From Kiritimatiellia bacterium (GTDB taxonomy: Bacteria; Verrucomicrobiota; Kiritimatiellia; CAIQIC01; Lenti-01): a stretch of 64,000 bases of DNA. Under the pieces are notes generated by a model, which ran no database searches, was not told the DNA's origin, and saw only the letters and a list, made by a program, of their open reading frames with translations. The position numbers were made by a program, and so were the translations under genes. Each line of letters starts with the position of its first letter. Positions within the stretch are counted from its first letter, which is position 1. Shown here in pieces: positions 1 through 64,000 of the stretch. The stretch is from positions 883 to 64,882 of the forward strand of contig JAFXQI010000026.1 of NCBI GenBank assembly GCA_017527155.1, given 5' to 3'.

Positions 1-46
1 ACGGCGGCGAGCCCCCCCGCCGTCGTCCCTCCCGCCCGTTCCCGAC

Positions 47-112
47 GAGGACGCGCGGAAGCGCGTCCCTCCCCTAGGGAGGGTCGCGCTTCCGCGCGAC
101 CTCGCGAATGGA
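47..112. repeat. GC-rich double-hairpin REP-like element (family REP-2)
   Basis: Adjacent stem-loops GACGCGC-GGAA-GCGCGTC and GGTCGCGC-TTCC-GCGCGACC. A second copy of the same unit lies at 27983-28050. Confidence 0.6.
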
Positions 113-178
113 AAACTCCCGGAAGCGACCGGCACGCGCCCCCGTCCCCCCCACCGTTCCCCCCTCCCCCTCCGCCCG

Positions 179-1195
179 TCACGTCCGCGGCGTGCGGCGG
201 GGGTGTTTTTCGCGGATGTGCAGTTCGGGGTGCTGGCTGGAGACCAGGCTGTTCGGCGGGACGCTCTCCATCAGGAAGACGTTGCCGCCGATGACGCTGT
301 GCGCGCCGATCACCGTATCGCCGCCGAGGATCGTCGCGTGCGCGTAGATGATGACGTGGTCGGCCACCGTCGGATGGCGCTTGATGTGCTTGACCGGATG
401 CCCCGCGGCGTCCAGCGCGAACGACTGCGCGCCGAGCGTCACGCCCTGGTAGAGCTTGACGTTCTCGCCGATTTCCGCCGTCTCGCCGATCACCACGCCC
501 GTCGCGTGGTCGATGAAGAACGACCGCCCGATGCGCGCGCCGGGGTGGATGTCGGCCCCGGTCTTGGTGTGGATCCATTCGCTCATCACGCGCGGCAGGA
601 TGGGCACCCCCAGCACGTAGAGTTCGTGCGCGATGCGGTGCGCGGCGATGGCCGTCAGGCCGGGATAGGAAAGGATGACTTCGGCGAACGTCAGCGCGGC
701 GGGATCCCCGTCGTAGGCGGCCTGCACGTCGTCCGCGACCAGGCGCCGCACGGCGGGAATGCGGTCGAAGAACGCCTTCATGACGCGGTCGGCTTCGCCG
801 TCGAGGTCGGCCACGCGCGGCGGCCGGGCGCCTTCGACCCGCGCCGCCTCGCCGATCCACCGGTACGGCAGCGCGCGCCGCACCTCGCGCCGGAGCAGGT
901 TCCACGCCTCGCTCAGGCGCCGCACCAGGAACACGTCCAGTTCGGCCGCGCCCACCGCTTCGCCGCTGACCCGGCCGGGGAACAGCACGTCGAGCAGGAT
1001 GCGCAGCGCGTCCACCACCGCCCGCGGCGCGGGCGCGTTCGCGGGGAGGGCGCTCGGCGCGTCCACCACCTCTCGGTCGAACAGGCCGGCGAGTTCGCCC
1101 GCGGCCTGGCAGATGTCGGCCTGCGGCGAGCGGTGGCGGCAGGCGTGCGGCGCGGCGGCGGGCGCCTTCGGTTTGCGGGAATTTTTCGTTTTCAT
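179..1195 (-). CDS. cysE: serine O-acetyltransferase
   Basis: Left-handed beta-helix hexapeptide repeats (GARIGRSFFIDHATGVVIGETAEIGENVKLYQGVTLG...TVADHVIIYAHATILGGDTVIGAHSVIGGNVFL) plus a SATase N-domain. Only the last 338 codons of the 1108-aa track ORF are credible; start ATG at 1195. Confidence 0.93.
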   Translation of the reverse strand: MKTKNSRKPKAPAAAPHACRHRSPQADICQAAGELAGLFDREVVDAPSALPANAPAPRAVVDALRILLDVLFPGRVSGEAVGAAELDVFLVRRLSEAWNLLRREVRRALPYRWIGEAARVEGARPPRVADLDGEADRVMKAFFDRIPAVRRLVADDVQAAYDGDPAALTFAEVILSYPGLTAIAAHRIAHELYVLGVPILPRVMSEWIHTKTGADIHPGARIGRSFFIDHATGVVIGETAEIGENVKLYQGVTLGAQSFALDAAGHPVKHIKRHPTVADHVIIYAHATILGGDTVIGAHSVIGGNVFLMESVPPNSLVSSQHPELHIREKHPRRTPRT

Positions 1196-1929
1196 TGGCA
1201 GACGATGCTGGCGCTGGCGCTCTTGCCGCCGGAATTGACGGTGAGCGTGTCGGTGCCGGACGAGACGTGCGTGTAGACGACGGAGGAACCGGTGGAACCC
1301 GAGAGCGTCCCGCACGAGCCGGAGTGCGCCCACGTGTACGTCCCGTTGCCGCCCGACGCCGTGAACGTCCGCGCCTGCCCCGACGAGATCGTCGCCGAGT
1401 TCGGCGAGATCGTCACCGACGACTGCGTGTTGGTCCCAGGCGAGGACACCGTCCCGACCGCGAAGAAGCTGCCCGAGAAGCCGCCGGATTCGAGCCACGA
1501 CGCGCTGATGGTCGATTGCTGGTCCGCGTAGGACATCGTGCCGGCGATCGTGACGGACGCGCCCGCCGTCGTGCGCCCTTCCATCGAGAAGCGCGCGGTG
1601 GTGTCCGCGATGCCGGAGATCGCGCCGGTCCAGTTCTGGCCCGCGTTGTCGAAACCCTGGAGGGAGGAGCCGTTCTGGATGATCCGCATCCAGGTGAGCT
1701 TCTGGCCGGACTGCCGGTCGGCCGGATACACCAGATAGCCGTCGCCTTCGTCGGTGCCGCCGTTGTTCGCCCGGTAGAGCGCCGAGAAGTCGTACGTCGT
1801 CCCCGCGTTGTTCGACACCACGCTCGACGTGTTCGTCGAATCCGTCTCGCAGGCCGAAAGGCCGAGACAGAGCGCGGCGGCCAGGGCGGCGGCGGCGGCA
1901 TGGAAAGGTTGGCGGCAGGTTGGTTTCAT
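1192..1929 (-). CDS. lipoprotein with C-terminal bacterial Ig-like (Big_2-type) region
   Basis: MKPTCRQPF...AALCLGLSAC signal peptide with lipobox. Ser/Thr/Gly-rich beta-type sequence (ATISSGQARTFTASGGNGTYTW). Stop overlaps the cysE start (ATGA, 1192-1195). Start taken at ATG 1929. Confidence 0.7.
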   Translation of the reverse strand: MKPTCRQPFHAAAAALAAALCLGLSACETDSTNTSSVVSNNAGTTYDFSALYRANNGGTDEGDGYLVYPADRQSGQKLTWMRIIQNGSSLQGFDNAGQNWTGAISGIADTTARFSMEGRTTAGASVTIAGTMSYADQQSTISASWLESGGFSGSFFAVGTVSSPGTNTQSSVTISPNSATISSGQARTFTASGGNGTYTWAHSGSCGTLSGSTGSSVVYTHVSSGTDTLTVNSGGKSASASIVCQ

Positions 1930-1988
1930 CGGTGGGTTCCTCCGGGATATTTGTTTTAGCTTCCCCCATCCGCCGCGTTTTGGCAAGA

Positions 1989-2930
1989 ATGTTATTCATG
2001 CGTACCGCCGCAAAAGCCCTTCTCGCCCGCCTCGCCGGCCGCACCGGATTCCTCCGGCGCCGCCTCGCCGGCCGTCTCGTCGTCCTCACCTTCCACCGCG
2101 TCCGCCCCGACGGCGAACCCGCCGACGGCCGCCCCATGCGCAACCTCGAAGTCCCCGTGTCCGCCTTCCGCTCCCTCCTCCTCTGGATGCGCCGGCACGC
2201 CGCCCCCGTCGCCCTCGCCGACTGGTTCCCCGCCGAAGACGCCCCCGGCGCCGCCGCCCTCCCCACCCGTCCCCGGCGCATCCCCTTCTTCGCGGTCACC
2301 TTCGACGACGGCTGGGCCGACAACGCCCTCCACGCCGCGCCCGTCCTCGACGAACTCCGCATCCCCGCCACCGTCTTCCTCTCCACCGGCGCCGTCGAGA
2401 ACCGCATCCCCTTCTGGTGGCAGCTCCCCGGCCTCGCCGACGACGCGATCGAGACCATGAAATCCCTCCCCCCCGACGAACTCGACCGCCGCCTCCGCGA
2501 CGCCCCCCGCGGCGTCCGCGACGCCTGCGCCCGCGAATTCCTCGGCTGGGAGCAGGTCCGCGCCCTCGCCGACGGCGGGCGGATCCGCTTCGGCCTCCAC
2601 GGCCACCGCCACGCCCTGATGACGTCCCTCTCCCACACCGCGGCGCTCGACGACATCTGCCGCTGCCGCCAGCTCCTCCTCTCCCGCGCCCCCGGCGCCG
2701 CCGTCCCGTTCTTCGCCTGGCCCAACGGCAACGTCCGCCCCGACCTCGCCCCCGCCCTCGCCTCCCTCGGCCTCCGCGCCGCCTTTTCCACCCGCCGCGG
2801 CCTCGTCCCGCCGCGCCCGCCCGCCGGCGCCCTCTGGTCCCTCCCCCGCAACAACGTCGACCGCCGCCTCGCCGAAACCCCCGCCCTCTGGCCCTGGCTC
2901 CTCCTCCGCGCCGCCGTCCCGCGCGCTTGA
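1989..2930 (+). CDS. polysaccharide deacetylase (NodB / CE4 family)
   Basis: VTFDDGWADN Asp-Asp motif, FLSTG, and HGHRH His motif. Start is ATG 1989 or 1998; the track start 1920 would overlap the divergent lipoprotein start. Confidence 0.85.
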   Translation: MLFMRTAAKALLARLAGRTGFLRRRLAGRLVVLTFHRVRPDGEPADGRPMRNLEVPVSAFRSLLLWMRRHAAPVALADWFPAEDAPGAAALPTRPRRIPFFAVTFDDGWADNALHAAPVLDELRIPATVFLSTGAVENRIPFWWQLPGLADDAIETMKSLPPDELDRRLRDAPRGVRDACAREFLGWEQVRALADGGRIRFGLHGHRHALMTSLSHTAALDDICRCRQLLLSRAPGAAVPFFAWPNGNVRPDLAPALASLGLRAAFSTRRGLVPPRPPAGALWSLPRNNVDRRLAETPALWPWLLLRAAVPRA

Positions 2931-2974
2931 CCCCGCACCGGGACCGCTGCGCCCGCGCATCCCCCCCCATCGTT

Positions 2975-3034
2975 CATGCAGGGGACCTTGACCGGAATCC
3001 GGGCAAATTGTCCTGTTTTCCCGTGTTTCCAAAA
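2975..3034 (-). promoter_or_regulatory. upstream-element (UE) family copy, orphan
   Basis: Minus strand reads TTTTGGAAACACGGGAAAAC ... ATTTGCC ... CCTGCATGAAC. It points antisense into the deacetylase 3' end and no credible ORF follows. Confidence 0.45.
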
Positions 3035-3172
3035 CCATCCGCCCCCAAGCGCCGATTGGGCTTTGCGCGGCGCGCGCGACGTGGCACAGTGGAGGCGATG
3101 GCGGACACCGCCGATCCCGGGCGTCCGGGCCGGTCCCGCCGGAGAGCACGGTTGATTCCAGGAGACGACGAC

Positions 3173-3460
3173 ATGAGCGGATGGGAAGCGGGCATGCTGG
3201 TATGCTTCGGCATGAGCTGGCCGGTATCGATTGCCAAGGCCCTGCGGACCAAGCGGTCGGACGGCAAGAGCCGCCTGTTCCTCTCCATCATCCTGCTGGG
3301 CTACGCCTGCGGCCTCGTCCACAAATGGCTGCACGACCTCGACTGGGTCATGGGCCTCTACGCGCTCAACTTCGCCCTCGTCGCCATCGACCTCGCCCTC
3401 TGCCTCCACTACCGCCGCCACCCCGGCGGCCGCTCCCCCCGCCGCCCCGGGGCGGAGTAG
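3173..3460 (+). CDS. small 3-TM membrane protein, possibly PQ-loop/SemiSWEET-like
   Basis: 95 aa with three hydrophobic helices. SWPVSIAKALRTKRSDGKS resembles a PQ-loop motif (weak). GGAG lies 9 nt upstream of ATG 3173. It is the terminal part of a long artefactual ORF. Confidence 0.5.
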   Translation: MSGWEAGMLVCFGMSWPVSIAKALRTKRSDGKSRLFLSIILLGYACGLVHKWLHDLDWVMGLYALNFALVAIDLALCLHYRRHPGGRSPRRPGAE

Positions 3461-3508
3461 CCCCGCCGCCTTGCCCCCACCCCACCTCCGGACCGCGTCC
3501 CCCACTCT

Positions 3509-3567
3509 CGCGATATCAAGGAAAACCCAAGCGTTTTCAACCGTTTTCCACCCTGTTCCACCCCATG
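3509..3567 (+). promoter_or_regulatory. UE family copy upstream of pilin-like gene
   Basis: CGCGATATCAAGGAAAAC-N7-TTTTCA...TTTTCC...CCACCCCATGG. The GGAAAAC-to-ATG distance is 45 nt; the gene start lies 90 nt further downstream. Confidence 0.5.
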
Positions 3568-3656
3568 GAAATTACTCCGGTCTCCCGTCCCCCCACCCAC
3601 GGAAGCAGACGTTTTGCTCTTTACTCTTTCGCCCCCTCGCCGTTTAATCCCACGAC

Positions 3657-4007
3657 ATGGATCACAACCCTCCAGCATCCGGCACAACCGAGCGCCGCCG
3701 CGGCATGACCGTGGTGGAGGCGTGTCTCGTGGTGGCGTTGGTCGTTCTGGTGGGAGCGATCGCGTTGCCGGCGCTCTCCCGCAACCGGCAGCGGCGGCAG
3801 GCCGCGCGCTGCGCGCAGCACTTGGACACCCTCTCCACCGCCTGCAAGGAATACGCCGCCGCCAACGGCAGGTGGCCCACCTCCCAGGATGTCCTCGTAC
3901 CCGCCCTTCTCGACGCGCCGCTGGCCTGTCCCGCCGGCGGCACCTACTCCCTCGGCACCCCCGAGGGCGACCCGCCCACTTGTTCCATTCCCGGCCACAG
4001 CCTGTAA
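3657..4007 (+). CDS. prepilin-type N-terminal domain protein (pseudopilin-like)
   Basis: RRRGMTVVEACLVVALVVLVGAIALPAL resembles the G/FTLIE cleavage-methylation helix of type IV pilins and T2SS pseudopilins. Small 116-aa body with Cys pairs. Confidence 0.7.
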   Translation: MDHNPPASGTTERRRGMTVVEACLVVALVVLVGAIALPALSRNRQRRQAARCAQHLDTLSTACKEYAAANGRWPTSQDVLVPALLDAPLACPAGGTYSLGTPEGDPPTCSIPGHSL

Positions 4008-4022
4008 AGCAAGGAGTCCGCC

Positions 4023-4775
4023 ATGCCCAAAGCCACCGCCAAGAAACCTACCGCCACCAAGGTCAAGTACCGCCGCATCCTCCTCAAGCTCAGCGGCGAA
4101 GTCCTCCACGCGAAGGACGGACCCGACTGCATCGATCCGGACGTCCTCGCCCGCATGGCCGACCAGATCAAGGCCGTGCGCGCCCTCGGCGTGCAGGTCG
4201 GCGTGGTCATCGGCGGCGGGAACATCTTCCGCGGGCTCCGCGGCCAGGACCGCGGGTTCGGCCGCGCCGAAGGCGACAACATGGGCATGCTCGCGACGAT
4301 GATCAATTCGCTTGCCCTGACCTCCGCCCTCAACGCGGCGGGCATTCCGGCGACGTGCCTCGCGGCGCGCGCGATGCCGGCGGTCGCGGAGCTGTTCACG
4401 TTCCGGCGGACAATCGAGTTGCTGGAAGCCGGACAGGTCGTGGTTCTCGGCGGCGGCAGCGGGGCGCCCTTCTTCACCACCGACAGCGCCGCCGCCCTCC
4501 GCGCCGCCGAGATCGGCGCCGAGGTCCTCCTCAAGGCCACCAAGGTCGATGGCATCTACACGGCCGACCCCGTCAAGGATCCCACCGCCACCAAGTTCGA
4601 CCGCCTCACCTACTCCGAAGCCCTCGCCCGCCGCCTGAAGGTCATGGATTCCACGGCCTTCTCGCTGTGCATGGACAACCGGATCCCCATCCTCGTCTTC
4701 GACTTCTTCAAGCCCGGCGAGCTCCTCAAGGTCGTGCGCGGCCAGAAGGCCGGCACCCTGGTCGCCGGCGACTGA
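4023..4775 (+). CDS. pyrH: UMP kinase
   Basis: KYRRILLKLSGEVL, VGVVIGGGNIFRG, VVVLGGGSGAPFFTTDSAAALRAAEI; AAGGAG RBS upstream. Confidence 0.97.
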   Translation: MPKATAKKPTATKVKYRRILLKLSGEVLHAKDGPDCIDPDVLARMADQIKAVRALGVQVGVVIGGGNIFRGLRGQDRGFGRAEGDNMGMLATMINSLALTSALNAAGIPATCLAARAMPAVAELFTFRRTIELLEAGQVVVLGGGSGAPFFTTDSAAALRAAEIGAEVLLKATKVDGIYTADPVKDPTATKFDRLTYSEALARRLKVMDSTAFSLCMDNRIPILVFDFFKPGELLKVVRGQKAGTLVAGD

Positions 4776-4828
4776 CGCCCCCTTTGTCCCCACCCACCGA
4801 AACCAACCGAAACCGAAAGGAAAACACC

Positions 4829-5395
4829 ATGTACGAATCCTCCGACGAAATCCTCCTCGACGCCGAAGACAAGATGGAAAAGAGCGTCGAACACCTCCAG
4901 CAGGGCCTCAGCGGCCTGCGCACCGGCAAGGCCTCGCCCGCCCTCGTCGACGGCATCAACGTCGAATGCTACGGCACCCAGGCCCGCCTGAACACCATCT
5001 CGCTGATCAGCACGCCCGAGCCGCGACTGATCGTCATCAAGCCCTTCGACCCCTCCTCGCTGCCGGCCATCGAGAAGGCGATCCTCGCGGCGAACATCGG
5101 CGTCACTCCCCTCAACGACGGCCGCCTCATCCGCGTACCCATCCCCGAGCTGAGCGAAGAGCGCCGCAAGGAACTCACCAAGGTCGCCAACCGCATGGGC
5201 GAGGAAGCGCGCGTCGCCATCCGCGCCGTACGCCGCGAAGCCAACGACGCCGTCAAGGCCCTCGAAAAGGACGGAACCATCAGCGAAGACGACTGCACCC
5301 GCGCCCTCAAGGACGTCCAGGACTACACCGACACCTACGTCAAGAAGGTCGACGACGCCGTCGCCGCCAAGGAAAAGGACATCATGGCCGTCTGA
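4829..5395 (+). CDS. frr: ribosome recycling factor
   Basis: 188 aa. LRTGKASPALVDGINVECYG...LIVIKPFD...IRVPIPELSEERRKEL. Canonical pyrH-frr order. Confidence 0.97.
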   Translation: MYESSDEILLDAEDKMEKSVEHLQQGLSGLRTGKASPALVDGINVECYGTQARLNTISLISTPEPRLIVIKPFDPSSLPAIEKAILAANIGVTPLNDGRLIRVPIPELSEERRKELTKVANRMGEEARVAIRAVRREANDAVKALEKDGTISEDDCTRALKDVQDYTDTYVKKVDDAVAAKEKDIMAV

Positions 5396-5436
5396 CGGGC
5401 CGCGCCCCGCGCGCCCCCGCCCCGACGTTTTTCCCT

Positions 5437-5481
5437 TCGATTGCAATCGATTGCAGTCGAGTGCATTCGATTGCAATCGAG
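5437..5481. repeat. tandem 10-nt palindromic repeat R10 (putative bidirectional terminator)
   Basis: TCGA(TTGCAATCGA)(TTGCAGTCGA)(GTGCATTCGA)(TTGCAATCGA)G. TGCAATCGATTGCA is a perfect palindrome. Lies 42 nt after the frr stop, with T-runs on both sides. Confidence 0.7.
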
Positions 5482-5492
5482 TTTCCTTTCCG

Positions 5493-6716
5493 ATGCCTAC
5501 CCGCAAGCCCCAAACCAAATCCCCCTGGCGCCACCTCGTCTGGATTCTTCCGCTCCTGGTGGTCGACTTCTTCCTCTCCCGCTCCCTCTCCGCCGGATGC
5601 GCACGCAGCGGCGCGCCCGACAAAGGCGGCGACGCCCCGGCGGTGGCCGCGCCCGCCCGTCCCGGCGGCGCCGCCGAGGCTCCCGCCGCGCCCGAGCCGC
5701 CGCCCCCGCCACCGCCCGTCTGGCAGGACTTCCACACGCCGACCCCGCAGCAGGACCTGCTCCATCCCGAAGCCCCGGGCGTCCTGCAGCCCACCGGCTC
5801 CGGGCGCCTCGTCTCCGCCATGTTCGGCTCCACCCGCACCGGCAGCATCAACGGGCGCCTCGCGCCGCGCTTCCACGAAGGCGTGGACATCGCGGCGACC
5901 GCGCGCAACAACCGCGGCGCGCCGACCGACCCCATCTACGCCGTCGCCGACGGCCGCGTCGCCTACGTCAACACCGTCGCCGGCAACTCCTCCTACGGCA
6001 AATACATCGTCCTCGAACATCCCGACCCGAGCCTCGGACTCGTCACGCGCGCCAACGGCAGCGTCGTCACCTCCGTCGTCTACACCCTCTACGCCCACCT
6101 CGCCGACATCCGCTTCGGTGTGCGCGCCGGGGCCGCCGTCCGCGCCGGCGACGAAATCGCCACCATGGGCAACACCTCCAACGACCGGACGGGCATCCCC
6201 ATGGCCCGCGCCCACCTCCACTGGGAAATCGGCCTCATGCTCAACAGCCGCTACGACCGCCTCTCCCGCGAGCAGAAGACCGCCAACCCCATGGGCCTCT
6301 ACAACGGCCTGAACCTCTTCGGCGTCGACGCCCTCGACGTGTGGAAGGCGCACATGAACGACCCCGCCATGACCTTCGGCGGCTACCTCGCGCACCTCAA
6401 GCCCGCGATGACCCTGGTCCTGCGCGGCAAGAACCCCGACTTCTTCGTCCGCAACCCCGGCCTCTGGCACGGCGCCCCCTACGACGGCGGCCCGATCACC
6501 GTCACGTTGGGCGAGAGCGGCATCCCCCTCTCCGGCCGCAACGCCACGCCCATGGAACTGAAACTCCTGGGCAACACCCGGCAGGCCGTCGTCGAAGCCG
6601 ACGAAAGCGTCCTCGGCCGCAACGCCCGCGCCTACATCCAGAAATCCTCCTCCTTCAAGACCGGCTGGATCGTCACCGCCAAAGGCCGCGCCTGGATGGA
6701 CCACCTCTTCTTCTGA
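5493..6716 (+). CDS. M23 family metallopeptidase, membrane-anchored
   Basis: HEGVDIAA, GDEIATMGNT and AHLHWEI motifs. N-terminal TM helix and a Pro/Ala-rich linker. Start at ATG 5493 (MPTRKPQ); the track start lies inside the R10 repeat. Confidence 0.88.
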   Translation: MPTRKPQTKSPWRHLVWILPLLVVDFFLSRSLSAGCARSGAPDKGGDAPAVAAPARPGGAAEAPAAPEPPPPPPPVWQDFHTPTPQQDLLHPEAPGVLQPTGSGRLVSAMFGSTRTGSINGRLAPRFHEGVDIAATARNNRGAPTDPIYAVADGRVAYVNTVAGNSSYGKYIVLEHPDPSLGLVTRANGSVVTSVVYTLYAHLADIRFGVRAGAAVRAGDEIATMGNTSNDRTGIPMARAHLHWEIGLMLNSRYDRLSREQKTANPMGLYNGLNLFGVDALDVWKAHMNDPAMTFGGYLAHLKPAMTLVLRGKNPDFFVRNPGLWHGAPYDGGPITVTLGESGIPLSGRNATPMELKLLGNTRQAVVEADESVLGRNARAYIQKSSSFKTGWIVTAKGRAWMDHLFF

Positions 6717-6805
6717 TTCCCCCCTCCCCCCCCGCGTGCGTGGCGTCGGCCCCCTCGCCGTCGGGATGGACTGCGAATGGCGGGCGAAGGCTCCGTTGCA
6801 CCTCG

Positions 6806-6850
6806 TTTCCATGCGCTGACAGGCGCACGCCGGAAAAGGGACTCGCCGCC
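6806..6850 (+). repeat. ~46-nt direct repeat, copy 1
   Basis: TTTCCATGCGCTGACAGGCGCACGCCGGAAAAGGGACTCGCCGCC; a near-identical copy lies at 7176-7222. Confidence 0.7.
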
Positions 6851-6855
6851 CCCTC

Positions 6856-6915
6856 TTTTGGAAATACGAAAAACATTGAATTATACCCCTGTTTTCCCCC
6901 ATGGTCCCCTCCATG
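6856..6915 (+). promoter_or_regulatory. UE family copy, orphan (only a dubious 68-codon ORF follows)
   Basis: TTTTGGAAATACGAAAAAC...TTTTCCCCCATGGTCCCCTCCATGAAAAAC. It also reads as TTGGAA-17 nt-TTATAC (sigma70-like). Confidence 0.45.
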
Positions 6916-7116
6916 AAAAACACGACGGGGAGCGTGCCGGATGGGTCCTCGTTCCATGCCCTGGTTGCGGAACCACGGCGCGCCGCCGCCGCGTGCCTAG
7001 CGACGGCGCCCTCGCCGTCGTGTGCCGCCAGGATGGCGGAAGGGCGCGCGCCTTCCGGACACGGCCGCGCCTGGTACATCGCAAAGTCAAATCATTCCTA
7101 TTTGTCGGGCTGGTAG

Positions 7117-7138
7117 GGCGGGCAGTCCCCTGCCCGCC
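7117..7138. repeat. GC-rich palindromic REP (REP-3)
   Basis: GGCGGGCAG-TCCC-CTGCCCGCC perfect 9-bp stem inside a gene-free 650-bp region. Confidence 0.6.
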
Positions 7139-7175
7139 GAGCGAAGGGGGCGCGAAACACGGACAAATGCAACGC

Positions 7176-7222
7176 TTTCCCATGCGCTTGGCAGGCGCAC
7201 GGCGGCGAAGGGACTCGCCGCC
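7176..7222 (+). repeat. ~46-nt direct repeat, copy 2
   Basis: TTTCCCATGCGCTTGGCAGGCGCACGGCGGCGAAGGGACTCGCCGCC; pairs with 6806-6850. Confidence 0.7.
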
Positions 7223-7335
7223 CTACCCAAACATGCGAAAGAATGAACGTTACGCTGTACTGGAGCGGGGTAAAAAATAGTGTGGCCGCTTTTCTGAAAG
7301 CCCGCACCTCCCACCCAGCGGCGTCTTCATCCGGG

Positions 7336-7364
7336 TTGGAAAAACACGCCATCCGGTGTATATC
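7336..7364 (+). promoter_or_regulatory. sigma70-like promoter, apparently leaderless
   Basis: TTGGAA (7336-7341), 17-nt spacer, TATATC (7359-7364); the ATG at 7373 lies only 8 nt downstream. Confidence 0.5.
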
Positions 7365-7372
7365 TCGTGTGC

Positions 7373-9046
7373 ATGAAAACCCGCTTTCCTTCCATTCTCC
7401 ACCTGGCTCTGGCCTGCCTGTTCGCGTTCCTTTCCCCGGCCGCCCCCGCGCAGGACGGCATCTATGCCGATTTCGCCACCGCCCGCGGCACCTTCACCGC
7501 CCGCCTCGACTTCGAGCGTGCGCCCAAGGCCGTCGCCGCCTTCGTCGGCCTCGCCACCGGCGAAAAGAACTGGCTCGATCCCTTCGGCAACGTCCACGCC
7601 GCCACCCCCTTCTACGACGGGACCCTCTTCCACCGCGTCCTCCCCGGACTCGCCATCCAGGGGGGCGGCCTCCCCTCCCCCGCCGACGTCTGGGTTCCGG
7701 CCAACTACGGCCCCGCCACCCTCGCCGCCCCCATCGACCTCCCCCTCCTGACCACCAACCTCCCGCCCGGAGTCTCCACCATCCGCCTCGGTACCGCCAC
7801 CCTCGCCGTCACCTCCGCCCCGGCCATCCCGCTGACCGTCATGCGCGCGGGCGAACCCCTGGAATTCATCCAGACGAACCGCACCCGCGTGACCGCCTGG
7901 ATGGTTTCCACGTCCGCCGGCCCGACCGGCACCGTCGTGCAGTCCAACCTCTGCCTCGACACCTGGCTGGCCAACGCCACCACCCAGGCCCTCGCCACCA
8001 ATCTCGCCGTCCGCTTCGATCTGCGCCTGACGAATTCGGAGGCCACCCCGGCCCCGTTCACCATCTCGGGCTTCCATGCCTGGAGCGCGACCAACGTCCT
8101 CGCGCGGCATAGCGTCGCCACCAACTTCGCCAACGCCGGCTTCTACTTCCCCGACAACGTCACCAACGGACTCCGCCACGTCCCCGGAACCCTTTCCATG
8201 GCCCGCTCTCTCCCGAACACCGACGGCTCCCAGTTCTTCGTCTGCGTCGCCACCAACACCGCCTGGGACGGCAACTACACCGTCTTCGGCCACGTCGTCG
8301 CCGGTCTCGATGTCGTCGAAGCCATCGCATCCGTTCCCGTGGATGCCGGAAACAACGACCGGCCCCTCGACGACCAGGTCCTGGAGCGGGTGACGATCCG
8401 CCGCGTCGGCGCCGCCGCCGGAGCATTCGACATCCACGCCCAGGGCCTTCCCCGCGTGGACAACGTCCCCCTCCGGCTGGACTTTCCCACCAACGGCCTC
8501 GACGTGACGCTCGACATCCCCGCCCGGTCCGAGATCCTGTTCCGCTGGAACACCGATCTCGCACGCCAGGGCTGGGGCGCCTGGGAAACGAACGATCTCG
8601 GCTATTTCACCAATGCCCTTTCGGCCCCCCTGACGCTCCGGACCCCGGTCTCCCGCCTCTTCTGCCACGCCTCCTCCGTCACCTACCCCATCCCCTGGAC
8701 CCTCCCCGCGACCCACCGCGGACGGACCTTCGTCTTCCGCTGGACCAACACCGCCCCCGAGACCGCCGAAACCCTCCGCTTCCCGTCCTCCTGGATCCAG
8801 AAAGGCGCGTGGACGCGCGTCTCCGGGACCAATGCCGCCTCGGGCGAAATCTTCGTCGGCTACGACCAGTGGACGCGCTTCCCCTACTCCGCGGCCTTTT
8901 CCTTCTGGGACAGCCAATTCACCCACGCCTACCAGCTCCGCATGGACCCCGGCGCCACCACCGGCACCTTCACCGGCCGCCTCTCCCCCCTCCTCGACTC
9001 TTCGACCGTCTACGCCCTCTCCGGCACCTTCACCGTCTCCCCCTGA
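7373..9046 (+). CDS. secreted cyclophilin-type peptidyl-prolyl isomerase with large internal insertion and C-terminal extension
   Basis: Signal peptide. FYDGTLFHRVLPGLAIQGGG ... [~155 aa] ... GTLSMARSLPNTDGSQFFVCVATNTAWDGNYTVFGHVVAGLDVVEAI. Followed by ~210 further residues of unknown fold. Confidence 0.8.
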   Translation: MKTRFPSILHLALACLFAFLSPAAPAQDGIYADFATARGTFTARLDFERAPKAVAAFVGLATGEKNWLDPFGNVHAATPFYDGTLFHRVLPGLAIQGGGLPSPADVWVPANYGPATLAAPIDLPLLTTNLPPGVSTIRLGTATLAVTSAPAIPLTVMRAGEPLEFIQTNRTRVTAWMVSTSAGPTGTVVQSNLCLDTWLANATTQALATNLAVRFDLRLTNSEATPAPFTISGFHAWSATNVLARHSVATNFANAGFYFPDNVTNGLRHVPGTLSMARSLPNTDGSQFFVCVATNTAWDGNYTVFGHVVAGLDVVEAIASVPVDAGNNDRPLDDQVLERVTIRRVGAAAGAFDIHAQGLPRVDNVPLRLDFPTNGLDVTLDIPARSEILFRWNTDLARQGWGAWETNDLGYFTNALSAPLTLRTPVSRLFCHASSVTYPIPWTLPATHRGRTFVFRWTNTAPETAETLRFPSSWIQKGAWTRVSGTNAASGEIFVGYDQWTRFPYSAAFSFWDSQFTHAYQLRMDPGATTGTFTGRLSPLLDSSTVYALSGTFTVSP

Positions 9047-9068
9047 TCCCGACTCCCCTCCCCCGCCC

Positions 9069-9204
9069 GTTTTCCAACCATTGGAAAAAAGTTCCCGCCG
9101 TTTTCCAATGATTGGAAAAATTTTTGCCGTTTTTTCCAATGATTGGAAAATATTTTTCCAATGGTTGGAAAATTCCGCGGATTTTTTCCAATGGTTGGAA
9201 AATG
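9069..9204 (-). repeat. AT-rich palindrome array A (5 copies, inverted relative to arrays B/C/D)
   Basis: Five TTTTCCAA-N3-TTGGAAAA units centred at 9079, 9110, 9141, 9163 and 9193. The spacing 31-31-22-30 mirrors arrays C and D. Confidence 0.9.
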
Positions 9205-9250
9205 GTCTGATGGAGCCGCCCGGCCCAACCCCAACCCCATGGCATGGGAT

Positions 9251-9320
9251 GGTGGGGCGAGCACGCCGTGCGAGCCGCACAACCGATTGGAACGGCTCGC
9301 TCGGAGAGCTCGCCCCACCC
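9251..9320. repeat. REP-1 hairpin (inverted orientation)
   Basis: GGTGGGGCGAGCACGCCGTGCGAGCCG ... CGGCTCGCTCGGAGAGCTCGCCCCACC. Same family as 50737-50803 and 52314-52388. Confidence 0.75.
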
Positions 9321-9370
9321 GCCTGGAAGACCCCGCAGAAGCTACACGATTTCCTGCCCCGCTCCGGGAA

Positions 9371-9811
9371 TCAGGAGAGCAACCCCTGCAACACCTGGCT
9401 CACCGTCTTGCCGTCGGCGCGGTGGGCGATCCGGGGCTTGAGGGCGGACATCAGTTTGCCCATTTCCTTCTTGGAGGTGATGCCGGTGGAGGCCATGGTT
9501 TCGCGGGCGAGGGCTTCGATTTCCTCGCGGGAGAGCGGCGCGGGGAGGTAGCGCTTGAAGAGGTCCATTTCGGCCTGTTCTTTCGCCGCCAGTTCGGGGC
9601 GGCCGCCTTTCTCGTAGAGGGCGATGGCGTCGGCGCGCTGCTTGACCGCTTTCTCCAGGCAGGCCAGCACGGCGTCGTCCGTCAGGTCCTTGCCGGCGTT
9701 GACGGTGGCGTCCTTGATTTGCGCGTGGATGCCGCGGAGGGCCGTCAGGGCGGCCGCGTCCTTGTTCTTCATGGCGGTCTTGATGTCGGAGAGGATGGTG
9801 TCGATGATCAT
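9371..9811 (-). CDS. GatB/YqeY domain protein
   Basis: 146 aa. DIKTAMKNKD...LTALRGIHAQIKD...AIALYEKGGRPELAAKEQAEMDLFKRYLP...MGKLMSALKP. Typical YqeY family. Confidence 0.9.
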   Translation of the reverse strand: MIIDTILSDIKTAMKNKDAAALTALRGIHAQIKDATVNAGKDLTDDAVLACLEKAVKQRADAIALYEKGGRPELAAKEQAEMDLFKRYLPAPLSREEIEALARETMASTGITSKKEMGKLMSALKPRIAHRADGKTVSQVLQGLLS

Positions 9812-9830
9812 GGGGGGATTTCTTTCTTTT

Positions 9831-9872
9831 CGAGTGCAATCGAGTGCAGTCGAGTGCAGTCGATTGCAATCG
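9831..9872. repeat. tandem 10-nt palindromic repeat R10
   Basis: (CGAGTGCAAT)(CGAGTGCAGT)(CGAGTGCAGT)(CGATTGCAAT)CG. Lies 7 nt downstream of the stop of the 851-aa gene (minus strand). Confidence 0.7.
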
Positions 9873-9878
9873 GGGGGG

Positions 9879-12434
9879 TCAGGGGGCCGCGGGCAGGCTC
9901 AGCGGGAAGCCCGCGGGGTCGAGTTCGGCGGCGGTCTTGGAGCGGAGGGTGGCGGTGGAGGCTTCGGGGTCGCTGCTCACCCACTCCATGGACCAGGTGC
10001 CGGTCTGGCCGGAGGGCGAGGTCATGGTGCCGGACATGAATGTGTCGCTCCAGCGGGCGCCGCGGTAGATGGCGGAGGCGCCGTCCCATTTCTCGCGGGT
10101 CTCGAAGCGGACGGTCTTGCCGTTGAGGTGCCAGTCCCACCAGTAGTCGTTCGGCGAGGTGTCGTGCATCGAGCCGTCGGCGTAGATGCGCGCGGCGTAG
10201 GCGCACGCCTTCGACCCTTCCCACTGGTAGAGGAACCGCCAGGTGCCGACCAGGCCCTCCACCGGCGCGTCGGCCGCGAGGGTCACGCGCGCCGTGGCGC
10301 TGATTTCGCCGTAGCCGTTCCGGACCGTGACGGTGTAGTCGCCGGCGGTCGCTTCGGCGGCGGTCATGGTCATGAAGGTGTCGCGCCGCCCGGTGTCCAC
10401 GCCGTTGTGGTACCACGTGTAGCGCAGCGGCGGCGTGCCCTTCGCCAGCGCGGAGAGCATGACGGTTTCGCCGGCCTTCGCCTCGTAGTCGAAGGGTTTG
10501 GACGCGAAGCTCGGCGGCGTGTTCGTCCCCTCGATCCGCAGGAGTTCCTTGCGCAGCGGCGAGAAGGTCTTGTGCGGCGGCGTCCCCCAGTCGTCGCTCC
10601 AGATGGTGGACGCGAGGCCGATCTCGGCGTTGAGGCCGGCGTACGCGGTCATGAGGTAGTAGAAGTCCGGCGCCTGGAGGTTCTGTCCGCGCACGTAGCC
10701 CGCCGCGTTGGCCTCCAGGTAGGGCTCGACCCACCCGTAGGCGCCGATGAGGCTGTAGACCTTGACGGTCAGCTCGGGCTTGATGGAGGCGCGCACGCCG
10801 GCGCTGCCCACGACTTCGTAGGTGAAGTTGGTCTTGCTGATGACCCAGCCGGTGTTGCCGCTGCCGATCTGCTTCCACTGGTCGTCGGTGAGGCGCCAGC
10901 GGAAGTCGAGCGCGCGGGAGATGTCGATGGTGGCCTTGACGCTGGCGTTGGTGGCCTGCGCCTGCACGGAGAGCTCGACGGGCACCTCGACGCGGATGTC
11001 CACCCACACGGGCACGGGCCCGATGGTGCCGGCGAAGGTTTTTTTCACGTCGGCGATGGTCTTGCTCCAGGTGTTGCTGTAGGCGGCGTTGGTCGTGGCG
11101 GCGAGCTCGGGATGCAGGTAGACGTGGACGTTGCCGTTGACCGCGAGGTCGCAGCTGTTGAATTTGCGCTTGAGGATGCCGAAGTCGGCCGCGACGGAGA
11201 ACCCGGCGCCGACGTCCCACTCGCCGAGGTCGCCCACGAACTCCAGCGGGACCTTGGCGGGAATCTTGGCGTTGAGCCAGTCGGACTTGAGGACGCCGTT
11301 GGTCGCAAAGCTCTTCGCCGTGGAGCCGCCGATGCGCGGGCGGACCATGCGCCGGCGCGACTGCGCGGAGACGGGTTCGCCTTCGCCGTTGTCCACGACG
11401 TCGTACTCGGTCCATTCGCCGTCGTCGCTGCTGAAGCTGCCGCCCACGAAGAAGTCCGCCAGCGTGGCCTCCTCGGTCGTCGCCGTGATGGTGCCGTCCG
11501 ACGGTTCGCCCAGCGCGGCGATCCGGCGGTAGAAGATGTTGTTTTCGTCGTCGCTGGCCCACAGCTGGCCGACGGCGAGCAGTTCGTACGCGTTGCCGGT
11601 GTAGGCGAAGACGAGGGTGTCGTCGGTGGTTCCGGTGATTTCGAGCGTGTCGGTTCCCGCCGCCCGGCTGGCCGCGATGGACTTCGCCGCGGTGCCGGGG
11701 GTATCGGACACTTTCTCGACCAGTTCGTCGACGCTTTCTTCGCCCGCGCCGATGACGAGGAACGGCACCACCTGCGGCTCGTCCGATTTGACGGTCGCGG
11801 CTTCGCTCGCCAGCACCAGCAGCGACTGCTCGCTGCTGGCGACGTTGCCCTTCGTGTCGGTGGCGGTAGCCCATACGTCGACGGTCTCGCCCGCCGCGCC
11901 GATGGGGTCGGCTGGGGTGTACGTCAGCACGCCGTCCGCCCACGTCACGTCGGCGTCGCCGTAGGCGTGGCGGACGCCGCCGACGTAGATGGCGAGGCTG
12001 TTGTCCGCGACCACGCCGCTTTCGTCGGCGATGCGCACGGAGATGGACGCCTGGTCCACGGGCACGGAGACGGCGTCCTTGGCGGGCGAGACGTACTCGA
12101 TGGTCGGCCCTTCGCGGTCCACCTTCTCGACGCGGTAGAACATGATGTCGTTGGTGAGCGCGACGGTTTCTTCGAGCGTCCAGCTCGTGATGGGGGTGAC
12201 GAAGCCCGACGCCGCCTCCCACGTCGCGTTGGTGTCCACCAGCGACGGCGTGGCATAGACCCGGTACGCCGCGTTGGGCGCGCCGGGATCGCCGAGCCAG
12301 TTCAGGGTGACGCCGCTGCCGTCCGCGGTGGGCGTGGCGGAATCGATGGGGGTGGTGTCCTGCGCGAAGGCCCGCGCCGCGAGCGCGACCGCCGCGGCAA
12401 CCGTCACCGTACGAAACACGTTGGAGAACTTCAT
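9879..12434 (-). CDS. secreted 851-aa multidomain protein (FN3/Ig-like modules, central beta-rich region of unknown fold)
   Basis: Signal peptide MKFSNVFRTVTVAAAVALAARAFA. SbsA/Big-like segment. I-set-like Ig module (AKAGETVMLSALAKGTPPLRYTWYHNG...AGDYTVTVRNGYG). 13 nt downstream of the preceding gene. Confidence 0.75.
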   Translation of the reverse strand: MKFSNVFRTVTVAAAVALAARAFAQDTTPIDSATPTADGSGVTLNWLGDPGAPNAAYRVYATPSLVDTNATWEAASGFVTPITSWTLEETVALTNDIMFYRVEKVDREGPTIEYVSPAKDAVSVPVDQASISVRIADESGVVADNSLAIYVGGVRHAYGDADVTWADGVLTYTPADPIGAAGETVDVWATATDTKGNVASSEQSLLVLASEAATVKSDEPQVVPFLVIGAGEESVDELVEKVSDTPGTAAKSIAASRAAGTDTLEITGTTDDTLVFAYTGNAYELLAVGQLWASDDENNIFYRRIAALGEPSDGTITATTEEATLADFFVGGSFSSDDGEWTEYDVVDNGEGEPVSAQSRRRMVRPRIGGSTAKSFATNGVLKSDWLNAKIPAKVPLEFVGDLGEWDVGAGFSVAADFGILKRKFNSCDLAVNGNVHVYLHPELAATTNAAYSNTWSKTIADVKKTFAGTIGPVPVWVDIRVEVPVELSVQAQATNASVKATIDISRALDFRWRLTDDQWKQIGSGNTGWVISKTNFTYEVVGSAGVRASIKPELTVKVYSLIGAYGWVEPYLEANAAGYVRGQNLQAPDFYYLMTAYAGLNAEIGLASTIWSDDWGTPPHKTFSPLRKELLRIEGTNTPPSFASKPFDYEAKAGETVMLSALAKGTPPLRYTWYHNGVDTGRRDTFMTMTAAEATAGDYTVTVRNGYGEISATARVTLAADAPVEGLVGTWRFLYQWEGSKACAYAARIYADGSMHDTSPNDYWWDWHLNGKTVRFETREKWDGASAIYRGARWSDTFMSGTMTSPSGQTGTWSMEWVSSDPEASTATLRSKTAAELDPAGFPLSLPAAP

Positions 12435-12447
12435 GGTCCGCTCCTTT

Positions 12448-15400
12448 CTATTCCGCCGCCAGCACCGTCCAGAACTTCGCCGGGCCGTCGAGCGGCACCG
12501 TCGCCTCCGTCCCTTCCACGCGCTGGAGGAAGGTGAACCCTTCGGCCAGGTTCGTCGAAACGTAGATGTCGTACCGGCGCACCGCGCGCGCGCCGTCCGG
12601 CGCCGCGTCCTCCCAGGCGGTCTTCACGCCGCCCGCGCCGTCGCCTTCCACCGCGGTGATGCGCACGCCGCAGGCGGCGGACATCGCGGCGAGGGTTTCG
12701 GCATCGACCAACACGCCGGCGGGCGGGGTCGCGGAGGCGAGGACTTCGAGGTCGAAGCTCGCCTCGGTCCAGAGCCCCTGCGCGTCGGTGGCGCGCACGC
12801 GGATGCGCCGCACCGCGGCGTCGGCGGCCCGGAAGGACGCCGCCGCGCGCACGGTCGCGCCGCTCAGCTCGACGAGCGCGTTGTCGTCCGCGCCTTCGCC
12901 GTCCGCCAGCGAGTACGTCACCTCGTCGCCCGCGTCGGCGTCGACCGCGCTCAGCAACCCGATGTAGGCGCCGACGGCGTTGTTCTCGCGGATGGACCGG
13001 CTGCTCAGCGAGATGGCGCTCGGCGCGCTCGCCGCGGCGGTGCGCCCGCTCGCCTCGACCCACGCCGAGGCGTGGCCCCAGGCGTCGACGGAGCGGACGT
13101 GGACGTAGTAGGCCGTGTTCATGTCCAGCCCCTTCGCCGTCGCGGTGGCCGTGGCTTCCTCCTCGACCGCGTCCGCCAGCGGCGCCGGTACGGGTTCGAG
13201 CGCGATCGCCGTCTCCGCGCCGTAGTCGGGCGCGGGCGCGCCAACGGTCTGCAGCGTGACGTTGCGGACGCCGTTGCCGTATCCGCTCCAGAGGCTGCTG
13301 GTCGTCGCGTCGGGAACGCCCAGTTCCAGCGCCACGCCGTCCACCAGCGCGACCGCGGGCAGGTCGATGTGGAGATAATTGTTGTTGTTGATGTAGATGC
13401 TGTTGGTGGTGACGCGGCCGGCCTCGGTCCAGGCGCCGCCCGGCACCTTGTAGTACAGCACGATGGGCTTGCCCGTCTCGCCGTTGTCGCCGCCGCGCGT
13501 GCGCGCCACGAAACGCAGGGTCGCACTTTCGCAGCCGGAGAGGTCGAGCGCCGGCGACTGGATGCCCGGCGCGGGCGCGACCACCAGCCCGTGGTAGTCC
13601 CAGTCGGTGTTGGTCGTCGCGCAAATCCAGTTGCTGGAGACCTGCACGTGGTTCGCGCTGTAGAACCAGCCGCTCTTGTTCGCGCTGCCGCTGAGGTTCA
13701 CGTTCGGCACCGACTCGAGGTCCTTCGGCGTCCCCGCCGCCACCACCGGCGTGAGCTGGACCTCGAAGTGGTCCACCAGCCCCGGGTCGGTCCACGTCGC
13801 GGTCAGTTCCGTCGAGCTGGCCGTCGCGACGGAGAGGCCCGTCGGGGCGGGGACGGTGTCTTCGGTCTTGCGGTGGCCGTAGCCGACGTCGACCCACTCG
13901 CCGTTCACGTTCGCGCGGACGTGCCACCAGTACGGTTCGCCGGCGGGCAGGTTCTGGACCTGGATGTTCGTCACGTTCACGTACCGCGGATAGCCTTCCA
14001 GATGCACGTTCGCGTCCGCGAACTCGCCCTGCCCGTACAGGCTGGCCGTCGCCGTCGTCACGTACGGCCCGCGCTGGTAGCTGTCGCGCCAGGCGTTCGG
14101 CGCTTCCAGCTTGAAAGCGACCGTGGCCGCGCCCTCGGGCATGAAGACGAGCTCGCCCCAGTAATTCGTTTCCCCGCCGTCGCCCGTCGCCTTCGACTGG
14201 TTGTAGCCGATGAACTGCCACTCGCCGCCGTCCACGCGGTAGTAGGCGTCCACGCGCGACACCGCCGCGGTGCCCTTGCCGTTCCAGTTGGCGTTCTGGA
14301 AGTCGATGGCCACCGCCGACGCGCCCAGCAGCGGCAGGTCCCGCGTGACCAACGCAACGCCGTTCGTGCCGAAGAGGCCGTGCGCGTTCGTCGTCCCGTA
14401 GGTGAACCAGCACGGCGAAGTCTTCACACTGCCTTCCGTCGTCGTCGTCGCCCCGCCCGGCGCCTCGTAGCGCCAGTACTGTCCGTCGAGGAACTGGTTC
14501 GTGCCGAGCGACCGGTTCGGCGTCGTGTAGATGGAATCCGTCGAGCCCGCCGACACGTCCACCTCATAATAATCCGCCCCCGGCACCGCCGCCCACGACA
14601 GGTTGAGCCACGCGTCGCCCGTCTCCTGCGCGGGCGTGCGCTCGTCCACGTCGATGACATCGATGGTGAACGCCTCGTCAGTGTAAGCCCCGTTTCCGTC
14701 GCTCGCGCGGATGCGGCAGAAATGCTGCGGATATTGCTCGTAGTCGAACACCTGCGCCGTCTTGAGCTTGTTGCCCTCGATGGAGAAGCAGGCGTTGCCC
14801 GTGTCGCCGTCGCCCGCCACCAGCGCGTACGTCAGCGCGTCGCCGTCCTCGTCGTAGGCGCTCAACGTGCCCACCACCGTCCCGATGGGCGCGTTCTCCT
14901 CCACGCTCGCGTTGCTGAGCGACAGCCCGCTCGGCGCGTGGTTGCTCTCCGACGCTGTCAGGTAGGTGCCGCTCACCTGGCGCGTCACGGCCTTGGTCGC
15001 CGTGAAGGTCACGTCCTTGGGCTTGGTGTACTCGCTGATGCTCTTGAAATTGACCGTGTAGCTGCGCCCCGGAACCAGCGCCGGGAGCCGCACCCCCGTC
15101 CGCTGCCACGGACTCGTCTCGCCCGTCACGTTGTCCACCAGCCGCCACGCCGCGCCCGCCGACACCGCGGCGGCCGGCTGGCAGTAGCCGCGCACCTGCG
15201 TGAGCAGCACCGCCTTCACCGCGTCCATCGTCACCGGCACGTCGAGGTAGCTCGCGTGGTCCACCTGCTGGCCGTCCATGGCGTTGAGGTTGAACTTCGC
15301 CGCCGTCGGGTGCGCGTTGCGGTCGCTGGCCTTCGCGCAGGAGAGCGAGTCGCTCATCAGCGCGGAAATCAGCGGGACCAGCCCGTCGTTGTCGCCCACG

Positions 15401-17085
15401 CCGGTGCCGTCGGCGTAGCTCATGGAGCGGTAGATCTTCGTCGCGACCCACAGCCCCAGGTGGTCGGTGCTGACCTCGCTCGCGGCCGCCTTCGTCCAGC
15501 TCGGGCGCAGGTTGTCGCCGATCTGGTTCGTCGAACTGCCGCCGAAGAGCACGCACTTGTTGTCGGCCGACTTGCTGCGCATCCCGGCCCAGCCCGTGAA
15601 GGGGTCTTTCAGGCTCGCCCGCATCAGGTCCGTCCGGTACGAGTCGCCCATCTTCCCGATCGCCTCCTCCGTCAGCGCCGCCGCCGGGATCTCGTTCGTC
15701 GCGTACCACGCCAGATCGAAGCACCCCGCCGTGTTGTTGTGCAGGTTGAACGTGTTGTAGATGCCGGAGACGAACCAGCTGTTGTCGTCCGGCCCCGAGT
15801 ACTTGATCCACGTCGGGTTCGCCCCCTGCGCCCCGAGGTGCGGACTGCCGAGCGTGACGAGGCGGTGGACCTTCGCCGCGAACTGCGTGTTGACGTTCAT
15901 CGCGTAGCGGCTCACCAGCCCGCCCATGCTGTGGGCCATCACGACCACCTGGCGGCCCTCGAACTCCGGATGCCGGGTGTAGAAATTGTTGAGGAAGTTC
16001 GCGAACCGCACGCCGTTCGTGCTGATGTTGTCGCGCGAGTCGTACACGTAGCGGTAGACGCGGAACATGCTCGAAAGCGGCGCCTGGTTGAAGTAGCCCA
16101 GCGGCGCGTTCGTGTCCGCGTTCATCCACCCGTACCAGTAGTTCAGCGTGTTCGGCTTCGCGTCGCCGCTCATCCCGTGGACCAGGATGATCGGGATCCG
16201 GTCGTCCGTCAGCGTCACCTTCCCGCTCGACGCCCCGCGCAGGCCGGGGTCGCTCGTGCTCTCGTTGTCGTAGTAGAAATCGTTCTTCGCGCTCCCGTAG
16301 CTCGGCGCCATCCGGTCGTTGCTGACCAGCAGCATCACGCCGTCCGCCTCGCCGCTGTCCCCCTCGCAGCTGTACGCCCCCTCGGTCGCGCTCGCCTTGA
16401 AATAGTACTTGCCCGACGCCCACGACGCCTTCATCGTCCGGTTGAAGAAATACGTCCCGCCCGAATACTGCACCGTCGTCGTGTACGTCCCCACCTGGCT
16501 GTCGAACCCCGTCTTCGACTGCCACACCTCCAGCGTCACCGTCCGCCCCGCCGCCAGGTTCGCGCACTCGCCGTAGACCGACACCCAGTCGTTGCTCGAA
16601 ACATCCAGCGGCTGCAGCCACTTCAGGTCCGAGAAGGCCGGCTGGCCCTGCACCGTGAACTTCACGCTCTTCGAGTTGTTCCCCTCGTTGCTCTCGGCGA
16701 TCGCGTTCCCGCCGTCCGCCACGCACGTGATGTAGTAGATGCCCGGCGTCGTGCTCGCGGGAATTGTCCAGCTCAGCGTGTCCGGCTCTTCCTCGCCCTT
16801 GTCGATGCCGTTGACCTCCTGGTAGTTCGGCGTCGCGCCCGAGCCGATCTTCTGCGCCCGGGGATTGCTGGCGGTCCCCCAGTAATAATACACGTCGCAG
16901 TACTTCCACCAGCCCGTCGCGTCCCCGTTGTTGCGCGTCACGCTGTCGATCGTGATCTTCGTGCCCGGGATCGCCTTGTTCGTCGAAAGCGAAATCGACG
17001 AAATCACCAGATCCGGCGCCGCCATCGCCGCCGCCGCCAGCCCCCAGAACGCCCCCGCCGCCAGAACCTTCGCGAATTCCTTCAT
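12448..17085 (-). CDS. secreted 1545-aa CARDB / alpha-beta-hydrolase (lipase, PGAP1-like) / cadherin-repeat protein
   Basis: GGAGG RBS then ATG 17085, followed by a signal peptide. CARDB-like N-domain. IPIILVHGMSGD and GxSxG VVVMAHSMGG (Ser codon ~15928-15930). Two cadherin-like repeats (SAYDEDGDALTYAL, SAVDADAGDEVTYSL). FN3-like modules. Confidence 0.85.
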   Translation of the reverse strand: MKEFAKVLAAGAFWGLAAAAMAAPDLVISSISLSTNKAIPGTKITIDSVTRNNGDATGWWKYCDVYYYWGTASNPRAQKIGSGATPNYQEVNGIDKGEEEPDTLSWTIPASTTPGIYYITCVADGGNAIAESNEGNNSKSVKFTVQGQPAFSDLKWLQPLDVSSNDWVSVYGECANLAAGRTVTLEVWQSKTGFDSQVGTYTTTVQYSGGTYFFNRTMKASWASGKYYFKASATEGAYSCEGDSGEADGVMLLVSNDRMAPSYGSAKNDFYYDNESTSDPGLRGASSGKVTLTDDRIPIILVHGMSGDAKPNTLNYWYGWMNADTNAPLGYFNQAPLSSMFRVYRYVYDSRDNISTNGVRFANFLNNFYTRHPEFEGRQVVVMAHSMGGLVSRYAMNVNTQFAAKVHRLVTLGSPHLGAQGANPTWIKYSGPDDNSWFVSGIYNTFNLHNNTAGCFDLAWYATNEIPAAALTEEAIGKMGDSYRTDLMRASLKDPFTGWAGMRSKSADNKCVLFGGSSTNQIGDNLRPSWTKAAASEVSTDHLGLWVATKIYRSMSYADGTGVGDNDGLVPLISALMSDSLSCAKASDRNAHPTAAKFNLNAMDGQQVDHASYLDVPVTMDAVKAVLLTQVRGYCQPAAAVSAGAAWRLVDNVTGETSPWQRTGVRLPALVPGRSYTVNFKSISEYTKPKDVTFTATKAVTRQVSGTYLTASESNHAPSGLSLSNASVEENAPIGTVVGTLSAYDEDGDALTYALVAGDGDTGNACFSIEGNKLKTAQVFDYEQYPQHFCRIRASDGNGAYTDEAFTIDVIDVDERTPAQETGDAWLNLSWAAVPGADYYEVDVSAGSTDSIYTTPNRSLGTNQFLDGQYWRYEAPGGATTTTEGSVKTSPCWFTYGTTNAHGLFGTNGVALVTRDLPLLGASAVAIDFQNANWNGKGTAAVSRVDAYYRVDGGEWQFIGYNQSKATGDGGETNYWGELVFMPEGAATVAFKLEAPNAWRDSYQRGPYVTTATASLYGQGEFADANVHLEGYPRYVNVTNIQVQNLPAGEPYWWHVRANVNGEWVDVGYGHRKTEDTVPAPTGLSVATASSTELTATWTDPGLVDHFEVQLTPVVAAGTPKDLESVPNVNLSGSANKSGWFYSANHVQVSSNWICATTNTDWDYHGLVVAPAPGIQSPALDLSGCESATLRFVARTRGGDNGETGKPIVLYYKVPGGAWTEAGRVTTNSIYINNNNYLHIDLPAVALVDGVALELGVPDATTSSLWSGYGNGVRNVTLQTVGAPAPDYGAETAIALEPVPAPLADAVEEEATATATAKGLDMNTAYYVHVRSVDAWGHASAWVEASGRTAAASAPSAISLSSRSIRENNAVGAYIGLLSAVDADAGDEVTYSLADGEGADDNALVELSGATVRAAASFRAADAAVRRIRVRATDAQGLWTEASFDLEVLASATPPAGVLVDAETLAAMSAACGVRITAVEGDGAGGVKTAWEDAAPDGARAVRRYDIYVSTNLAEGFTFLQRVEGTEATVPLDGPAKFWTVLAAE

Positions 17086-17115
17086 CGTCAAACCTCCGTC
17101 AACAAACCCACCGCA

Positions 17116-17148
17116 ACTTTTCACTTTTCACTCTTCACTTTTCACTCC
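17116..17148. repeat. 7-8-nt micro-tandem repeat
   Basis: CTTTTCAC TTTTCAC TCTTCAC TTTTCAC in the 56-nt gap between two operon genes; no complementary arm nearby. Confidence 0.6.
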
Positions 17149-17831
17149 GCAGCGCGGACCGCCGCCTTCCGCTGCGCCTGCCGCACCCGGGACGCGGCCG
17201 CGCCCCAGCGTGCCTTCGCCGCCGCCGCCGCTTCCGCGTCGGCCTCTTCCGCCAGCTTCTTCAAATCATCCGGCAGCACCTCCCGCTCCGCCTCGGCGGC
17301 CGCCTTGCGCGCCGCCGCCGCTTTCCTGAGCGCCGCCAGCTTGCCGCCCCCGCGCGCCCCGGCCGGAGCCGGAGCCGCATACCGGATGTCCCCCGCCCCG
17401 AGCCGCACCGCCTCCCCCCTCCACCCGTCCTTCGTCCCCTCCTGGTACCAGTCCGCCAGCCCGCGGAAATGCCGGAAAACCAGCGAATCCGTGTCATTGC
17501 CCCCCGTCACGATGGTCGCCGTCGAGCCATACAGCTCCGACTCCCCGTCATCCCCGACTTCCCCATCCGCGACGGCCGCCCGCACGGCCCCCGCCTCCGC
17601 ATACCGCGACCCTTCCAGCGCGAACACGAACCCCCACGCCGCGACGCCGCCCTCCCCGTCCCGGACCGCCACCGCATCCGCCGGAACCCACCCCTCCCCC
17701 GGAAACGCCTTTTCAACCCCCTCCGCCGCAACCGCTTGCGCCACATCCTGCCCGATTTGGGCCCCCATCGCCCCGCCTGCCAGCATCAACGCCAGAAAAC
17801 CAATCGCCCATTTGTTCACGAATGCTACCAT
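17142..17831 (-). CDS. secreted/membrane-anchored hypothetical protein with Ala/Lys/Glu-rich coiled C-terminus
   Basis: GGAGG RBS then ATG 17831. MVAFVNKWAIGFLALMLAGGAMGA signal or anchor. No recognisable domain. Confidence 0.6.
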   Translation of the reverse strand: MVAFVNKWAIGFLALMLAGGAMGAQIGQDVAQAVAAEGVEKAFPGEGWVPADAVAVRDGEGGVAAWGFVFALEGSRYAEAGAVRAAVADGEVGDDGESELYGSTATIVTGGNDTDSLVFRHFRGLADWYQEGTKDGWRGEAVRLGAGDIRYAAPAPAGARGGGKLAALRKAAAARKAAAEAEREVLPDDLKKLAEEADAEAAAAAKARWGAAASRVRQAQRKAAVRAAE

Positions 17832-17945
17832 ACTGACCTCCGTTTTCAACCCGTCCATCTTCCCACAATCCCCCTCCCCTGCCAAGCCCAAACTCTCTCG
17901 CGCGGGTACGCTTCTTTTGGGCACCCCATTTCCCCCCCGCCCGGA

Positions 17946-18890
17946 TCAGCCCCTGTCTTCCGTTTCCGCCGTGTCCTCGGCCACCAGGTACAGCGGCCGC
18001 CCCTTCCCCTCTTCGTAGATGCGGCTGACGTACTGTCCCAGCAGACCGATGCTCACCAGCTGCGCCCCACCCAGGAACACCACCACCGCGATGATCGACG
18101 CCCAGCCTTTTTCCAGCGTCTCGGGGCGGAATATCGCCGTCCAGATCACGTACAGCGTCCACACCCCCGCCACCGCGCACACCCCCACGCCGAAGAGCGC
18201 GATCCACCGCAGAGGCGACGCGCTGAAGGACGTGATGGCGTCGAACGCCAGCTTGGCGCTCTTCCACACCGGGTACTTCGTCTCCCCCGCGAACCGCGCC
18301 GCCCGGTCGTATTCCACCGCCGCCTGCTTGTACCCCACCCAGCACGTCAGGCCGCGCATGAAGCGGTGCAGCTCGCGCATCTTCTTGAGCGAGTCCACCA
18401 CCCGGCGGCTCACCAACCGGAAATCCCCCGCATCCATCGGCACCTCCACCTTCGCCAGGCGGTGGAACACCCGGTAGAACCCCGCCGCCAGGAACTTCTT
18501 CATCCACGTCTCCCCCCTGCGGCTCCGGCGAACGGCGTAGACCACGTCCGCCCCGCCCTCCCACGCCGCGATCAGCTCGGGAATCACTTCCGGCGGGTCC
18601 TGCAAATCGGCGTCCATGACGACCACCGCGTCGCCGACGGCCCGGTCCAGCCCTGCCGTGATGGCGTACTGGTGACCGAAATTCCGCGACAGGCGGACCA
18701 CCCGCAGGTGCGGCTCCTCCCGGGTCCTGGCCACGGCCCACTCCGCACTGCCGTCGGTCGAGCCGTCGTCCACGAGCAGCAGCTCCCAGTCCTCCGGGCG
18801 CGCCGCGAACACGGCCGCCACCCGCGCCACCAGCTCCGGCAGCGACTCCTTCTCGTCCAAAAATGGCACCACGACCGATATCGTCTTCAT
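17946..18890 (-). CDS. family 2 glycosyltransferase (polyprenyl-phosphate sugar transferase, GtrB/DPM1-like)
   Basis: MKTISVVVPFLDEKESL...LLLVDDGSTDGS...VVMDADLQDPPE, plus two C-terminal TM helices. Confidence 0.88.
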   Translation of the reverse strand: MKTISVVVPFLDEKESLPELVARVAAVFAARPEDWELLLVDDGSTDGSAEWAVARTREEPHLRVVRLSRNFGHQYAITAGLDRAVGDAVVVMDADLQDPPEVIPELIAAWEGGADVVYAVRRSRRGETWMKKFLAAGFYRVFHRLAKVEVPMDAGDFRLVSRRVVDSLKKMRELHRFMRGLTCWVGYKQAAVEYDRAARFAGETKYPVWKSAKLAFDAITSFSASPLRWIALFGVGVCAVAGVWTLYVIWTAIFRPETLEKGWASIIAVVVFLGGAQLVSIGLLGQYVSRIYEEGKGRPLYLVAEDTAETEDRG

Positions 18891-18958
18891 GCCCCCATCC
18901 CCTACCACATCCCCCGCCCGCCTTCAATCCCGCGCTTCGCCCTGCGCGCCTCCCCCGC

Positions 18959-19020
18959 TTTTGGAAACAGGAAAAATCCCTGCATTTTCCCCCTCTTCCA
19001 CCCCATCCTCCACGACCATG
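18959..19020 (+). promoter_or_regulatory. UE family copy upstream of pseudopilin-like gene
   Basis: TTTTGGAAACAGGAAAAAT-N7-ATTTTCC...CCACGACCATGAAC; the gene ATG lies 69 nt further downstream. Confidence 0.5.
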
Positions 19021-19088
19021 AACGACACCCCGTGAACCATTCCCCGCCCCCCGGCGTTTTATCTTCGAAAGCAACCGAGGAACCCGCC

Positions 19089-20192
19089 ATGCAGAACAAC
19101 CACCCCCTCTCCGCCCCCCGCCGCGCCGCCGCCGCCGGCTTCACGCTCATCGAGCTGATCATCGTCGTCGCCATCCTGGCGTTCGTGGCGATGGTCGGCC
19201 TGCGCGGCTACGCGAACCTCCGCGAGACCCAGGCCCGCAAGGTCAACATCTCCAACATCAAGCGCGTCGCCCACTCCCTGGCCACCTACGAAGCCATCCA
19301 CCGGGAGCAGGGCACGGGCGGCTACTTCGACAACTTCGACTCGCTGGTGGACGTCGCCTCCTCCGGCGCCTGGACCGGCACGCAGGGCACCCTCGACTGG
19401 GGGACCGTCTCCGGCGGCTCCGTCGACGCCCGCACGGTCCACGGCGGCCTCGGCATCTACGACGGCTCCTGGAAGGTCCTCGGCCCCCTCTACAACGCCG
19501 CCGGCGAAGGCTCCGGCAACACGGCGACCCTCGACGAAGCCATGGACGCCAACCGCGGCATGCGCGACACCGGCCTCTACAAGTCGCTCGGCATCTACTA
19601 CCTCTCCACCAACGACGTCGCCCTCCTCCGCAACGCCGGCATCGTGCAGATCCTCCTGCACAACCCCTCCACCCAGCAGGCCTACGGCTCCCGCCGCAAC
19701 GGCTACTGCACCGCGATGGACGACAACGGCTTCACCGCCGACGGACTCAAGACCCCCGGCGGCGGCGGACCCGGCTTCCGTCCCGACATGAGCGCGTTCT
19801 ATCCCGTCCGGGTCACCAACGGCATCCCCGTCGCGGTCATCCGCCCCAACTCGACCATCTACAACGACCTCGGATACCAGAACGTCTTCACCAACGCCTC
19901 CCCCTCCGCCGCCGACCTCACCGCCGCCGTCTCCGGCCAGACGACCAAGCTCGTCGCCTTCGGCATCGGCCAGAACGCCGAATGCGTGAAGAACGCAATC
20001 GGCCTCGGCGACGCCCCCTACAACCCCTCCTTCGACAAGAAGAACTACCGCCCCTACATCGCCGTCTTCGCCCTCACCACCCGCGGCCAGGGAACCCCCT
20101 CCACCTGCCACCTCGCGGGCGTGATCGACTGCGCCGGCAACACCGCCCGCGCCGCCGAATACGCCGTCAACTGGACCAGCTCGCTCGACTGA
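19089..20192 (+). CDS. prepilin-type N-terminal cleavage/methylation domain protein (367 aa)
   Basis: AAGFTLIELIIVVAILAFVAMVGL is a canonical G/FTLIE motif. The large C-terminal globular part is of unknown fold. Confidence 0.85.
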   Translation: MQNNHPLSAPRRAAAAGFTLIELIIVVAILAFVAMVGLRGYANLRETQARKVNISNIKRVAHSLATYEAIHREQGTGGYFDNFDSLVDVASSGAWTGTQGTLDWGTVSGGSVDARTVHGGLGIYDGSWKVLGPLYNAAGEGSGNTATLDEAMDANRGMRDTGLYKSLGIYYLSTNDVALLRNAGIVQILLHNPSTQQAYGSRRNGYCTAMDDNGFTADGLKTPGGGGPGFRPDMSAFYPVRVTNGIPVAVIRPNSTIYNDLGYQNVFTNASPSAADLTAAVSGQTTKLVAFGIGQNAECVKNAIGLGDAPYNPSFDKKNYRPYIAVFALTTRGQGTPSTCHLAGVIDCAGNTARAAEYAVNWTSSLD

Positions 20193-20235
20193 GGGCGGAG
20201 CGGGGGGGGCGCCGGAGGGGCGCGGGAAGGGAGAT

Positions 20236-20270
20236 TCGACTGCAATCGAGTGCAATCGACTGCAATCGAT
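20236..20270. repeat. tandem 10-nt palindromic repeat R10
   Basis: TCGAC TGCAA TCGAG TGCAA TCGAC TGCAA TCGAT, between convergent stops at 20192 (+) and 20310 (-). Confidence 0.7.
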
Positions 20271-20309
20271 TTTCTTGCGGCGGGCGCACCCCTCCCGCCC
20301 CACCACCTC

Positions 20310-23300
20310 TCACAAATCCAGCAGTTCCTGGACGTCCTGCCAGGTCATTTCCGGCAGGGTGAGCGGGCCGCTGGTGGCGTCGAGGGTGGCGTCGTAGAGG
20401 CGCTGCTTCTTGCGCTGGAGGGCCAGGACGCGCTCCTCGACGGTGTCCTGGGCGATGAGCTTGACGCTGTAGACGGTGCGCTTCTGCCCGATGCGGTAGG
20501 CGCGGTCGGTCGCCTGGTTCTCCACGGCCGGGTTCCACCACGGATCGAAGTGGATGACCATGTCGGCGCCCGTCAGGTTCAACCCCGTGCCGCCCGCCTT
20601 GAGGCTGATGAGGAAGACCGGTATCGACGCGTCCTGGTTGAACTGCCGCACGATGTCGAGGCGGTTCTGCGTGGATCCGTCGAGGTAGCAGTACCGCAGC
20701 CCCCGCCGCTCCAGCGCCTCCCGCAGGATCGTCAGCATGGACACGAACTGCGAGAAGACGAGCACCCGGTGCCCGCCGTCGACCGCTTCGTCCAGCAGCT
20801 CGAAGAAGAGGTCCATCTTGGCCGACGGCTCCGCGCTGTCGAGGCCTTCGAGCTTGAGCAGGCCGAGATGGCAGCAGACCTGCCGCAGGCGCAGCAGCGT
20901 GTTGAGGATCTCGAACTTGCTCTTGCGGAAGCCCTGGCCGGCGACGAGTTCGGCGACCTTGCGCTGCGACTCTTCGAGGAGGGCGGCGTAGACCTTCTTC
21001 TGGTCGTTGGTGAGGGGGCATACGGCGACGCGCTCGATCTTGGGCGGCAGCTCCTTCGCGACGTCCTTCTTGAGCCGCCGCAGCAGGAACGGCTGCAGCT
21101 TGCGGTGGAGCCGCCACTGGGCGAGTTCGCCTTCGGGACCGCCCTGCTGGATGGGCTGCTCGACGTTGGCCCGGAACAGGACGTGGTCCCCGAGGTAGCC
21201 GGGCATGAGGAAATCCATGATGGACCAGAGGTCGCTGACGCCGTTCTCGATGGGCGTGCCGGTCAGCACCAGCCGGTGGACGGCGCGGACGCGCTTGGCG
21301 GCGAGGGAGTTCTGGGTGGAGCGGTTCTTGATGTGCTGGGCCTCGTCGAGGACGGCGGCGGCGAACTCGATGGTTTCCCATTTGTCGATGTCGCGGCGCA
21401 GCAGCGCGTACGACGTGATGGCGACGTCGCATCCGGGAATCTCCGCCCACCGCGCGTGCCGGTCGGCGCCGGTCATGACGCACAGGCGCAGGTCCGGCGT
21501 GAAGCGCGCGGCCTCGGCGGCCCAGTTCTCGACGAGGCTGGTGGGGCATACGATGAGCGCGGGCTTGTGCCCGCTGCCGCCGCTCCCGCCCTTGAGCAGC
21601 ATGGAGAGCCACACGAGCGTCTGCAAGGTCTTGCCGAGGCCCATTTCGTCGGCGAGGATGCCGCCGAAGCGGTTGCGTTCGAGATAGCGGAGCCAGCGGA
21701 CGCCGTCCTTCTGGTAGGGGCGCAGCAGCGTCTCGAAGCGGGCCTCCAGGGGCGCGGGCTCGGCCGGGGCGAGGCGGCGGTTGGCGCGGTCGGCCTCGCG
21801 GAGCCAGTCCGGCGGCGCCTCGATGTCGACGCCGTCGAGCGCGCGCAGGGTGCTCGCGACGTAGGCCGAATAGACGGGCGCGAGACGGAAGCTCCCCGGC
21901 CGCCGCCCCGGTCCCGACGCGCAGTCGCCGAACACGCTCTGCAGCGCGTGGATGGCTTCGCCGTCGATGAGCACCGGCCGCCCGTCCTTCTCGACGTAGG
22001 AGTCGCCGACCAGCAGCGCCCGCTGGATCTCCGCCGGGGCCAGCCCGACGCCGTTCGCGTCGTAATCGAAGCGCACCTCGAACCAGCCCTGGCCGCCCGC
22101 CACCGGATCGATGTGCACCACCGGCGTCGCGTACACCGCCTCGTCCGCCAGCGGCGCGATCCGCCCCTCGAACTCCACCCGCCACCCCTGCCGCCGCAGG
22201 TGCGGGACCGCGCGGCCGAGGAAATTCGTGACTTCCCGCGTCCCGACGACCGCCGGCAGGTCGTCCCCCGGCGTCGCGCGCAGGCCGAAGGCGGCGAGCG
22301 AATCGCGCGCCTGGAACTCCGCGGGCAGGTTCCGCACCGTGTAGCGGAGCAGGTCGTCCGGGTCGGGATGCGCGAACGACCCGCGCGGCGCCGGACGCCC
22401 CGCCGGGACCTCCAGATCCCCGTACACCGCCACCAGCGACGGCGCCAGGCTCGCCGGACTCCCCTTCAGCCGCAGGCAGAACTTCGGCGTCTCCGGCTCG
22501 AACGCGAACAGCTCCGCCTCCACCTCCGCCGCCACCGGCAGCAGCACCTTCAGCCGCGGCAGCTCCTCGCGCACGAAGCGCGGCACCATCGGCCGCGGAA
22601 TCCGCACGTCCCGGCGGTAGATTTCCCAGTACGGCTCCGGCAGCACCTTCGCCAGCGGACGGAACCGGCCGCCCGCGAACACCCATCCCGCCTTCCCCGC
22701 CGTCCAGTACGCCGGACGCTCCCCCTCCCGCGCCCCCGGCACCGGCGTGTCCAGCTTCAGCAGCAGCTCCCCCGTATCGTGATCCAGATCCACCCGCAGC
22801 GTGCTCGCCGCCGCCTCCGCCTCCACCGGCCACTCCCCGCCGCCCGGCGACCGCACCGACCGCCCGCGCAGCAGGCCCAGGATGTTCATGAAGTCCGCCG
22901 CCTTCATCTCCAGCCGGTCCGGCAGCTTCGCCGCCGCGATCTCCTCCAGCACGAACAGCAGATCCTCGTCCGCCTGCGACACCCCCAGCGTCACCGACCG
23001 CGGGAAATCCGCCACCGACCGCCTCTCCGCGCCGCGCACCAGCCGGATCCCCACCGGCGTCGTCCCCGCCGCCGCCCGCCGCGCCTCCCAGTCGCCCTCC
23101 ATCGATATCTCCACCCCGCACGGCACCGCCCCCGGCGTCCCCGGCCGCGCGCAGGTGAAGAACTCGTGCGCCTCCTCCCGCTGCTTCACCGCCGCCGCGT
23201 GGCGCTGCTCCTCCAGCACCTTGCGGTCGTGTTCCGGGTCCGTGTTCCGCACCACCAGCGCCATCCCCAGCGCGATCACGTGCGAGCAGATGATGCCCCT

Positions 23301-23507
23301 CTCCACGTTGTCCCGGCACGGACACCGGTTGTCGCACGACCCGTCCGGAAGGATCTTCGCCGCCGTCTTGATGGTCCGCGTCCCCCACGTGATGGTCCCC
23401 CGTATGAACGGCGGCTCGTACACGCCCCCCTGGACCTGGCCGTGCTCGAAGAGGAGCCGGGCGTCGCGGAAAACCGACGGCCCGCCCCAGTCCTGGAGCG
23501 TTTTCAT
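20310..23507 (-). CDS. SNF2-family helicase with N-terminal SWIM zinc finger
   Basis: SWIM CPCRDNVERGIICSHVIAL. ILADEMGLGKTLQTL, LDEAQHIKN, LTGTPIEN, FLISLKAGGTGLNLTGADMVIHFDPWWNPAVENQATDRAYRIGQ. Start at ATG 23507 (MKTLQDW). Confidence 0.92.
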   Translation of the reverse strand: MKTLQDWGGPSVFRDARLLFEHGQVQGGVYEPPFIRGTITWGTRTIKTAAKILPDGSCDNRCPCRDNVERGIICSHVIALGMALVVRNTDPEHDRKVLEEQRHAAAVKQREEAHEFFTCARPGTPGAVPCGVEISMEGDWEARRAAAGTTPVGIRLVRGAERRSVADFPRSVTLGVSQADEDLLFVLEEIAAAKLPDRLEMKAADFMNILGLLRGRSVRSPGGGEWPVEAEAAASTLRVDLDHDTGELLLKLDTPVPGAREGERPAYWTAGKAGWVFAGGRFRPLAKVLPEPYWEIYRRDVRIPRPMVPRFVREELPRLKVLLPVAAEVEAELFAFEPETPKFCLRLKGSPASLAPSLVAVYGDLEVPAGRPAPRGSFAHPDPDDLLRYTVRNLPAEFQARDSLAAFGLRATPGDDLPAVVGTREVTNFLGRAVPHLRRQGWRVEFEGRIAPLADEAVYATPVVHIDPVAGGQGWFEVRFDYDANGVGLAPAEIQRALLVGDSYVEKDGRPVLIDGEAIHALQSVFGDCASGPGRRPGSFRLAPVYSAYVASTLRALDGVDIEAPPDWLREADRANRRLAPAEPAPLEARFETLLRPYQKDGVRWLRYLERNRFGGILADEMGLGKTLQTLVWLSMLLKGGSGGSGHKPALIVCPTSLVENWAAEAARFTPDLRLCVMTGADRHARWAEIPGCDVAITSYALLRRDIDKWETIEFAAAVLDEAQHIKNRSTQNSLAAKRVRAVHRLVLTGTPIENGVSDLWSIMDFLMPGYLGDHVLFRANVEQPIQQGGPEGELAQWRLHRKLQPFLLRRLKKDVAKELPPKIERVAVCPLTNDQKKVYAALLEESQRKVAELVAGQGFRKSKFEILNTLLRLRQVCCHLGLLKLEGLDSAEPSAKMDLFFELLDEAVDGGHRVLVFSQFVSMLTILREALERRGLRYCYLDGSTQNRLDIVRQFNQDASIPVFLISLKAGGTGLNLTGADMVIHFDPWWNPAVENQATDRAYRIGQKRTVYSVKLIAQDTVEERVLALQRKKQRLYDATLDATSGPLTLPEMTWQDVQELLDL

Positions 23508-23609
23508 GGTGAAAGGCAGTTTCAAGCGCAATCCATTCCTGCCGCAAACCCGCGGCAAGCCAAAACGCCAAGATACCCCACCCCCACCCCGGATTCAAGC
23601 GCGGAAGTT

Positions 23610-23667
23610 CATGGGCCGGACGGCGGCGGAAAACACGGGAATTCCCCGCATTTCCCTTGATATCCCG
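23610..23667 (-). promoter_or_regulatory. UE family copy upstream of SNF2 helicase gene
   Basis: Minus strand reads CGGGATATCAAGGGAAAT-N7-ATTCCC...TTTTCC...GGCCCATGAAC; the gene ATG lies ~100 nt downstream. Confidence 0.5.
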
Positions 23668-23734
23668 AATGGTTTCCCGCTCCCCTCCGCAGGGAAAGAC
23701 GCCGGATCGGACCGCCCGCCCGCCCCCGTTCCCG

Positions 23735-24748
23735 TCACCGTTCGATGGTCCCCGACAGCGGCCGCGAATACGCCTCGTCCGGCGCCGCCGTGAACCCCTT
23801 CGCCCGCCCGGGATCGTCCATGAACCCGTTGTACGCCCGGTACACATCCCCCCGTTCGTCCACCACCCGCTCGTATCCCATCGTCGCGTCCGCCCGCTTT
23901 CCCACCCGCGCGTCGAACCCCTTCTGGCGCTCCTCCCAGCCCCGCACCACCAGGTCCGACGTCTCCTGCAGCGTCCGGTTCAGCTGCGCGGCCCCCTGCG
24001 ACTGGATCTGCAGGTCCCGCATCGCCGTCGCCGTGAACGCCTCCGTGTACGCCACCGACCCCAGCACCGCCGCCAGCGCCTCCGCGTACGTCCCGAGTTC
24101 CCCTTCCGGCGCCGTCACCCCCGAAATGTTGTACATCATGTTGCACCCCACGTTCCCGAACACGATCCCCCGGCACAGCGTCCCCGTGAACAGCCCCTCC
24201 CCGCGCCGCTTCGTCACCGCGTCCGCGAACGTCCCCCGCAGCACCGCGTCGTCCAGCGCCACCCCGGACATCGCCGTGCGCGCCTTCCGCTTCTCCACCA
24301 GCTCGAACCCCGCGATCTGAGGGAACGCGAACCCCTCGTAGCTCTTCTCCCACTTCGCCGCGAACGCGCAGAACGGCATGAACTGCGCATAGAAATCCTC
24401 CACCCGCTCCACCACGATCATGTCCGCGAACATCGCGTACAGCCCGAACCCCCGTTTCGGCTCGTAGAACGCCTTCGACGCGCGGTTCATCAGCAGGCAG
24501 TCCGTCTTCAGCAGCGAGAACACCCCCATCTCCGGCCGCTTCGCGTCCCACGCATGGATCCACAGCCCCAGATCGAATCCGCCCGACGACACCGTCCACC
24601 CCTCCGGCACCTTCATCGTGAAATTCCCCTTCGGGTCCCGGTACTCCTTCAACCCGCCCGCGAACCCCGCCCCCCGTCCCGTCCCCGCCGCCGCGCACAG
24701 CACCACCGCCGCCGCAACCACCGCGCACCACGCATTCGCCCGTTTCAT
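23735..24748 (-). CDS. secreted hypothetical protein (337 aa)
   Basis: MKRANAWCAVVAAAVVLCAAAGTG signal peptide. Non-repetitive, balanced composition. No domain recognised. Confidence 0.6.
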   Translation of the reverse strand: MKRANAWCAVVAAAVVLCAAAGTGRGAGFAGGLKEYRDPKGNFTMKVPEGWTVSSGGFDLGLWIHAWDAKRPEMGVFSLLKTDCLLMNRASKAFYEPKRGFGLYAMFADMIVVERVEDFYAQFMPFCAFAAKWEKSYEGFAFPQIAGFELVEKRKARTAMSGVALDDAVLRGTFADAVTKRRGEGLFTGTLCRGIVFGNVGCNMMYNISGVTAPEGELGTYAEALAAVLGSVAYTEAFTATAMRDLQIQSQGAAQLNRTLQETSDLVVRGWEERQKGFDARVGKRADATMGYERVVDERGDVYRAYNGFMDDPGRAKGFTAAPDEAYSRPLSGTIER

Positions 24749-24872
24749 CGCACATTCCCTTCCGGCCCTCGCGGCCCCATTGCCGCCGGCCTTTTCCTCT
24801 CCATCCTGCCCCTCCGCCCCCACCCCTTCAAGCCCAAATCCCCGTCCCCTTCCGCCACCACGTCCGTCCTGC

Positions 24873-24932
24873 TTTTGGAAACAGGAAAAATACTTGACTT
24901 TCCTCCATCCCGCCCCCATGCTCCCCTCCATG
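24873..24932 (+). promoter_or_regulatory. UE family copy whose ATGAA box is the start codon of P-family gene 1
   Basis: TTTTGGAAACAGGAAAAAT...CTTTCC...CCCCTCCATGAACAAC; ATG 24930 begins MNNKVKY. Confidence 0.5.
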
Positions 24933-25898
24933 AACAACAAGGTCAAATACGCCCTCCGCGAGGCCGCCGGGATTGCCGGCGACGTCGCGCGCGCCTACAC
25001 CATCCCCCTGGCCCTCCCCGTGGTCGTGCCGGTCGTCGCCGCCCTCTCCGCGACCGCGCTCGCGGGCTGGCTCGCCGACACCGCCGGCCGCGCCATCCTC
25101 TCCGAGCTGCGCCGCCGGGCCCGCCTCCGGGCACCGCGCCCGCCCTCCCCGTCGCTGCGCGGAACCCCGACGCCGGAGGAGTTCGCCGCCGACGCGGCGG
25201 AACGCCCCCGCACGCTGTCGGTGCGCCTGCGGATCGGCTCGCGCCTGGCGGACCTCGCACCGACCCTCGACCGCGGCAATCTCTACGACATCTCCCCGAC
25301 GGGCGCCAGACGCATCCGCGGCCGCGGCCGCGGCGTCCGCGGCTGGCTGGCCGACAACCGCGTCGCGATGAACTACTCGACCCTCATGCGCTACATGCGC
25401 CTCGCCGTCCGCCTCCGCGCCCTGCTGTCCTTGGACGAACGCATCCCGCTGGAGTGGCTGCTGCCCGGCGCGGCGCCCTCCGCGGAAGTGCCGCCGGCCC
25501 TGCGAATGCACTGCGCATCGGCGAAGCGCCGTCTCGCGCGCCTTATGCGCGCGCATTGGAATTTCAGCCGCCTGCAAGGACACGTGGACGAAGCGCTCGG
25601 CCTGCGGCGCCTGCCGCGTCCCGACCGCCCCAACGGCAAGCCCCTCGACGCCATCCTGGCGGAAAACGTCCGGCGCGAGCTGGCGGATTTCCTGCATGCA
25701 CGCGACCTGTCCCCGGAGCAGGAAGCCTTGCGCCAGGCGGCTCTGGCCGGCTTCCCGGCACCCCGGCCGGGCCCCGGCGCTCGCGACGCCCCGATGGAGA
25801 CTTGTCCGGCGGGGACGGGGTGTGGTATACAGGACGGAAATGCATCGGCGGGAAATGGTATCCGGGCCGGTGCGATGGAAGGAACTCGTTTCGCATGA
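24930..25898 (+). CDS. P-family protein 1: membrane-anchored Arg-rich protein of unknown function
   Basis: One N-terminal TM helix. The ~110-aa core is conserved with 61603-62580 (RLRIGSRLADLAPTLD, YSTLMRYMRLAVRLRAL, ERIPLEWLLP). Stop overlaps the next ATG (ATGA at 25895-25898). Alternative start at 24918. Confidence 0.65.
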   Translation: MNNKVKYALREAAGIAGDVARAYTIPLALPVVVPVVAALSATALAGWLADTAGRAILSELRRRARLRAPRPPSPSLRGTPTPEEFAADAAERPRTLSVRLRIGSRLADLAPTLDRGNLYDISPTGARRIRGRGRGVRGWLADNRVAMNYSTLMRYMRLAVRLRALLSLDERIPLEWLLPGAAPSAEVPPALRMHCASAKRRLARLMRAHWNFSRLQGHVDEALGLRRLPRPDRPNGKPLDAILAENVRRELADFLHARDLSPEQEALRQAALAGFPAPRPGPGARDAPMETCPAGTGCGIQDGNASAGNGIRAGAMEGTRFA

Positions 25899-27526
25899 AG
25901 AAGAAGTGGTATGTCGTGTTGACCTGCATCGTGATGCTCGCGGTGGCGGGGCTGGCGGTCGCGGTCGCCCAGTCGCCGGCCCCGACCGCGTTGCAGGCGG
26001 TGGAGGCGATGCCGGAAGCCGCGCAGGGCGCGGCGGTCGCGGTGACCGTGGAGGCCTCGTCCGGGTGGCTGGAACACCTGACGGACATGGTCAACAAGGT
26101 GGACGACTGGGTGTGGGGGCTGCCGCTGATGGGCTTCGTGCTGGTCACGGGGCTGCTGCTGACGGCAATCCTGCGCCTGGTGCACGTCTTCAACCTCAAG
26201 AACGCCTTCCGCTACATGTTCCACCAGGAAGAGGCCGGCGGCGTCTCCGGCGAGGTCAGCTCGTTCGGCGCGCTCTGCACGGCGCTTTCGGCGACGATCG
26301 GCACCGGCAACATCGTGGGCGTCGCGACGGCGGTCGGCACGGGCGGCCCGGGGGCGCTCTTCTGGATGGAAGTGGCGGCCTTCTTCGGCATGGCGACCAA
26401 GTACGCGGAAGGCCTGCTCGCGGTCCTCTACCGCAAGGTCACGCCCGACGGCAAGGTCCTCGGCGGCCCCTTCTACTACATCGAAAAGGGCCTCGGCGCG
26501 AAATGGAAGCCCCTCGCGGTGCTCTTCGCGGTGTTCGGCGTCCTCGCGGGGCTGCTGGGCATCGGAACCATCACGCAGATCCACGGCATCACGTCGGCCG
26601 TGCAGCGCTTCTTCGACCCCGGCTTCAATCCCCAGGACATGGCGACCGGCCTCAAGCTGTTCGGCGTCACCTACTCCATCCCCGTCGTCATCGCCGGCCT
26701 GATCGTCACGGCGTGCGTGGGGCTGGTGGTCATCGGCGGCCTCAAGCGCATCGCGAAGGTCGCGACGGTCATCGTCCCGTTCATGGCGATTTTCTACGTC
26801 CTCTTCGCCGCCATCCTCCTGCTCGGCAACCTCTCGAAGGTCACCACCGCCATCGAGCTGATCGTCAAGGCCGCCTTCAATCCCGCCGCGTTCACCGGCG
26901 GCATGGTCGGCACGCTGTTCATCGCGATGCAGAAGGGCGTCGCCCGCGGCATCTTCTCCAACGAAGCCGGCCTCGGCTCCGCCCCGATCGCCGCCGCCGC
27001 CGCCAAGACCAACGAGCCCGCCCGCCAGGGGTTGGTCTGCATGACCGGCACGTTCATCGACACCATCGTCATCTGCACCATGACCGGCTTGGCGATCGTC
27101 GTGACGGGCGCCTGGGAGCCGTCCCTCGGCCTCAAGGGCGTGGACATCACGATCGAAGCCTTCACGCGCGGCCTCTCCTTCCTCGGCCCGCACTCCAGCT
27201 GGCTGGCCTCGGGGTTCCTGATGCTGTCGCTGACGTTCTTCGCCTTCACGACGATCCTCGGCTGGGACTACTACTCCGAGAAGTGCCTCGAATACCTCGT
27301 CGGCATGGACAACCGGAAAGCCATCGGCGCGTTCCGCCTGCTGTACGTCGCGTTCGTGTTCGTCGGCCCCTACCTGACGGTCGCCGCCGTCTGGGGCATC
27401 GCCGACATCTTCAACGGCCTGATGGCGTTCCCCAACCTGATCGCCCTGGTGCTGCTCTCGCCGGTGGTCGCGCGCACGACCCGCGACTACCTCAAGCGCC
27501 GCGCAGAAGGCAAGGCCGAGGGCTGA
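25895..27526 (+). CDS. alanine/glycine:cation symporter (AGCS family)
   Basis: GEVSSFGALCTALSATIGTGNIVGVATAVGTGGPGALFWM, GIFSNEAGLGSAPIAAAAAKT. Only the last 543 codons of a 1289-aa track ORF are credible. Confidence 0.92.
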   Translation: MKKKWYVVLTCIVMLAVAGLAVAVAQSPAPTALQAVEAMPEAAQGAAVAVTVEASSGWLEHLTDMVNKVDDWVWGLPLMGFVLVTGLLLTAILRLVHVFNLKNAFRYMFHQEEAGGVSGEVSSFGALCTALSATIGTGNIVGVATAVGTGGPGALFWMEVAAFFGMATKYAEGLLAVLYRKVTPDGKVLGGPFYYIEKGLGAKWKPLAVLFAVFGVLAGLLGIGTITQIHGITSAVQRFFDPGFNPQDMATGLKLFGVTYSIPVVIAGLIVTACVGLVVIGGLKRIAKVATVIVPFMAIFYVLFAAILLLGNLSKVTTAIELIVKAAFNPAAFTGGMVGTLFIAMQKGVARGIFSNEAGLGSAPIAAAAAKTNEPARQGLVCMTGTFIDTIVICTMTGLAIVVTGAWEPSLGLKGVDITIEAFTRGLSFLGPHSSWLASGFLMLSLTFFAFTTILGWDYYSEKCLEYLVGMDNRKAIGAFRLLYVAFVFVGPYLTVAAVWGIADIFNGLMAFPNLIALVLLSPVVARTTRDYLKRRAEGKAEG

Positions 27527-27565
27527 ACCCCGCCATCCCCCACCCCATCTGAAAGGAATCCCACC

Positions 27566-27937
27566 ATGTACGAATTCACCGGAACGGTAAAGAAAGTCTG
27601 CGACCTGCAGACCTTCGCGAGCGGCTTCACCAAGCGCGACCTCGTGGTCGAGGAGGAGAAGGACGGTTCCTGGCCGAACCCCGTCGCCTTCACCTTCAAG
27701 AAGGACAACACCGCCAAGCTCGACGGCATCCGCGAGGGCCAGCGCGTGAAGGTCGGTTTTGCGATCGACGGCCGCGAATGGAACGACCCCAAGACCGGGA
27801 ACATCCGCTATTTCACCGACCTGACGGCCCTCCGCCTGGACGTCCTCGACAACGACGCCGGCGGCCCCGACGCCCCCGGCTCCGATTTCGTCCCCGAGGA
27901 ACCCCTCCAGGACCTCGACGGCGACATCCCGTTCTGA
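27566..27937 (+). CDS. DUF3127-like OB-fold protein with SSB-type acidic C-terminal tip
   Basis: MYEFTGTVKKV...FTKRDLVVEE...VAFTFKKDN...VGFAIDGREWNDPKTGNIRYFTDLTALRL is the DUF3127 pattern. The tail is DAPGSDFVPEEPLQDLDGDIPF. Confidence 0.7.
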   Translation: MYEFTGTVKKVCDLQTFASGFTKRDLVVEEEKDGSWPNPVAFTFKKDNTAKLDGIREGQRVKVGFAIDGREWNDPKTGNIRYFTDLTALRLDVLDNDAGGPDAPGSDFVPEEPLQDLDGDIPF

Positions 27938-27982
27938 CGCCCCCCGTCCGTCCCGCCGCGGACGTCACCAGCCAGTTCCACC

Positions 27983-28050
27983 GCGGACGCGCCGAAGCGC
28001 GTCCCTACCCGTGGAGAGCGAACCGGGAGGGTCGCGCTTTCGCGCGACCT
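27983..28050. repeat. REP-2 double hairpin, copy 2
   Basis: GGACGCGC-CGAA-GCGCGTCC ... GGTCGCGC-TTT-CGCGCGACC; same unit as 47-112. Confidence 0.6.
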
Positions 28051-28219
28051 TGTGGTCGGGCACTGTCCGTGATCCCACGGAAAAACGCAATCCGCCCTGG
28101 CGGCGGCGCCCTCGCCGCCGCCCTCCGCAGGCGACTTGCGCGGAAATGCCGGATTGCTTTTGCGGGGCGCTTGGGCTATAGTCAGGGAAAGTGCATTTGA
28201 AAGAAAACAAGGAGACATC

Positions 28220-29524
28220 ATGAAGATATCGGTAGTCGGAACGGGATACGTCGGGTTGGTCACGGGCGCGTGCTTCTCGGACGCGGGCCACGAGGTCATG
28301 TGCATCGACAACAACCCCAAGAAGATCGAGATGCTCCACCGCGGCGAAATGCCCATCTACGAGCCCGGGCTCGAGGAAATCGTCAAGCGCAACGTCGAGG
28401 CCGGCCGCCTCAAGTTCAGCACCTCCGTCAAGGAAGGCACCGAGTTCGCCGAAGTCATCTTCATCGCCGTCGGCACCCCTCCCGGACCGGGCGGCGAGGC
28501 CAACATGACCTACGTCGAGCAGGTCGGCCGCGAGGTCGCCGAGAACATGACCTCCTACCGCCTCCTCGTCGAGAAGAGCACCGTTCCCGCCAAGACCAGC
28601 GAACACCTCAAGCGCACCGTCCTCAAGTACCTGCGCGCCGACACCGACTTCGACGTCGCCTCCAACCCCGAATTCCTCCGCGAAGGCACCGCCATCCCCG
28701 ACGCCACCAACCCCGACCGCGTCGTGGTCGGCGTCGAATCCAAGCGCGCCGGCGACCTCCTCGAGGAAATCTACAAGCCCATCCTCGCCAAGGGCGGCGG
28801 CAAGTTCCTGCGCATGAACGTCACCAGCGCCGAGCTCACCAAGCACGCCTCCAACTCCTTCCTGGCCATGAAGATCTCCTTCATCAACGCCGTCTCCCGC
28901 ATCTGCGAGCTGGCCGGCGCCGACGTCGAGCAGGTCGCCCAGGGCATGGGCCTCGACCCCCGCATCGGCCCCCGCTTCCTCAAGGCCGGCGTCGGCTACG
29001 GCGGCTCCTGCTTCCCCAAGGACGTCGACGCCTTCGTGCGCCTCGCCGACGCCCTCGGCAACGAATTCACCCTCCTCAAGGAAGTCCAGAAGATCAACAA
29101 GACGCAGCGCGAGCACGTCATGAAGAAGATCAAGCAGGAGCTCTGGGTCGTCCAGGACAAGCGCATCGCGATCTTCGGCCTGGCGTTCAAGCCCGAGACC
29201 GACGACGTCCGCGAGGCGCCCAGCCTCTACTTCGTCCCCGAGCTGCAGGCCATGAAGGCCAAGCTCCGCGCCTGGGACCCCATCGCCGAGGGCAAGTTCA
29301 AGGAAATCCACCCCGACCTCGAGACCGTCCCCGACCTCTACGAGTGCGCGAAGGACGCCGACCTCGTGCTGATCCTCACCGAATGGGACGCGGTCAAGAA
29401 CATCGACCTCGCCAAGCTCAAGAGCGTGATGGCCTGCCCGGTCATCGTGGACGGCCGCAACACCTTCGACCCGGCCACCGTCCGCGCCGCCGGCTTCACC
29501 TACCACAGCATCGGCCGCGCCTGA
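28220..29524 (+). CDS. ugd: UDP-glucose 6-dehydrogenase
   Basis: MKISVVGTGYVGLVTGACFSDAGHEV, GGSCFPKDV active-site Cys; AAGGAG lies 6 nt upstream of ATG 28220. Confidence 0.95.
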   Translation: MKISVVGTGYVGLVTGACFSDAGHEVMCIDNNPKKIEMLHRGEMPIYEPGLEEIVKRNVEAGRLKFSTSVKEGTEFAEVIFIAVGTPPGPGGEANMTYVEQVGREVAENMTSYRLLVEKSTVPAKTSEHLKRTVLKYLRADTDFDVASNPEFLREGTAIPDATNPDRVVVGVESKRAGDLLEEIYKPILAKGGGKFLRMNVTSAELTKHASNSFLAMKISFINAVSRICELAGADVEQVAQGMGLDPRIGPRFLKAGVGYGGSCFPKDVDAFVRLADALGNEFTLLKEVQKINKTQREHVMKKIKQELWVVQDKRIAIFGLAFKPETDDVREAPSLYFVPELQAMKAKLRAWDPIAEGKFKEIHPDLETVPDLYECAKDADLVLILTEWDAVKNIDLAKLKSVMACPVIVDGRNTFDPATVRAAGFTYHSIGRA

Positions 29525-29546
29525 GCCGCCCAGCCAGGCCATGCCG

Positions 29547-29584
29547 ACCGCCCCGGATTTCCCGTCCGGGGCGGTTCCGTTTTG
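29547..29584 (+). terminator. rho-independent terminator after ugd
   Basis: Perfect 11-bp stem ACCGCCCCGGA / TCCGGGGCGGT with loop TTTCCCG, followed by TCCGTTTTG. Confidence 0.7.
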
Positions 29585-29625
29585 TCCCCCCGCCGCCCCG
29601 ATCCGCTTTTTTTTCGGAAAGGGCA

Positions 29626-29654
29626 TTGACGGGCGGCGGGCATCCTGCTATTGT
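29626..29654 (+). promoter_or_regulatory. sigma70-like promoter for tRNA-Leu
   Basis: TTGACG, 17 nt, TATTGT; the tRNA 5' end lies 22 nt downstream. Confidence 0.55.
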
Positions 29655-29675
29655 CCGCCCCCGTGTCGAACGGAT

Positions 29676-29762
29676 GCACCCGTGGTGGAATTGGCAGACA
29701 CGTAAGATTCAGGTTCTTATGCCCTCACCGGCGTGGAGGTTCGAGTCCTCTCGGGTGCACCA
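29676..29762 (+). tRNA. tRNA-Leu (anticodon CAG)
   Basis: GCACCCG acceptor pairs with CGGGTGC. Anticodon loop TTCAGGT. Long variable arm. GGTTCGAGTCC T-arm. Encoded CCA. Confidence 0.9.
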
Positions 29763-29834
29763 CCTTTTTCCCGCCCGCGCCACGGTTTCCCGTCGCGGGC
29801 GTTTCCGTGTCCCCCTCCCCGCGGCGGCGCGCCG

Positions 29835-30608
29835 TCAGAACATCTTCTCGAAGGAGTCGGTGAAGGTCACGCCGGGGAAGAACGACCCGGCGTCGAACAT
29901 CGCGTCGGGGATCGGGGCGGTCGCGGAGAGATTGTCGAGCCGGACCGTCTCCGAGCGCACGGCGCCGTCCATCGAAAGGTCGAGCTGCTGCCGCCGGGCG
30001 AGCCAGACGCCGGGCGCGACTTCCGCGAAATCCTCCATCGCGGCGAGCAGCAGGCGGTCGGCCATCGCTTCCGAGGCGTACATTTCGAGGCGGGTCCAGC
30101 GGCCGCCGGCGTCGAAGGAGAGGACGGCATAGGCCTTGCCCGGCCGGGTGCAGGCGATGCGGCGGGCGGCGGCGCCGTCGGGCGGGAGTTCCGTCTCGGG
30201 GAGGTCGCGGAAGGGTTCGAGCCAGCTGGAGTTGGAGCCGGGGAGCATGCGGAGGTTCACCAGCGCGTCGCCTTCGAGTTCCGCGACGGGGCGGGCGAAG
30301 CCGCGCGGGAGCCCTTCGGTGTACTGGCGGAGGGTCGTGCCGTCGCAGACGGTGCGGCGCTTCATCGGCGACAGGTTCTCCGCGTGCAGGCGGTCGGGAC
30401 GGCGGAACCAGATGCGCGAGAGGAAGCGCACCGTCTCGCCGTCCGCCCCCCGCACGTCGCGGCGGAGTTCGCAGGAGAGCTGCGGGACCGAGGCGTAGCC
30501 GTCGAGGAGCGCGCGCACGGTCTCCCCCGCCCGCGCGGCGGACGGCAGGACGAGGAGCGCGGCCGCGAGGGCGGCGGCGGCGGGGAGCGGGAATCTGGAT
30601 GCGGTCAT
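29835..30608 (-). CDS. periplasmic LolA-like / outer-membrane lipoprotein-sorting fold protein (tentative)
   Basis: GGAGG RBS then ATG 30608. Signal peptide MTASRFPLPAAAALAAALLVLPSAARA. The size and beta-rich pattern fit LolA/DUF4367-type proteins, but no diagnostic motif was seen. Confidence 0.45.
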   Translation of the reverse strand: MTASRFPLPAAAALAAALLVLPSAARAGETVRALLDGYASVPQLSCELRRDVRGADGETVRFLSRIWFRRPDRLHAENLSPMKRRTVCDGTTLRQYTEGLPRGFARPVAELEGDALVNLRMLPGSNSSWLEPFRDLPETELPPDGAAARRIACTRPGKAYAVLSFDAGGRWTRLEMYASEAMADRLLLAAMEDFAEVAPGVWLARRQQLDLSMDGAVRSETVRLDNLSATAPIPDAMFDAGSFFPGVTFTDSFEKMF

Positions 30609-30690
30609 GGCGGGTTCCTCCAAGGTCGGTTTCCCGGCAGTAAAGCACAAGCCGGGCTCCCCGCCAATGGCGGAATCGGGGGCGTGCGTT

Positions 30691-30746
30691 CATGGAGGGG
30701 AGGATGGGGGAAAACGGGCGGTTTCCGGGCGGTTTTCCGTAATCTC
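30691..30746 (-). promoter_or_regulatory. UE family copy upstream of LolA-like gene
   Basis: Minus strand reads GAGATTACGGAAAAC...TTTTCCCCCATCCTCCCCTCCATGAAC; the gene ATG lies 83 nt downstream. Confidence 0.5.
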
Positions 30747-30820
30747 GAAACGGGTCCGGCCGGGGCGGGCGCCGGTTCGGGCTGGCCAAGGGACGGCAAA
30801 GGGCGTACAGTTCCCGGCCC

Positions 30821-31960
30821 ATGAACTACTGCAACGGATCATGGGTGGAAGTGGACCTCCGGCGCCTGCGCCGCAACGTGGAATCGATCCAGCGCGGCCT
30901 CGGCCGCACGACGATGATCGCCGTCGTCAAGTCGGACGCCTACGGCCACGGCCTGGTCGGCATGGCCCGCGGCCTGCGCGACGCCGGCGTGCGGAACTTC
31001 GCCGTCGCCTACCCCGCCGAGGCCGAAACCGTCCGCCGGGAAGTCCCCGACGCCGAACGCATCGTCGTGCTCGGCGTCGCGACGCCCGACGACGTCCCCC
31101 TCCTGCTGCGCGACCGCATCACGCCCGTGGTCGTCTCCCTCGACCAGGCCCGCGCGCTCTCCGCCGCCGCCCTCGCCGCCGGGGCCCGCCTCCGCGCCCA
31201 CCTCAAGCTCGATACCGGGATGGGGCGGCTCGGCTTCGTATGCCCCGCCGACGTCCCCGCCGCCGCCGAAGCCCTCCGCGAGCCCGGACTCGACATCGAA
31301 GGCGCCTGCATGCACTTCGCCATCGTCGAACCCGTCCGCCACCCCGAGGCCGCCGCCGGGCAGGCCGCGAAGTTCGACGCCGCGCTGGAAGTGCTCGAAG
31401 CGGCCGCCGGGCGCCGTCTCTTCCGGCACATGTCCAGCAGCCGCGCGGCGCTCCTGATGCCGGAATGCGACCAGGACGCCGTGCGCGTCGGCATCTCCCT
31501 CTACGGCTACGGCAGCGCCCGTCCCGACGGCCGGTTCGCGACCGAGCCGATCCTGCAGTGGAAGTCGCGCGTGATGCAGGTCAAGAGCGTGCCCGCCGGC
31601 TTCCCGGTCGGCTACTACGGCGCCTACGTCACCGACCGCCCCACCGACATCGCGGTCGTCTCCTGCGGCTACACCGACGGCTACCTCCGCCTCCTCGGCA
31701 ACACGGGCGACGTGCTGGTCCGCGGCAAGCGCCGCCGGGTCGCCGGCCGCGTGAGCATGAACTGGCTCACCGTCGATCTCGGCCCGGACAGCGGCGTGCA
31801 GGCCGGCGACGAAGTGGTGCTGCTGGGCGAACAGGGCGGCGAAGCGGTATGGGCCGACGAACTCGCGCGCCACTGCGAGACGATCGCCTACGAAATCCTG
31901 ACCGACATCTCCCGGCAGATCGAGCGCCGCTACGTCGGGCAGCCGCACGAGACCGTTTGA
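30821..31960 (+). CDS. alr: alanine racemase
   Basis: AVVKSDAYGHG PLP-lysine motif; the C-terminal beta-domain pattern is also present. Confidence 0.93.
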   Translation: MNYCNGSWVEVDLRRLRRNVESIQRGLGRTTMIAVVKSDAYGHGLVGMARGLRDAGVRNFAVAYPAEAETVRREVPDAERIVVLGVATPDDVPLLLRDRITPVVVSLDQARALSAAALAAGARLRAHLKLDTGMGRLGFVCPADVPAAAEALREPGLDIEGACMHFAIVEPVRHPEAAAGQAAKFDAALEVLEAAAGRRLFRHMSSSRAALLMPECDQDAVRVGISLYGYGSARPDGRFATEPILQWKSRVMQVKSVPAGFPVGYYGAYVTDRPTDIAVVSCGYTDGYLRLLGNTGDVLVRGKRRRVAGRVSMNWLTVDLGPDSGVQAGDEVVLLGEQGGEAVWADELARHCETIAYEILTDISRQIERRYVGQPHETV

Positions 31961-31999
31961 CGCCCGCCCCCGTTTTTGCGATAACCCCCGCACACGCAA

Positions 32000-32076
32000 G
32001 GGCCCTTAGCTCAGTCGGTCAGAGCGGGAGACTCATAATCTCTTGGTCGCAGGTTCAAGTCCTGCAGGGCCCACCA
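32000..32076 (+). tRNA. tRNA-Met (CAU), elongator type (could be tRNA-Ile2 if lysidinylated)
   Basis: GGGCCCT acceptor pairs with AGGGCCC. Anticodon loop CTCATAA. GGTTCAAGTCC T-arm. Encoded CCA. Lacks initiator features. Confidence 0.88.
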
Positions 32077-32284
32077 CTTGCTTCCCCGCGGCCCCCGCAC
32101 GGGAATGACGGCATGGGCTCGCAAGGATTTCAGGTCCGCGCAGGTGCGCTTGACAGGGCAAAGGGGGGGGGATAGGCTGTTGGAGAATACCGTCCGGGGT
32201 GTCCGGACGGGTGGCGGTTCCGGCGGTCCGCGGACGTGCGCAGACCGGGGCCGCCGGCAGGCAATCCACGACGGGAGAAGCGAA

Positions 32285-33427
32285 ATGACGATGAAGAAGA
32301 GCGCAATTGCGATGTCCGCCGCGCTGGCCGCGGCGTTGGTGTGGGCCGCGTCCGCGGTGGCACAGGACGGCCCGGCGGCGGCCGACGGGGCGGCCCAGCA
32401 GCCGCAGGGCCCGAAGCCGTCGATGTTCCTGGTGGGGGTGGCGAAGGCGGGGACGGTGGACCACAATCCGGTGCGGACGTTCAGCGGGCGGGTACTCTCG
32501 CCGGAGACGGTGGCGGTGGTCGCGCAGGTGGCGGGGGAGGTCAAGAAGGTGAACTTCGAGGAAGGCGCGCTCCTCAAGAAGGGCGCGGTGATGTACAAGA
32601 TCGACCCCGTCAAGTACGAGGCCGCCGTCGCCTCGGCCAAGGCGCAGGTGGCGCAGGCCGCCGCGAGCGCGGACTACGCGCGCAAGTCGTTCGACCGCGC
32701 CCAGGCGCTGTTCGACAAGAAGGTCGCCTCCCCCGACGACCTCGACGCGGCCACCTCCGCCAAGGCGCAGGCCGAGGCCACCCTCGCGGCGGCGGAAGCG
32801 GCGCTGGTGACGGCGGAGGACAACCTGGCGCACTGCACGATCAAGGCGCCGGTGGACGGCAAGGTGGGGCTGAACGCGGCGGCGGCGGGCAACTACGTCT
32901 CGACGGCGTCGGGCGCGCTGGCGACGATCGTGCGCCAGGACCCGGTGCGGGTGGCGTTCGCGCCGGGCTCGCGCGACTACCTGGCGGTGTTCGGCGGCGA
33001 GAAGGGGCTCAAGGAGCTCTTCGCGGTGGGCGTGCGCCTGGCGGACGGGACGCTGCTGGAAGGCGGCGAGATCGAGTTCGCCGGCAACGAAGTGAACGCC
33101 TCCACGGACACGATGCCCGTCTACGCGCGCTTCGCGAACCCCGACGGCCTGCTCGTCCCCGGCGCGACGGTGAAGGTCGAAGTGCAGGCGCGCGAACCCC
33201 GCCGCTACGTCTCGCTCCCCGTCACGGCGGTGCAGCGCGACGGCGACCAGGCGTTCGTCTGGATGGTGGGCGAGAACAACCTCCCCGTCCGCCGCGACAT
33301 CGAAGCCGGCCCCGCGACGGCCACCTACCAGACCGTCCTCTCCGGCCTCGAAGCCGGCGAAGAAGTGATCGTCCGCGGCACCCACAAGGTCATGCCCGGC
33401 GTCCCCGTCGAGCCCGTGGAGCTGTAA
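32285..33427 (+). CDS. efflux RND periplasmic adaptor (MFP) subunit
   Basis: Signal peptide. Lipoyl/hairpin pattern GAVMYKIDPVKYEAAVASAKAQVAQAAA...NLAHCTIKAPVDGKVG. C-terminal barrel region. Confidence 0.9.
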   Translation: MTMKKSAIAMSAALAAALVWAASAVAQDGPAAADGAAQQPQGPKPSMFLVGVAKAGTVDHNPVRTFSGRVLSPETVAVVAQVAGEVKKVNFEEGALLKKGAVMYKIDPVKYEAAVASAKAQVAQAAASADYARKSFDRAQALFDKKVASPDDLDAATSAKAQAEATLAAAEAALVTAEDNLAHCTIKAPVDGKVGLNAAAAGNYVSTASGALATIVRQDPVRVAFAPGSRDYLAVFGGEKGLKELFAVGVRLADGTLLEGGEIEFAGNEVNASTDTMPVYARFANPDGLLVPGATVKVEVQAREPRRYVSLPVTAVQRDGDQAFVWMVGENNLPVRRDIEAGPATATYQTVLSGLEAGEEVIVRGTHKVMPGVPVEPVEL

Positions 33428-33435
33428 GCCCCCAC

Positions 33436-34656
33436 ATGCCCCGCAAGCCCGCCAAGCCGCACCCCGCGCCCGCCCCCGTCCCTCCCCTGGACGGATTCGA
33501 CGGCTTGGTCGGCCGCATCGCCGCGGCCTCCGACGCCTTGCGGGAAGGGGCGATGGCCGTCGTCAACCGCAGCGTCACCGCCCGCGCATGGCTCACGGGT
33601 TGCTACATCGTCGAATACGAGCAACACGGCCGCGACCGCGCGCAATACGGGGAGCGCCTGCTCGAACGGTTGGCGGAGCGGCTGGAAGACCGCGGACTTT
33701 CCGTCCCAAGCCTGAAAAAATTCAGGCAATTCTACTTGATGTACCCACGCCTTGCCGGCCCGATTTCCGCCTTTCTCGCCGGTCGGTTCGAAAAAGGACA
33801 GTCGGCGATTATCCAATTGCCTCCGGCCCGAACGGGAAAAGGAGAATCGGCGATTATCCCATCCGGCCCCCGTTCGTTGATTGCAGACGCGGACGGCATT
33901 CCGGAAGTGGACCCCGCGGTCCTTTTTTCACGTCTTTCGTTCACCCACGTCTTGCAGCTGCTTCCGCTCCCCGACCCCCTCCAGCGCACCTTCTACGCGT
34001 GGTCGGCCATCCGCGGCACGTGGAGCGTCCGCGAACTGCGCCGCCAGATCGCCAGCCGCTACTTCGAGCGCAGCGGCTGGAGCGGCGATCCCGCCCGGCT
34101 GGCGCGGCTGACCGACGCCCGTGCCGACACCGAAACGGCGCGCGAAAGCCTCCGTTCGCCGCACGTCTTCGAGTTCCTCGGCCTTGCGGCGAAGGACGTG
34201 TGGGAGGAGAGCGACCTCGAGCAGGCGGTGATCGACCACCTGCAGGCCTTCATGCTCGAGATGGGCCTGGGCTTCTGCTTCGAGGCGCGGCAGAAGAAAA
34301 TCCTGATCGACGGCCGCTACCACAAGATCGACCTCGTCTTCTACCACCGCATCCTCAAGTGCCACGTCCTCGTCGAACTCAAGGCCAAGCGGTTCGGCTA
34401 CGAAGACGCGGCGCAGCTGTCCGTCTACATGGCGCACTACCGCAAGCACGAGATGCAGCCGGACGACAACCCTCCGGTGGGCATCCTGCTGTGCACCGAA
34501 GCGGGGGCCGAGATGGCCGAATACGTCAGCACCTTCGTGGACCCGGGCCTGTTCGTGGCGAAGTACGAAGTGCAGCTTCCGCCGAAGGAGCGCATCGCCG
34601 CCTTCCTCAAGCGCGAGAACGCCCGCAACGCCCCGCCGGCGGGAGGTACGCCATGA
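33436..34656 (+). CDS. YhcG-like PDDEXK nuclease (DUF1016)
   Basis: FEFLGL...ESDLEQAVIDHLQAFMLEMGLGFCFEARQKKILIDGRYHKIDLVFYHRILKCHVLVELKAKRF. Only the last 406 codons of an 806-aa track ORF are credible. Confidence 0.88.
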   Translation: MPRKPAKPHPAPAPVPPLDGFDGLVGRIAAASDALREGAMAVVNRSVTARAWLTGCYIVEYEQHGRDRAQYGERLLERLAERLEDRGLSVPSLKKFRQFYLMYPRLAGPISAFLAGRFEKGQSAIIQLPPARTGKGESAIIPSGPRSLIADADGIPEVDPAVLFSRLSFTHVLQLLPLPDPLQRTFYAWSAIRGTWSVRELRRQIASRYFERSGWSGDPARLARLTDARADTETARESLRSPHVFEFLGLAAKDVWEESDLEQAVIDHLQAFMLEMGLGFCFEARQKKILIDGRYHKIDLVFYHRILKCHVLVELKAKRFGYEDAAQLSVYMAHYRKHEMQPDDNPPVGILLCTEAGAEMAEYVSTFVDPGLFVAKYEVQLPPKERIAAFLKRENARNAPPAGGTP

Positions 34657-34695
34657 CGGCGCGCCTCCGGCGGCCCGCCCGTGGCCTGCGGGGAG

Positions 34696-34820
34696 TTTTC
34701 CAACGATTGGAAAAAAACTTTCCAATCATTGGAAAAACCGGCGCGAATTTTCCAACCATTGGAAAAATATTTTCCAATCATTGGAAAACCGCCGAAAAAT
34801 TTTTCCAATCGTTGGAAAAC
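34696..34820 (+). repeat. AT-rich palindrome array B (5 copies)
   Basis: Units centred at 34705, 34727, 34757, 34779 and 34810 (spacing 22-30-22-31). Long identical runs shared with array C. Confidence 0.9.
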
Positions 34821-34859
34821 TCGCTTTGATCAATAACCCAGCAACAAAAGGACAACGCC

Positions 34860-35567
34860 ATGTCTGACAACCTCTCCACCGACCGCCCGCACAAATCTCC
34901 GCCATGGAAACGCATGCTCGGGATTGCCATTGGATGGCTTCTGGCCATGGGCGTCATGTTGTTGCTGCTGGACGGATGGTGGCGCGATGCACCATCGTTC
35001 GCCGTCATGTGGGGAACGATGGCCTTGTTGATGGCAGTTCCTTTCGCGGTGTCGGCGGCGTTGGTGTGGGGCGGGACGCGGTTGCGGCGCGGCGGCCGTC
35101 GCTGGGGAACGGCGCTCGTGGCCGTCGGGGTGGCCGGATTCATCGCGGCCGGTTCGATTCTGATTACCTTCGGGGGAAGTGCCGGGCCGTGGTGGGAGCG
35201 AATCGTGAAGCACGGGACGTTGCCGAACGGACGCGAATACGTCCTGTCCCAAGCCTGGGTAGACTGGTATGACGGCTACGACATCCGCATCTTCTTCCGC
35301 GAAGCGGACGGGAAATGGGTGTCCCTGTGCGGCGGCCACTGGTGGAAACCGTTCAGGCGCGTTACCGAAATCCAGCTGCATGAACCGGAGGGGGAGGTGG
35401 CCATCCGCACGACGCGCGGCGGCGAGTGGTTGCTGCGGGGGCATCGGACCGTCCACCCGGCGGAGATGACGCCGGAAGAACTCCATGCTTTCCACCGGGC
35501 GGAAATGGAAAATCTCCGCGCTGGGAAAACTCGCTCTGGAGAAGCGCCGCAAGGGGACGCACCATGA
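34860..35567 (+). CDS. A-family membrane protein 1 (4 TM plus soluble C-domain, unknown function)
   Basis: Paralogue of 38696-39382 (GTLPNGREYVLSQAWVDWYDGYDIRIFFREADGKW; HPAEMTPEELHAFHRAEM). Bracketed by arrays B and C. Confidence 0.65.
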   Translation: MSDNLSTDRPHKSPPWKRMLGIAIGWLLAMGVMLLLLDGWWRDAPSFAVMWGTMALLMAVPFAVSAALVWGGTRLRRGGRRWGTALVAVGVAGFIAAGSILITFGGSAGPWWERIVKHGTLPNGREYVLSQAWVDWYDGYDIRIFFREADGKWVSLCGGHWWKPFRRVTEIQLHEPEGEVAIRTTRGGEWLLRGHRTVHPAEMTPEELHAFHRAEMENLRAGKTRSGEAPQGDAP

Positions 35568-35650
35568 CCGCCCTCCTCCAACACCCCTTGCCCATCCCTT
35601 GCGCGGCGGCGCGGCAGGATGCCGCACCTCCCAGGGGGGGGCGGGGTTTC

Positions 35651-35717
35651 GGCCACAAAGAACACAAAGAGCACAAAGGGGGTTGGGAACTTTGTGCCCT
35701 TTGTGTTCTTTGTGGCC
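35651..35717. repeat. 28-bp-stem hairpin built from 9-nt units
   Basis: GGCCACAAAGAACACAAAGAGCACAAAG, 11-nt loop, CTTTGTGCCCTTTGTGTTCTTTGTGGCC (one mismatch). Confidence 0.8.
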
Positions 35718-35751
35718 AAAAAGGGATGGAGGGCGCGTCCAGGGGCGGAAA

Positions 35752-35910
35752 AATTTTCCAACCATTGGAAAAAAAGTTTCCAATCATTGGAAAAACCGGC
35801 GCGAATTTTCCAACCATTGGAAAAATATTTTCCAATCATTGGAAAAAACCGGAAAATTTTTTCCAATCATTGGAAAACCGGCGAAAAATTTTTCCAATCG
35901 TTGGAAAACT
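35752..35910 (+). repeat. AT-rich palindrome array C (6 copies)
   Basis: Units centred at 35763, 35785, 35815, 35837, 35868 and 35899 (spacing 22-30-22-31-31). Confidence 0.9.
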
Positions 35911-36286
35911 CGCCGCCCTCCTGCTCCTGCTGGCGGCGCCGTCGGCGCGCGCGGAAGACACGGTCTGGATGCCCGACCCCGCCGCCGTGGTCCGCTATAT
36001 GCGGACGGGCCCCTGGGACCGCACGGAGCGCGAAGTGCCGAAGGCCGAAGGAGACGGCATCATCGAGCTGCTGCGCGACGCCGAGCCGTTCCCGCGCCGC
36101 TATGTCCTCGAATCGAACCGGCATGACGGCGGGACGCTTTCCGGCGTCGCCCGCCTGTTTTACGGCGACGGCAATCTCTGGCGCATCATTTGGGAGGCTA
36201 ACAAAGACGCCGTTCCCGACCCGGACCGCCCCAAACCCGGCACCTCCCTCGTGATTCCCGCCCTGGCGGAAGGGGCCGCGCCGTGA
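35888..36286 (+). CDS. secreted LysM-domain protein (start codon unresolved)
   Basis: Signal-like KLAALLLLLAAPSARA and C-terminal LysM (TLSGVARLFYGDGNLWRIIWEANKDAVPDPDRPKPGTSLVIP). No ATG/GTG/TTG lies before the signal peptide. In-frame ATT 35888 and ATC 35897 lie inside array C; the nearest in-frame ATG is at 35726. Confidence 0.55.
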   Translation: MFPIVGKLAALLLLLAAPSARAEDTVWMPDPAAVVRYMRTGPWDRTEREVPKAEGDGIIELLRDAEPFPRRYVLESNRHDGGTLSGVARLFYGDGNLWRIIWEANKDAVPDPDRPKPGTSLVIPALAEGAAP

Positions 36287-36401
36287 CGGCAGGGCGGCAA
36301 AGGCGGCGTTTTCCCGTCCGATTGCAACCGAAGGCATTCGACGGCACGTGGTTTTCCCCGGCGTTCCCCTCTGGAATCCCATCCGCCCGGACTTCCAACC
36401 C

Positions 36402-36959
36402 ATGAAAAAACTCTTCCACATCCTCTTCGACACCGCTTGGGGGCCCGCCGCCGCCTGGGTTGTCGCCGGGGCCCTGGCAGGGGTTGCCTCCAATGCTTGC
36501 GCCGTTCATCCGGGCGACCCACGATCCACCATGCTCCTTGTCCTCGTCTGCCTGCCGCTTCTTTTGGCCGCCCTTGTCGCCTTGGGCGCGTTTGTCCGCT
36601 CGCTTCTGCGCCGGCGCTTTCTCCATGCCCTGCTCCAGATTCTCTTGATCGTTGCCGCCCAGGCGGCAACCGGCGTGGCCGTTGTCCCGTTGCTCGCTCC
36701 GGTCAACCGTTCGACTCCCATCCACACCCCGGACGCTCCACCCTCTCCTGACTCCTCCCTCCCCCCTTCCGCCCCTCCCGTCTCCCAGACATCCGAGTCC
36801 GCGCAGCGGCATTCGAGGCATTCTTGTAGATTCCGACCTCCCGCTTTCTTTCCGCAATTTGTCCGCCCGCAGGGCGCACCGCATCTTGTCACTTGTCACT
36901 TGTCACTGTGCCGGAGCCGCCCCCTTCCCGGGGTTGACGGAACAGGTCAAATGAACTAG
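36402..36959 (+). CDS. hypothetical membrane protein
   Basis: MKKLFHILF, then 3-4 hydrophobic helices and a Pro/Ser-rich tail that runs through a (CTTGTCA)x3 repeat at 36885-36906. The 3' end is uncertain. Confidence 0.4.
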   Translation: MKKLFHILFDTAWGPAAAWVVAGALAGVASNACAVHPGDPRSTMLLVLVCLPLLLAALVALGAFVRSLLRRRFLHALLQILLIVAAQAATGVAVVPLLAPVNRSTPIHTPDAPPSPDSSLPPSAPPVSQTSESAQRHSRHSCRFRPPAFFPQFVRPQGAPHLVTCHLSLCRSRPLPGVDGTGQMN

Positions 36960-36986
36960 TCTTCATGGCAGAAAGGAACGCCCCCC

Positions 36987-37265
36987 ATGACGGAACCCGC
37001 ACCTGCAATCGGATTGTTCGAAGCCAAGACGCATTTTTCGCGCATCGTCGACGACGTGGTCAACGGGCGCAGCGGCGCCGTGCCGGTGATGCGCCGCGGG
37101 AAACCGGCCGTGTACATCGTGGCGGACGCCTTCTACCGCCAGGCCACCGCCGGGGCCTCCCCGGGCATCCGCTACGGGCTGGCCAAGGGCAAATACCGGT
37201 TGGCGCGCGGCATCGACGCCGGCAACGCCGAAGTCCTCCGGCTCTTCCGCGGCGGTGAAGCGTGA
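36987..37265 (+). CDS. type II antitoxin, Phd/YefM-like
   Basis: 92 aa. GLFEAKTHFSRIVDDVVNG...PVMRRGKPAVYIV. Stop overlaps the toxin GTG start (GTGA). Confidence 0.75.
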   Translation: MTEPAPAIGLFEAKTHFSRIVDDVVNGRSGAVPVMRRGKPAVYIVADAFYRQATAGASPGIRYGLAKGKYRLARGIDAGNAEVLRLFRGGEA

Positions 37266-37648
37266 AGTACCTGCTGGACACGCACCTGCTGCTCTGGGCC
37301 ATCGTGGACGACCCCGCCTTCCCTCCGCGCGCCCGCAAGCTCCTGGCGGAAAGCGGCGCCGAGGCCTACTTCAGCGCCGCGTCCGTCTGGGAGGTGGCCA
37401 TCAAGAACGGCCTGCCCCACCGCTCGCTGGGGATACCGGCGGACGCCTTCCGGCGCGAATGCCTGGCGGCGGGCTTCCGCGAACTGCCCGTTGCGTCGCG
37501 CCACGCGGCGGCGGTCGAGTCGCTCCCGCACCGCCACGAGGACCCCTTCGACCGCATCCTCCTCGCCCAGGCCATCGAAGAAGACTGCACCTTCCTGACC
37601 CACGACACCCTCCTCCCCTCCTACGGCCCTCCCGTCCGCCGCGTGTGA
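37262..37648 (+). CDS. vapC: PIN-domain toxin
   Basis: MKYLLDTHLLLW, SVWEVAIK, HEDPFDRILLAQA, LTHD. The conserved acidic PIN residues are in the expected order. Confidence 0.85.
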   Translation: MKYLLDTHLLLWAIVDDPAFPPRARKLLAESGAEAYFSAASVWEVAIKNGLPHRSLGIPADAFRRECLAAGFRELPVASRHAAAVESLPHRHEDPFDRILLAQAIEEDCTFLTHDTLLPSYGPPVRRV

Positions 37649-37675
37649 CCCGTCCGCCCGGAAAACCGCAACACC

Positions 37676-38287
37676 TCAGTACCGCCCTCCATATTCCTTC
37701 CGCGCTTCGGCCGTCCATTTGGCGACGAAACCGCCCTTTGCATCCGTGTAGGCATCCCGGTCGTGCTCATGCCGCTTCCACAGGCGGAGCTTCAGCGATT
37801 CATATTCCTTCGCGGCGTCGGGGTGCTCGTTCAGGTAATCGCGGAAGTACAGCTCGCCGTTGTCCCCGGCATGCCGCAGGTGGATATGGTACACCTTGTC
37901 CGTAAACCCGTTTGGGGTATATCCCTTGTTGAGCGAGATCCTGGCCGCCCCGGCGGACATGACGGCAAAGCCGTTCCGTTCCAATATCCGGGCCAGGTCC
38001 TCCAATCCGCCGCTTTCGGGCACTTCGACCAGCACATCGACAATGTTCTTTGCCCATATCCCTTTGATCGCCGTGCTCCCGATGTGGCTGATCCTGCGGA
38101 TGGGACGTCCTGCGAACAGCTTCTTCAGCAGCATTTCCATCTCCCTGTAGTCCTCCGCCCACTTGCCATCAGGCTCGACAAGGACGATCGGAAACAGCTC
38201 CCACAATTCTTCCAACGACATCTCCGACAATTCTTTTCCCATGGCTGCCAACTCCCCAAGCGCCGATTTGCCGTCGGCCCTTTGCAT
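37676..38287 (-). CDS. GrpB family protein (UPF0157 nucleotidyltransferase fold)
   Basis: ISHIGSTAIKGIWAKNIVDVLVEV...YHIHLRHAGDNGELYFRDYLNEHPDAAKEYESLK. Visibly lower GC than neighbours. Alternative start at 38242. Confidence 0.85.
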   Translation of the reverse strand: MQRADGKSALGELAAMGKELSEMSLEELWELFPIVLVEPDGKWAEDYREMEMLLKKLFAGRPIRRISHIGSTAIKGIWAKNIVDVLVEVPESGGLEDLARILERNGFAVMSAGAARISLNKGYTPNGFTDKVYHIHLRHAGDNGELYFRDYLNEHPDAAKEYESLKLRLWKRHEHDRDAYTDAKGGFVAKWTAEARKEYGGRY

Positions 38288-38460
38288 GCAAATTCCGTAG
38301 AGCCACCAGTGCTCTTCACCGCCTTCCGCTTATATCCCCGCCCCCCTTGCCCCGCAAGAAAAAGAAGGTGCCCCGAATGCCCTTTCCTTTGGGCGGATTG
38401 GAACGGGATTTTCCAAGCTCACCCCATCCACGTCCCGCCCGCGCAGCGGGCGCACCGCAC

Positions 38461-38540
38461 TGAAAGGGTGAAAGGTTGAGGGAGTACGTTGAAGGGCCAT
38501 TCTTCGACTTTTCAACCTTTCGACTTTTCAACCTTTCACC
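38461..38540. repeat. hairpin with 8-nt micro-tandem arms, copy 1
   Basis: TGAAAGGGTGAAAGGTTGAGGG...GTTGAAGGG, loop, TCTTCGAC TTTTCAAC CTTTCGAC TTTTCAAC CTTTCACC. Confidence 0.75.
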
Positions 38541-38695
38541 CGTCGGGGCGGCCGCCGCGACGCGCGTTTCCCGTTGTCTCGCGCCGCGCCTTCTGCTAGA
38601 CGTTCCCTTGCAACCACACCTCTACGAACCAGAAGGGAACAAGGAGTGAGAACCATGGAGATGAAAAGCGGAAAAATGAAGCGGAAGGTGACGCC

Positions 38696-39382
38696 ATGAC
38701 GGCGGGACGGAAGTGGCTCTTGGGGGGATTGCTCGCGGTCGGCGCGGCGGCGGCGTTTTGCGGGCTTGCGTACTGGTTCTGGCGCGACGCGGTGTCGGTA
38801 CTCGCCCTGGTTTGGGTGCTTTGGATCCTGCTCGGCATCCCCGTCGCCTTGTGCGGATGCCTCTACTGGGCCGGACGCCGGCGCATCGGCTCCGGACGCC
38901 GCGGCGGACGGGCGATGGTCGGCGCGGCCCTGGCGGGCGGCGTGCTGGCCACCGCATTTTTCGGCTATTACCTCTGGATTGCCGGGCCGTGGTACAACGG
39001 CATCGTCCTGCGCGGGACGGCTCCGGACGGCGGCGAATACATCCTCTCCCAGGCGTGGACCGACTGGTTCGACGGCTACGACATCCGCCTCTTCCACCGC
39101 CAGCCGGACGGACAATGGCTCTCGCGCTGGGGCGGCTACAATTGGGAGTCGTATTACCGCGGCTACGAAATCGAGTGGAGCGGCCGCGCCCCCGTGATCC
39201 GGCTGGCCGACGGCAGCGAGCGCGGCTTCAACCACCGTCCCGACCGCCAAACCACCCATCCCGCTTTCCTTTCGCCCGACGACCTCCACGCCCTCCACCT
39301 CGCCGAAATGCGCACCGACCGCTCCATCCCCGGCATCTGGCACATCCTGAACAATGCGGATTCGGAAAGAGGCGCGCAATGA
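38696..39382 (+). CDS. A-family membrane protein 2
   Basis: 4 TM helices. GTAPDGGEYILSQAWTDWFDGYDIRLFHRQPDGQW; HPAFLSPDDLHALHLAEM. Paralogue of 34860-35567. Confidence 0.65.
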   Translation: MTAGRKWLLGGLLAVGAAAAFCGLAYWFWRDAVSVLALVWVLWILLGIPVALCGCLYWAGRRRIGSGRRGGRAMVGAALAGGVLATAFFGYYLWIAGPWYNGIVLRGTAPDGGEYILSQAWTDWFDGYDIRLFHRQPDGQWLSRWGGYNWESYYRGYEIEWSGRAPVIRLADGSERGFNHRPDRQTTHPAFLSPDDLHALHLAEMRTDRSIPGIWHILNNADSERGAQ

Positions 39383-39837
39383 AAAAGGAACGGCCCCGAA
39401 TGCGGATCAGATAAGCTCCGCCCGCCCATGGAACAAGCCCGCCCGCTCCCCGTTCTCCCCTGCCTGTGGCGCAAAACACGGAGCGTGCGGAGAAAGGAGA
39501 CACGGAGCTTTTCCAGGGAGGAGCTTCGCACTTCCAAAAACGTCCTCTCAGGAATAAGGGGCCAGGCCCGAACTTCCGCACTCCAGCCGTTCCTTTGTTT
39601 TCTTTTGTCCTTTTGTGCAAAAGCGCTCTCCAAGCCCTCCGCGTCTCCGCGTGGGTTTTCCTTCCCGAATCCCTCCCGCTCCCTTGTCGGACTTGGCGGA
39701 CTTTGAGTGGGACATTCTTCCGCCCTCCATCCGCCATGGCGCGGCAAGATGCCGCACCCCCGGAAGTGGCGCGGAAGCTTCCGGGCATGCATCGCGGGGA
39801 TTTCGGCGGGGCGGCTTCCAGGTAGGGCGCTGGATGT

Positions 39838-39878
39838 GAGATTACGGAAAACATTGGGCTTTTCGCTTGTTTTCCGCT
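39838..39878 (+). promoter_or_regulatory. UE family copy (5' half) upstream of RND gene
   Basis: GAGATTACGGAAAAC-N7-TTTTCG...TTTTCC. No ATGAA box; it is followed by the large 8-nt-unit hairpin. Confidence 0.4.
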
Positions 39879-39930
39879 TTCCAGGCGCCCCGCGGGCCTC
39901 CCGCCCGCGCCCCGACTGCACATCCGCGAA

Positions 39931-40070
39931 GGGTTGAAAGGTTGAAGGGGTGAAAGGTTGAAGGGTTGAAGGGTTGAGGGAATGGGCCGTCCTTCATCTT
40001 TTCAACCTTTCCACCTTTCAACCTTTCAACTTTTCAACCTTTCAACCTTTCAACCTTTCAACCTTTCACC
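39931..40070. repeat. large asymmetric hairpin with 8-nt micro-tandem arms, copy 2
   Basis: Left arm has ~6 units of GTTGAAGG/GTTGAAAG (39931-39980). Right arm has 10 units of CTTTCAAC (39991-40070). Ends 110 nt upstream of the RND start. Confidence 0.85.
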
Positions 40071-40179
40071 GGGCTTCGTGCTTTGCACATTCGCCCTTGC
40101 GGGGGGAGGGGGAAAATGGGTAGGATGGGGGGTCTCCGCGCAATGCGGGGGTAGTGTCTCCAAGGAAAGGATGTCATCC

Positions 40180-43100
40180 ATGTTCAGCAAAATCTTCATC
40201 GACCGGCCGAGGCTCGCGTTCGTGTGTTCGATCGTGCTCATGCTCGCGGGGGCCATCTGCGTGACGAAGCTGCCCGTGGAGGAGTACCCCGACATCGCGC
40301 CGCCCCAGATCTACGTGATGTGCAACTACCCCGGCGCCACTTCCCAGACGGTCCTCGACACGGTCGGCACCGCCATCGAGTCGCAGATCAACGGCGTCGA
40401 CGGCCTGCTCTACTACTCCGCCAACGCCGAGGACAACGGCAATTTCTTCGCCCAGGTCGATTTCCAGCCCGGCACCGACACCGACATCGCGATGGTCAAC
40501 GTCCAGAACGCCGTCAAGCGCGCCGAGCCCTCCCTCCCCGAGGAGGTCACCCGCCAGGGCGTCAACGTCAACAAGCGCTCCAGCGACATCCTCTGCGTGT
40601 ACGCGTTCATGACCGACGGCTCGCACATGAGCTCGATGGAGCTGAACAACTACGTCTCGAAGAACATCGCCGACGCGCTCTCCCGCGTCGACGGCGTCGG
40701 CTCCGTCACCGCCATGGGCGACACCTACGCGATGCGCATCTGGCTCGACCCCGTCCGCATGGACGGCCTCGGGGTCACCGTCGCCGAGGTCAACGCCGCG
40801 GTCTCCTCGCAGAACCTGCAGGCGACGGCCGGCAGCGTCGGCGGCGAGCGCGCGAACCCCTACGTGCAGTACCGCATCAGCACGATGGGCCGCCTGCAGA
40901 CGCCGGAGCAGTTCGAGGACATCGTGGTCCGCACGGGCGCGGACGGCAGCGTGCTGCGCATCCGGGACATCGGCCGCGCGGAGCTGGGGGCGCAGATGAC
41001 GTCGTTCATCGGCGAGTACAACGGCCGCAACGCGGTGGCGCTGATGGCCTACCGCGACACCGGCGCCAACGCCGTCGGCACCATCGCCCGCGTCAAGGCG
41101 GAGCTGGAAAGCTGGCGGGAGCGCCTGCCGGAGGGCGTCGATTTCCAGATCACCTACGACCCGTCGGAGTCGGTGGTGGTCTCGCTCAAGGAGACGGCCT
41201 TCACGCTGGTGCTGACGCTGCTGCTGGTGATCCTCATCACATACCTCTTCCTCCAGGACTGGCGCGCGACGATCGTGCCGGCGGTGGCGATCCCCGTCTC
41301 GCTGCTGGGCGCGTTCCCGTTCGTGTACGCGCTGGGGTTCTCGCTGAACACGCTGACGCTCTTCGGCCTGGTGCTGGTGATCGGGTCGCTGGTGGACGAC
41401 GCGATCGTCGTCGTCGAGAACTGCCAGTCCCTCATGCAGCGCGAAAAGCTCTCCGCCCGCGCCGCCGCCATCAAGTGCATGGAGCAGATCACCGGCGCCA
41501 TCATCGCGACGACCCTCGTCACCGTCGCCTGCTACGTCCCGCTCGCGTTCTACGGCGGCATGGTCGGTACCATCTACGTGCAGTTCGCCGTGACGATGTG
41601 CGTGTCGCTCTGCATCTCGACCTTCGTGGCCATGACCCTCTCGCCGGCCCTCTGCTCCCTCGTGCTGCGGCCGCCGCGCGAGAAGCCCGCGAAGATCTTC
41701 GCCCCCTTCAACCTCCTCGTGGACGGCTCGCGCAAGTTCAGCAACCTGTTCGTCGGGTTCCTCGTGCGGCGGAGCGTGTTCGCGGTCGCGATCCTGGCGC
41801 TCTTCGTCGCGGGCATCTGGGGCGTGTCCAAGCTCGTCCCCGGCTCCTTCCTGCCCGAAGAAGACAAGGGCATCGTCTTCTGCGACATCGGCCTGCCCGA
41901 AGGCGCCTCCCTCGAGCGCACCATGGACTCCGTCCGCGCCTTCCGCGACAAGACCGCCATGGTCCCCGAAGTCGACCGCACCATGGCCATCGCCGGCTTC
42001 GGCATGATCAACGGCGCCGGCGAATCCTCCGGCATGCTCATGGCCGGCCTCAAGCACTGGGACGACCGCGCCGGCAAGGGCCAGGACGCCGCCTCCCTCA
42101 AGAACAAACTCATGGGCCTGGGCATGACCCCCATCGGCTCCGACCCCGACTCCCTGGCGGCGCAGACCGACGCGCGCGTCATCTGCTTCACCCCGCCCGC
42201 CATCCAGGGGCTGGGCATGACCGGCGGCCTCTCCCTCTACCTCGCGAGCGACGGCTCCCTCAGCTCCTCCGAACTCGCCGCGGCCGCCGACAAACTCGCC
42301 GTCGACATCCAGCAGCTCACCGATTCCAAGGGCCGCAAGCTCGCCGCCTCCGCCAACAACTCCTTCGTCGCCAACACCCCCAAACTCTACCTCGACGTCG
42401 ACCGCGAAAAAGCCATCTCCCTCGGCATCAACATCTCCCAGCTCTTCTTCACCCTCCAGTCCCAGCTCGCCAGCTACTACATCAACGACTTCAACATGAT
42501 GGGCGAAGCCTTCTACGTCAAGATGCAGTCCGAGCAATCCTCCCGCACCAGCGAAGAATCCGTCCTCGCCCTCCAGATCCCCACCTCCTCCGGCGGCAGC
42601 GTCCCCCTCTCCACCATCGCCACCCTGCGGCACGAAAAGAGCTCCCGCGTCCTCCAGCGCTACAACAAGATGAACGCCGCCAAACTCACCGCCCAGTGCG
42701 CCCCCGGCGTCCCCACCAAGACCCTCATGGACGCCATCGAAACCATCCCCCTCCCCAAAGGCTGCTCCATCGAATGGACCGACATGTCCTTCCAGGAAAA
42801 ACAGAACCAGGGCCAGATCGTCTCCCTCATGGCCCTCGCCCTTTTGTTCGCCTTCCTCTTCCTCGTCGCCCAGTACGAGAGCTGGTCCATCCCCGTCCCC
42901 GTCATGCTCACCGTCGCCACCGCCACCTTCGGCGCCATGCTCGGCATCTGGGCGTGCAGCGGCAGCTGGGGCCTCGCCCACGGATTCGGCAGCGCCGGGT
43001 CCCTCTCCATCTACGCCCAGCTCGGCCTCGTCATGCTCATCGGCCTCTCCGCCAAGAACGCCATCCTCATGGTCGAATTCTCCAAACAGGAACGCGAAGC

Positions 43101-44763
43101 CGGCCAGCCCATCCCCGAAGCCGCCCGCAACGGCTTCAACATGCGCTACCGCGCCGTCCTCATGACCGCCTGGAGCTTCATCTTCGGCGTCATTCCCCTC
43201 GTCTTCGCCTCCGGCGCCGGTTGCAACAGCCGAATCGCCATCGGCGTCACCACCTGCACCGGGATGCTCATGGCCACCTTCGTCGGCATCCTCCTGACCC
43301 CCGGCCTGTACGCCTTCTTCCAGACCCTCCGCGAAGGCGTCAAACACCTCATCCACATGAAAACCTCCGTCGAGATCGCCGCCGAACACCGCGCCGAAGA
43401 AGCCGCCCGCGCCAAAGCCCGCGCCGCCGCCAAGACCCTCGCCCTCCTGCTGATTGCCGGCATCACCGCCATCCTCGCCACCGGCTGCGGAACCATCCGC
43501 ATGGCCCGCGACGCCCAGGCCACCGACACCGAACGCACCCTCCGCTGGACCGAGACCCCCTTCGCCGAACAAACCCCCATCCCCGTCGAAGCCCTCGCCC
43601 AGTGGGCCCGCACCAACGTCCCCGCCGTCGTCCAGGCCCGCGAAGACGTCGTGCAGGCCCAGATCGCCCTCCGCTCCATCAAAGCCTCTTATATCCCTGT
43701 CATCGACGGAAGCATCGCTTATACCTATGCTTCCGCCAACATCGACCCCCACGACACCTCTTGGGACGGCGACGGCATCTGGGACGGCAAACTCACCCTC
43801 AACTGGCTCCTCTTCGACTTCGGCCGCACCCCGGCCGCCACCCGGCAAGCCGTCGCCCGCCTCGCCGCCGCCGACCAGGCCGCGCGCGCCGCCGAACAGA
43901 CCGCCGCCTACAACGTCCGCGCCGCCTGCTTCGAACTCCTGCGCAAGACCGAACTCCACGCCGTCGCCCAGGCCAACGCCGCCGCCTACAAAGACCACCT
44001 CGAACAGACCCAGCACCGCTACGACGTCGGCGCCGTCACCAGCTACGAAGTCTCCAAGGCCCGCGTCGATTCCGAGAACGCCCGCCTCGCCGAAATCGTC
44101 GCCGCACACGGCGTCCAGACCGCCCGCGCCGGCCTCGCCCTCGCCCTCGGCCTCGCCGAAAACCCCGACATCGACCTCCAGCCCCTCGAAACCGCCCCCG
44201 ACACCCGCACCCTCGACGACCTCTGGGCCATCGCCCAGACCAACGCCCCATCCCTCGCCGCCCTGCGCGCCGCCGCCGACGCCGCCAAAAACTACGTCGA
44301 CTGGACCATCTGCGACCTCTACCCCAAACTCTCCCTCACCCTCACCTTCGACGCCCAAGGCGACAGCACCCCGCTTTTGTGGAACTACGCCGCCGTCCCC
44401 GCCGCCGCCCAGACCCTCTTCGCCGGCCGCGCCAAGACCCGCCAGATCGAGACCGCCGTCTCCCAACTCCGCGCCGCCCGCAGCAAACTCGCCGCCGCCG
44501 AACAGACTCTCTACAACACCCTCCTGAACGCCACCCTTTCCGCCCAAAGCGCCCAGGACGCCCTCGACGTCGCCCAAAGCGCCGCCGCCGCCGCCCAGGA
44601 AAACTTCGACATCGTCTCCAGCCGCTACGATGTCGGCAAAGCCTCCGTCCTCGAACGCACCGACGCCCAAGTCGCCCTCTCCCGCGCCCAAGCCGAAGTC
44701 GTCACCGCCCGCTACAACCTCCTCGACACCCGCATCCTCATCACCCGCCTCATCGGCGAGTGA
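40180..44763 (+). CDS. RND (AcrB-type) transporter continuous in frame with TolC/OprM-type outer-membrane factor
   Basis: AAGGAAAGG RBS then ATG 40180. MFSKIFIDRPRLAFV... 12-TM RND. No stop occurs before the OMF segment (lipobox-like LATGC plus TolC-type repeats), so the ORF is 1527 codons. The track start 39982 lies inside the 8-nt repeats. Confidence 0.85.
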   Translation: MFSKIFIDRPRLAFVCSIVLMLAGAICVTKLPVEEYPDIAPPQIYVMCNYPGATSQTVLDTVGTAIESQINGVDGLLYYSANAEDNGNFFAQVDFQPGTDTDIAMVNVQNAVKRAEPSLPEEVTRQGVNVNKRSSDILCVYAFMTDGSHMSSMELNNYVSKNIADALSRVDGVGSVTAMGDTYAMRIWLDPVRMDGLGVTVAEVNAAVSSQNLQATAGSVGGERANPYVQYRISTMGRLQTPEQFEDIVVRTGADGSVLRIRDIGRAELGAQMTSFIGEYNGRNAVALMAYRDTGANAVGTIARVKAELESWRERLPEGVDFQITYDPSESVVVSLKETAFTLVLTLLLVILITYLFLQDWRATIVPAVAIPVSLLGAFPFVYALGFSLNTLTLFGLVLVIGSLVDDAIVVVENCQSLMQREKLSARAAAIKCMEQITGAIIATTLVTVACYVPLAFYGGMVGTIYVQFAVTMCVSLCISTFVAMTLSPALCSLVLRPPREKPAKIFAPFNLLVDGSRKFSNLFVGFLVRRSVFAVAILALFVAGIWGVSKLVPGSFLPEEDKGIVFCDIGLPEGASLERTMDSVRAFRDKTAMVPEVDRTMAIAGFGMINGAGESSGMLMAGLKHWDDRAGKGQDAASLKNKLMGLGMTPIGSDPDSLAAQTDARVICFTPPAIQGLGMTGGLSLYLASDGSLSSSELAAAADKLAVDIQQLTDSKGRKLAASANNSFVANTPKLYLDVDREKAISLGINISQLFFTLQSQLASYYINDFNMMGEAFYVKMQSEQSSRTSEESVLALQIPTSSGGSVPLSTIATLRHEKSSRVLQRYNKMNAAKLTAQCAPGVPTKTLMDAIETIPLPKGCSIEWTDMSFQEKQNQGQIVSLMALALLFAFLFLVAQYESWSIPVPVMLTVATATFGAMLGIWACSGSWGLAHGFGSAGSLSIYAQLGLVMLIGLSAKNAILMVEFSKQEREAGQPIPEAARNGFNMRYRAVLMTAWSFIFGVIPLVFASGAGCNSRIAIGVTTCTGMLMATFVGILLTPGLYAFFQTLREGVKHLIHMKTSVEIAAEHRAEEAARAKARAAAKTLALLLIAGITAILATGCGTIRMARDAQATDTERTLRWTETPFAEQTPIPVEALAQWARTNVPAVVQAREDVVQAQIALRSIKASYIPVIDGSIAYTYASANIDPHDTSWDGDGIWDGKLTLNWLLFDFGRTPAATRQAVARLAAADQAARAAEQTAAYNVRAACFELLRKTELHAVAQANAAAYKDHLEQTQHRYDVGAVTSYEVSKARVDSENARLAEIVAAHGVQTARAGLALALGLAENPDIDLQPLETAPDTRTLDDLWAIAQTNAPSLAALRAAADAAKNYVDWTICDLYPKLSLTLTFDAQGDSTPLLWNYAAVPAAAQTLFAGRAKTRQIETAVSQLRAARSKLAAAEQTLYNTLLNATLSAQSAQDALDVAQSAAAAAQENFDIVSSRYDVGKASVLERTDAQVALSRAQAEVVTARYNLLDTRILITRLIGE
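43357..44763 (+). CDS. alternative reading: OMF lipoprotein initiated at internal in-frame ATG
   Basis: MKTSVEIAAEHRAEEAARAKARAAAKTLALLLIAGITAILATGC then a TolC family body. No SD-like sequence within 15 nt upstream of ATG 43357. Confidence 0.4.
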   Translation: MKTSVEIAAEHRAEEAARAKARAAAKTLALLLIAGITAILATGCGTIRMARDAQATDTERTLRWTETPFAEQTPIPVEALAQWARTNVPAVVQAREDVVQAQIALRSIKASYIPVIDGSIAYTYASANIDPHDTSWDGDGIWDGKLTLNWLLFDFGRTPAATRQAVARLAAADQAARAAEQTAAYNVRAACFELLRKTELHAVAQANAAAYKDHLEQTQHRYDVGAVTSYEVSKARVDSENARLAEIVAAHGVQTARAGLALALGLAENPDIDLQPLETAPDTRTLDDLWAIAQTNAPSLAALRAAADAAKNYVDWTICDLYPKLSLTLTFDAQGDSTPLLWNYAAVPAAAQTLFAGRAKTRQIETAVSQLRAARSKLAAAEQTLYNTLLNATLSAQSAQDALDVAQSAAAAAQENFDIVSSRYDVGKASVLERTDAQVALSRAQAEVVTARYNLLDTRILITRLIGE

Positions 44764-45386
44764 CCCCTCCCATCTACCAAGGCACCGTCCTCTTCTGCCG
44801 CCGCTTCCTGCCGGTGCGCGGGGACCGCACCGTCGACCAGATGACGCAGGCCGCCCGCAGCTGCAAACAGAACATCGCCAAAGGCAGCGCCGCCTCGGGC
44901 ACCTCCCGCGAAACCGAGATCAAGCTCACCAACGTCGCCCGTGCCACCCTCGACGAACTCATGGAAGACTACCTCGACTGGCTCAAGGCCCACGGCGCCG
45001 CCGAGTGGCCCGCCGACGATCCCCGCCGCCTGGCCGCCCGCGACTTCGCCCGGAAGCACGCCGATTGGGAAGACTGGCTCCCCATCTTCGAGACCCGCCC
45101 CGCCGAAACCGCCGCGAACCTCATGCTGACCCTCTGCCACCAGACCCGCTACATCCTCGACAAGATGCTCGCCTCCCAGGAAGAAGACTTCCGCCTCCAC
45201 GGCGGCGTCCGCGAGCGCATGCACGCCGCCCGCACCGCCACCCGCTCCGCCGACTGGGACAAAGCCCTCCACTCCCGCCTCTCCACCGCCGCCACCCCCG
45301 CAGCCCTCTCCGCCCTTGCCCGCAAGATCAAGCAAGCGGTGGACCGCTCCGTCGAAAGCATCCGCCGCCGCAACGGCTGGGGCTGA
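44760..45386 (+). CDS. four-helix-bundle suffix-domain protein (23S rRNA IVS protein-related)
   Basis: YQGTVLFCRRFLPVRGDRTVDQMTQAARSCKQNIAKGSAASGTSRETEIKLTNVARATLDELMEDY. GTG 44760 overlaps the pump stop (GTGA). It is the terminal part of a long alternate-frame ORF. Confidence 0.7.
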   Translation: MTPPIYQGTVLFCRRFLPVRGDRTVDQMTQAARSCKQNIAKGSAASGTSRETEIKLTNVARATLDELMEDYLDWLKAHGAAEWPADDPRRLAARDFARKHADWEDWLPIFETRPAETAANLMLTLCHQTRYILDKMLASQEEDFRLHGGVRERMHAARTATRSADWDKALHSRLSTAATPAALSALARKIKQAVDRSVESIRRRNGWG

Positions 45387-45387
45387 C

Positions 45388-45466
45388 GGGACATCCGGGA
45401 CCACCGGGACCACCGGGACTGGAGCGCCCTCGTCCCGGTTGTCCCGTCCGTCCCGGTGGTCCCGTC
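45388..45466. repeat. hairpin with 9-nt micro-tandem arms
   Basis: GGGACATCC GGGACCACC GGGACCACC GGGAC, loop, GTCCCGGTT GTCCCGTCC GTCCCGGTG GTCCCGTC. Starts 2 nt after the preceding stop. Confidence 0.8.
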
Positions 45467-45547
45467 AGCCTCCCCTCCCCGCTTTGGGGTTGAACGCGGC
45501 CGCGCGGCGGTGTAGAAAGAAACGGCTACGGAAAAGGAAACGGCAAC

Positions 45548-47290
45548 ATGGCGGAAGACAAAGGCAAAACCAAAATCCTGGTCCTCGACGACGAGCGCCT
45601 CATCCGGCTCACCATCGCCGCCAAGCTCCGCCGCCTCGGTTACGAAGCCGTCGCCGTCGCCTCCGTCCCGGAAGCCATGGCCCTGCTCAAGCGCGACGAC
45701 TTCCGCCAGTTCCGCGCCATCATCACCGACATCGTGATGGAAGGCATGGACGGGTTCGTCTTCCGCGACATCGTCCGCGGCCTCGACGCGACGATCCCCA
45801 TGTTCTTCATGACCGCGCTCGACCCGGAGGAGGGCGGCGGCTTCCTCAAGCGCATCCTGGAAGACGCCAACAGCCACTACCTGCCCAAGTCCGTCCGCGC
45901 GGAAGTCCTGCTCAAGCGCGTGGAAAGCATCGTGGGGTCGCGCCGGGTCGAACGCTTCATCGAGCGCCAGGCGGCGGAGGCGAAGCAGGCGCTCGCGCTG
46001 GCGGCGCAGGTGCAGCGCAGCATGCTGCCGGTCCGCGCGCTGATGCTGGAACACGGCTTCTACACGACCTGGTGGAAGCCTCAGGAGGAAGTCTCCGGCG
46101 ACCTCTACGAAGCAGTCCCCTTCGGCCACGGCTGCTGGCTGTTCGTGCTGGGCGACGTCCAGGGCCACGGCGTGAGCGCCGCGCTGGCCATGACCGCGGT
46201 CCAGTCCCAGCTCCGCCAGCTCGGCCACGACGACGGCGCCCCGCGCATGGGGCCGGCGGACGTCGCGAACCTCCTCCAGCGGTTCTTCCGCGAGAACCTC
46301 GCCGATGTCTCCTACATGACGGCCCTCATCTGCATCCACCGCCCGCTCGAAAGCACGGTCGAATGGATGAGCTGCGGCGCGCCCGACCTGGTGGTGCTCG
46401 ACCCCGCCCGCGGGGGGGCGGTCGACGTCAACCCGTCGCACCTGGGCGGCCTTCCGATCGGGCTGATGCCGGACACGGTCTACAGCCCCGAGGAAGTCGT
46501 CACCACCCCGCTCACGCCCACGGCCGTCTGCGTGGCCCACACCGACGGCGTGCTCGACATCGCGCGCGATCCCGAAGGCCTCGAACCGCTCCCCGACGAA
46601 GACCGCGAGCGCATCCGCGACGACCTCATCCTGGACGCCCGCCTCGACAGCTCCATCGTCGCCGCCCCCTACAAGTTCATGGCCGCCTGCGAAGACCTCG
46701 GCTACGCCCACTTCGGCGACGACGTCACCGAAGTCCTCTTCGGCGCCCGCCTCCACCGCGAAGGCGTGTTCGACGCCGCCGTCGCCGTCAACTCCGAGGA
46801 CATCGACCGCACCGCCCGCGAGATCGAGGCCTGGTGCACCGGTCGCGGATGGGACGCGATCCTCTCGACCCGCGTCCAGCTCGTCTTCGAGGAAAAGCTG
46901 ATGAACCTGCACGACCACGGCTTCGACTACCCCCAGCGCCTGCGCGAAGCCGTCTGCGTCCGCCTGCGCGAACGCGAACGCAACGGGCACCGCGAGGCCG
47001 AACTGACCGTATGGGACTGCGGGACGCCCGACCCGAGCCTCCTCGTCGCCGCCGGCAGCACCGACGTCGCCTTCGACCTGGCCAACCAGGTCTGGAGCGG
47101 GCGCGGGCGCGGGCGCCTGATGGTCCGGGAGCTGTGCACCGGCGTCGAGCGCAACCGCTACGGCGTGCTCAACGAAACCATCTACCACATCCCCTTCGAC
47201 CCCGACGACACCGACCCCAACGCCCCCGTCCCCGCCCCCGTCCCCCCCGCCCCCGAGCCCCCCGAAATCGACCCCCCGTCCAATCCCTGA
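45548..47290 (+). CDS. response-regulator receiver / PP2C (SpoIIE-type) phosphatase / RsbW-like ATPase-fold fusion protein
   Basis: REC: KILVLDDERL...IITDIVMEGMDG...LPKS. PP2C: EVSGDLYEA...FVLGDVQGHGVSAAL...HTDGV. C-terminal HATPase-like region; Pro-rich tail. Confidence 0.85.
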   Translation: MAEDKGKTKILVLDDERLIRLTIAAKLRRLGYEAVAVASVPEAMALLKRDDFRQFRAIITDIVMEGMDGFVFRDIVRGLDATIPMFFMTALDPEEGGGFLKRILEDANSHYLPKSVRAEVLLKRVESIVGSRRVERFIERQAAEAKQALALAAQVQRSMLPVRALMLEHGFYTTWWKPQEEVSGDLYEAVPFGHGCWLFVLGDVQGHGVSAALAMTAVQSQLRQLGHDDGAPRMGPADVANLLQRFFRENLADVSYMTALICIHRPLESTVEWMSCGAPDLVVLDPARGGAVDVNPSHLGGLPIGLMPDTVYSPEEVVTTPLTPTAVCVAHTDGVLDIARDPEGLEPLPDEDRERIRDDLILDARLDSSIVAAPYKFMAACEDLGYAHFGDDVTEVLFGARLHREGVFDAAVAVNSEDIDRTAREIEAWCTGRGWDAILSTRVQLVFEEKLMNLHDHGFDYPQRLREAVCVRLRERERNGHREAELTVWDCGTPDPSLLVAAGSTDVAFDLANQVWSGRGRGRLMVRELCTGVERNRYGVLNETIYHIPFDPDDTDPNAPVPAPVPPAPEPPEIDPPSNP

Positions 47291-47326
47291 TTCCACCAAC
47301 CGCCCACCACCGATAGGAGCCATCCG

Positions 47327-47635
47327 ATGAAACCCTGCTGCAAAGCCTTCCTCTCCGAGCAATTCGGCGGCGACGAAGACATCGTCGCCGAAATCTACGC
47401 CGAATACGTCACGTCCCTCCACGCCAAGGCCCAGGAAGCCGCCGACCGGCTGGCCGCCGCCGACTGGCAGCGCCTCGACGAAACCGCCCATGCCATCAAG
47501 GGCAACGCCCTCGTCGCCGGCGACACCGAGACCGCCGACGCCGCCATCGCCCTGCGCGGCGCCTCCAAGCTCGGCGACTCCGCCAAGGCCGGCGAACTCG
47601 TCGCCCGCATCCGCGAACTCGCCGCCCAGCTCTGA
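47327..47635 (+). CDS. HPt (histidine phosphotransfer) domain protein
   Basis: 102 aa, helical. ETAHAIKGNALVAGD is the H-x2-KG phosphohistidine motif. AGGAG RBS. Confidence 0.8.
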   Translation: MKPCCKAFLSEQFGGDEDIVAEIYAEYVTSLHAKAQEAADRLAAADWQRLDETAHAIKGNALVAGDTETADAAIALRGASKLGDSAKAGELVARIRELAAQL

Positions 47636-48564
47636 TGCCGCCGCACGCCTGGCAGGCACCCGACGCCGACCGCATCGTCGACGGCGCCATCGCCGGAATC
47701 CGTACCGATCTCGACCGCCTGGCCGTACCCGGGCTCGCCGGCGTCGTCCTCGGCGGCGGCTACGGCCGCGGCGAAGGCGGCGTCAAGCCCGACGGCACCC
47801 TTTCCAACGACCTCGACTTCTTCGCCATCGCCGCCGAGGGCGCCACCGACCGCGACGCCGCCCGCCTCGCACGCGCCCTGACCCCCCTCGCCGCCGACTG
47901 GACCGCCCGCCTCGGCATCGACGTCGACTTCACCGCCAAGACCCCCTTCCGCCTGCGCCACGACGCCGAGCGCCTGATGGTCCAGGAACTCCTCCGCGGC
48001 CACGTCGGCGTCTGGGGTGCGCCCGGCGCCGACCTCTTCGCCGGCATCCCCCTGCGCGACGCCGGCGAACTCCCCTGGACCGAAGCCGTACGCCTGCTCG
48101 CCAACCGCGGCATGGGGCTCCTCTTCGCGCGCGAAGCCGGCCGCGGCCCCGACTTCACCGCCCGCAACATCACGAAAGCCGTCCTCGGCGCCGGCGACGC
48201 CCGCCTCATCGCCCGCCACGACTACCGCTGGCGCGCCGGCGACCGCCGCGAAGCCCTTTCCGATTCCCTCTACGCCCGCGCCCTCGACTGGAAATTCCGC
48301 CCCGTCGCCGCTCCTCCCTGTCCTTGGGAGCAGGCCCGCGCCTGCTGGCTTTCCGCCGCCTCCGAAATCCGCGCCGCCGCCCGCCCCCGCCGCAGCCTCC
48401 GCGACCTCGCCCGCTGGCTCGCCCGCCGCCGCACCCCCGGCCCCCTCCGTACCCTCGCCCTCGATCCCGTCTTCCGCCTCTTCGACGAAATCGACGCCAT
48501 CCTCCAATCCCCATCCCCGAAAACCACCCCCTCCCTCCTCCGCGACTGGCAGACCTTCGGCTGA
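47635..48564 (+). CDS. Pol-beta-superfamily nucleotidyltransferase-fold protein with helical C-domain
   Basis: VVLGGGYGRGEGGVKPDGTLSNDLDFFAI fits G[GS]-x9-13-D-h-D-h. The ATG overlaps the HPt stop (TGATG). The function of the C-terminal helical half is unknown. Confidence 0.65.
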   Translation: MPPHAWQAPDADRIVDGAIAGIRTDLDRLAVPGLAGVVLGGGYGRGEGGVKPDGTLSNDLDFFAIAAEGATDRDAARLARALTPLAADWTARLGIDVDFTAKTPFRLRHDAERLMVQELLRGHVGVWGAPGADLFAGIPLRDAGELPWTEAVRLLANRGMGLLFAREAGRGPDFTARNITKAVLGAGDARLIARHDYRWRAGDRREALSDSLYARALDWKFRPVAAPPCPWEQARACWLSAASEIRAAARPRRSLRDLARWLARRRTPGPLRTLALDPVFRLFDEIDAILQSPSPKTTPSLLRDWQTFG

Positions 48565-48568
48565 GACG

Positions 48569-49186
48569 ATGTGCACCCGCTTCCACATCGCCCCCGGCAA
48601 CGAAGCCGTCCGCGATCTCGCCCCCGCCGCCCAGGCCTCCCCCCTCGCCGCCCGCTTCGCCTCCGCGGGGCGTCCCCTTCTCCTCGCCGGCGACGTCCGT
48701 CCCACCGACGTCGTGCCCGTCCTCGCGCCGGGCCGTGACGGCGCCCCGCGTCCCTTCCCCATGCAATGGGGATTCCGCCTTCCCGACGGCCCCCTTCTCG
48801 TCAACGCCCGCAGCGAGACCGCCGCCGTCAAACCCGCCTTCCGCGACTCCTGGCTCCGCCGCCGCTGCGCCATCCCCGCCACCTGCTACTACGAATGGGA
48901 GCACCGCCCCGGCCCCTCCGGTCGCACCGTCCCCGGAACCAAATACGCCATCCGTCACCCCGACGCCCCCGTCCTCTGGCTCTGCGCCCTCTACCGCATG
49001 GAGGCCGGCCTCCCCGTCTTCGCCGTCCTGACCCGTCCCGCCCCCGCCCCCCTCTCCGACCTCCACCCCCGCATGCCCCTCATCCTCCCCGCCGACGCCA
49101 TTCCCCGCTGGCTCGCCCCCGCCGCCGATCCCGCCCCCCTCCTCCCCCTCGCCCTCTCCTCCCTCGCCGCCACCCCCTCCCCCTGA
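48569..49186 (+). CDS. SOS-response-associated peptidase (SRAP / YedK family)
   Basis: MCTRFHI N-terminal Cys nucleophile, PMQWGF, VNARSET, RCAIPATCYYEW, FAVLT; begins 5 nt after the preceding stop. Confidence 0.88.
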   Translation: MCTRFHIAPGNEAVRDLAPAAQASPLAARFASAGRPLLLAGDVRPTDVVPVLAPGRDGAPRPFPMQWGFRLPDGPLLVNARSETAAVKPAFRDSWLRRRCAIPATCYYEWEHRPGPSGRTVPGTKYAIRHPDAPVLWLCALYRMEAGLPVFAVLTRPAPAPLSDLHPRMPLILPADAIPRWLAPAADPAPLLPLALSSLAATPSP

Positions 49187-49233
49187 TTTTCCCAGTCCCA
49201 TCCCCCCCCTTTTTTCCCCGGCTCCAACAAATA

Positions 49234-49292
49234 TTTGGAAACAGGAAAAATCCGCCATTTTCCCGCCATTTCACACCATCTCCATCGCCATG
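49234..49292 (+). promoter_or_regulatory. UE family copy, orphan, followed directly by an R10 repeat
   Basis: TTTGGAAACAGGAAAAAT...ATTTTCC...CATCGCCATGAAAAA. No credible ORF follows; the R10 repeat starts 27 nt later. Confidence 0.45.
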
Positions 49293-49318
49293 AAAAATGC
49301 CACCCATCCCCCCCCCGG

Positions 49319-49361
49319 TCGATTGCAGTCGAGAGCAGTCGAGAGCAATCGAATGCAGTCG
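49319..49361. repeat. tandem 10-nt palindromic repeat R10
   Basis: TC(GATTGCAGTC)(GAGAGCAGTC)(GAGAGCAATC)(GAATGCAGTC)G, between convergent stops at 49186 (+) and 49383 (-). Confidence 0.7.
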
Positions 49362-49382
49362 GGAAGCCCCCCTGCCCCCCCA

Positions 49383-50423
49383 TCAGTCGAACCGGATCCG
49401 CGGGTCGATGAGGAGGTAGCACAAATCCGACAGCAACCGCCCCAGCAACCCCAGCACCGACGTCACGGCCAGAATCCCCATGAAGACCATGTAGTCGCGG
49501 CTGACGATGGCGTCGAGGCTGAGCCGCCCCATGCCGGGAATCTCGAACACATTCTCGATCAGCACCGATCCGGCGAACAGCACGCCCAGCACGCCGCCGA
49601 ACCCCGTCGCGACCGGAATCAGCGCGTTGCGCAGCGCGTGGCCCCAGATGGCGCGGCGGAGGCTGCCGCCCTTGGCGAGGACGGTGCGGACGTAGTCCTG
49701 GCCGATCTGCTCCAGCAGCGAGTTCTTGGTCAGCAGCGTCAGCACCGCGAAATTGCCGATGACGTAGCAGCACACCGGCAGCACGAAATGCGCGGCGCTG
49801 TCCTTGAACTGCCCCCACGGCGACATCATCGCGTGGTCCACGGACACGACCCCCGCCGCCGGCAGGATGTCCCAGAATCCTTCGCCGCCGCCCGCGAAAA
49901 GCATCTTGAGCAGCATCCCGAACGCGAACGCGGGGATCGCATACCCCACGAACACGACCAAGCTGCTCGCCGCGTCGAACGCGCTCCCGTGCCGCAGGGC
50001 CTTGGCGATGCCGAGCGGGATGCAGACGAGGTATGTCAGGAAGAACCCGCTCAGCCCGAACACGAGCGACACGCGGAAGCGGCTGCGGACCAGCTCCCAC
50101 ACCGTCTTGTTGGGGTATTTCCAGGACCGCGCCGCGAGCCCCATCCGGTCGCGCACGAGCCAGTTCCAGTACCGCACCGGCAGCGGCTTGTCGAACCCGA
50201 AGTGCGCCTCCAGCGCCTTCCGCTGCTCGGGCGAGACGGCGGCCCCCGACCGCGGTCCGCGGCTGCCGCCCTCTCCCGCACCCAGCCCCCGCATCTGCGC
50301 GATTGCCTGCTCGACCGGACCGCCCGGCACCATCTGGCACAGCGCAAAGCACGCGATGGTGATTCCGAGGAAGGTCGGCACCATCAGCAGCAGCCGGCGG
50401 ACCAGATAGGCGAGGCGTTCCAT
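49383..50423 (-). CDS. ABC transporter permease (oligopeptide/YejB-like, binding-protein-dependent family)
   Basis: MERLAYLVRRLLLMVPTFLGITIACFAL, long periplasmic loop, EQIGQDYVRTVLAKG EAA-type loop. Confidence 0.85.
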   Translation of the reverse strand: MERLAYLVRRLLLMVPTFLGITIACFALCQMVPGGPVEQAIAQMRGLGAGEGGSRGPRSGAAVSPEQRKALEAHFGFDKPLPVRYWNWLVRDRMGLAARSWKYPNKTVWELVRSRFRVSLVFGLSGFFLTYLVCIPLGIAKALRHGSAFDAASSLVVFVGYAIPAFAFGMLLKMLFAGGGEGFWDILPAAGVVSVDHAMMSPWGQFKDSAAHFVLPVCCYVIGNFAVLTLLTKNSLLEQIGQDYVRTVLAKGGSLRRAIWGHALRNALIPVATGFGGVLGVLFAGSVLIENVFEIPGMGRLSLDAIVSRDYMVFMGILAVTSVLGLLGRLLSDLCYLLIDPRIRFD

Positions 50424-50427
50424 CGCG

Positions 50428-50712
50428 TCAGGCCATGAGGAGCAGCGCCTCGCGTCCCGTCATCCCGGCCTTCACGCCGAGCGCGGCGGCGGCGGGCGAA
50501 ACCTCGCACACCTTGGCGGCGAGCATGTCGGCGTACGACGCGACGCCCTTGACGATGGCCAGCGCGTGCCCGAATTTTTCCGCGGCGCCGAGGCTGACGT
50601 AGCCGCAGCCCAGCATCCCGCGCGAGCCCTGGATGAGCAGCAGCTTGGTGGTCCCCATAACGGGGATTTCGTCGGCGCGGAAAGCGCGCCCGTCGATTGT
50701 GAGCGTTTCCAT
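50428..50712 (-). CDS. DUF1805 (YunC-like) protein
   Basis: 94 aa. TKLLLIQGSRGMLGCGYVSLGAAEKFGHALAIVKGVASYADML. AGGAAAGGA RBS. The track start 50811 lies in a REP-1 hairpin. Confidence 0.8.
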   Translation of the reverse strand: METLTIDGRAFRADEIPVMGTTKLLLIQGSRGMLGCGYVSLGAAEKFGHALAIVKGVASYADMLAAKVCEVSPAAAALGVKAGMTGREALLLMA

Positions 50713-50736
50713 GTCAGTTCCTTTCCTTTTCCACGG

Positions 50737-50803
50737 GGTGGGGCGAGCTCTCCGAGCGAGCCGCTCCTTTACCTTGCGGCTCGCACGGAGTGCTCGCCCT
50801 ACC
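50737..50803. repeat. REP-1 hairpin
   Basis: GGTGGGGCGAGCTCTCCGAGCGAGCCG, loop, CGGCTCGCACGGAGTGCTCGCCCTACC. Confidence 0.8.
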
Positions 50804-50824
50804 ATGGCCATGCAACGGCATCCT

Positions 50825-52279
50825 TCACCCTTCCGAGGCCGCGACGGCCTTCGCCCAGGCGCGCTCCACCAGCTCGGGCGGCGGGGGCTCGATGAGGCCC
50901 GCGTCGCAAAGGGTGGCGAGCGAGGCGCGGGCGGCGGCGATGTCGCGGGCGGCGCGTTCGGCGACGGCGCCGGGCGGCAGCGGACGGCGGGCGAGGCCTT
51001 CGACGATGGCTTGTTGGGCGACGGCTTCGGCGGTTTCGGCGAAGACGGTTTCTTCGTCCATCGTCGGCATGATGCGGTCGGGCGCGAGGCCGGTGCGCTC
51101 GGCGTGGGCGGCGATGGTGCGGGCGGCGGCGATGGCCATCGCGTCGGAGATTTTCCGGGCGCGCACGAGGAGGACGCCTTTCAGGATGCCGGGGAAGCCG
51201 ACCGAGTTGTTGACTTGGTTCGGGAAGTCGCCGCGGCCGGTCGCGACGACGAGCGCGCCCGCGGCGTGCGCCGCGTAGGGATAAATCTCCGGCACCGGAT
51301 TCGCGCACGCGAAGACGATGGCGCGCGGCGCCATGCGGGCGATCCACTCGCCGGGGATGGCGTCGGGGCCGGGCTTGGCGAGCGATACCAGCGCGTCGGC
51401 GCCGGCGAGCGCGGCGTCGAGCGTCGCGATGCGGTCCGGGTTGGTGGTGCGGCAGAGCTCCCATTTGCGGTAAAAGCGCGGGTCGGCTTCGAGGTCCGTG
51501 CGCCCGGCGTGGAGCCCGCCGCGCGAGTCGAAGAGCGCCATCCGCGACGGGTCCGCGCCCGCCGCGATGAGGAGCCGCGCGATGGTGGTGTTCGCCGCGC
51601 CGGCGCCGTTGAGGACGATGCGCGCTTGGGACAGCTCCTTGCCGGCGACCTTCATCGCGTTGATCATCCCCGCGACGGTGACGCACCCGGTGCCCTGCGC
51701 GTCGTCGTGCCAGACGGGGATGGAGCAGCTCTCGCGCAGCTCGTCGAGGACCTTGAAGCAGTTCGGCTGGGAGATGTCCTCGAGGTTGACCGCGCCGTAG
51801 CTGGGCGCGAGGCGACGCACGAGGTCGATGAGCACGTCGGGATCCGGCTTCCCGCCGGGCCCGCGGCTGTCGATGCATACGGGGACGGCGTCCACGCCGC
51901 CGAGCACCTTCATGAGGTACGCCTTGCCCTCCATGACGCCCATGCCGCCGGGCGGCGTGACGTCGCCGTCGCCGAGCACGCGGGTGGAGTCGCTGACGAC
52001 GGCGACGGTGTTCCCGCGGCAGGTGAGTTCGAACGACAGGTCGTTGTCGTCGCGGATGGCGGTGGATACGGCGGAGACGCCCGGCGTGTACCACGCGTTG
52101 TACCACGCGCTCGACGGCAGCGGCGCGCGGGGCATGGTCTGGATCTTGCCGCCCCAGAAGCGGTGGGCGTCGAGTGCGAGCGCCTTGTAGAACGCGGTCT
52201 TGGCGCGCGCCTTGCGCGCCTCGTCCCAACCGCCGGGAATGCGCCCGGCGAGCGGATCGGAATGGATGGTTTCGTTCAT
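50825..52279 (-). CDS. NAD(P)-dependent malic enzyme (short form, no PTA domain)
   Basis: YTPGVSAV, VAVVSDSTRVLGDGDVTPPGGMGVMEGKAYL, VNLEDISQPNCF, IPVWHDDAQGTG, NGAGAANTTIA. Only the last 484 codons of a 1064-aa track ORF are credible. Confidence 0.92.
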   Translation of the reverse strand: MNETIHSDPLAGRIPGGWDEARKARAKTAFYKALALDAHRFWGGKIQTMPRAPLPSSAWYNAWYTPGVSAVSTAIRDDNDLSFELTCRGNTVAVVSDSTRVLGDGDVTPPGGMGVMEGKAYLMKVLGGVDAVPVCIDSRGPGGKPDPDVLIDLVRRLAPSYGAVNLEDISQPNCFKVLDELRESCSIPVWHDDAQGTGCVTVAGMINAMKVAGKELSQARIVLNGAGAANTTIARLLIAAGADPSRMALFDSRGGLHAGRTDLEADPRFYRKWELCRTTNPDRIATLDAALAGADALVSLAKPGPDAIPGEWIARMAPRAIVFACANPVPEIYPYAAHAAGALVVATGRGDFPNQVNNSVGFPGILKGVLLVRARKISDAMAIAAARTIAAHAERTGLAPDRIMPTMDEETVFAETAEAVAQQAIVEGLARRPLPPGAVAERAARDIAAARASLATLCDAGLIEPPPPELVERAWAKAVAASEG

Positions 52280-52313
52280 GTCGGAATCCTTAGGCATCAA
52301 TTGGAACAGGTCA

Positions 52314-52388
52314 GGTGGGGCGAGCTCTCCGAGCGAGCCGCATGGGGCCGGGGAGGAGGGCGGCTCGCACGGAGTGCTCGCCCTACCA
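52314..52388. repeat. REP-1 hairpin
   Basis: Same arms as 50737-50803 in the same orientation, with a different loop; it directly precedes array D. Confidence 0.8.
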
Positions 52389-52399
52389 CGGCTGGAAAC

Positions 52400-52556
52400 G
52401 TTTTCCAACCATTGGAAACTTTTTTTCCAATCATTGGAAAAAACGGGCCCGATTTTCCAACCATTGGAAAAATATTTTCCAATCGTTGGAAAAAACGGGA
52501 AAATTTTTTCCAATGGTTGGAAAACGGCCGGGAATTTTTTCCAATCATTGGAAAAC
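52400..52556 (+). repeat. AT-rich palindrome array D (6 copies)
   Basis: Units centred at 52410, 52432, 52462, 52484, 52515 and 52546 (spacing 22-30-22-31-31, identical to array C). Confidence 0.9.
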
Positions 52557-52698
52557 CGCGGGGGGCGCGCCGCGGGCAAAAAAGGCCCCCCGGCCGCGTC
52601 GGTGGGGATGCTTGTGATGGCCGGTCCCGGGAGGGGGGGGAGAGGGAGCCGGCCGAGCGCCGAGCGCGGGCAGGGGGCGAGGGTTCCGGGGCGGGCGG

Positions 52699-53493
52699 TC
52701 AGAAGGAGAAGCTCGCCTTGCCGCCGCCGTAGTAGTCCATGGCGTCGTCGGTGGTCGTGCCGAAGAAGCCGCTGATCGTGAACAGGTCGTTCGCGCGGAA
52801 CGCGAGGCCGGCGTGGCAGCGGACCCAGCAGTCGCTGTCCTTTTTCGGCGCGTCGTCGCGCAGCTGGACTTCGGCGAAGAGGCTGGAGAGGACGCCGCCG
52901 TAGACGCGCGGCATCTCGTTGAGGTCCCAGATCAGGGAGACCGCGCCCATCGCGACATCGTCGTCGGTGAAGTTGATGGCGTCGTTGATGCCGTAGCTGA
53001 TGTCGGCGCCCCAGTGGAGGCAGTCGTAGGTGGTGGTGCCGGCGGAGATGCCGAAGGTGGCGCCCGTGGTGCCGGTGCCGAGGCGGTCGTCTTCGTCGCC
53101 GGTCGCCCAGCGGACGTCGACGTAGGGGATGATCCACGCGTAGTCGAAGATGTCCTCGAAGAACAGGAACTGCAGGCCGGTGTGGACGTCGCCGATGCCG
53201 GACTTGTCCTTTTCGTGGCTGAAGTCCCAGCCGGCGAAGGGCACCCACGCGGTCAGGGCCAGGCGGTCGGTGATGCCGAAGCGGGCGGCGGGGCCGACCT
53301 GGTAGATGACGGCGTCGTCGGTCGAGTATTCCGCGTCGAATCCGGCGAAGATGCCCTGGACGGAGAGTTCGACGCCCAGCTGCTCGGGCAGGCGGTTTTC
53401 CATCGTGAAGAGCGTGCGGACGGGTTCGGCCGACGCCACGGACGCGAGCAGCCCCAGGGCCGCCACGGATACCATCAGTTTTTCGAATCTCAT
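52699..53493 (-). CDS. outer-membrane beta-barrel protein (MetA/phenol-degradation-like transporter family, tentative)
   Basis: Signal peptide MRFEKLMVSVAALGLLASVASA. Alternating amphipathic beta pattern. C-terminal ...GGGKASFSF with terminal Phe. Confidence 0.6.
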   Translation of the reverse strand: MRFEKLMVSVAALGLLASVASAEPVRTLFTMENRLPEQLGVELSVQGIFAGFDAEYSTDDAVIYQVGPAARFGITDRLALTAWVPFAGWDFSHEKDKSGIGDVHTGLQFLFFEDIFDYAWIIPYVDVRWATGDEDDRLGTGTTGATFGISAGTTTYDCLHWGADISYGINDAINFTDDDVAMGAVSLIWDLNEMPRVYGGVLSSLFAEVQLRDDAPKKDSDCWVRCHAGLAFRANDLFTISGFFGTTTDDAMDYYGGGKASFSF

Positions 53494-53791
53494 GTCTACT
53501 CCTTGCCAGGGCCGGAGCAACCGCGCACCGGGCCCTCAGACTGCCGCGCATCATACCCCTTCGCCCCATGCCGCGCAACCCGTATTTTCCGCCGCACGCC
53601 GCGGCGACGGAGAACGGGGGATGCCCCGCGGGGCCAGGACCGGAACGCCACGTCGGACAGGACGGCAGTCGCGGATGGCTTCCGGGGCGGCTTGGGGAAT
53701 CGGGGCGGCACAACCGGCGCCCCCGCCGCCCCATTGCCCCTTCCGGGAACAAAGGCCGCGCCTCCGCGGTCCTGCAACCAGGGAGATCGTT

Positions 53792-53850
53792 CATGGGCGG
53801 GGAATGGGGGAGAATGCGGGCGGAATCCGGATGTTTTCCTTGATATCGCG
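53792..53850 (-). promoter_or_regulatory. UE family copy upstream of the beta-barrel gene
   Basis: Minus strand reads CGCGATATCAAGGAAAAC-N6-ATTCCG...CCCCGCCCATGAAC; the gene ATG lies ~300 nt downstream. Confidence 0.5.
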
Positions 53851-53898
53851 AATGGGTGGGACCGGGGGCGAACCCGGGGCGGGGAGATGGTCCACCCC

Positions 53899-53934
53899 CG
53901 GACGGAGCGGCTCGCTCGGAGAGCGTGCCCACCA
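53899..53934. repeat. partial REP-1 arm
   Basis: GGAGCGGCTCGCTCGGAGAGCGTGCCCACC matches one arm of the REP-1 family. Confidence 0.5.
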
Positions 53935-54176
53935 GCGGGAGCGGGGCGGCACGAGGTACGGAGCGGCAGCAGAGGGAATCGGTCCCGCCGGCGTTTCCCC
54001 TCCCCGTCGCTGCCCGCATCCGGGGCTTGTCCGCGGCGGTGACGCGCCCGGACCGCCCCGCACCGCTGCCCGCCGAAATTTATGGATTGTCATGGAAGGG
54101 GGATGGGGGGTAGGATTGTTCATTCCTTTTGAACCAATGGGGTCCTGCGGGACCCCGCAGACGAAAGAACGATTTC

Positions 54177-57290
<3,114 letters not shown>

Positions 57291-57299
57291 GCCCGAGCC

Positions 57300-58631
57300 A
57301 TGACCGACCCCATCCCCGCCCCTGAATCCCCCACCGTCCCGCCTGTCCCGGAGTCCCCGGAAGTCCCGGTTGTCCCGGAGCCCTCCCCCGACCCCGTCCC
57401 CCGCATCCTCCGCGAAGACGAGCACCCCCTCCGCCGGGACCAGATCTGCCGCGAAGCCCTCAAAGTCATGGACCGCCTGCACAACGCCGGCTACAAAGCC
57501 TACCTCTGCGGCGGCGGCGTGCGCGACCTCCTCCTCGGCCGCCAGCCCAAGGACTTCGACGTCGTCACCGACGCCCGTCCCGAGCAGATCAAGCGCGTCG
57601 TGCGCAACACCCGCATCATCGGGCGGCGCTTCCGCCTGGCGCACTGCATCTTCGGCGACGTCATCATCGAGACCGCGACCTTCCGGGCCCTCCTCGACAC
57701 CCCGCCGCCGGACGCCGAAAACGTCCCCGTCCCCACCCGCCGCCGCGACGACATCCCCGACCCGACCTTCGCCACCCGCGGCGGCGTCATCGTCCGCGAC
57801 AACGTCTACGGCACACCGTCCGAAGACGCCCGCCGCCGCGACTTCACCGTCAACGGCCTCTTCTACGACCCCTCCGACGGCACCATCATCGACTACGTCG
57901 GCGGCCTCGACGACCTCCACGCCCGCGTCCTGCGCGTCATCGGCGACCCCACCGTCCGCTACCACGAAGACCCCGTCCGCATGCTCCGGGCCATCCGCAT
58001 CGCCTCCCAGCTCGACTTCGAGATCGAGCCCGCCGCGCGCGAAGCCATCATCCAGCTGGCGGGCGAACTCCGCAACGCCTCCCGCGAGCGCATGCACGAA
58101 GAAATGCTCAAGGTCATGAACTGCGGCGCCTCCCTCTCCGTCTTCGACCGCTCCTGGCGCAAGGGCCTCTTCCAAGTGATTTATCCCACCCTCTCCCGCT
58201 GGCTCGAGACCCCGCAAGGCGACGCCAAAGGCACCCCGTGGGTCCGGAAAGCCTTCCACCAATTCGACGTCTGGAAAAAAGCCGGCCTCAAGCCCATGCC
58301 CGCCCTCCAGTACTCGTTGCTCTTCGGCGCCCTCATCGAACAACGCGCCGCCGAGAACGAAGCCGCGGGCGCGGCCCCCTACGTCGCCGCCGAGCAGGCC
58401 GTCGACGCCACCATCCGCGACGCCGCGAACCTCCCCCAGCTGCCGAAGGCCATCATGTTCGACGCCGAGCGCATCCTGGGCCTGCAGGTACAGCTGAAGA
58501 AAGCGGGCCCGCAGAGCAAATACGCCACCCGCGTCCGCAACCGCCGCGGCTTCCAGGAAGCCCTCATCTACCTCAAATTCGCCGCCTCCCTCGACCCCCT
58601 CCGCAAACCCCTCCTCCAGCGCTGGCTGTAA
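57300..58631 (+). CDS. pcnB: poly(A) polymerase I / tRNA nucleotidyltransferase family
   Basis: YKAYLCGGGVRDLLLGRQPKDFDVVTDARPEQIKRVVRNTRIIGRRFRLAHCIF...ETATFR, RRDFTVNGLFYDP. The N-terminal Pro-rich extension is encoded by 9-nt repeats. Confidence 0.9.
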   Translation: MTDPIPAPESPTVPPVPESPEVPVVPEPSPDPVPRILREDEHPLRRDQICREALKVMDRLHNAGYKAYLCGGGVRDLLLGRQPKDFDVVTDARPEQIKRVVRNTRIIGRRFRLAHCIFGDVIIETATFRALLDTPPPDAENVPVPTRRRDDIPDPTFATRGGVIVRDNVYGTPSEDARRRDFTVNGLFYDPSDGTIIDYVGGLDDLHARVLRVIGDPTVRYHEDPVRMLRAIRIASQLDFEIEPAAREAIIQLAGELRNASRERMHEEMLKVMNCGASLSVFDRSWRKGLFQVIYPTLSRWLETPQGDAKGTPWVRKAFHQFDVWKKAGLKPMPALQYSLLFGALIEQRAAENEAAGAAPYVAAEQAVDATIRDAANLPQLPKAIMFDAERILGLQVQLKKAGPQSKYATRVRNRRGFQEALIYLKFAASLDPLRKPLLQRWL

Positions 58632-58659
58632 TCTGTCGGAGCGCGGGCGGCCCAGTTTT

Positions 58660-58715
58660 GAGATTACGGGAAACATGGACATTTCCACCCATTCCCCGTC
58701 ATCCCGGGCCCCATG
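58660..58715 (+). promoter_or_regulatory. UE family copy upstream of GT4 gene
   Basis: GAGATTACGGGAAAC-N7-TTTCCA...GGGCCCCATGAAC; the gene ATG lies 280 nt downstream. Confidence 0.45.
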
Positions 58716-58781
58716 AACATTTACGGCTTCCTCCCCGGCCGTTCCCGGACGGACGGGCCACACCGGCCGTTGCCGGAAAAG

Positions 58782-58800
58782 TTTTCCAATCATTGGAAAA
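58782..58800. repeat. solo copy of the 19-bp AT-rich palindrome
   Basis: TTTTCCAATCATTGGAAAA, located between the UE copy and the GT4 start. Confidence 0.85.
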
Positions 58801-58994
58801 TCCGTGGCGGGCCGCGGAGCCAGCGAATTGCGCGGCCCCCGGCGGGGGGGACGCGCGGAAGGGGCTTTTGTTGTTTTTGTTGTGGACACTTCGGGCGCGG
58901 TCCGCCATTGTAATGAAGATATGTCGATTGCCATGAGCCGTGCCGTATCCATTCCGTTCCGCCGCCCCACGGGGGGGCCCGAAAGGGCTTCCGC

Positions 58995-60140
58995 ATGAAG
59001 ATCACCATGCTGGGGCACAAGCGCTTCCCTTCGCGGGAGGGCGGCATCGAGGTCGTCGTCACCGAACTCGCCACGCGGATGGTCAAGCTCGGGCATACCG
59101 TCATCTGCCTCAACCGCCACGGACACCACGTCGCCGGCAAGGAGTACGACGACCGCCGCAACTGCATGGGCGCCGCCGGGGTATGGATCCACGACGTGTG
59201 GACCCTCGACCGCGCCGGGCTCGCCGCGATGACCTCCTCCGTCTCCGGCGCCGTGCGGGCCGCGCTCTCCGGCAGCGAAGTCGTGCACTTCCACGCGGAA
59301 GGGCCATGCGCGATGCTCTGGCTGCCCAAGCTCTTCGGCAAGCGCTGCATCGCCACCATCCACGGGCTCGACCACCAGCGCGCCAAGTGGGGGGCCTTCG
59401 CGCGGTGGTACATCATGTGCGGGGAGCGGATGGCCGCAAAGCGCGCCGACGAAATCATCGTCCTCAGCAAGCCGGTGCAGGAGTATTTCCGGAAAACCTA
59501 CGGCCGCGAAACGCGCCTCATCCCGAACGGCGTCTCCCCCGCGACGCCGCGCGCCGCCGACGAAATCGCGCGCCGCTGGGGCCTCGCCCGCCATTCCTAC
59601 ATCCTCTTCCTCGCCCGCATGGTCCCCGAGAAGGGCCTGCGCCGCCTCATCGAAGCCTTCAAGAAGGTCAAGACCGACAAGCGCCTCGTCCTCGCCGGCG
59701 GCCCCAGCGGCAGCGAAGCCTTCTACCGCGAGATGCAGGAGCTCGCCGCGGACGACCCGCGCATCCTCTTCACGGGGTTCGTCCAGGGCGCGCCCCTCGA
59801 GGAGCTGTTCTCCAACGCCTACCTTTTCGTCCTCCCCTCCGACCTCGAAGGCATGCCCCTGGCCCTCCTCGAGGCGATGGCCTACGGCAACGCCTGCCTC
59901 GTATCCGACATCCCCGAATGCACCGACGTCGCCGGCGGTGCCGCCCTCGTCTTCCACCTAGACGACCCCGACGGCCTCCGCCGCGCCCTCCAGGACGCCT
60001 GCGACCGGCCCGCCTCGCTCGACCCCCTCCGCGCCGCCGCCCCCGAACGCGTCCGCAAGCGCTTCGACTGGGACGACGTCGTCCGCCGCACCCTCCTCGC
60101 CTACGAGGGCAAGCCCGACGAACCGCCCCCCTCAGACTGA
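58995..60140 (+). CDS. family 4 glycosyltransferase (DUF1972-type N-domain)
   Basis: MKITMLGHKRFPSREGGIEVVVTELATRMVKLGH; C-terminal EGMPLALLEAMAYGNACLVSDIPE (E-x7-E region). Confidence 0.88.
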   Translation: MKITMLGHKRFPSREGGIEVVVTELATRMVKLGHTVICLNRHGHHVAGKEYDDRRNCMGAAGVWIHDVWTLDRAGLAAMTSSVSGAVRAALSGSEVVHFHAEGPCAMLWLPKLFGKRCIATIHGLDHQRAKWGAFARWYIMCGERMAAKRADEIIVLSKPVQEYFRKTYGRETRLIPNGVSPATPRAADEIARRWGLARHSYILFLARMVPEKGLRRLIEAFKKVKTDKRLVLAGGPSGSEAFYREMQELAADDPRILFTGFVQGAPLEELFSNAYLFVLPSDLEGMPLALLEAMAYGNACLVSDIPECTDVAGGAALVFHLDDPDGLRRALQDACDRPASLDPLRAAAPERVRKRFDWDDVVRRTLLAYEGKPDEPPPSD

Positions 60141-60212
60141 CCCGGCCGAACCGCCGGCCCGCTCCCCGCGAACCACCGAACCACCGAACCTCCGAACCTC
60201 CCCAATTCATCC

Positions 60213-61406
60213 ATGCCTCCCTCCACCAAGAAACTCAACGGAACCGTCATCGTCACCTACCGCTGCAACGCGCGCTGCTCCATGTGCAACCGCTACAAGG
60301 CGCCGTCGCGTCCCGAGGAAGAACTGACCGTCGAGACCCTGCGCAAGCTGCCGCCCATGTACTTCACCAACGTCACCGGCGGCGAACCCTTCATCCGCAC
60401 CGACCTCAAGGACGTCGTGCGCGAACTCTTCCGGCACAGCGACCGCATCGTCATCTCCACCAACGGCTTCTTCACCGACCGCATCGTCGACCTCTGCAAG
60501 GAATTCCCGCAGGTTGGCATCCGCATCTCCATCGAAGGCCTCGAAGCAACCAACAACGCCATCCGCGGCCTCCCCGACGGATACCGGCGCGGCTACGAAA
60601 CCCTCAAGACCCTCCGCAAGATGGGCATGAAGGACGTCGGCTTCGGCATGACCGTCCAGGACTGCAACGCCCCCGACCTCGTCCCCTTGTACGACATCTC
60701 CAACGAGTGGGGCATGGAATTCGCCACCGCCACCCTCCACAACAGTTTTTATTTCGTCGAGAACCACAACATCATCCACGACCGCCCCGCCGTCGCCGCC
60801 CATTTTGAGAAACTCATCTGCGCCCTCCTCAAGTCCAACTCCCCCAAGAAATGGTTCCGCGCCTACTTCAACCACGGCCTGATCAACTACATCTACGGGC
60901 AGAAGCGGCTGTTGCCGTGCGACATGAGCTTCGACACCTTCTTCATCGACCCCTACGGCGACGTCATGCCCTGCAACGGCACCAAGGACAAGGAAGTCAT
61001 GGGCAACCTCAACCGCCAGACGTGGGACGAGCTCTGGAACAGCCCCGAAGCCGACGCCGTCCGCCGCAAGGTCCGCCGCTGCACCCGCAACTGCTGGATG
61101 ATCGGCTCCGCCTCCCCGGCAATCCGCAAATACCTTCCGCGCCCCGCCTGGTGGGTGCTGCGCCACAAACTCCGCGCCCTCCTCGGCCTCAAACCCTACA
61201 GCATGTACGAACTCCCCGCCGTCCGCGCCCTCCGCGACGGCAAGGTGACGGCCGCCGAACTCGACGCCCTCTCCACCTGCGAACGCCCCGACGCCGTCAC
61301 GGACAACGGCCTGAGCGCCGCCTCCCGGGCCCAGCTCGCCTACTCCACCGGCGAAGCCATCGTCGCCGCCGACCCCGACGCCCAATCCCCCTCCCCCCCC
61401 CGCTGA
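60213..61406 (+). CDS. radical SAM protein with SPASM/twitch-like Cys-rich C-terminal region
   Basis: CNARCSMC (CxxxCxxC) at residues ~18-25, GGEPF, and a downstream Cys cluster (LLPCDMS...VMPCNG...RRCTRNCWM). Confidence 0.85.
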   Translation: MPPSTKKLNGTVIVTYRCNARCSMCNRYKAPSRPEEELTVETLRKLPPMYFTNVTGGEPFIRTDLKDVVRELFRHSDRIVISTNGFFTDRIVDLCKEFPQVGIRISIEGLEATNNAIRGLPDGYRRGYETLKTLRKMGMKDVGFGMTVQDCNAPDLVPLYDISNEWGMEFATATLHNSFYFVENHNIIHDRPAVAAHFEKLICALLKSNSPKKWFRAYFNHGLINYIYGQKRLLPCDMSFDTFFIDPYGDVMPCNGTKDKEVMGNLNRQTWDELWNSPEADAVRRKVRRCTRNCWMIGSASPAIRKYLPRPAWWVLRHKLRALLGLKPYSMYELPAVRALRDGKVTAAELDALSTCERPDAVTDNGLSAASRAQLAYSTGEAIVAADPDAQSPSPPR

Positions 61407-61546
61407 CCGCCCCTCCTCCCCCCACCCCCGCACCACCGCCGCCCCCTCCCACCCTCCTCCCGCCCTCCTCCCCCCCTCCTCCCGCCCCTCTCCCGCCCTC
61501 CCAGCCTCTCCATTCCTGTCCCCTCCCCCCCTCCGTCCAATCCAAG
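61407..61546 (+). repeat. extreme C-rich / G-poor tract (G-runs on the minus strand)
   Basis: By hand count about 10 G in ~134 nt. The opposite strand carries at least 10 runs of GGG or longer. It sits directly upstream of a UE copy. Confidence 0.8.
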
Positions 61547-61605
61547 CGCGATATCAAGGAAAACTCTTGATTTCCCGAAAGAGTTCCCCTATCCTTCCCC
61601 CCATG
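61547..61605 (+). promoter_or_regulatory. UE family copy whose ATGAA box is the start codon of P-family gene 2
   Basis: CGCGATATCAAGGAAAAC-N6-TTTCCC...CCTTCCCCCCATGAAAAC; ATG 61603 begins MKTEPIF. Confidence 0.5.
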
Positions 61606-62580
61606 AAAACCGAACCGATCTTCCCTCCCGGCTACCTCAAATCCCTCCGAGAACTCTGCTTCCCGGCCTTCGACCGCCGCTACACCACGCTCGCGGACCA
61701 ATTCCTCTTCCCTCTCGGTCTGGCTGCCTTCACCGGCGCCGTCGCCCTCCATCTCGCCTTCTACGGCGGCAAGACCCTCCTCGGCCGCATCCGCCGCCAC
61801 GTCTCCCCGCCCGAACCCCTCCCACCCGCCGCCCCCCAGGTTCCCGCATCCCTCCGGGGCATCCCCACGCCCGAGGACATCGAAGACATCTGGGACCTCG
61901 ACCCGCGCACCCTCTGCGGCCGCCTCCGCATCGGCTCCCGCCTGGCCGACCTGGAGCCGACGCTCGATTCCCGTTTCGTCTTCAAGAAAACCCGCAATGG
62001 ATCCCGCCGCATCGTCGCCCGCCAGCCCGGCCTCAAGGGCTGGATGAAGAAGCACCTTCCCTCCGTCAAATACTCCACCGCCATGCACTACAAGAAGCTG
62101 GCGACCCGCCTCCGCCAGCTGATTGGCCTCGACCCGCGCATCCCCCTCGAATGGCTCCTGCCCGACAACGAGGAAGACCTTTCCTCCCTCTCCGGAACCG
62201 ACCGCCAGGCCGCCGACCAGGCCCGCGCCAAGCTCGCCCGCCTCCTCGCCGACAATCCCAAGGTCACCCACCTCGTCCGTGCGGTGGAATCCAAGCTCGG
62301 CATCGTGCGGATGGTCACGATCCGCCGCATCCAGCCGCCGCGGCCCGGCCGCGGAAGGCGGCGGAAACCGATGGAAAACCAAGAGAATCCCTTGATATCG
62401 CGTGTATCCCGCGCCGGATTGGCCTTCACCGCGGACGAGATGCGGAGCCGGGCCTTCTGGGAGGCCGTCCGCAGGATACTGGGAGAGCGGAATCCCGATT
62501 CCGCGACCCGGCGCCTGCAAAGCGACATCCGCGACTGGCTCAACGCACCGCTCCAGGCCCGCCGGAACCGCCGCTGCTAG
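61603..62580 (+). CDS. P-family protein 2 (paralogue of 24930-25898)
   Basis: N-terminal TM helix. RLRIGSRLADLEPTLD, YSTAMHYKKLATRLRQL, PRIPLEWLLP. The track start 61567 is less likely than ATG 61603. Confidence 0.65.
   Translation: MKTEPIFPPGYLKSLRELCFPAFDRRYTTLADQFLFPLGLAAFTGAVALHLAFYGGKTLLGRIRRHVSPPEPLPPAAPQVPASLRGIPTPEDIEDIWDLDPRTLCGRLRIGSRLADLEPTLDSRFVFKKTRNGSRRIVARQPGLKGWMKKHLPSVKYSTAMHYKKLATRLRQLIGLDPRIPLEWLLPDNEEDLSSLSGTDRQAADQARAKLARLLADNPKVTHLVRAVESKLGIVRMVTIRRIQPPRPGRGRRRKPMENQENPLISRVSRAGLAFTADEMRSRAFWEAVRRILGERNPDSATRRLQSDIRDWLNAPLQARRNRRC
62360..62402 (-). repeat. partial UE copy (5' half) antisense inside P-family gene 2
   Basis: Minus strand reads CGCGATATCAAGGGATTC-N6-TTTTCC...TTTCCGCC. 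No ATGAA box at the expected distance. Confidence 0.5.
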
Positions 62581-62686
62581 AGCGGGACCCGCCCCGCTCA
62601 TGGCGGCACTGCGGGGATTTTTGGTTGCGCAGGGAGGGGGGGAAGGGTAGGATGCGCCCGATTCGACACAGAATGGAGAAAACAAG

Positions 62687-64000
62687 ATGACCAACAGCTT
62701 GAAGAAAATCCTGGCCGTGGCGCTCTGCCTCGCGGCCGGTCTGCCGGCGGCCCGCGCCGCGGACGAAGACCTGTTCGACCGGGCGCCCTGGTTCGCCACC
62801 GTCGGCGGCAACTACTACCACCTCGAAGGCGACATGGAAGCCGAGCCCGGCTTCGGCCTCTTCGGCAAACTCGGCTACAGCCTCAATTCCTGGTGGGACC
62901 TCGAAGGCGGCATCCATTACATGCCCGTCCTCGACGCCCGCAGCCAGAAGGACCTCAATCCCAGCGTCAAGGCCCTCGACGACGACACCTGGGGCCTCCG
63001 CCTCGGCATCGACGTCCTGCTGCACCTGCGCAACGCCGCCGACCGCCGCATCGATCCCTTCCTGAAGGCCGGGCCCTCCCTCACGATCTTCGGCGAGGAC
63101 CTCGACAACGGCAAGACCGAAGGCGGCGCCCACGCCGGCGCGGGCCTGTTCTACCACTTCGACGACGCCTGGGCGCTGCGCCTCGACGGCTCCGTCGGCG
63201 TGCAGGGCAAGGAGGCCGAGTTCTACGGCCTGGTCGAAGTCGGCGTCAGCTACCGCTTCGGCACCGCCCGCCACGTCGCCCCCGCCTACGCGATCGAAGC
63301 CGGCCCCGGCGACATCGACAGCGACGGCGACGGCCTGACCGACCGCGAGGAAGCCCGCCTCGGCACCGATCCCTACGATCCCGACACCGACGGCGATGGC
63401 CTCGGCGACGGCGACGAAGTCCGCGGCACCTACGCCCGCCTCGCCGGCGGCGATGCCGGCGACGGCGATGACGGCAGCGGCGCCTACCCCTACTCCGGCG
63501 CACCCACCGATCCCCTCAATCCCGACACCGACATGGACGGCCTCAAGGACGGCGCCGAAGTCCTCGCGTACAAGACCGATCCGCTCGATCCCGACACCGA
63601 CAAGGGCGGCGTCAGCGACGGCCACGAAGTCATCGAAGACGGCACCGACCCGCTCGACGCCTCCGACGACCTGCAGAAGTTCACCCTCCTCATCGAGTTC
63701 GACTACGACAAGGACTTCATCCGCCCGCAGTACTTCGCCGACCTCGAACCCGTCGTCAAGGTGCTCCGCCGCGATCCGACCGTCACGGTCCGCGTCGAAG
63801 GCCACGCCGACAAGCGCGCCAAGTCCCGCCGCGACTACAACCAGCGGCTGAGCGAGCGCCGCGCCCGGGCCGTCGCCAAGTACCTCGTCGAGAAGAGCGG
63901 CATCGACGCCTCCCGCGTGACCGCCGTCGGCTACGGCTTCGACCGCCCGATCTTCCCGAACGACACCGAAGAGCACATGCAGCACAACCGCCGCACCGAC
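62687..64000 (+). CDS. OmpA-family outer-membrane protein with thrombospondin type-3-like Ca-binding repeats (3' partial)
   Basis: Not in the ORF track because it runs off the window end. GGAGAA RBS then ATG 62687. Signal peptide and beta-barrel N-domain. Repeats [52 protein letters not shown]. OmpA_C motif ([24 protein letters not shown]). Confidence 0.88.

Follow-up and report, generated by a model that had tools for sequence, protein, structure and literature searches.

An RND permease and a TolC/OprM-fold outer-membrane factor encoded in one reading frame of a rumen Kiritimatiellae bacterium, with a predicted internal lipoprotein signal peptide at the joint

In a rumen Kiritimatiellae bacterium, an efflux pump and its exit channel are encoded as one protein, joined via an internal lipoprotein signal peptide. 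Positions 40180-44763 (+) of the window, the 64,000-nucleotide stretch of DNA analysed here, form a single coding frame of 1527 codons with no stop, in which a complete AcrB/MexB/CmeB-type RND permease is followed by a complete TolC/OprM-fold outer-membrane factor (OMF). By sequence comparison the gene is a genuine, selected fusion, and it is likely that its product acts as a polyprotein in which lipidation and cleavage at Cys1103 by Lgt and LspA would yield a 46-kDa channel and a 118-kDa pump in a 1:1 ratio; the cleavage, which we infer, probably takes place after membrane insertion.

One frame with two complete partners

The open frame around the fusion gene spans 39982..44763 (+), and translation likely starts at the ATG at 40180 (MFSKIF...); a Shine-Dalgarno-like AAGGAAAGGA is found at 40162..40171 (+), 8-17 nt 5' of this codon. 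Pfam matches ACR_tran to residues 2-1047 (E 6e-274) and a pair of OEP repeats that begins at residue 1144 (E 9e-45), and the identical 1527-aa product has been called as a single gene on six public contigs from at least three assemblies, which bears out the uninterrupted RND and OMF frame of the preliminary description. At third codon positions G+C is 0.96 in the RND core, 0.86 in the tail and signal peptide and 0.89 in the OMF part, all in one frame and continuous across the joint. Two long ORFs in other frames, 40174..44691 (-) and 40224..45386 (+), have no such coding signature and were set aside as high-GC artefacts.

The RND permease core, residues 1-1052 (40180..43335, +), is of the HAE1 type with 12 TM helices, as assigned from Pfam, TIGR00915, PDB alignments and motifs. 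It covers positions 1-1020 of the 1021 in the ACR_tran model, a full-length family match, scores 994.9 bits with TIGR00915 (cut-off 940.35), and aligns end to end with CmeB, MexB and AcrB from the PDB (E about 1e-213). The proton-relay motifs are all present: VDDAIV (405), AKNAIL (958) and RYRAVLMT (989), or in longer form LVDDAIVVVEN (D406/D407), SAKNAILMVEF (K959) and MRYRAVLMT, whose relay residues we take, by motif, to be the equivalents of AcrB D407/D408 (TM4), K940 (TM10) and R971/T978 (TM11). The permease does not end as a separate polypeptide after TM12, and the chain runs on into a 13th hydrophobic segment and the OMF.

The mature OMF, residues 1103-1527 (425 aa, 45.8 kDa), occupies 43486..44763 (+) together with the stop codon, and was assigned from the two Pfam OEP repeats, alignment to TolC (residues 8-404), AlphaFold and Foldseek. 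The AlphaFold model displays the two-OEP-repeat fold, with four strands and six long helices, at a pLDDT that exceeds 90 for most of the helical body but is 48-60 in the beta-strands and their surroundings; Foldseek comparison to TolC, OprM, CmeC and CusC gave TM 0.64-0.77 over about 415-430 columns. Identity to stand-alone OMFs is 62-74%. The scores lie below the cut-offs of the named subfamilies, with 114 vs 225.15 bits for TIGR01844 (TolC type) and 70.9 vs 210.05 for TIGR01845 (NodT type), and the sequence is a divergent OMF whose clade is specific to Kiritimatiellae. Orthologous OMFs stand unfused in at least 90 clusters, and the fusion is therefore not needed for function.

A gene for a 380-aa periplasmic adaptor (membrane-fusion protein) is found at 32285..33427 (+) by Pfam HlyD_D23/HlyD_3 and is presumed from its sequence to encode the third pump component. 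Its N-terminus has a signal-peptidase-I-type signal (..ASAVA/QDG), the identical gene in L008 carries BSH_RND, HH_MFP_RND, Beta-barrel_RND and RND-MFP_C domains, and the protein shares 82% identity with its counterpart in the unfused operon L002. The adaptor and pump genes are on the same strand about 6.7 kb apart, and Pfam analysis of the flanking ORFs found no adaptor gene immediately adjacent to the fusion gene. Between them is an accessory block of about 6.5 kb (33436..39923), delimited by gene calls and Pfam on identical contigs and by codon-position G+C, which holds YhcG/DUF1016, several hypotheticals, a 92-aa ORF with a PIN toxin, and GrpB, and which shows a weaker codon bias than the DNA on either side. 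TRF detected an 8-nt repeat in inverted arrays, (GGTTGAAG)n and (TTTCAACC)n, at 39928..40068 (15 matches observed vs 0.02 expected); the arrays, about 110 nt before the start codon of the fusion gene, form a hairpin of about 140 nt with a fold of -88.8 kcal/mol (z = -10.3). A scan of 39300-45600 for promoters and terminators returned nothing above shuffle expectation, and Rfam found only two tRNAs across the whole window.

The joint and its internal signal peptide

The RND part had been thought to end at ...KHLIH (residue 1059) and to be followed by a basic linker, but neither assignment is borne out by the unfused RND homologues. These are 1099-1103 aa in length and carry the same GMKTALEIAE... 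tail, such that MKTSVEIAAEHRAEE... is the conserved cytoplasmic tail of the RND clade and not the start of the OMF, and the supposed linker is the RND's own. This clade-specific C-terminal tail, residues 1053-1085 (GVKHLIHMKTSVEIAAEHRAEEAARAKARAAAK; 43336..43434, +), was delimited by alignment up to 43434 and includes the codon of the conserved Met1060 (43357-43359); as the unfused homologues share the tail, the ATG at 43357 is a conserved RND codon, and it was rejected as an ancestral OMF start. The true joint, ...ARAAAK/TLALLLIAGITAILATGC/GTIR, falls between 43434 and 43466, about 26 residues downstream of the boundary first drawn.

Directly after the tail lie the hydrophobic core and lipobox of the internal signal peptide, residues 1086-1102 (TLALLLIAGITAILATG; 43435..43485, +), recognized by homology with N-terminal lipoprotein signal peptides and by PS51257, and predicted to be a 13th TM helix; the basic end of the tail, RAKARAAAK, is its n-region. 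Core and lipobox are homologous in position to the lipoprotein signal peptides with which about 100 unfused orthologues begin: the OMF part retained its signal-peptide core and lipobox Cys, and its own start codon was deleted. In the list of in-frame codons, no ATG, GTG or TTG occurs between 43357 and the Cys1103 codon (43486..43488, +), which specifies the predicted lipidated +1 Cys of an LspA site between G1102 and C1103. This Cys aligns with the lipobox Cys of the inspected unfused orthologues and of the fused variants.

The PS51257 lipobox pattern, {DERK}(6)-[LIVMFWSTAG](2)-[LIVMFYSTAGCQ]-[AGS]-C, matches Cys1103 with its 17-residue core, but the pattern alone is weak evidence as it also matches Cys 451 and Cys 1015, both inside RND TM helices. 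Position -3 of the lipobox is Ala in the window, L007 and L018, where Leu, Val or Ile is usual, and the Cys is at residue 1103 rather than within about the first 35 residues, with the nearest start codon, Met1060, 43 residues upstream. In the AlphaFold model the internal signal-peptide segment is predicted to be helical, and the tail, hydrophobic core and first mature residues are drawn as one continuous helix; the model is silent on cleavage. The junction-spanning tryptic peptide of an uncleaved product is TLALLLIAGITAILATGCGTIR.

Fused relatives in the clade and in other lineages

Fused homologues were sought by exhaustive HMMER searching and DNA-pattern scans. Twelve contigs from different studies share the junction with the window; these 13 sequences comprise at least six sequence variants and are 73-100% identical at the junction, and all junction indels are multiples of 3. 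The same fusion occurs in three genomes of a one-genome-per-species collection (98%, 95% and 81% nt identity) and in six further metagenome contigs. Relative to L007, dN/dS is 0.16 in the RND, 0.20 in the OMF and 0.46 in the tail and signal peptide: both halves are under purifying selection, and the higher value is typical of a signal peptide, whose sequence changes while its features remain constant. Each of six divergent junction variants retains basic residues, a stretch of 13-20 hydrophobic residues, [LA][STA]G and the Cys. In the unfused relative L019 the RND stop is followed by a 29-nt spacer with GGAGG and then by ATG-MNYTKYIVIPAFLALAGC.

Other RND::OMF fusions are seen in a closed Kiritimatiellota genome, Acidobacteriota and Muribaculaceae, usually in a regulator-adaptor-RND::OMF operon, and the adaptor gene is directly upstream wherever the upstream region is available. 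WFB35000.1, from Kiritimatiellota bacterium B12222, an isolate with a closed 4.4-Mb genome (CP120722.1), MEP7362399.1 (Acidobacteriota) and MDE6452705.1 (Muribaculaceae) all resemble the window protein in having an RND, short basic linker, hydrophobic core, lipobox Cys and OMF. The database fusions share no more than 27-32% identity with the window protein, their OMF halves are mostly of NodT instead of TolC type, and their linkers differ; for these reasons most of the other RND::OMF fusions are probably of independent origin. Together, independent assemblies, divergent species and fusions in other phyla support the earlier suggestion of a genuine in-frame RND-OMF fusion in which the hydrophobic stretch and LATGC form a 13th helix or an internal lipoprotein signal.

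A lipobox Cys is found at the joint in 11 of the 13 fused proteins checked, three of which are from the window's clade. P0133, a distant fusion, has a signal-peptidase-I-type site (APAFS/EE) and no Cys, so that a site of one kind or the other is present in 12 of the 13. P0122 (1428 aa, from a single contig) is aberrant, being without the OMF N-terminal region and lipobox, and was excluded from support. The database fusions are annotated as plain 'RND permease' or, at IMG, as 'HAE1 family protein/NodT family ... lipoprotein'. Targeted literature searches gave no description of natural RND-OMF fusions or internal lipoboxes, and term searching of a 2021 Chem Rev review of tripartite pumps, over the first 300,000 of its approximately 748,000 characters, returned no RND-OMF fusion. 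The initial impression that no such fusion had been described holds for the literature searched, but the window gene is not unique, as many are deposited in public databases under the RND permease label.

A proposed polyprotein and its alternatives

The fusion probably arose from an RND gene, a short spacer and an OMF gene, a layout still present in L019, when the last RND-tail codons and the stop codon were deleted together with the ribosome-binding site and the rest of the spacer and with the codons that began the OMF signal peptide, leaving RND(1-1085)-[hydrophobic core-lipobox]-OMF. The C-terminus of AcrB is cytoplasmic. In the proposed route the ribosome would make the 12-TM pump and cytoplasmic tail, and the hydrophobic segment, its basic residues in the cytoplasm, would insert N-in/C-out as a 13th helix and start Sec-dependent export of the 425-residue OMF part, as for the pump's two large periplasmic loops. 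Lgt would then add diacylglycerol to Cys1103, signal peptidase II (LspA) would cut between G1102 and C1103, and the released 46-kDa lipoprotein would reach the outer membrane and trimerise as the exit duct, with the 118-kDa pump left carrying the used signal peptide as one more helix at its C-terminus. Pump, channel and the adaptor encoded at 32285-33427 would assemble as an ordinary tripartite efflux machine, and the fusion would ensure equimolar, co-localised synthesis of pump and channel protomers (3:3 per complex).

Textbook tripartite efflux pumps consist of three separately made proteins. As in AcrAB-TolC of E. coli, MexAB-OprM of P. aeruginosa and CmeABC of C. jejuni, a permease, an adaptor gene and a TolC/OprM-fold OMF are all present here, and the OMF has a lipobox, as do OprM and CmeC. 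Unlike in those systems, a single polypeptide comprises permease and OMF, with neither stop nor spacer between them and no start codon for the OMF alone; the adaptor gene lies apart, about 6.7 kb upstream, and the RND is longer by a charged tail of 33 residues and a predicted 13th helix. Another parallel is FbcH, the cytochrome b-c1 polyprotein of Bradyrhizobium japonicum, reportedly described by Thony-Meyer and co-workers in 1989-1991 as one ORF with an internal signal peptide, cleaved by signal peptidase into products that remain in one complex. Both ORFs place an internal signal peptide, and after it a partner that faces the periplasm, behind a polytopic inner-membrane protein whose C-terminus is cytoplasmic, and the sequence prerequisites of an FbcH-type polyprotein (topology, cleavage motif and conservation of both) are found in the fusion; FbcH differs in using signal peptidase I and in keeping both products in the inner membrane, whereas the window site is a lipobox for signal peptidase II and its product must reach the other membrane. 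A precedent for the key biochemical step is the work of Hayashi, Chang, Chang, Giam and Wu (1985, J Biol Chem 260:5753), whose engineered, internalised prolipoprotein signal sequences were reportedly modified and processed; in those constructs, too, the lipoprotein signal peptide was not N-terminal, but they were artificial with soluble N-terminal extensions, while the window signal is natural and placed after a 12-TM transporter. We know of no natural Lgt/LspA substrate with a signal peptide after 12 TM helices. SecDF of Thermus thermophilus and Bacillus is a natural fusion within the RND superfamily (PMC8277102). It likewise unites two partners of one membrane machine, but both are inner-membrane proteins and stay joined, with no need for cleavage or a change of compartment.

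The probability that RND and OMF are really separate genes, joined by sequencing or assembly error or caught in a decaying pseudogene, is negligible. More than 90 orthologous OMF clusters are indeed stand-alone genes, and the window-clade sequences are metagenome contigs or metagenome-assembled genomes, yet the six contigs with an identical product, the 13 junctions from different studies with in-frame indels only, purifying selection on both halves, unbroken third-position G+C through the joint and the fused homologue in a closed isolate genome stand against it. Sequencing error, raised in the preliminary description, can thus be ruled out, short of one systematic artefact common to all the assemblies; no stop or frameshift is seen at the junction within the fused clade, and the +1-frame TGA at 43358 is meaningless as a hidden RND stop, the same ATGAAG being present in unfused RND tails. 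Less easily dismissed, though improbable, is internal initiation, by which the OMF precursor would come mainly from the ATG at 43357 as a lipoprotein with an unusually long 26-aa n-region, the full-length product being incidental or degraded. This is the sole in-frame start codon from TM12 to the lipobox, Met1060 is strictly conserved in the fused clade, about 40% of window genes are without a Shine-Dalgarno motif, which is thus not obligatory, and the distant fusions P0191, P0131 and P0121 keep an apparent original OMF Met. However, Met1060 is equally conserved in most unfused RND tails, which makes it an RND residue, in fusions P0124 and P0243 the stretch from TM12 to the Cys contains no Met, and no Shine-Dalgarno-like motif is at a usable distance from the ATG, the sole AAGG being at -23, in line with the earlier remark that none lies within 15 nt. 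As no stop intervenes, each ribosome on the pump must also enter the OMF, and the fused chain would be made regardless, perhaps with some additional initiation at the conserved Met1060.

A permanent covalent fusion, in which the 13th helix is never cut and the OMF works while tethered to the pump, is quite unlikely, even though its topology is self-consistent up to the periplasmic face and no sequence feature forces cleavage. The lipobox or signal-peptidase-I site is kept in 12 of 13 fused proteins and in all six window-clade variants despite heavy turnover of the surrounding sequence, and the mature N-terminal segment is the same as in the free lipoprotein orthologues. An N-terminal lipid-modified Cys anchors OprM-type OMFs in the outer membrane, and the assembled pump is about 320 angstroms long; with the OMF N-terminus in the outer-membrane/equatorial region in established structures, we infer that a 38-residue tether cannot stretch from the inner membrane to the OMF equatorial domain, and delivery by Lol and BAM would need a free protein. 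Slightly less probable again is cleavage by signal peptidase I or another protease, for which the AxA-type site of P0133, with no Cys, and the atypical position -3 of the window lipobox could speak; all members of the clade and all lipoprotein orthologues have the Cys, and no AxA motif takes its place. Lgt/LspA processing of a polyprotein remains the preferred reading. On balance we also consider it probable that the RND::OMF genes encode a true bacterial polyprotein across two membranes, with an internal lipoprotein signal recognised by Sec, Lgt and LspA. This would be an undescribed biogenesis route, which apparently arose more than once in this Kiritimatiellae family and probably independently in Acidobacteriota and Bacteroidota.

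The fusion bears on how the amounts of pump and exit duct are matched and on how the duct locates its pump, and a natural single chain of the two shows that stoichiometric co-synthesis can be selected. It predicts that Lgt and LspA can act on a signal peptide that lies 1100 residues deep in a polytopic membrane protein, and it is experimentally tractable, as a cultured Kiritimatiellota isolate with a closed genome has one such gene. Annotation is also affected: since fusion genes of 1500 aa are labelled only 'RND permease', their genomes seem to have no OMF for that pump. If the polyprotein reading is true, one translation event would supply both an inner-membrane pump and an outer-membrane channel at a fixed 1:1 ratio.

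Pump and channel in one reading frame

The plus strand holds an open frame at 39982-44763 (window ORF analysis), within which the ATG at 40180 ('MFSKIF') is the start point shared with homologues and has AAGGAAAGGA ahead of it (40162-40171); the product from this codon is 1527 aa, the length given in the preliminary description. Window DNA has a G+C content of 67% and long ORFs are frequent there, with more than 1500 codons open in two further frames across the same stretch as the fused gene. The coding signature is confined to the fused-gene frame, third-position G+C being 0.96 in the core of the RND permease, 0.86 in the tail and signal peptide and 0.89 in the outer-membrane factor (OMF).

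In the fused protein, Pfam recognizes a full-length ACR_tran at residues 2-1047 (E 6e-274), followed by two OEP repeats; against NCBIfam, the N-terminal part scores above the curated cut-off of TIGR00915, and the C-terminal part lies below the TolC- and NodT-subfamily cut-offs. In sequence comparison, CmeB, MexB and AcrB align with the N-terminal part end to end (E about 1e-213), and TolC residues 8-404 align with the C-terminal part. AlphaFold models residues 990-1527 as a complete OMF protomer with four strands and long helices (pLDDT >90 for the bulk of the helical body and 48-60 at and near the strands), which superposes on TolC, OprM, CmeC and CusC at TM 0.64-0.77. ORF analysis, domain searches in both databases, alignments and predicted fold thus confirm that both components lie in one uninterrupted ORF. 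The system works like AcrAB-TolC, MexAB-OprM and CmeABC, and each half is recognized as belonging to its family; the fused protein differs in that its halves are not separate polypeptides and its channel half has no N-terminal signal peptide.

An adaptor gene lies at 32285-33427, with a tRNA-Met (CAT; 32000-32076) about 200 nt upstream, between it and an alanine racemase gene (30821-31960). Upstream of the window's adaptor there is no MarR or TetR regulator gene, in contrast to the loci L002, L011, L012 and L047. An insertion of approximately 6.5 kb (33436-39923) separates the adaptor and pump genes; its accessory genes show weaker codon bias and comprise YhcG/DUF1016, hypotheticals, a 92-aa ORF with a PIN toxin (36987-37648) and GrpB (37676-38242). 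RND and OMF are separated in the related contig L003 by two HTH-HipA toxin-antitoxin pairs plus an FGE-sulfatase gene; toxin-antitoxin cassettes seem to land often in efflux operons of this kind.

Inverted arrays of the 8-nt unit TTTCAACC at 39928-40068 form a near-perfect hairpin of about 140 nt (-88.8 kcal/mol, z = -10) some 110 nt upstream of the pump start, with 15 unit matches observed versus 0.02 expected. A third short array occurs 1.4 kb upstream (38503-38541), and a related copy lies downstream of the fused gene in the relative L005; the arrays may act as a terminator or insulator, represent a repeat element or mark an insertion boundary. On the other side, a 208-aa ORF (44760-45386, plus strand) has a GTG start overlapping the fused-gene stop (GTGA); it is called as a gene on identical contigs, matches nothing in Pfam and has no conserved counterpart after the fused gene in L005-L007. 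Directly downstream, 45548-47635 (plus strand) encodes a 580-aa response-regulator-PP2C(SpoIIE)-HATPase_c_2 fusion protein and then a small Hpt-like protein, a pair that looks like a partner-switching or phosphorelay module.

A conserved joint

Six contigs from at least three ENA assemblies carry the identical 1527-aa protein as a single called gene. Within a one-genome-per-species collection, the uninterrupted fusion is found in three genomes: a sheep-rumen Kiritimatiellae genome (98% nt identity), a cattle-rumen genome (95%; 6 nt are inserted in frame in its linker) and a goat-rumen Kiritimatiellae genome (81%; 73% aa identity at the joint). A metagenome scan added six further fused contigs with more junction variants, and all junction indels are multiples of three. 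The window and the 81% relative give a dN/dS of 0.16 over the pump, 0.20 over the channel and 0.46 over the tail and signal peptide; both halves are under purifying selection. The sequencing error raised earlier as an alternative, like gene decay, is excluded by the identical calls, the relatives' fusions, the in-frame indels and dN/dS, and the fusion is almost certainly genuine.

The RND genes of the related Kiritimatiellae contigs L002 and L003 stand alone, encode 1099-1103 aa and end in ...REGVKHMIGMKTALEIAEQRRAEDAASRAAAE..., and their DNA is alignable with the window as far as 43434; MKTSVEIAAEHRAEEAARAKARAAAK is therefore the pump's own cytoplasmic tail. This displaces the RND/OMF boundary first drawn, and the ATG at 43357, formerly a candidate OMF start, is a conserved RND codon present in the stand-alone tails. 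A cytoplasmic C-terminal tail of 40-45 residues, rich in Ala/Glu/Arg, marks the RNDs of this clade (window 43336-43434; L002, L003) and is absent from AcrB, MexB and CmeB.

In the junction comparison among orthologues, proposed as a check, close relatives are fused, and approximately 100 orthologous OMFs, most of them 436-469 aa long and sharing 61-73% identity, are all encoded as separate genes. These open with a classical lipoprotein signal peptide, e.g., MKDTKLILLLSAAALLAGC followed by TTVREARRAQ, and their homology to the window begins at 43466-43482. The window joint reads ...ARAAAK-TLALLLIAGITAILATG-C-GTIRMARDAQ, so that an RND tail short of its last ~15 codons runs straight into the hydrophobic core and lipobox from an OMF signal peptide. 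Compared with stand-alone OMFs, the window OMF is without its own Met and n-region, and no in-frame ATG, GTG or TTG occurs between 43357 and the Cys codon (43486-43488).

Proposed processing at the internal lipobox

The anatomy of the internal signal peptide is conserved at the joint (sequence comparison). As the C-terminus of AcrB-type pumps is cytoplasmic, the basic tail end RAKARAAAK and the 17 hydrophobic residues after it should insert N-in/C-out, which would bring Cys1103 to the periplasmic face. The 425-residue domain would be exported in the same kind of event as the pump's two periplasmic loops, each of ~300 residues, and Lgt and LspA would then lipidate and cut between G1102 and C1103, giving a 118-kDa pump, which would retain a 13th helix, and a 45.8-kDa lipoprotein channel. 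Processing of this kind is probable. Mechanistically, the nearest precedent known to us is the cleavage of FbcH, the Bradyrhizobium japonicum cytochrome b-c1 polyprotein, at an internal signal peptide; the nearest biochemical one is that of engineered internalised prolipoprotein signals, reportedly found by Hayashi and colleagues in 1985 to undergo processing.

Were the chain to stay uncleaved as a tether between pump and channel, the 38 residues from the Cys to the first TolC-equivalent residue would be too short to reach the OMF equatorial region from the inner membrane in the assembled pump, and Lol and BAM act on free proteins; these arguments draw on established AcrAB-TolC and OprM structures and make a tether unlikely. 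Internal initiation at Met1060 may be an extra route to the OMF, but its ATG (43357) has no Shine-Dalgarno-like motif at a usable distance, as had been observed before, against more than half of the window's called genes with one at about -9 to -18; since no stop codon intervenes, ribosomes produce the fused chain whatever happens there. The main argument that the export signal is used is its retention in lineage after lineage.

Origin and recurrence

In L019, a relative 70% identical, the RND tail ends '...AAEDAMMGK*' before a 29-nt spacer with GGAGG, after which the OMF begins ATG-MNYTKYIVIPAFLALAGC followed by GTVRDAREAQ. From this presumed ancestral arrangement, one deletion removing the RND tail end, stop, spacer and first signal-peptide codons would yield the window structure. 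In a simple neighbour-joining distance tree built from the mature OMF portion, the window group clusters with the fused relatives of 73-75%, with one unfused OMF adjoining; P0121, a second fused lineage with a different linker (52% identical, 22 cluster members), falls outside them, so at least two fusion events probably occurred in this OMF family, a count held loosely. In the unfused L002, where the genes run adaptor, OMF, RND, the signal peptide of the OMF, MFSKIFIDRPRLAFVCSIALMLVCGC preceding ATV (8001-8065) copies the first 22 codons of the neighbouring RND (9434-9498; 62/65 nt identical), joined straight onto the OMF lipobox, a second route by which the family rebuilt an OMF export signal from pump sequence.

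An exhaustive HMMER search with residues 700-1527 against 1.84 billion cluster representatives placed ten proteins with lengths of 1372-1507 aa in its best 150 matches, and all nine inspected non-truncated proteins contain both halves. Among them are WFB35000.1, encoded in the closed 4.43-Mb genome of Kiritimatiellota bacterium B12222, a 1504-aa fusion from Acidobacteriota/Bryobacteraceae (10 cluster members) and a 1494-aa fusion from Muribaculaceae; the OMF half is of the NodT type in most of the distant fusions, which share only 27-37% identity with the window protein. Sequences up to the cleavage site end ...RKTKRFVPTSLLIIGLVLLCGC (P0124), ...SKKGTGKSKLEHLSSLLVLLTLLPFLGGC (P0131), ...LGRRKVALAPQAAMLVLAALTLSGC (P0180), ...RIRRRKASHIAAVAAIAVAASGMSSC (P0191), ...KKNAVKMITSALLLIALGAC (P0194), ...KKRDLLRGAAGKIGAVVLCALFLGSC (P0243) and ...LQGC (P0253); P0133 has a signal-peptidase-I-type site, ...KKISAIIPLILVLALSAPAFS before EE, and P0122, on a single contig, is the sole inspected fusion without any such site at the joint. 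The P0133 junction (L047, 5001-9422; LALSAPAFS before EETEE) has no cysteine, thus non-lipoprotein TolC-type OMFs are also fused to pumps. The adaptor gene directly precedes the fused gene in four of five distant operons examined, the fifth contig ending just upstream, and a TetR or MarR regulator gene stands in front of the adaptor in three of those four. A cleavable export signal has been kept at the joint across lineages, and through heavy sequence turnover in the window clade.

Searches of open-access papers and preprints for natural RND-OMF fusions or internal lipoboxes turned up no description, and a term search of the first 300,000 characters of a 2021 Chem Rev review returned none. Since the proteins are already in databases, with both halves named in IMG, the novelty is in the recognition and explanation of the architecture, not in the sequences. 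The RND::OMF fusion with an internal lipoprotein signal peptide is real, conserved and recurrent, and its evident benefit is the 1:1 co-synthesis of two trimer-forming partners.

Follow-up and report, generated by a model that had tools for sequence, protein, structure and literature searches.

A predicted Pol-beta nucleotidyltransferase family linked by gene order to a partner-switch cluster of gut Kiritimatiellae and Lentisphaerae

RESULTS

A four-gene locus and its transcripts

The locus lies in a 64-kb stretch of DNA that was analyzed as a whole (the window) and comprises four genes on the plus strand, all of whose open reading frames we recovered where a sequence-only reading had placed them:

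45548..47290, + strand: HsbR-like response regulator of 580 aa, with REC, PP2C (SpoIIE) phosphatase and RsbW-like GHKL Ser kinase domains (Pfam domains, invariant motifs)
47327..47635, + strand: stand-alone HPt phosphotransfer protein (HptB-like) of 102 aa (Pfam Hpt, His motif)
47635..48564, + strand: X, a predicted Pol-beta-fold nucleotidyltransferase (NTase) with a helical C-domain, 309 aa (AF2 model, Foldseek, synteny)
48569..49186, + strand: SRAP/YedK-family peptidase of 205 aa (Pfam SRAP, Cys2)

The HPt stop overlaps the ATG of X by one base (TGATG at 47633-47637), and 4 bases lie between the X stop and the SRAP ATG. Metatranscriptome contigs run across the HPt/X junction (47556-47810 and 47547-47719) and the X/SRAP junction (48348-48910), and none spans the REC-PP2C-kinase/HPt junction. 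These RNA contigs fit co-transcription over the two junctions, although they are unstranded assemblies into which DNA may have carried over.

Neither tblastn nor an HMM scan turned up a STAS gene anywhere in the 64-kb window, and the HMM scan likewise found no histidine kinase (HK) gene, so that the earlier remark that no histidine kinase lies nearby holds for the entire window. Bac_transf and LbH genes are also absent from it. In most relatives, unlike the window, STAS and hybrid-HK genes lie immediately downstream of X. The pathway in this organism relies on unseen genes, and the STAS of this genome is presumed to be encoded elsewhere; at another locus (L096), the STAS-HK pair is detached. 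In the window, a seven-gene signaling and sugar-enzyme cluster of gut Kiritimatiellae and Lentisphaerae is present in shortened form.

Regulator and phosphotransfer protein resemble a partner switch

In Pfam, the 45548-47290 protein matched Response_reg (46 bits), SpoIIE/PP2C (93.6 bits) and, slightly below the 27.4 cutoff, HATPase_c_2 (25.2 bits), and its nearest PDB sequence match over REC and PP2C was 3eq2, a Pseudomonas REC-PP2C regulator. The REC residues D14/D15, D61, T89 and K114, the PP2C motifs SGD, GDxxGHG, TDG and DD, and the kinase N-box E449..N453..H457-G458 and G-boxes are all invariant among relatives (alignment A4). Nearly all relatives have a 102-aa HPt directly after the HsbR-like gene; the HPt of the window matched Pfam Hpt at 27.5 bits (cutoff 24.6), and its phospho-accepting histidine (HxxKG) is present as AHAIKGN in the translation.

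REC-PP2C-RsbW together with HPt forms the established HptB/HsbR architecture for partner switching (PMC6482189), and the signaling genes share that of the Pseudomonas HptB-HsbR-HsbA switch with all catalytic motifs intact, a likeness assessed on architecture and motifs. As in the Pseudomonas aeruginosa pathway, whose outputs are HsbD and FlgM, a stand-alone HPt is predicted to feed a regulator made of REC, PP2C and a GHKL Ser kinase/anti-sigma domain, and relatives also have a single-domain STAS with a DSSG phospho-serine motif (HIDSSG in the STAS directly after X) as well as hybrid histidine kinases as inputs. In the HptB-HsbR-HsbA system, the kinase genes can lie away from the locus (PMC6482189). 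Unlike that system, the PVC cluster has Bac_transf, LbH and X inserted between HPt and STAS, we found in it no sigma/anti-sigma target and no GGDEF enzyme, and STAS and HK are both missing from the 64 kb of the window. The sequence-only reading had overlooked this architecture, as it had the STAS and the hybrid HK in relatives.

X belongs to a large family with a Pol-beta fold

X gave no sequence match in PADLOC or PDB, nor at E <= 0.1 in Pfam or NCBIfam, including the curated models NTP_transf_2, KNTase_C and similar; a fusion homologue (P0127) showed a sub-threshold match to NTP_transf_2. The family is large and limited to Kiritimatiellae and Lentisphaerae: it counts at least 979 homologues and 1638 clusters at 50% identity, and GTDB species-representative genomes carry it on no fewer than 450 contig stretches, with every member annotated 'hypothetical protein'. 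Across 38 aligned sequences, G41-G42, D59 and D61 are invariant and D96 and D98 are at least 90% conserved. X carries the hG[GS], [DE]h[DE]h and third-carboxylate motifs, with which the strand positions of the model agree. The GGGYGRGEG and SNDLDFF motifs noted previously are present, but they are separated in the window by 8 residues and not by 10, in a loop that is insertion-prone among relatives.

The AF2 model (pLDDT 95.1, pTM 0.90) bore out the earlier proposal of a Pol-beta NTase with a helical C-half, as did Foldseek, whose top matches were ANT(4'), AadA, ANT(9), HalB, MntA and LinB at TM 0.35-0.45; for all of these except MntA, the probability was 1.0, with E of 1e-4 to 1e-3 and identity of 10-14%. 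X clearly belongs to the Pol-beta superfamily, whereas TM values of 0.35-0.45 give no clear placement in any ANT family. Judged from its alignment, X represents a new and strongly conserved Pol-beta NTase family with intact catalytic carboxylates.

The best full-length Foldseek matches, ANT(4')/kanamycin nucleotidyltransferase (KNTase), AadA/ANT(3'')(9), ANT(9) and LinB, share with X an N-terminal Pol-beta NTase domain with G[GS], DxD and third carboxylate, followed by a helical C-domain. Unlike this group, X is ~50 residues longer, shows no sequence-level match and has invariant C-domain motifs of its own (EAxRLLxNRG, RNIxKxxLGxGDA, WKFRP and RWxxRRR), on a C-domain surface rich in invariant Arg and Lys; and unlike ANT resistance genes, it is a core-genome gene in a signaling operon. 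As these closest structural matches nucleotidylate sugar hydroxyls, we counted them in favor of X acting on a carbohydrate-type hydroxyl.

We rejected X as a HEPN RNase, since the histidine of RLIARH (His195), which had been read as part of a HEPN-like R-x4-H, is not conserved: it is Gly in most relatives, and in most of the 38 aligned homologues the position holds Gly, Asn or some other residue. Modeled alone (pLDDT 95.4), the C-domain had as its best PDB match the HEPN-domain protein 2hsb, at a nonsignificant E = 0.48 (TM 0.38/0.48). Nothing points to defense, the role suggested at the outset: all four proteins gave zero matches to PADLOC-DB v2 at E <= 0.1, and the genes around the locus are housekeeping genes. 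Hailong HalB (an oligodeoxyadenylate synthase) and MntA (MNT-HEPN) do share the Pol-beta NTase core, but X differs from their systems in having no PADLOC match, partner ion channel, HEPN toxin gene, defense island or conserved R-x4-H.

X is embedded in a conserved seven-gene cluster

We surveyed synteny by an HMM scan of 91 loci, in 80 GTDB species representatives and in a separate STAS-anchored sample. The usual order, read on individual contigs, is HsbR-like regulator, HPt, Bac_transf phosphoglycosyl transferase, LbH, X, STAS and hybrid HK, where the LbH protein has a degenerate sugar-nucleotidyltransferase N-domain and the kinase a periplasmic SBP_bac_3 sensor; glycosyltransferases and Wzt/ABC-2 exporters follow downstream. 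In a close group of GTDB representatives, the vicinity of X holds HsbR and HPt in 22/26 cases each, Bac_transf and LbH in 24/26 each, STAS in 27/29 and HK in 21/26, and in the independent STAS-anchored sample X lies immediately upstream of STAS at 41 of 45 loci. STAS adjoins X at 1/45 Lentisphaeria loci. At some loci that lack Bac_transf and LbH (L001, L009, L010 and L094), X still lies between HPt and STAS. At many loci the LbH stop overlaps the X start, and five proteins are LbH-X fusions (P0126, P0127, P0128, P0151 and P0200). The sequence-only reading had overlooked that LbH and Bac_transf usually precede X and that LbH is sometimes fused to it.

X is tied to the cluster in three ways: STAS lies next to it, HPt or LbH either adjoins it or is translationally coupled to it, and LbH-X fusions occur. 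Such synteny in relatives indicates that the link between phosphorelay and NTase is real and conserved. Because X stays linked to the REC-PP2C-kinase and HPt genes in two PVC lineages, the idea that phosphorelay state gates nucleotidylation is a reasonable direction; of the module proposed earlier, this part finds support, and its SRAP and defense part does not. There are also partial versions of the cluster: one locus (L139) has HsbR-HPt-STAS-HK without X, and one Lentisphaeria clade has a WaaP-like kinase, X, a phosphodiesterase and a GT2 with no signaling genes nearby, indicating that X is able to work outside the switch.

The SRAP gene is a lineage-specific neighbor

The last gene encodes an ordinary SRAP protein (Pfam SRAP, E = 1.8e-29, 103 bits) with the N-terminus MCTRF, including Cys2, and PDB matches that include YedK and HMCES chains; judged by eye against YedK, the two other triad residues appear to be the Glu in NARSET and the His in HPRMP. 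Compared with E. coli YedK and human HMCES, its only odd feature is its position after X in one clade. Of the 74 species representatives that could be assessed, none has SRAP after X, an arrangement confined to the narrow clade of the window itself (78-96% identity), where a Peptidase_M15 gene is inserted between the two at one locus (L092) and a 103-nt gap separates them at another (L093). Relatives at 76% and 66% identity have STAS, not SRAP, in the slot after X. SRAP is a recent neighbor, inserted in this lineage where STAS used to lie: a co-oriented passenger, probably co-transcribed with X, and no conserved part of the module. The apparent NTase-SRAP coupling is therefore not a new DNA-damage or defense module, and the alternative offered alongside it, mere operon packing, holds for the SRAP link. 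As the HsbR-HPt-X-SRAP block persists amid different flanks (L006-L008, L092 and L093; 78-96% identity), a functional tie of X to SRAP inside the clade of the window is conceivable.

DISCUSSION

Taken together, X is probably a STAS-gated enzyme of envelope-glycan synthesis within a cut-down partner-switch cluster, where its substrate and its STAS binding are read from gene order, fusions and a distant fold likeness (TM 0.35-0.45, 10-14% identity). In the mechanism that we propose, a hybrid kinase encoded elsewhere in the genome would phosphorylate HPt, which would pass the phosphate to the REC domain; REC phosphorylation would decide whether the regulator acts as a kinase or as a phosphatase on a STAS protein encoded elsewhere; and the phospho-state of STAS would control X through direct binding. 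X would then nucleotidylate a hydroxyl group on a carbohydrate-type acceptor of an envelope-glycan pathway, with SRAP just riding on the same transcript. More tentatively, and with the balance leaning somewhat against it, X may serve as the immediate output of the switch, with binding of a single phospho-form of STAS either activating or silencing the enzyme. In a bolder variant, X would make a nucleotide signal or would nucleotidylate a lipid-linked sugar, licensing the neighboring phosphoglycosyl transferase.

It is unlikely, yet deserves weight, that X is a plain envelope-glycan (LPS/EPS) enzyme working with LbH and the phosphoglycosyl transferase, while the switch regulates another target, for example a sigma factor, and merely shares the operon. 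The LbH-X fusions, the many overlaps of LbH stop and X start, the WaaP-like kinase loci devoid of signaling genes and the self-sufficient L139 cluster all speak for such an arrangement; X is nevertheless retained where Bac_transf and LbH are lost (the clade of the window as well as L001, L009, L010 and L094), it precedes STAS at 41/45 STAS-anchored loci, and the enzyme genes sit inside the signaling operon, not alongside it. Even less probable is that X transfers nucleotides to proteins, as the AMPylases MntA and GlnE do, and covalently modifies STAS, HPt or the HsbR-like regulator, adding a further tier of control. The Foldseek matches do include MntA, an enzyme that poly-AMPylates its partner HepT, X adjoins or is translationally coupled to HPt and STAS, and the C-domain surface is rich in invariant Arg and Lys, but MntA matches the N-domain only (TM 0.2 on the query) while the full-length matches are small-molecule ANTs, and the LbH fusions and signaling-free loci better suit a metabolic acceptor.

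The notion that all four genes, SRAP included, form one stress or defense module, in which the phosphorelay gates both nucleotidylation and abasic-site crosslinking, we hold to be very improbable. It could draw on the tight spacing and shared orientation, on the RNA contig across the X/SRAP junction and on the block kept with different flanks; against these stand the count of 0/74 representatives, the STAS in the SRAP slot at 76% and 66% identity, the Peptidase_M15 insertion and 103-nt gap, and the housekeeping context of four proteins without a PADLOC match, such that this module is largely refuted by synteny.

Control of sigma factors is the best-understood role of partner switches, and little is known about outputs that do not act on transcription. 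Rumen and gut harbor Kiritimatiellae and Lentisphaerae in abundance, yet to our knowledge their envelope glycans and signaling are almost unstudied. The cluster offers a concrete candidate output, an uncharacterized NTase family whose genes lie between HPt and STAS and that some genomes encode as a fusion with a protein resembling sugar nucleotidyltransferases. If X is indeed the direct output of the switch, it would represent a new class of partner-switch effector, and would hint at the type of target of STAS-only proteins such as SypA in polysaccharide control.

Partner switches that control polysaccharide enzymes have been described in Vibrio fischeri, where SypE acts with SypA, whose direct target is still unidentified (PMC8256260, PMC4517449), and in Anabaena, where HenR acts with All4160, a STAS-glycosyltransferase regulated by phosphorylation and reported only in 2026 (preprint 10.64898/2026.04.08.717354). 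Like these systems, in which glycan production is controlled post-transcriptionally, the PVC cluster places a Ser kinase/PP2C regulator and a STAS among polysaccharide genes that include a Bac_transf-type initiating transferase. The domain order differs, being REC, PP2C, kinase in the PVC regulator and kinase, REC, PP2C in SypE, and neither known system has a Pol-beta NTase, whereas the conserved neighbor of STAS in the PVC cluster is X.

Four head-to-tail genes

The four open reading frames described in the sequence-only reading were borne out when their limits, domains and junctions were checked in the sequence, which has a G+C content of about 68-70% and derives from a 127,883-bp contig of a gut or rumen Kiritimatiellae MAG. 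All lie head to tail:

45548-47290, +: HsbR-like regulator, 580 aa; Pfam Response_reg, SpoIIE (PP2C) and HATPase_c_2, the last slightly below its cutoff (25.2 versus 27.4 bits)
47327-47635, +: HPt phosphotransfer protein, 102 aa; Pfam 27.5 bits against a cutoff of 24.6; AHAIKGN histidine motif
47635-48564, +: X, the nucleotidyltransferase (NTase), 309 aa; "hypothetical protein" at NCBI, MBR4252504.1
48569-49186, +: SRAP peptidase, 205 aa; Pfam E = 1.8e-29; MCTRF N-terminus; matches to YedK and HMCES chains; MBR4252503.1

HPt and X overlap by one base, stop to start (TGATG), and a gap of four bases lies between the stop of X and the ATG of SRAP. The spacer between GGGYGRGEG and SNDLDFF, previously put at 10 residues, is actually 8 residues long in the window.

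Metatranscriptome assemblies support co-transcription of HPt, X and SRAP, the evidence being assembled contigs without strand information that may include DNA. In one sheep-gut metatranscriptome, contigs span most of the four-gene stretch and bridge the HPt/X (47556-47810) and X/SRAP (48348-48910) junctions, while a bovine run bridges HPt/X at 47547-47719; depth falls to zero at 48991-49207, directly before a convergent ABC permease gene. The HsbR/HPt junction is bridged by no contig in the assemblies. Promoter and terminator consensus scans were uninformative: the sole promoter-like site lies downstream, at 49270, and the + strand showed no terminator.

Directly 5' of the HsbR-like gene lies a small gene (about 44840-45386, +) with a four-helix-bundle suffix domain (TIGR04258, 67 bits), kin to 23S rRNA intervening-sequence proteins. 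A metatranscriptome contig (44770-45448) covers it, and the gene is not kept beside the cluster in relatives.

X is embedded in a conserved partner-switch cluster

Across homologue-bearing contigs, X is conserved in place between HPt, or a protein with a left-handed helix and a sugar-nucleotidyltransferase-like N-domain (LbH), and the partner-switch antagonist STAS. The recurrent order is HsbR-like regulator, HPt, phosphoglycosyl transferase (Bac_transf, PF02397), LbH protein (~309 aa), X, STAS and a hybrid histidine kinase (HK; SBP_bac_3-HisKA-HATPase_c-REC), often followed downstream by glycosyltransferases or ABC-2/Wzt exporters. We scanned 91 loci with one HMM per cluster component and counted neighbors in 80 GTDB species representatives, divided into a close group (X at ≥300 bits, 32 species) and a distant Lentisphaeria-like group (48 species).

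Neighbors of X in GTDB species representatives (present/assessable)
HsbR-like: close 22/26; distant 19/35
HPt: close 22/26; distant 14/35
Bac_transf: close 24/26; distant 21/35
LbH: close 24/26; distant 25/46
STAS: close 27/29; distant 1/45
Hybrid HK: close 21/26; distant 0/43
SRAP: close 0/29; distant 0/45

In an independent STAS-anchored sample from JGI metagenomes, X lay directly 5' of STAS at 41 of the 45 assessable loci. By gene neighborhood, the association of the NTase with the partner switch, to which the sequence-only reading had drawn attention, is genuine and widespread. A full-text literature search for a link between partner switching and a nucleotidyltransferase found no such paper; the place of X inside a partner-switch operon is conserved, and it appears in none of the papers from that search.

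LbH and X commonly overlap stop to start and are fused in five representative proteins. The LbH protein is similar to sugar-1-phosphate nucleotidyltransferases that carry a left-handed helix at the C-terminus (8x7s, GlmU, eIF2B-epsilon), but lacks the glycine-rich loop at the N-terminus. Two X-less variants, one a tightly packed HsbR-HPt-STAS-HK operon (L139:1-1021) and one a detached STAS-HK pair (L096:261-3903), suggest that Bac_transf-LbH-X is a cassette inserted into an ancestral four-gene signaling operon. The window clade is likewise missing Bac_transf and LbH, and searches of the 64-kb window by tblastn, hmmsearch and jackhmmer found neither of these, nor STAS, nor the hybrid HK elsewhere in it.

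A further uncharacterized cluster member in Lentisphaeria is a conserved ~110-130-aa protein encoded between the LbH gene and X (L054:5627-5965, L075:5645-5974, L050, L066, L072, L078, L082, L085, L087, L088 and others). It has a hydrophobic N-terminal helix, the motifs LSLDRYPxLW, VFRYSD and DDxYFxHHR, and no Pfam match.

X is an intact-looking nucleotidyltransferase of a new family

X belongs to a new, undescribed family and looks intact as an NTase. It had no match in Pfam, NCBIfam, PADLOC or the PDB (phmmer and profile search of the PDB). At least 979 homologues occurred in a 5.8-billion-protein set, 1638 clusters at E ≤ 1e-3 in a profile search of 1.84 billion representatives, and at least 450 encoding stretches in a scan of GTDB species genomes. 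The 80 loci retrieved were nearly all labeled Kiritimatiellae, Verrucomicrobia-labeled MAGs, Lentisphaeria or Victivallales. Among 38 aligned sequences, GGGY(G/A)RGEGG, LSNDLDFF and G(I/V)DVDF, which provide the G[GS] and DxD motifs and the third carboxylate typical of Pol-beta NTases, were invariant or nearly so. An AlphaFold2 model from this alignment (pLDDT 95.1, pTM 0.90) comprised an alpha/beta N-domain and a C-domain of eight helices, and Foldseek matched it to ANT(4')/KNTase, AadA, ANT(9), ANT(3'')(9), Hailong HalB, MntA and LinB at probability 1.0. As TM-scores were just 0.35-0.45 and identities 10-14%, the model points to a distant two-domain KNTase-like enzyme without a close solved relative. 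Motifs, model and Foldseek together thus agree with the NTase with a helical C-half that had been proposed.

The HEPN-like RLIARH motif fared worse: because His195 is Gly in most of the 38 aligned homologues, we rejected the reading of X as a HEPN RNase. The C-domain modeled alone (pLDDT 95.4) gave no significant PDB match, the best being a HEPN-domain protein at E = 0.48. The KNTase C-domain is related to HEPN, and this match is at most a faint echo of that relationship. No characterized housekeeping enzyme was among the matches of X; such a match of the C-domain would have counted against the sequence-only reading.

A known kind of switch with a possible glycan output

The phosphorelay and partner-switch part is of a known kind. 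A REC-PP2C-GHKL kinase with a stand-alone HPt is the architecture of Pseudomonas aeruginosa HsbR and HptB, in which hybrid kinases encoded at other sites phosphorylate HptB, HptB phosphorylates the HsbR REC domain, HsbR alternates as kinase and phosphatase of the STAS protein HsbA, and the phospho-state of HsbA picks its partner among FlgM, HsbR and the diguanylate cyclase HsbD (PMC6482189). The HsbR/HptB-type module is intact in the window. Since the expected catalytic residues were all invariant or nearly so among 12 aligned PVC homologues (REC D14/D15, D61, T89 and K114; PP2C SGD, GDxxGHG, TDG and DD; the kinase N-box ExxxNxxxHG and G-boxes), we treat the HsbR-like protein, on architecture and motifs, as probably working like HsbR. 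There are precedents for a partner switch that targets polysaccharide synthesis and not sigma factors: SypE/SypA, encoded in the Vibrio syp locus and without a known target (PMC8256260, PMC4517449), and HenR/All4160 of Anabaena (preprint 10.64898/2026.04.08.717354).

We propose that a signal would pass from the hybrid kinase through HPt to the REC domain and there set the regulator's kinase/phosphatase balance on the STAS protein, which in one phospho-state would bind X and control its activity; X, in turn, may nucleotidylate a hydroxyl of a carbohydrate-type acceptor tied to the phosphoglycosyl transferase and LbH pair. On a rival explanation, X would be a glycan enzyme that simply shares its location with the switch. 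The glycan-enzyme context of X is recurrent: in a genus-level Lentisphaeria clade (L059-L061, L068-L071, L073, L074, L079, L055) the gene order is WaaP-like (Kdo/WaaP-family) LPS kinase, X, type I phosphodiesterase/nucleotide pyrophosphatase, GT2 glycosyltransferase, and partner-switch genes are absent from the 6 kb around X; homologues of the last two enzymes also occur near the cluster in L013, L058 and L086. Four other loci (L001, L009, L010, L094) are without Bac_transf and LbH, yet X remains between HPt and STAS. Alternatively, X could AMPylate a component of the switch, after the manner of MntA on HepT. A true four-gene stress module, SRAP included, is largely refuted, as synteny counts against it.

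Only close relatives of the window have SRAP after X

In loci where X is 96% identical to that of the window (L006-L008), SRAP follows with the same spacing; at 83% (L092) a Peptidase_M15 gene intervenes, and at 78% (L093) a 103-nt gap. At 76% (L094) and 66% (L009), X is followed by STAS. SRAP after X is confined to these close relatives, and thus SRAP took the place of STAS, or inserted as STAS-HK left, in one shallow clade. The suggested HPt-NTase-SRAP module is thus right only in part: the tie of the NTase to the partner switch stands, but the adjacency of SRAP is limited to this clade. Within it, the four-gene block outlasts changes of both flanks, which is consistent with SRAP being in the transcription unit and does not require a functional tie; the SRAP protein itself is ordinary.

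A metagenome scan for a relocated STAS of the SRAP clade returned nothing above 81% identity. L096, only a candidate, carries a repeat array and then STAS and HK, and lacks an X gene upstream; no STAS found was closer to that of L094 (81%), and the locus shows how a detached STAS-HK pair, which the model predicts for the genome of the window, may look. A defence module was rejected, as none of the four proteins had a PADLOC match and the surroundings in the window are housekeeping (pyrH, secA, UDP-glucose dehydrogenase-like and alanine racemase-like genes).

Other features of the window

Four intergenic arrays (9072-9200, 34698-34817, 35756-35906, 52403-52553) are each built of 5-6 palindromes, TTCCA-N5-TGGAA within TTTTCCAnnnnnTGGAAAA, at alternating intervals of about 22 and 30 bp, with single copies at 3556 and 58784; the unit is matched exactly 24 times where chance predicts 0.03. 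It also occurs at L096:40-200, before the STAS-HK pair of that related metagenome contig. The arrays have the look of a Kiritimatiellae repeat family, REP-like or protein-binding, and account for the odd "FSNHWKKF/FQSLEKTG" peptides in spurious ORFs at ~52200-52775.

A single 1593-aa ORF (39982-44763, +) encodes an unusual fusion of inner-membrane pump and outer-membrane channel: residues 68-1113 make up a complete RND transporter (ACR_tran, 912 bits), and residues about 1210-1590 a TolC-like outer-membrane factor (OEP). Translation probably begins near MSSMFSKIF, 3' of the listed ATG. A VapBC-type toxin-antitoxin pair lies at 36987-37648 (+), composed of a Phd/YefM-like antitoxin and a PIN-domain toxin, the stop of one gene overlapping the start of the other.

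Follow-up and report, generated by a model that had tools for sequence, protein, structure and literature searches.

The spacer between an OMP-like beta-barrel gene and a malic-enzyme gene in the window (the whole stretch of DNA that was analysed, 64 kb) contains an array of six 19-bp palindromes, array D. Palindromes of the same general 19-bp form, TTTTCCA-N5-TGGAAAA, are found as solos, pairs and arrays in many Kiritimatiellota-type (PVC) genomes, where their spacing is quantised at 22 or 30-32 bp with differing spacer sequences. We propose that these dyads are helically phased operator-like sites for a putative dimeric DNA-binding protein. Binding, cooperativity and role are what we infer from the pattern of the sites, and we assign this reading a probability of about 0.5.

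The palindromes of array D (52401-52555), found by direct reading, pattern search and TRF, occupy positions 52401-52419, 52423-52441, 52453-52471, 52475-52493, 52506-52524 and 52537-52555. Their centres (52410, 52432, 52462, 52484, 52515 and 52546) are separated by 22-30-22-31-31 bp; direct reading and the pattern search both reproduce the centres and spacing given in a preliminary description of this DNA. Copy 1 carries a single mismatch (…GGAAAC), the linkers are either 3 nt or 11-12 nt long (a GC-rich core between A/T runs), and the DNA strand of the array folds very stably (DNA fold z = -13). The search of the window with the motif TTTTCCAA-N3-TTGGAAAA, allowing at most two mismatches, returned 23 copies versus 0.00 expected from 100 dinucleotide shuffles. 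It should be noted that the window has a GC content of ~68%, and the AT-rich dyads are therefore conspicuous. Six palindromes at the spacing of array D make up array C (35754-35908); array B (34696-34819) has five palindromes at 22-30-22-31, and array A (9070-9202) has five in the opposite orientation, with the mirror spacing 31-31-22-30. A solo palindrome (58782-58800) lies between a PolyA_pol gene (poly(A) polymerase / CCA-adding enzyme family) and a glycosyltransferase gene. TRF periods of 22, 31 and 52 were obtained in all four arrays. The identical spacing of arrays C and D, the mirrored array A and the high density (four arrays and a solo copy in 64 kb), all claimed earlier, were thus recovered by the pattern search.

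The OMP-like gene (52699-53493, minus strand; 264 aa, with a signal peptide and the C-terminus ...SFSF) is located upstream of array D in the direction of transcription. The start codon of the malic-enzyme gene (50825-52279, minus strand; PF00390 / PF03949) is 122 bp from the array, which does lie between the stop of one gene and the start of the other, as had been stated. By direct reading, a weak terminator-like stretch, GGCCGGGGGGCC followed by T6 (52578-52595, minus strand), is present after the OMP-like gene and before array D; it was unflagged in the terminator scan, and relatives carry a canonical terminator at this place. Array A is situated between convergent cyclophilin and YqeY genes. 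Array B is 41 bp upstream of the gene of a 235-aa membrane protein that is flanked by arrays B and C; GC3 is lower in this region, and a YhcG nuclease and a PIN/Phd toxin-antitoxin pair are encoded there as well. The TTG start (35870) of an ORF for a small secreted protein possibly overlaps with the last copies of array C. No transposase, cas or partition genes were found among the called ORFs of the window (Pfam and contig gene calls). The window is a ruminant-gut metagenome contig in ENA (XIEF21-1 scaffold_551).

The MAFFT alignment of the four arrays (A1) demonstrated homology over ~155 bp, linkers included. The arrays are ~85-90% alike when the linkers are counted in; both the 'ATA' doublet linker and the 11-12-nt linkers with a GC core and an A-run are conserved. 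The identical spacing is therefore attributable to common descent of paralogous copies, and arrays A-D are paralogous ~155-bp modules. Short contigs stop at arrays B and C, as is expected of repeats. Polymorphism of array length between samples was not seen at arrays A-D, the spacer lengths being the same in every sample that carries the genes.

To describe the wider distribution, one genome per species was scanned for two dyads 1-14 nt apart (an allowed spacing of 20-33 bp). Dyad pairs were detected at no fewer than 112 loci in at least 31 MAGs with GC contents of 51-70%, the assemblies being counted among the 80 listed. Among the matches listed, all but one belong to MAGs labelled Kiritimatiellae, Lentisphaerae, Verrucomicrobia(ota), 'Spartobacteria', Tichowtungia or 'uncultured bacterium'. 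Tichowtungia is a member of the phylum Kiritimatiellota. Within a single MAG, the dyad matches are spread over many contigs. A scan of viral contigs yielded one match (L118), and a BLAST search of the array against plasmids and phages yielded none. In the window, only two tRNAs pass the Rfam gathering threshold, and the array itself produces sub-threshold miRNA-like hairpin noise; these searches linked the array to none of the Rfam families, plasmids or phages covered.

The consensus of 217 pairs, represented as a logo, is TTTTCCAA-K-S-M-TTGGAAAA, with nearly invariant arms. At least 98% of copies have G or C as the centre base, and positions 9/11 are T..A or G..C, almost never C..G or A..T. 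The restriction at positions 9/11, the invariant arms and the G/C centre suggest base-specific reading rather than mere pairing. Conversely, the spacer between dyads is conserved in length and not in sequence, beyond A/T extensions of the arms. Whether the two centres of a pair are in mirror or direct orientation follows no clear rule. A preferred site-to-site distance of ~2.7 kb was considered and dropped, as it became a broad mode under looser matching.

Among the matches listed, spacings below 200 bp are 31 bp (135 times), 32 bp (46 times), 22 bp (21 times) and 30 bp (15 times), with almost nothing else. Because the scan pattern itself admitted only 20-33 bp, we recounted 150 non-seed neighbour pairs that were free of the search constraint, and 118 of them are at 22, 30, 31 or 32 bp. 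Expressed in helical turns, 22 bp corresponds to 2.1, 31-32 bp to 2.95-3.05, and 52-53 bp to 5. Spacings close to whole turns, first described for the window, are thus kept at 22 and 30-32 bp while the spacer sequence varies. The preliminary description had also called the internal architecture rigid; this is correct for the spacing rule, which is general, whereas the order 22-30-22-31-31 is a result of recent common descent. Window-type modular arrays of 22/30/31 bp occur with shuffled orders in the rumen MAGs RGIG6903, RUG11196 and RGIG3480 and at locus L099. The wider search therefore returned quantised spacing; variable spacing, which had been named as evidence against phasing, was not found.

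Three dialects of the motif were distinguished. The first, CCAAT-S-ATTGG, has a spacing of 31 bp and the second, CCAAG-S-CTTGG, a spacing of 32 bp. The third, CCAY-N3-GTGG, with the longer form TTTTCCAY-N3-GTGGAAAA, is spaced at 22/31 bp; it is carried by L212 (one copy), L218 (a 22-bp doublet) and L215/L216 (arrays at 31, and at 22+31). Since dialect 3 keeps the 22/31 bp distances, the spacing rule survives a change of the half-site. Half-sites outside dyads are not enriched (321 observed versus 353 expected), so the dyad is the unit. The fixed arms and centre, the enrichment of dyads, strand independence, quantised spacing, the dialects and the sites within ORFs all point to a symmetric, base-specific reader of duplex DNA. 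The preliminary description had proposed a dimeric protein bound cooperatively on one face of the DNA; the dyad enrichment and the sequence-specific K-S-M centre fit this proposal, and the binding that it implies is a prediction from sequence.

Sites of this kind are known from several systems. NrdR boxes (31-32 bp) and ARG boxes (~21 bp) show the same distances as the dyads, and, together with F-plasmid sopC (12 x 43 bp), they are palindromic boxes at integral helical turns to which oligomers bind cooperatively. Unlike these, each of which serves one regulon or a partition locus, the dyads are scattered beside and within unrelated housekeeping genes on many contigs. The sites of the parS/ParB, NBS/Noc, matS/MatP and SBS/SlmA systems are 13-16-bp dyads that are read by dimers and are found in genes and spacers of wide taxa; however, they are tens of single sites in one chromosomal domain, and 22/31-bp phasing is absent from them.

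Under the operator-like reading, a sequence-specific DNA-binding protein that is conserved in the lineage would occupy each dyad as a dimer. Successive dimers would be set on one helix face by the phasing, so that cooperative binding as tetramers or short filaments can be proposed. The system would be of a nucleoid-associated or global-operator type, rather than a gene-specific operator, and throughout the clade the sites may be maintained by selection (or drive) on the DNA sequence. A more far-reaching version, which we put forward tentatively and regard as possible but doubtful, is a genome-wide 'phased dyad' code, in which a putative abundant nucleoid-associated or global protein reads TTTTCCA-N5-TGGAAAA two or three turns apart. 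The sites of such a code would be selected even within conserved enzyme genes, and the dialects would diversify together with the protein.

Genomic positions were classified with a gene caller based on GC frame, whose output for the window agrees with the real gene calls. The caller is crude, and the context statistics are therefore approximate: across the 112 or more loci, multi-copy arrays are found in divergent (25), tandem (70) and convergent (10) spacers and 'inside' ORFs (20), and ~85% of copies are outside called ORFs. Among non-seed spacers of all three types, 14-18% carry dyads. In tandem contexts, 36 arrays are closer to the upstream stop and 34 to the downstream start; the arrays have no preferred distance to stops or starts, and short spacers are frequently filled by an array from the stop codon through the next start. 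Relative to the direction of transcription, the centre base is C in 111 cases and G in 96, i.e., there is no bias. No recurrent neighbour gene was found beside large arrays. An association of arrays with signal peptides, either encoded or abutted, was also considered and proved to be merely occasional overlap.

Ten of the 'inside' cases were confirmed as real genes by Pfam. In-frame dyad pairs are present in the coding sequences of fumarase, Dus, NamZ, HypF and ThiD, and the in-gene dyads translate in frame to FQxLE, FSxxWK or FPxxGK peptides. For example, the fumarase of L111 contains three dyads at aa 158-182 (LFQTLEKLFQALEKKSEEFSRVWKT), which align without gaps to PDB 3oce (VQTALHRLIAAFEAKGREFATVIKI) and directly precede the conserved GRT(H/Q)LQDA motif. 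The Dus pair of L077 likewise aligns without gaps to 1vhn. Because there is no indel in fumarase and Dus, the dyads there arose by substitution, not transposition; the two cases exclude transposition as the general origin. Rickettsia palindromic elements (RPE) are similar in being palindromic repeats in frame within protein genes; they are, however, 100-150-bp insertions that add a peptide, whereas the dyads add no residues in the two checked cases. At orthologous sites, the arms are kept at 78 of 80 positions versus 219 of 361 for flanks, spacers and centres, a comparison with an ascertainment bias, since the motif itself was the criterion by which both members of each pair had been retrieved; the only unbiased case is the third, non-seed dyad of L013/L097. 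Mutations in the arms are mostly one-sided, with no clear compensatory excess, and are not diagnostic.

The occurrence of sites in both coding and non-coding DNA, with point substitution as the route in the two checked genes, could also be explained if a DNA-uptake or recombination machinery preferred the dyad as its substrate, so that the dyad accumulated genome-wide by molecular drive, similar to uptake sequences, and not through selection for a chromosomal function. We consider this explanation unlikely. Several features are shared with the USS of Pasteurellaceae and the DUS of Neisseriaceae, which have clade-wide dialects and high density, are found in coding and non-coding DNA, change by point mutation and are strand-neutral. 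The dyads also have lineage dialects and no strand or orientation bias relative to genes, prepilin-type proteins are present, and the density is ~1 cluster per 4 kb in motif-positive loci, which were themselves ascertained for the motif. However, the known uptake sequences, which are asymmetric and only 9-12 nt long, function as single copies, whereas the half-site is unenriched here and only the full dyad is enriched, in phased pairs and arrays. Here a dyad of 19 bp is the unit, the distances within pairs are strictly quantised, and the preponderance of copies outside called ORFs also argues against uptake. HIP1 (GCGATCGC) of cyanobacteria is comparable as a highly iterated, phylum-wide palindrome in genes and spacers; unlike the dyad, it is 8 bp long, far denser and lacks pair spacing.

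The history of array D was studied in relatives that were sampled through malic-enzyme homologues, independently of the motif, on contigs for which proper gene calls were available. Self-matches aside, the closest homologue has 77% identity, and many of those with 69-74% are labelled Verrucomicrobia, Lentisphaerae or Kiritimatiellia. The OMP-malic synteny is kept in four relatives, in which the spacer is only 81-102 bp long and holds a canonical terminator, GAACCGGTTTTGGCnACAAAACCGGTTCTTTTT, and no array; the corresponding spacer of the window is 419 bp long and holds array D and the GC-rich hairpin REP-1. The short spacer of the four relatives thus marks array D and REP-1 as a lineage-specific gain; by this comparison, they were acquired as extra DNA in the lineage of the window. 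Two of the relatives (L213 and L214, 21 kb each) have no dyads at all, so the motif is not essential to the whole clade and its distribution is patchy. L213, itself without palindromes, has a Y1_Tnp gene. In more distant control loci, the relaxed pattern TTCCA-N5-TGGAA was found once in 468 kb, and the motif was absent from 80 metagenome loci with a malic enzyme of at most 66% identity, which serve as a negative control only.

The preliminary description regarded array D and the adjoining REP-1 hairpin as one composite element of ~245 bp. REP-1 at array D (52314-52387) is a GC-rich imperfect hairpin with 28-nt arms that are 89% complementary, an 18-nt loop and the foot GGTGGGG / CCCTACC (GTAG-type, GGTAGGG-type); it is about 12-13 nt from the first palindrome. 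A second hairpin (9251-9320) accompanies array A, and the presence of REP-1 at D and A in the same relative orientation, as described, was verified. A third full copy (50740-50800) has no adjoining array, so that two of the three full copies adjoin arrays, and a fragment is present at 53908. Arrays B and C have no REP-1 beside them. The junctions are unequal, about 12 nt in D and ~48 nt in A, where the first palindrome is missing. None of the other genomes sampled contains REP-1, a REP-like element that is specific to this species and lies outside the clade-wide motif. In other genomes, 6 of 134 intergenic arrays have a GC-rich hairpin at most 40 bp away, with ~5 expected, i.e., the chance level. 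A REP-plus-array composite does recur in one Kiritimatiellia MAG (L215/L216), where both arrays begin 10 nt after a GTAG-footed REP whose foot has TAGCGTGGA in common with the palindrome centre. Taking together the solo REP-1, the arrays without REP, the unequal junctions and the chance adjacency elsewhere, the composite is a genome-specific duplication unit. A REP-plus-array composite is therefore real only in some genomes and is not the basic element, and the view of the ~245-bp element as the real unit is overstated. In the rumen lineage of the window, the operator-like sites may have been amplified into 5-6-copy modules and spread as dispersed repeats, and one module may have been inserted with a REP-1 hairpin into the OMP-malic spacer.

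This dispersed-repeat behaviour (conserved linkers, assembly breaks, gain of array D) also fits a selfish element, as does the 115-bp intercistronic insert with a dyad pair in L060, at a place where L026 and L100 have overlapping permease/ATPase genes. The palindromes might be REP/BIME-like, i.e., ssDNA hairpins recognised and multiplied in trans by a RAYT or an IS200-type Y1 transposase, with the arrays as BIME-like mosaics that sometimes travel with a GC-rich REP; we hold this reading to be improbable. In REP/BIME of Enterobacteriaceae and Pseudomonas, which are associated with RAYT, interspersed intergenic palindromes similarly form mosaics with fixed-length linkers and sometimes tandem arrays, and host proteins are bound (IHF and gyrase in E. 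coli), as is putatively the case here. The likeness of the window arrays including their linkers, the gain of array D as extra DNA, REP-1 abutting two of the four arrays, the GTAG-footed REP preceding both L215 arrays with TAGCGTGGA shared between foot and palindrome centre, the Y1_Tnp gene of a relative and the very stable fold of the strand are all consistent with such an element. On the other hand, the dyad is AT-rich in a GC-rich genome, is a perfect 19-bp palindrome and has no GTAG foot beside it, and no RAYT gene is nearby, with no transposase among the ORFs of the window (Pfam and contig gene calls). Spacers of different pairs are unrelated in most genomes, clade-wide adjacency to GC-rich hairpins is at the level of chance, and the relative with Y1_Tnp lacks palindromes. 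Furthermore, the same arms are common to many genomes of 51-70% GC, unlike species-specific REPs, and the pairs are found in divergent promoter regions and inside conserved ORFs, two of them checked and without indel, so that they are not strictly extragenic.

A role in RNA is quite unlikely, in our estimate. Transcribed palindromes would form 8-9-bp hairpins that stabilise or terminate mRNAs or direct their processing, which would agree with the arrays that begin 0-10 nt past stop codons (a frequent situation), with the many intercistronic positions and with the very stable fold. However, the stems are AU-rich with no U-tract, the terminator scan was negative, canonical terminators occupy the same place in relatives, and no Rfam match exceeded noise. 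Sites in divergent promoter regions and inside ORFs, the lack of strand bias, and the scarcity of compensatory change, with positions 9/11 being only T..A or G..C, are also difficult to reconcile with RNA hairpins.

Even less credence can be given to the dyads as two convergent DnaA-box-like 9-mers, the arrays of which would titrate or reactivate DnaA in the manner of datA/DARS. The half-site of dialect 3, TTTTCCAC(A/G), does fit TTWTNCACA, and a four-copy array is located 465 bp upstream of dnaA in L043. The half-site of the window, TTTTCCAAK, misses the critical CACA, however, and in L043 the dnaA region contains ordinary box-like 9-mers apart from the array. A density of ~1 cluster per 4 kb, as seen in the sampled loci, implies hundreds of sites per genome, beyond any known DnaA-box system, and a strict dyad with 22/31 bp phasing is unlike the DnaA boxes of oriC, datA and DARS.

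The remaining identities were rejected. A MITE is contradicted by the homology of arrays A-D, which ends at the outer palindromes, with neither terminal inverted repeats nor a target-site duplication, and by the checked in-gene copies without indel. A CRISPR array would be accompanied by cas genes and would have repeats of 23-50 nt with unique spacers of ~21-72 nt; both the 19-nt repeat and the spacers of 3 or 11-13 nt are shorter than this, and no cas domains were found in the window. For an intrinsic terminator, the scan gave one match, inside the array and equal to the shuffle mean, and sites are also divergent or within ORFs; for a promoter, a sigma-70-like match is lacking, the distance to start codons is not fixed, and pairs are found in convergent spacers and ORFs. 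The centromere-like or iteron-like role that was initially suggested is improbable, given four arrays in 64 kb, many contigs per MAG and unrelated housekeeping neighbours; centromere or iteron arrays number one or a few per replicon and adjoin par or rep genes. The operator of a single regulon is not consistent with the sites in convergent spacers, nor with the genes beside or around the sites, which belong to all functional classes.

It should be noted that perfect palindromes alone cannot separate recognition of duplex DNA from that of a hairpin (ssDNA or RNA). The palindrome family is apparently undescribed: no matching paper was found within the searchable literature, and the family shares features with REP/BIME, USS/DUS, HIP1 and phased operators and fits none of them. 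In practical terms, the arrays break metagenome assemblies, may be misread as the coding N-terminus of a gene (array C) and provide binning with a strong taxonomic signature. The in-gene copies imply that selection or drive at the DNA level may override amino-acid choice in conserved enzymes, an effect documented mainly for uptake sequences and HIP1. Returning to the operator-like reading, the motif, with its 19 bp, three dialects and fixed phasing, is defined well enough for the putative protein to be isolated in a pull-down or identified through phylogenetic profiling. If the dyads do bind a protein, a PVC phylum that has received little study would have a new, sequence-specific system for chromosome organisation or global regulation; the genome-wide code, if true, would be a chromosome-structuring or global-control code without a described counterpart.

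Arrays B and C of the dyad (the AT-rich 19-bp palindrome) lie in a window interval of reduced GC3 (~33400-39400) that also encodes GrpB, a PIN/Phd toxin-antitoxin pair and a YhcG/DUF1016 nuclease; this low-GC3 stretch may be an acquired island. A further long hairpin, ccacaaagaacacaaagagcacaaag...ctttgtgccctttgtgttctttgtgg, is found at 35654-35717, with the gene for the 235-aa membrane protein on one side and array C on the other. The small secreted protein encoded 3' of array C (35726-36286) was assigned different starts by different gene callers. With the start ATG 35726, as called on one contig, the entire array C is read as protein (FQPLEKKFPIIGK...), while the call on another contig places the start at TTG 35870, within the array. 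Only one of the dyad's six reading frames contains a stop codon, and arrays are therefore open to mis-annotation as coding sequence.

Outside the window, six solo dyads at irregular distances were found in locus L100 (1800-4100), within two ORFs predicted by the gene caller. We also compared L215 and L216, contigs from different samples that encode the same malic-enzyme protein (P0120) identically. These contigs differ at ~17020-17260 by a net ~155 bp, through an insertion and a sequence replacement just upstream of the composite of REP and array, which is itself identical in both. The sole match on a viral contig (IMG/VR UViG_3300035527_000387, 51% GC) carries three dyads (L118 10589-10657) and may represent a (pro)phage infecting a motif-positive host. 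In the rumen MAG RGIG6903, an array of four dyads (L043 5493-5594) is located 465 bp upstream of dnaA and adjoins ordinary DnaA-box-like 9-mers; the half-sites TTTTCCACA of dialect 3, a variant of the dyad, themselves match the DnaA-box consensus.

A second intergenic repeat family of the window consists of the 10-bp tandem unit TCGAnTGCAA, each unit corresponding to one helical turn, with 3.4-4.4 copies per site in four separate spacers (5437-5480, 9830-9872, 20236-20269, and 49325-49361). Tandem arrays of 8-bp units are present at 39928-39977 and 40000-40068. Arrays of GAAGGGTT (6.2 copies) and TTTCAACC (8.6 copies) are located directly upstream of a large ACR_tran/OEP efflux gene, or at its start, and the related TTCGACTTTTCAACCT (2.2 copies; 38503-38537) lies 1.4 kb upstream.

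REP-1 (9254-9316, 50740-50800, 52317-52384, and 53908-53931) is a GC-rich, REP-like hairpin with a GTAG foot, and it is restricted to the species of the window. A Y1_Tnp gene of the IS200/RAYT type (337 aa) was found in a relative (L213 18224-19237), and zero dyads were detected across the 21 kb of that locus. Hairpins with a GGTAGGGCGG-like foot recur in other MAGs of the clade (L045 4696-4716 and L055 4323-4343), which suggests that the clade has a RAYT-type REP family, distinct from the AT-rich dyads.
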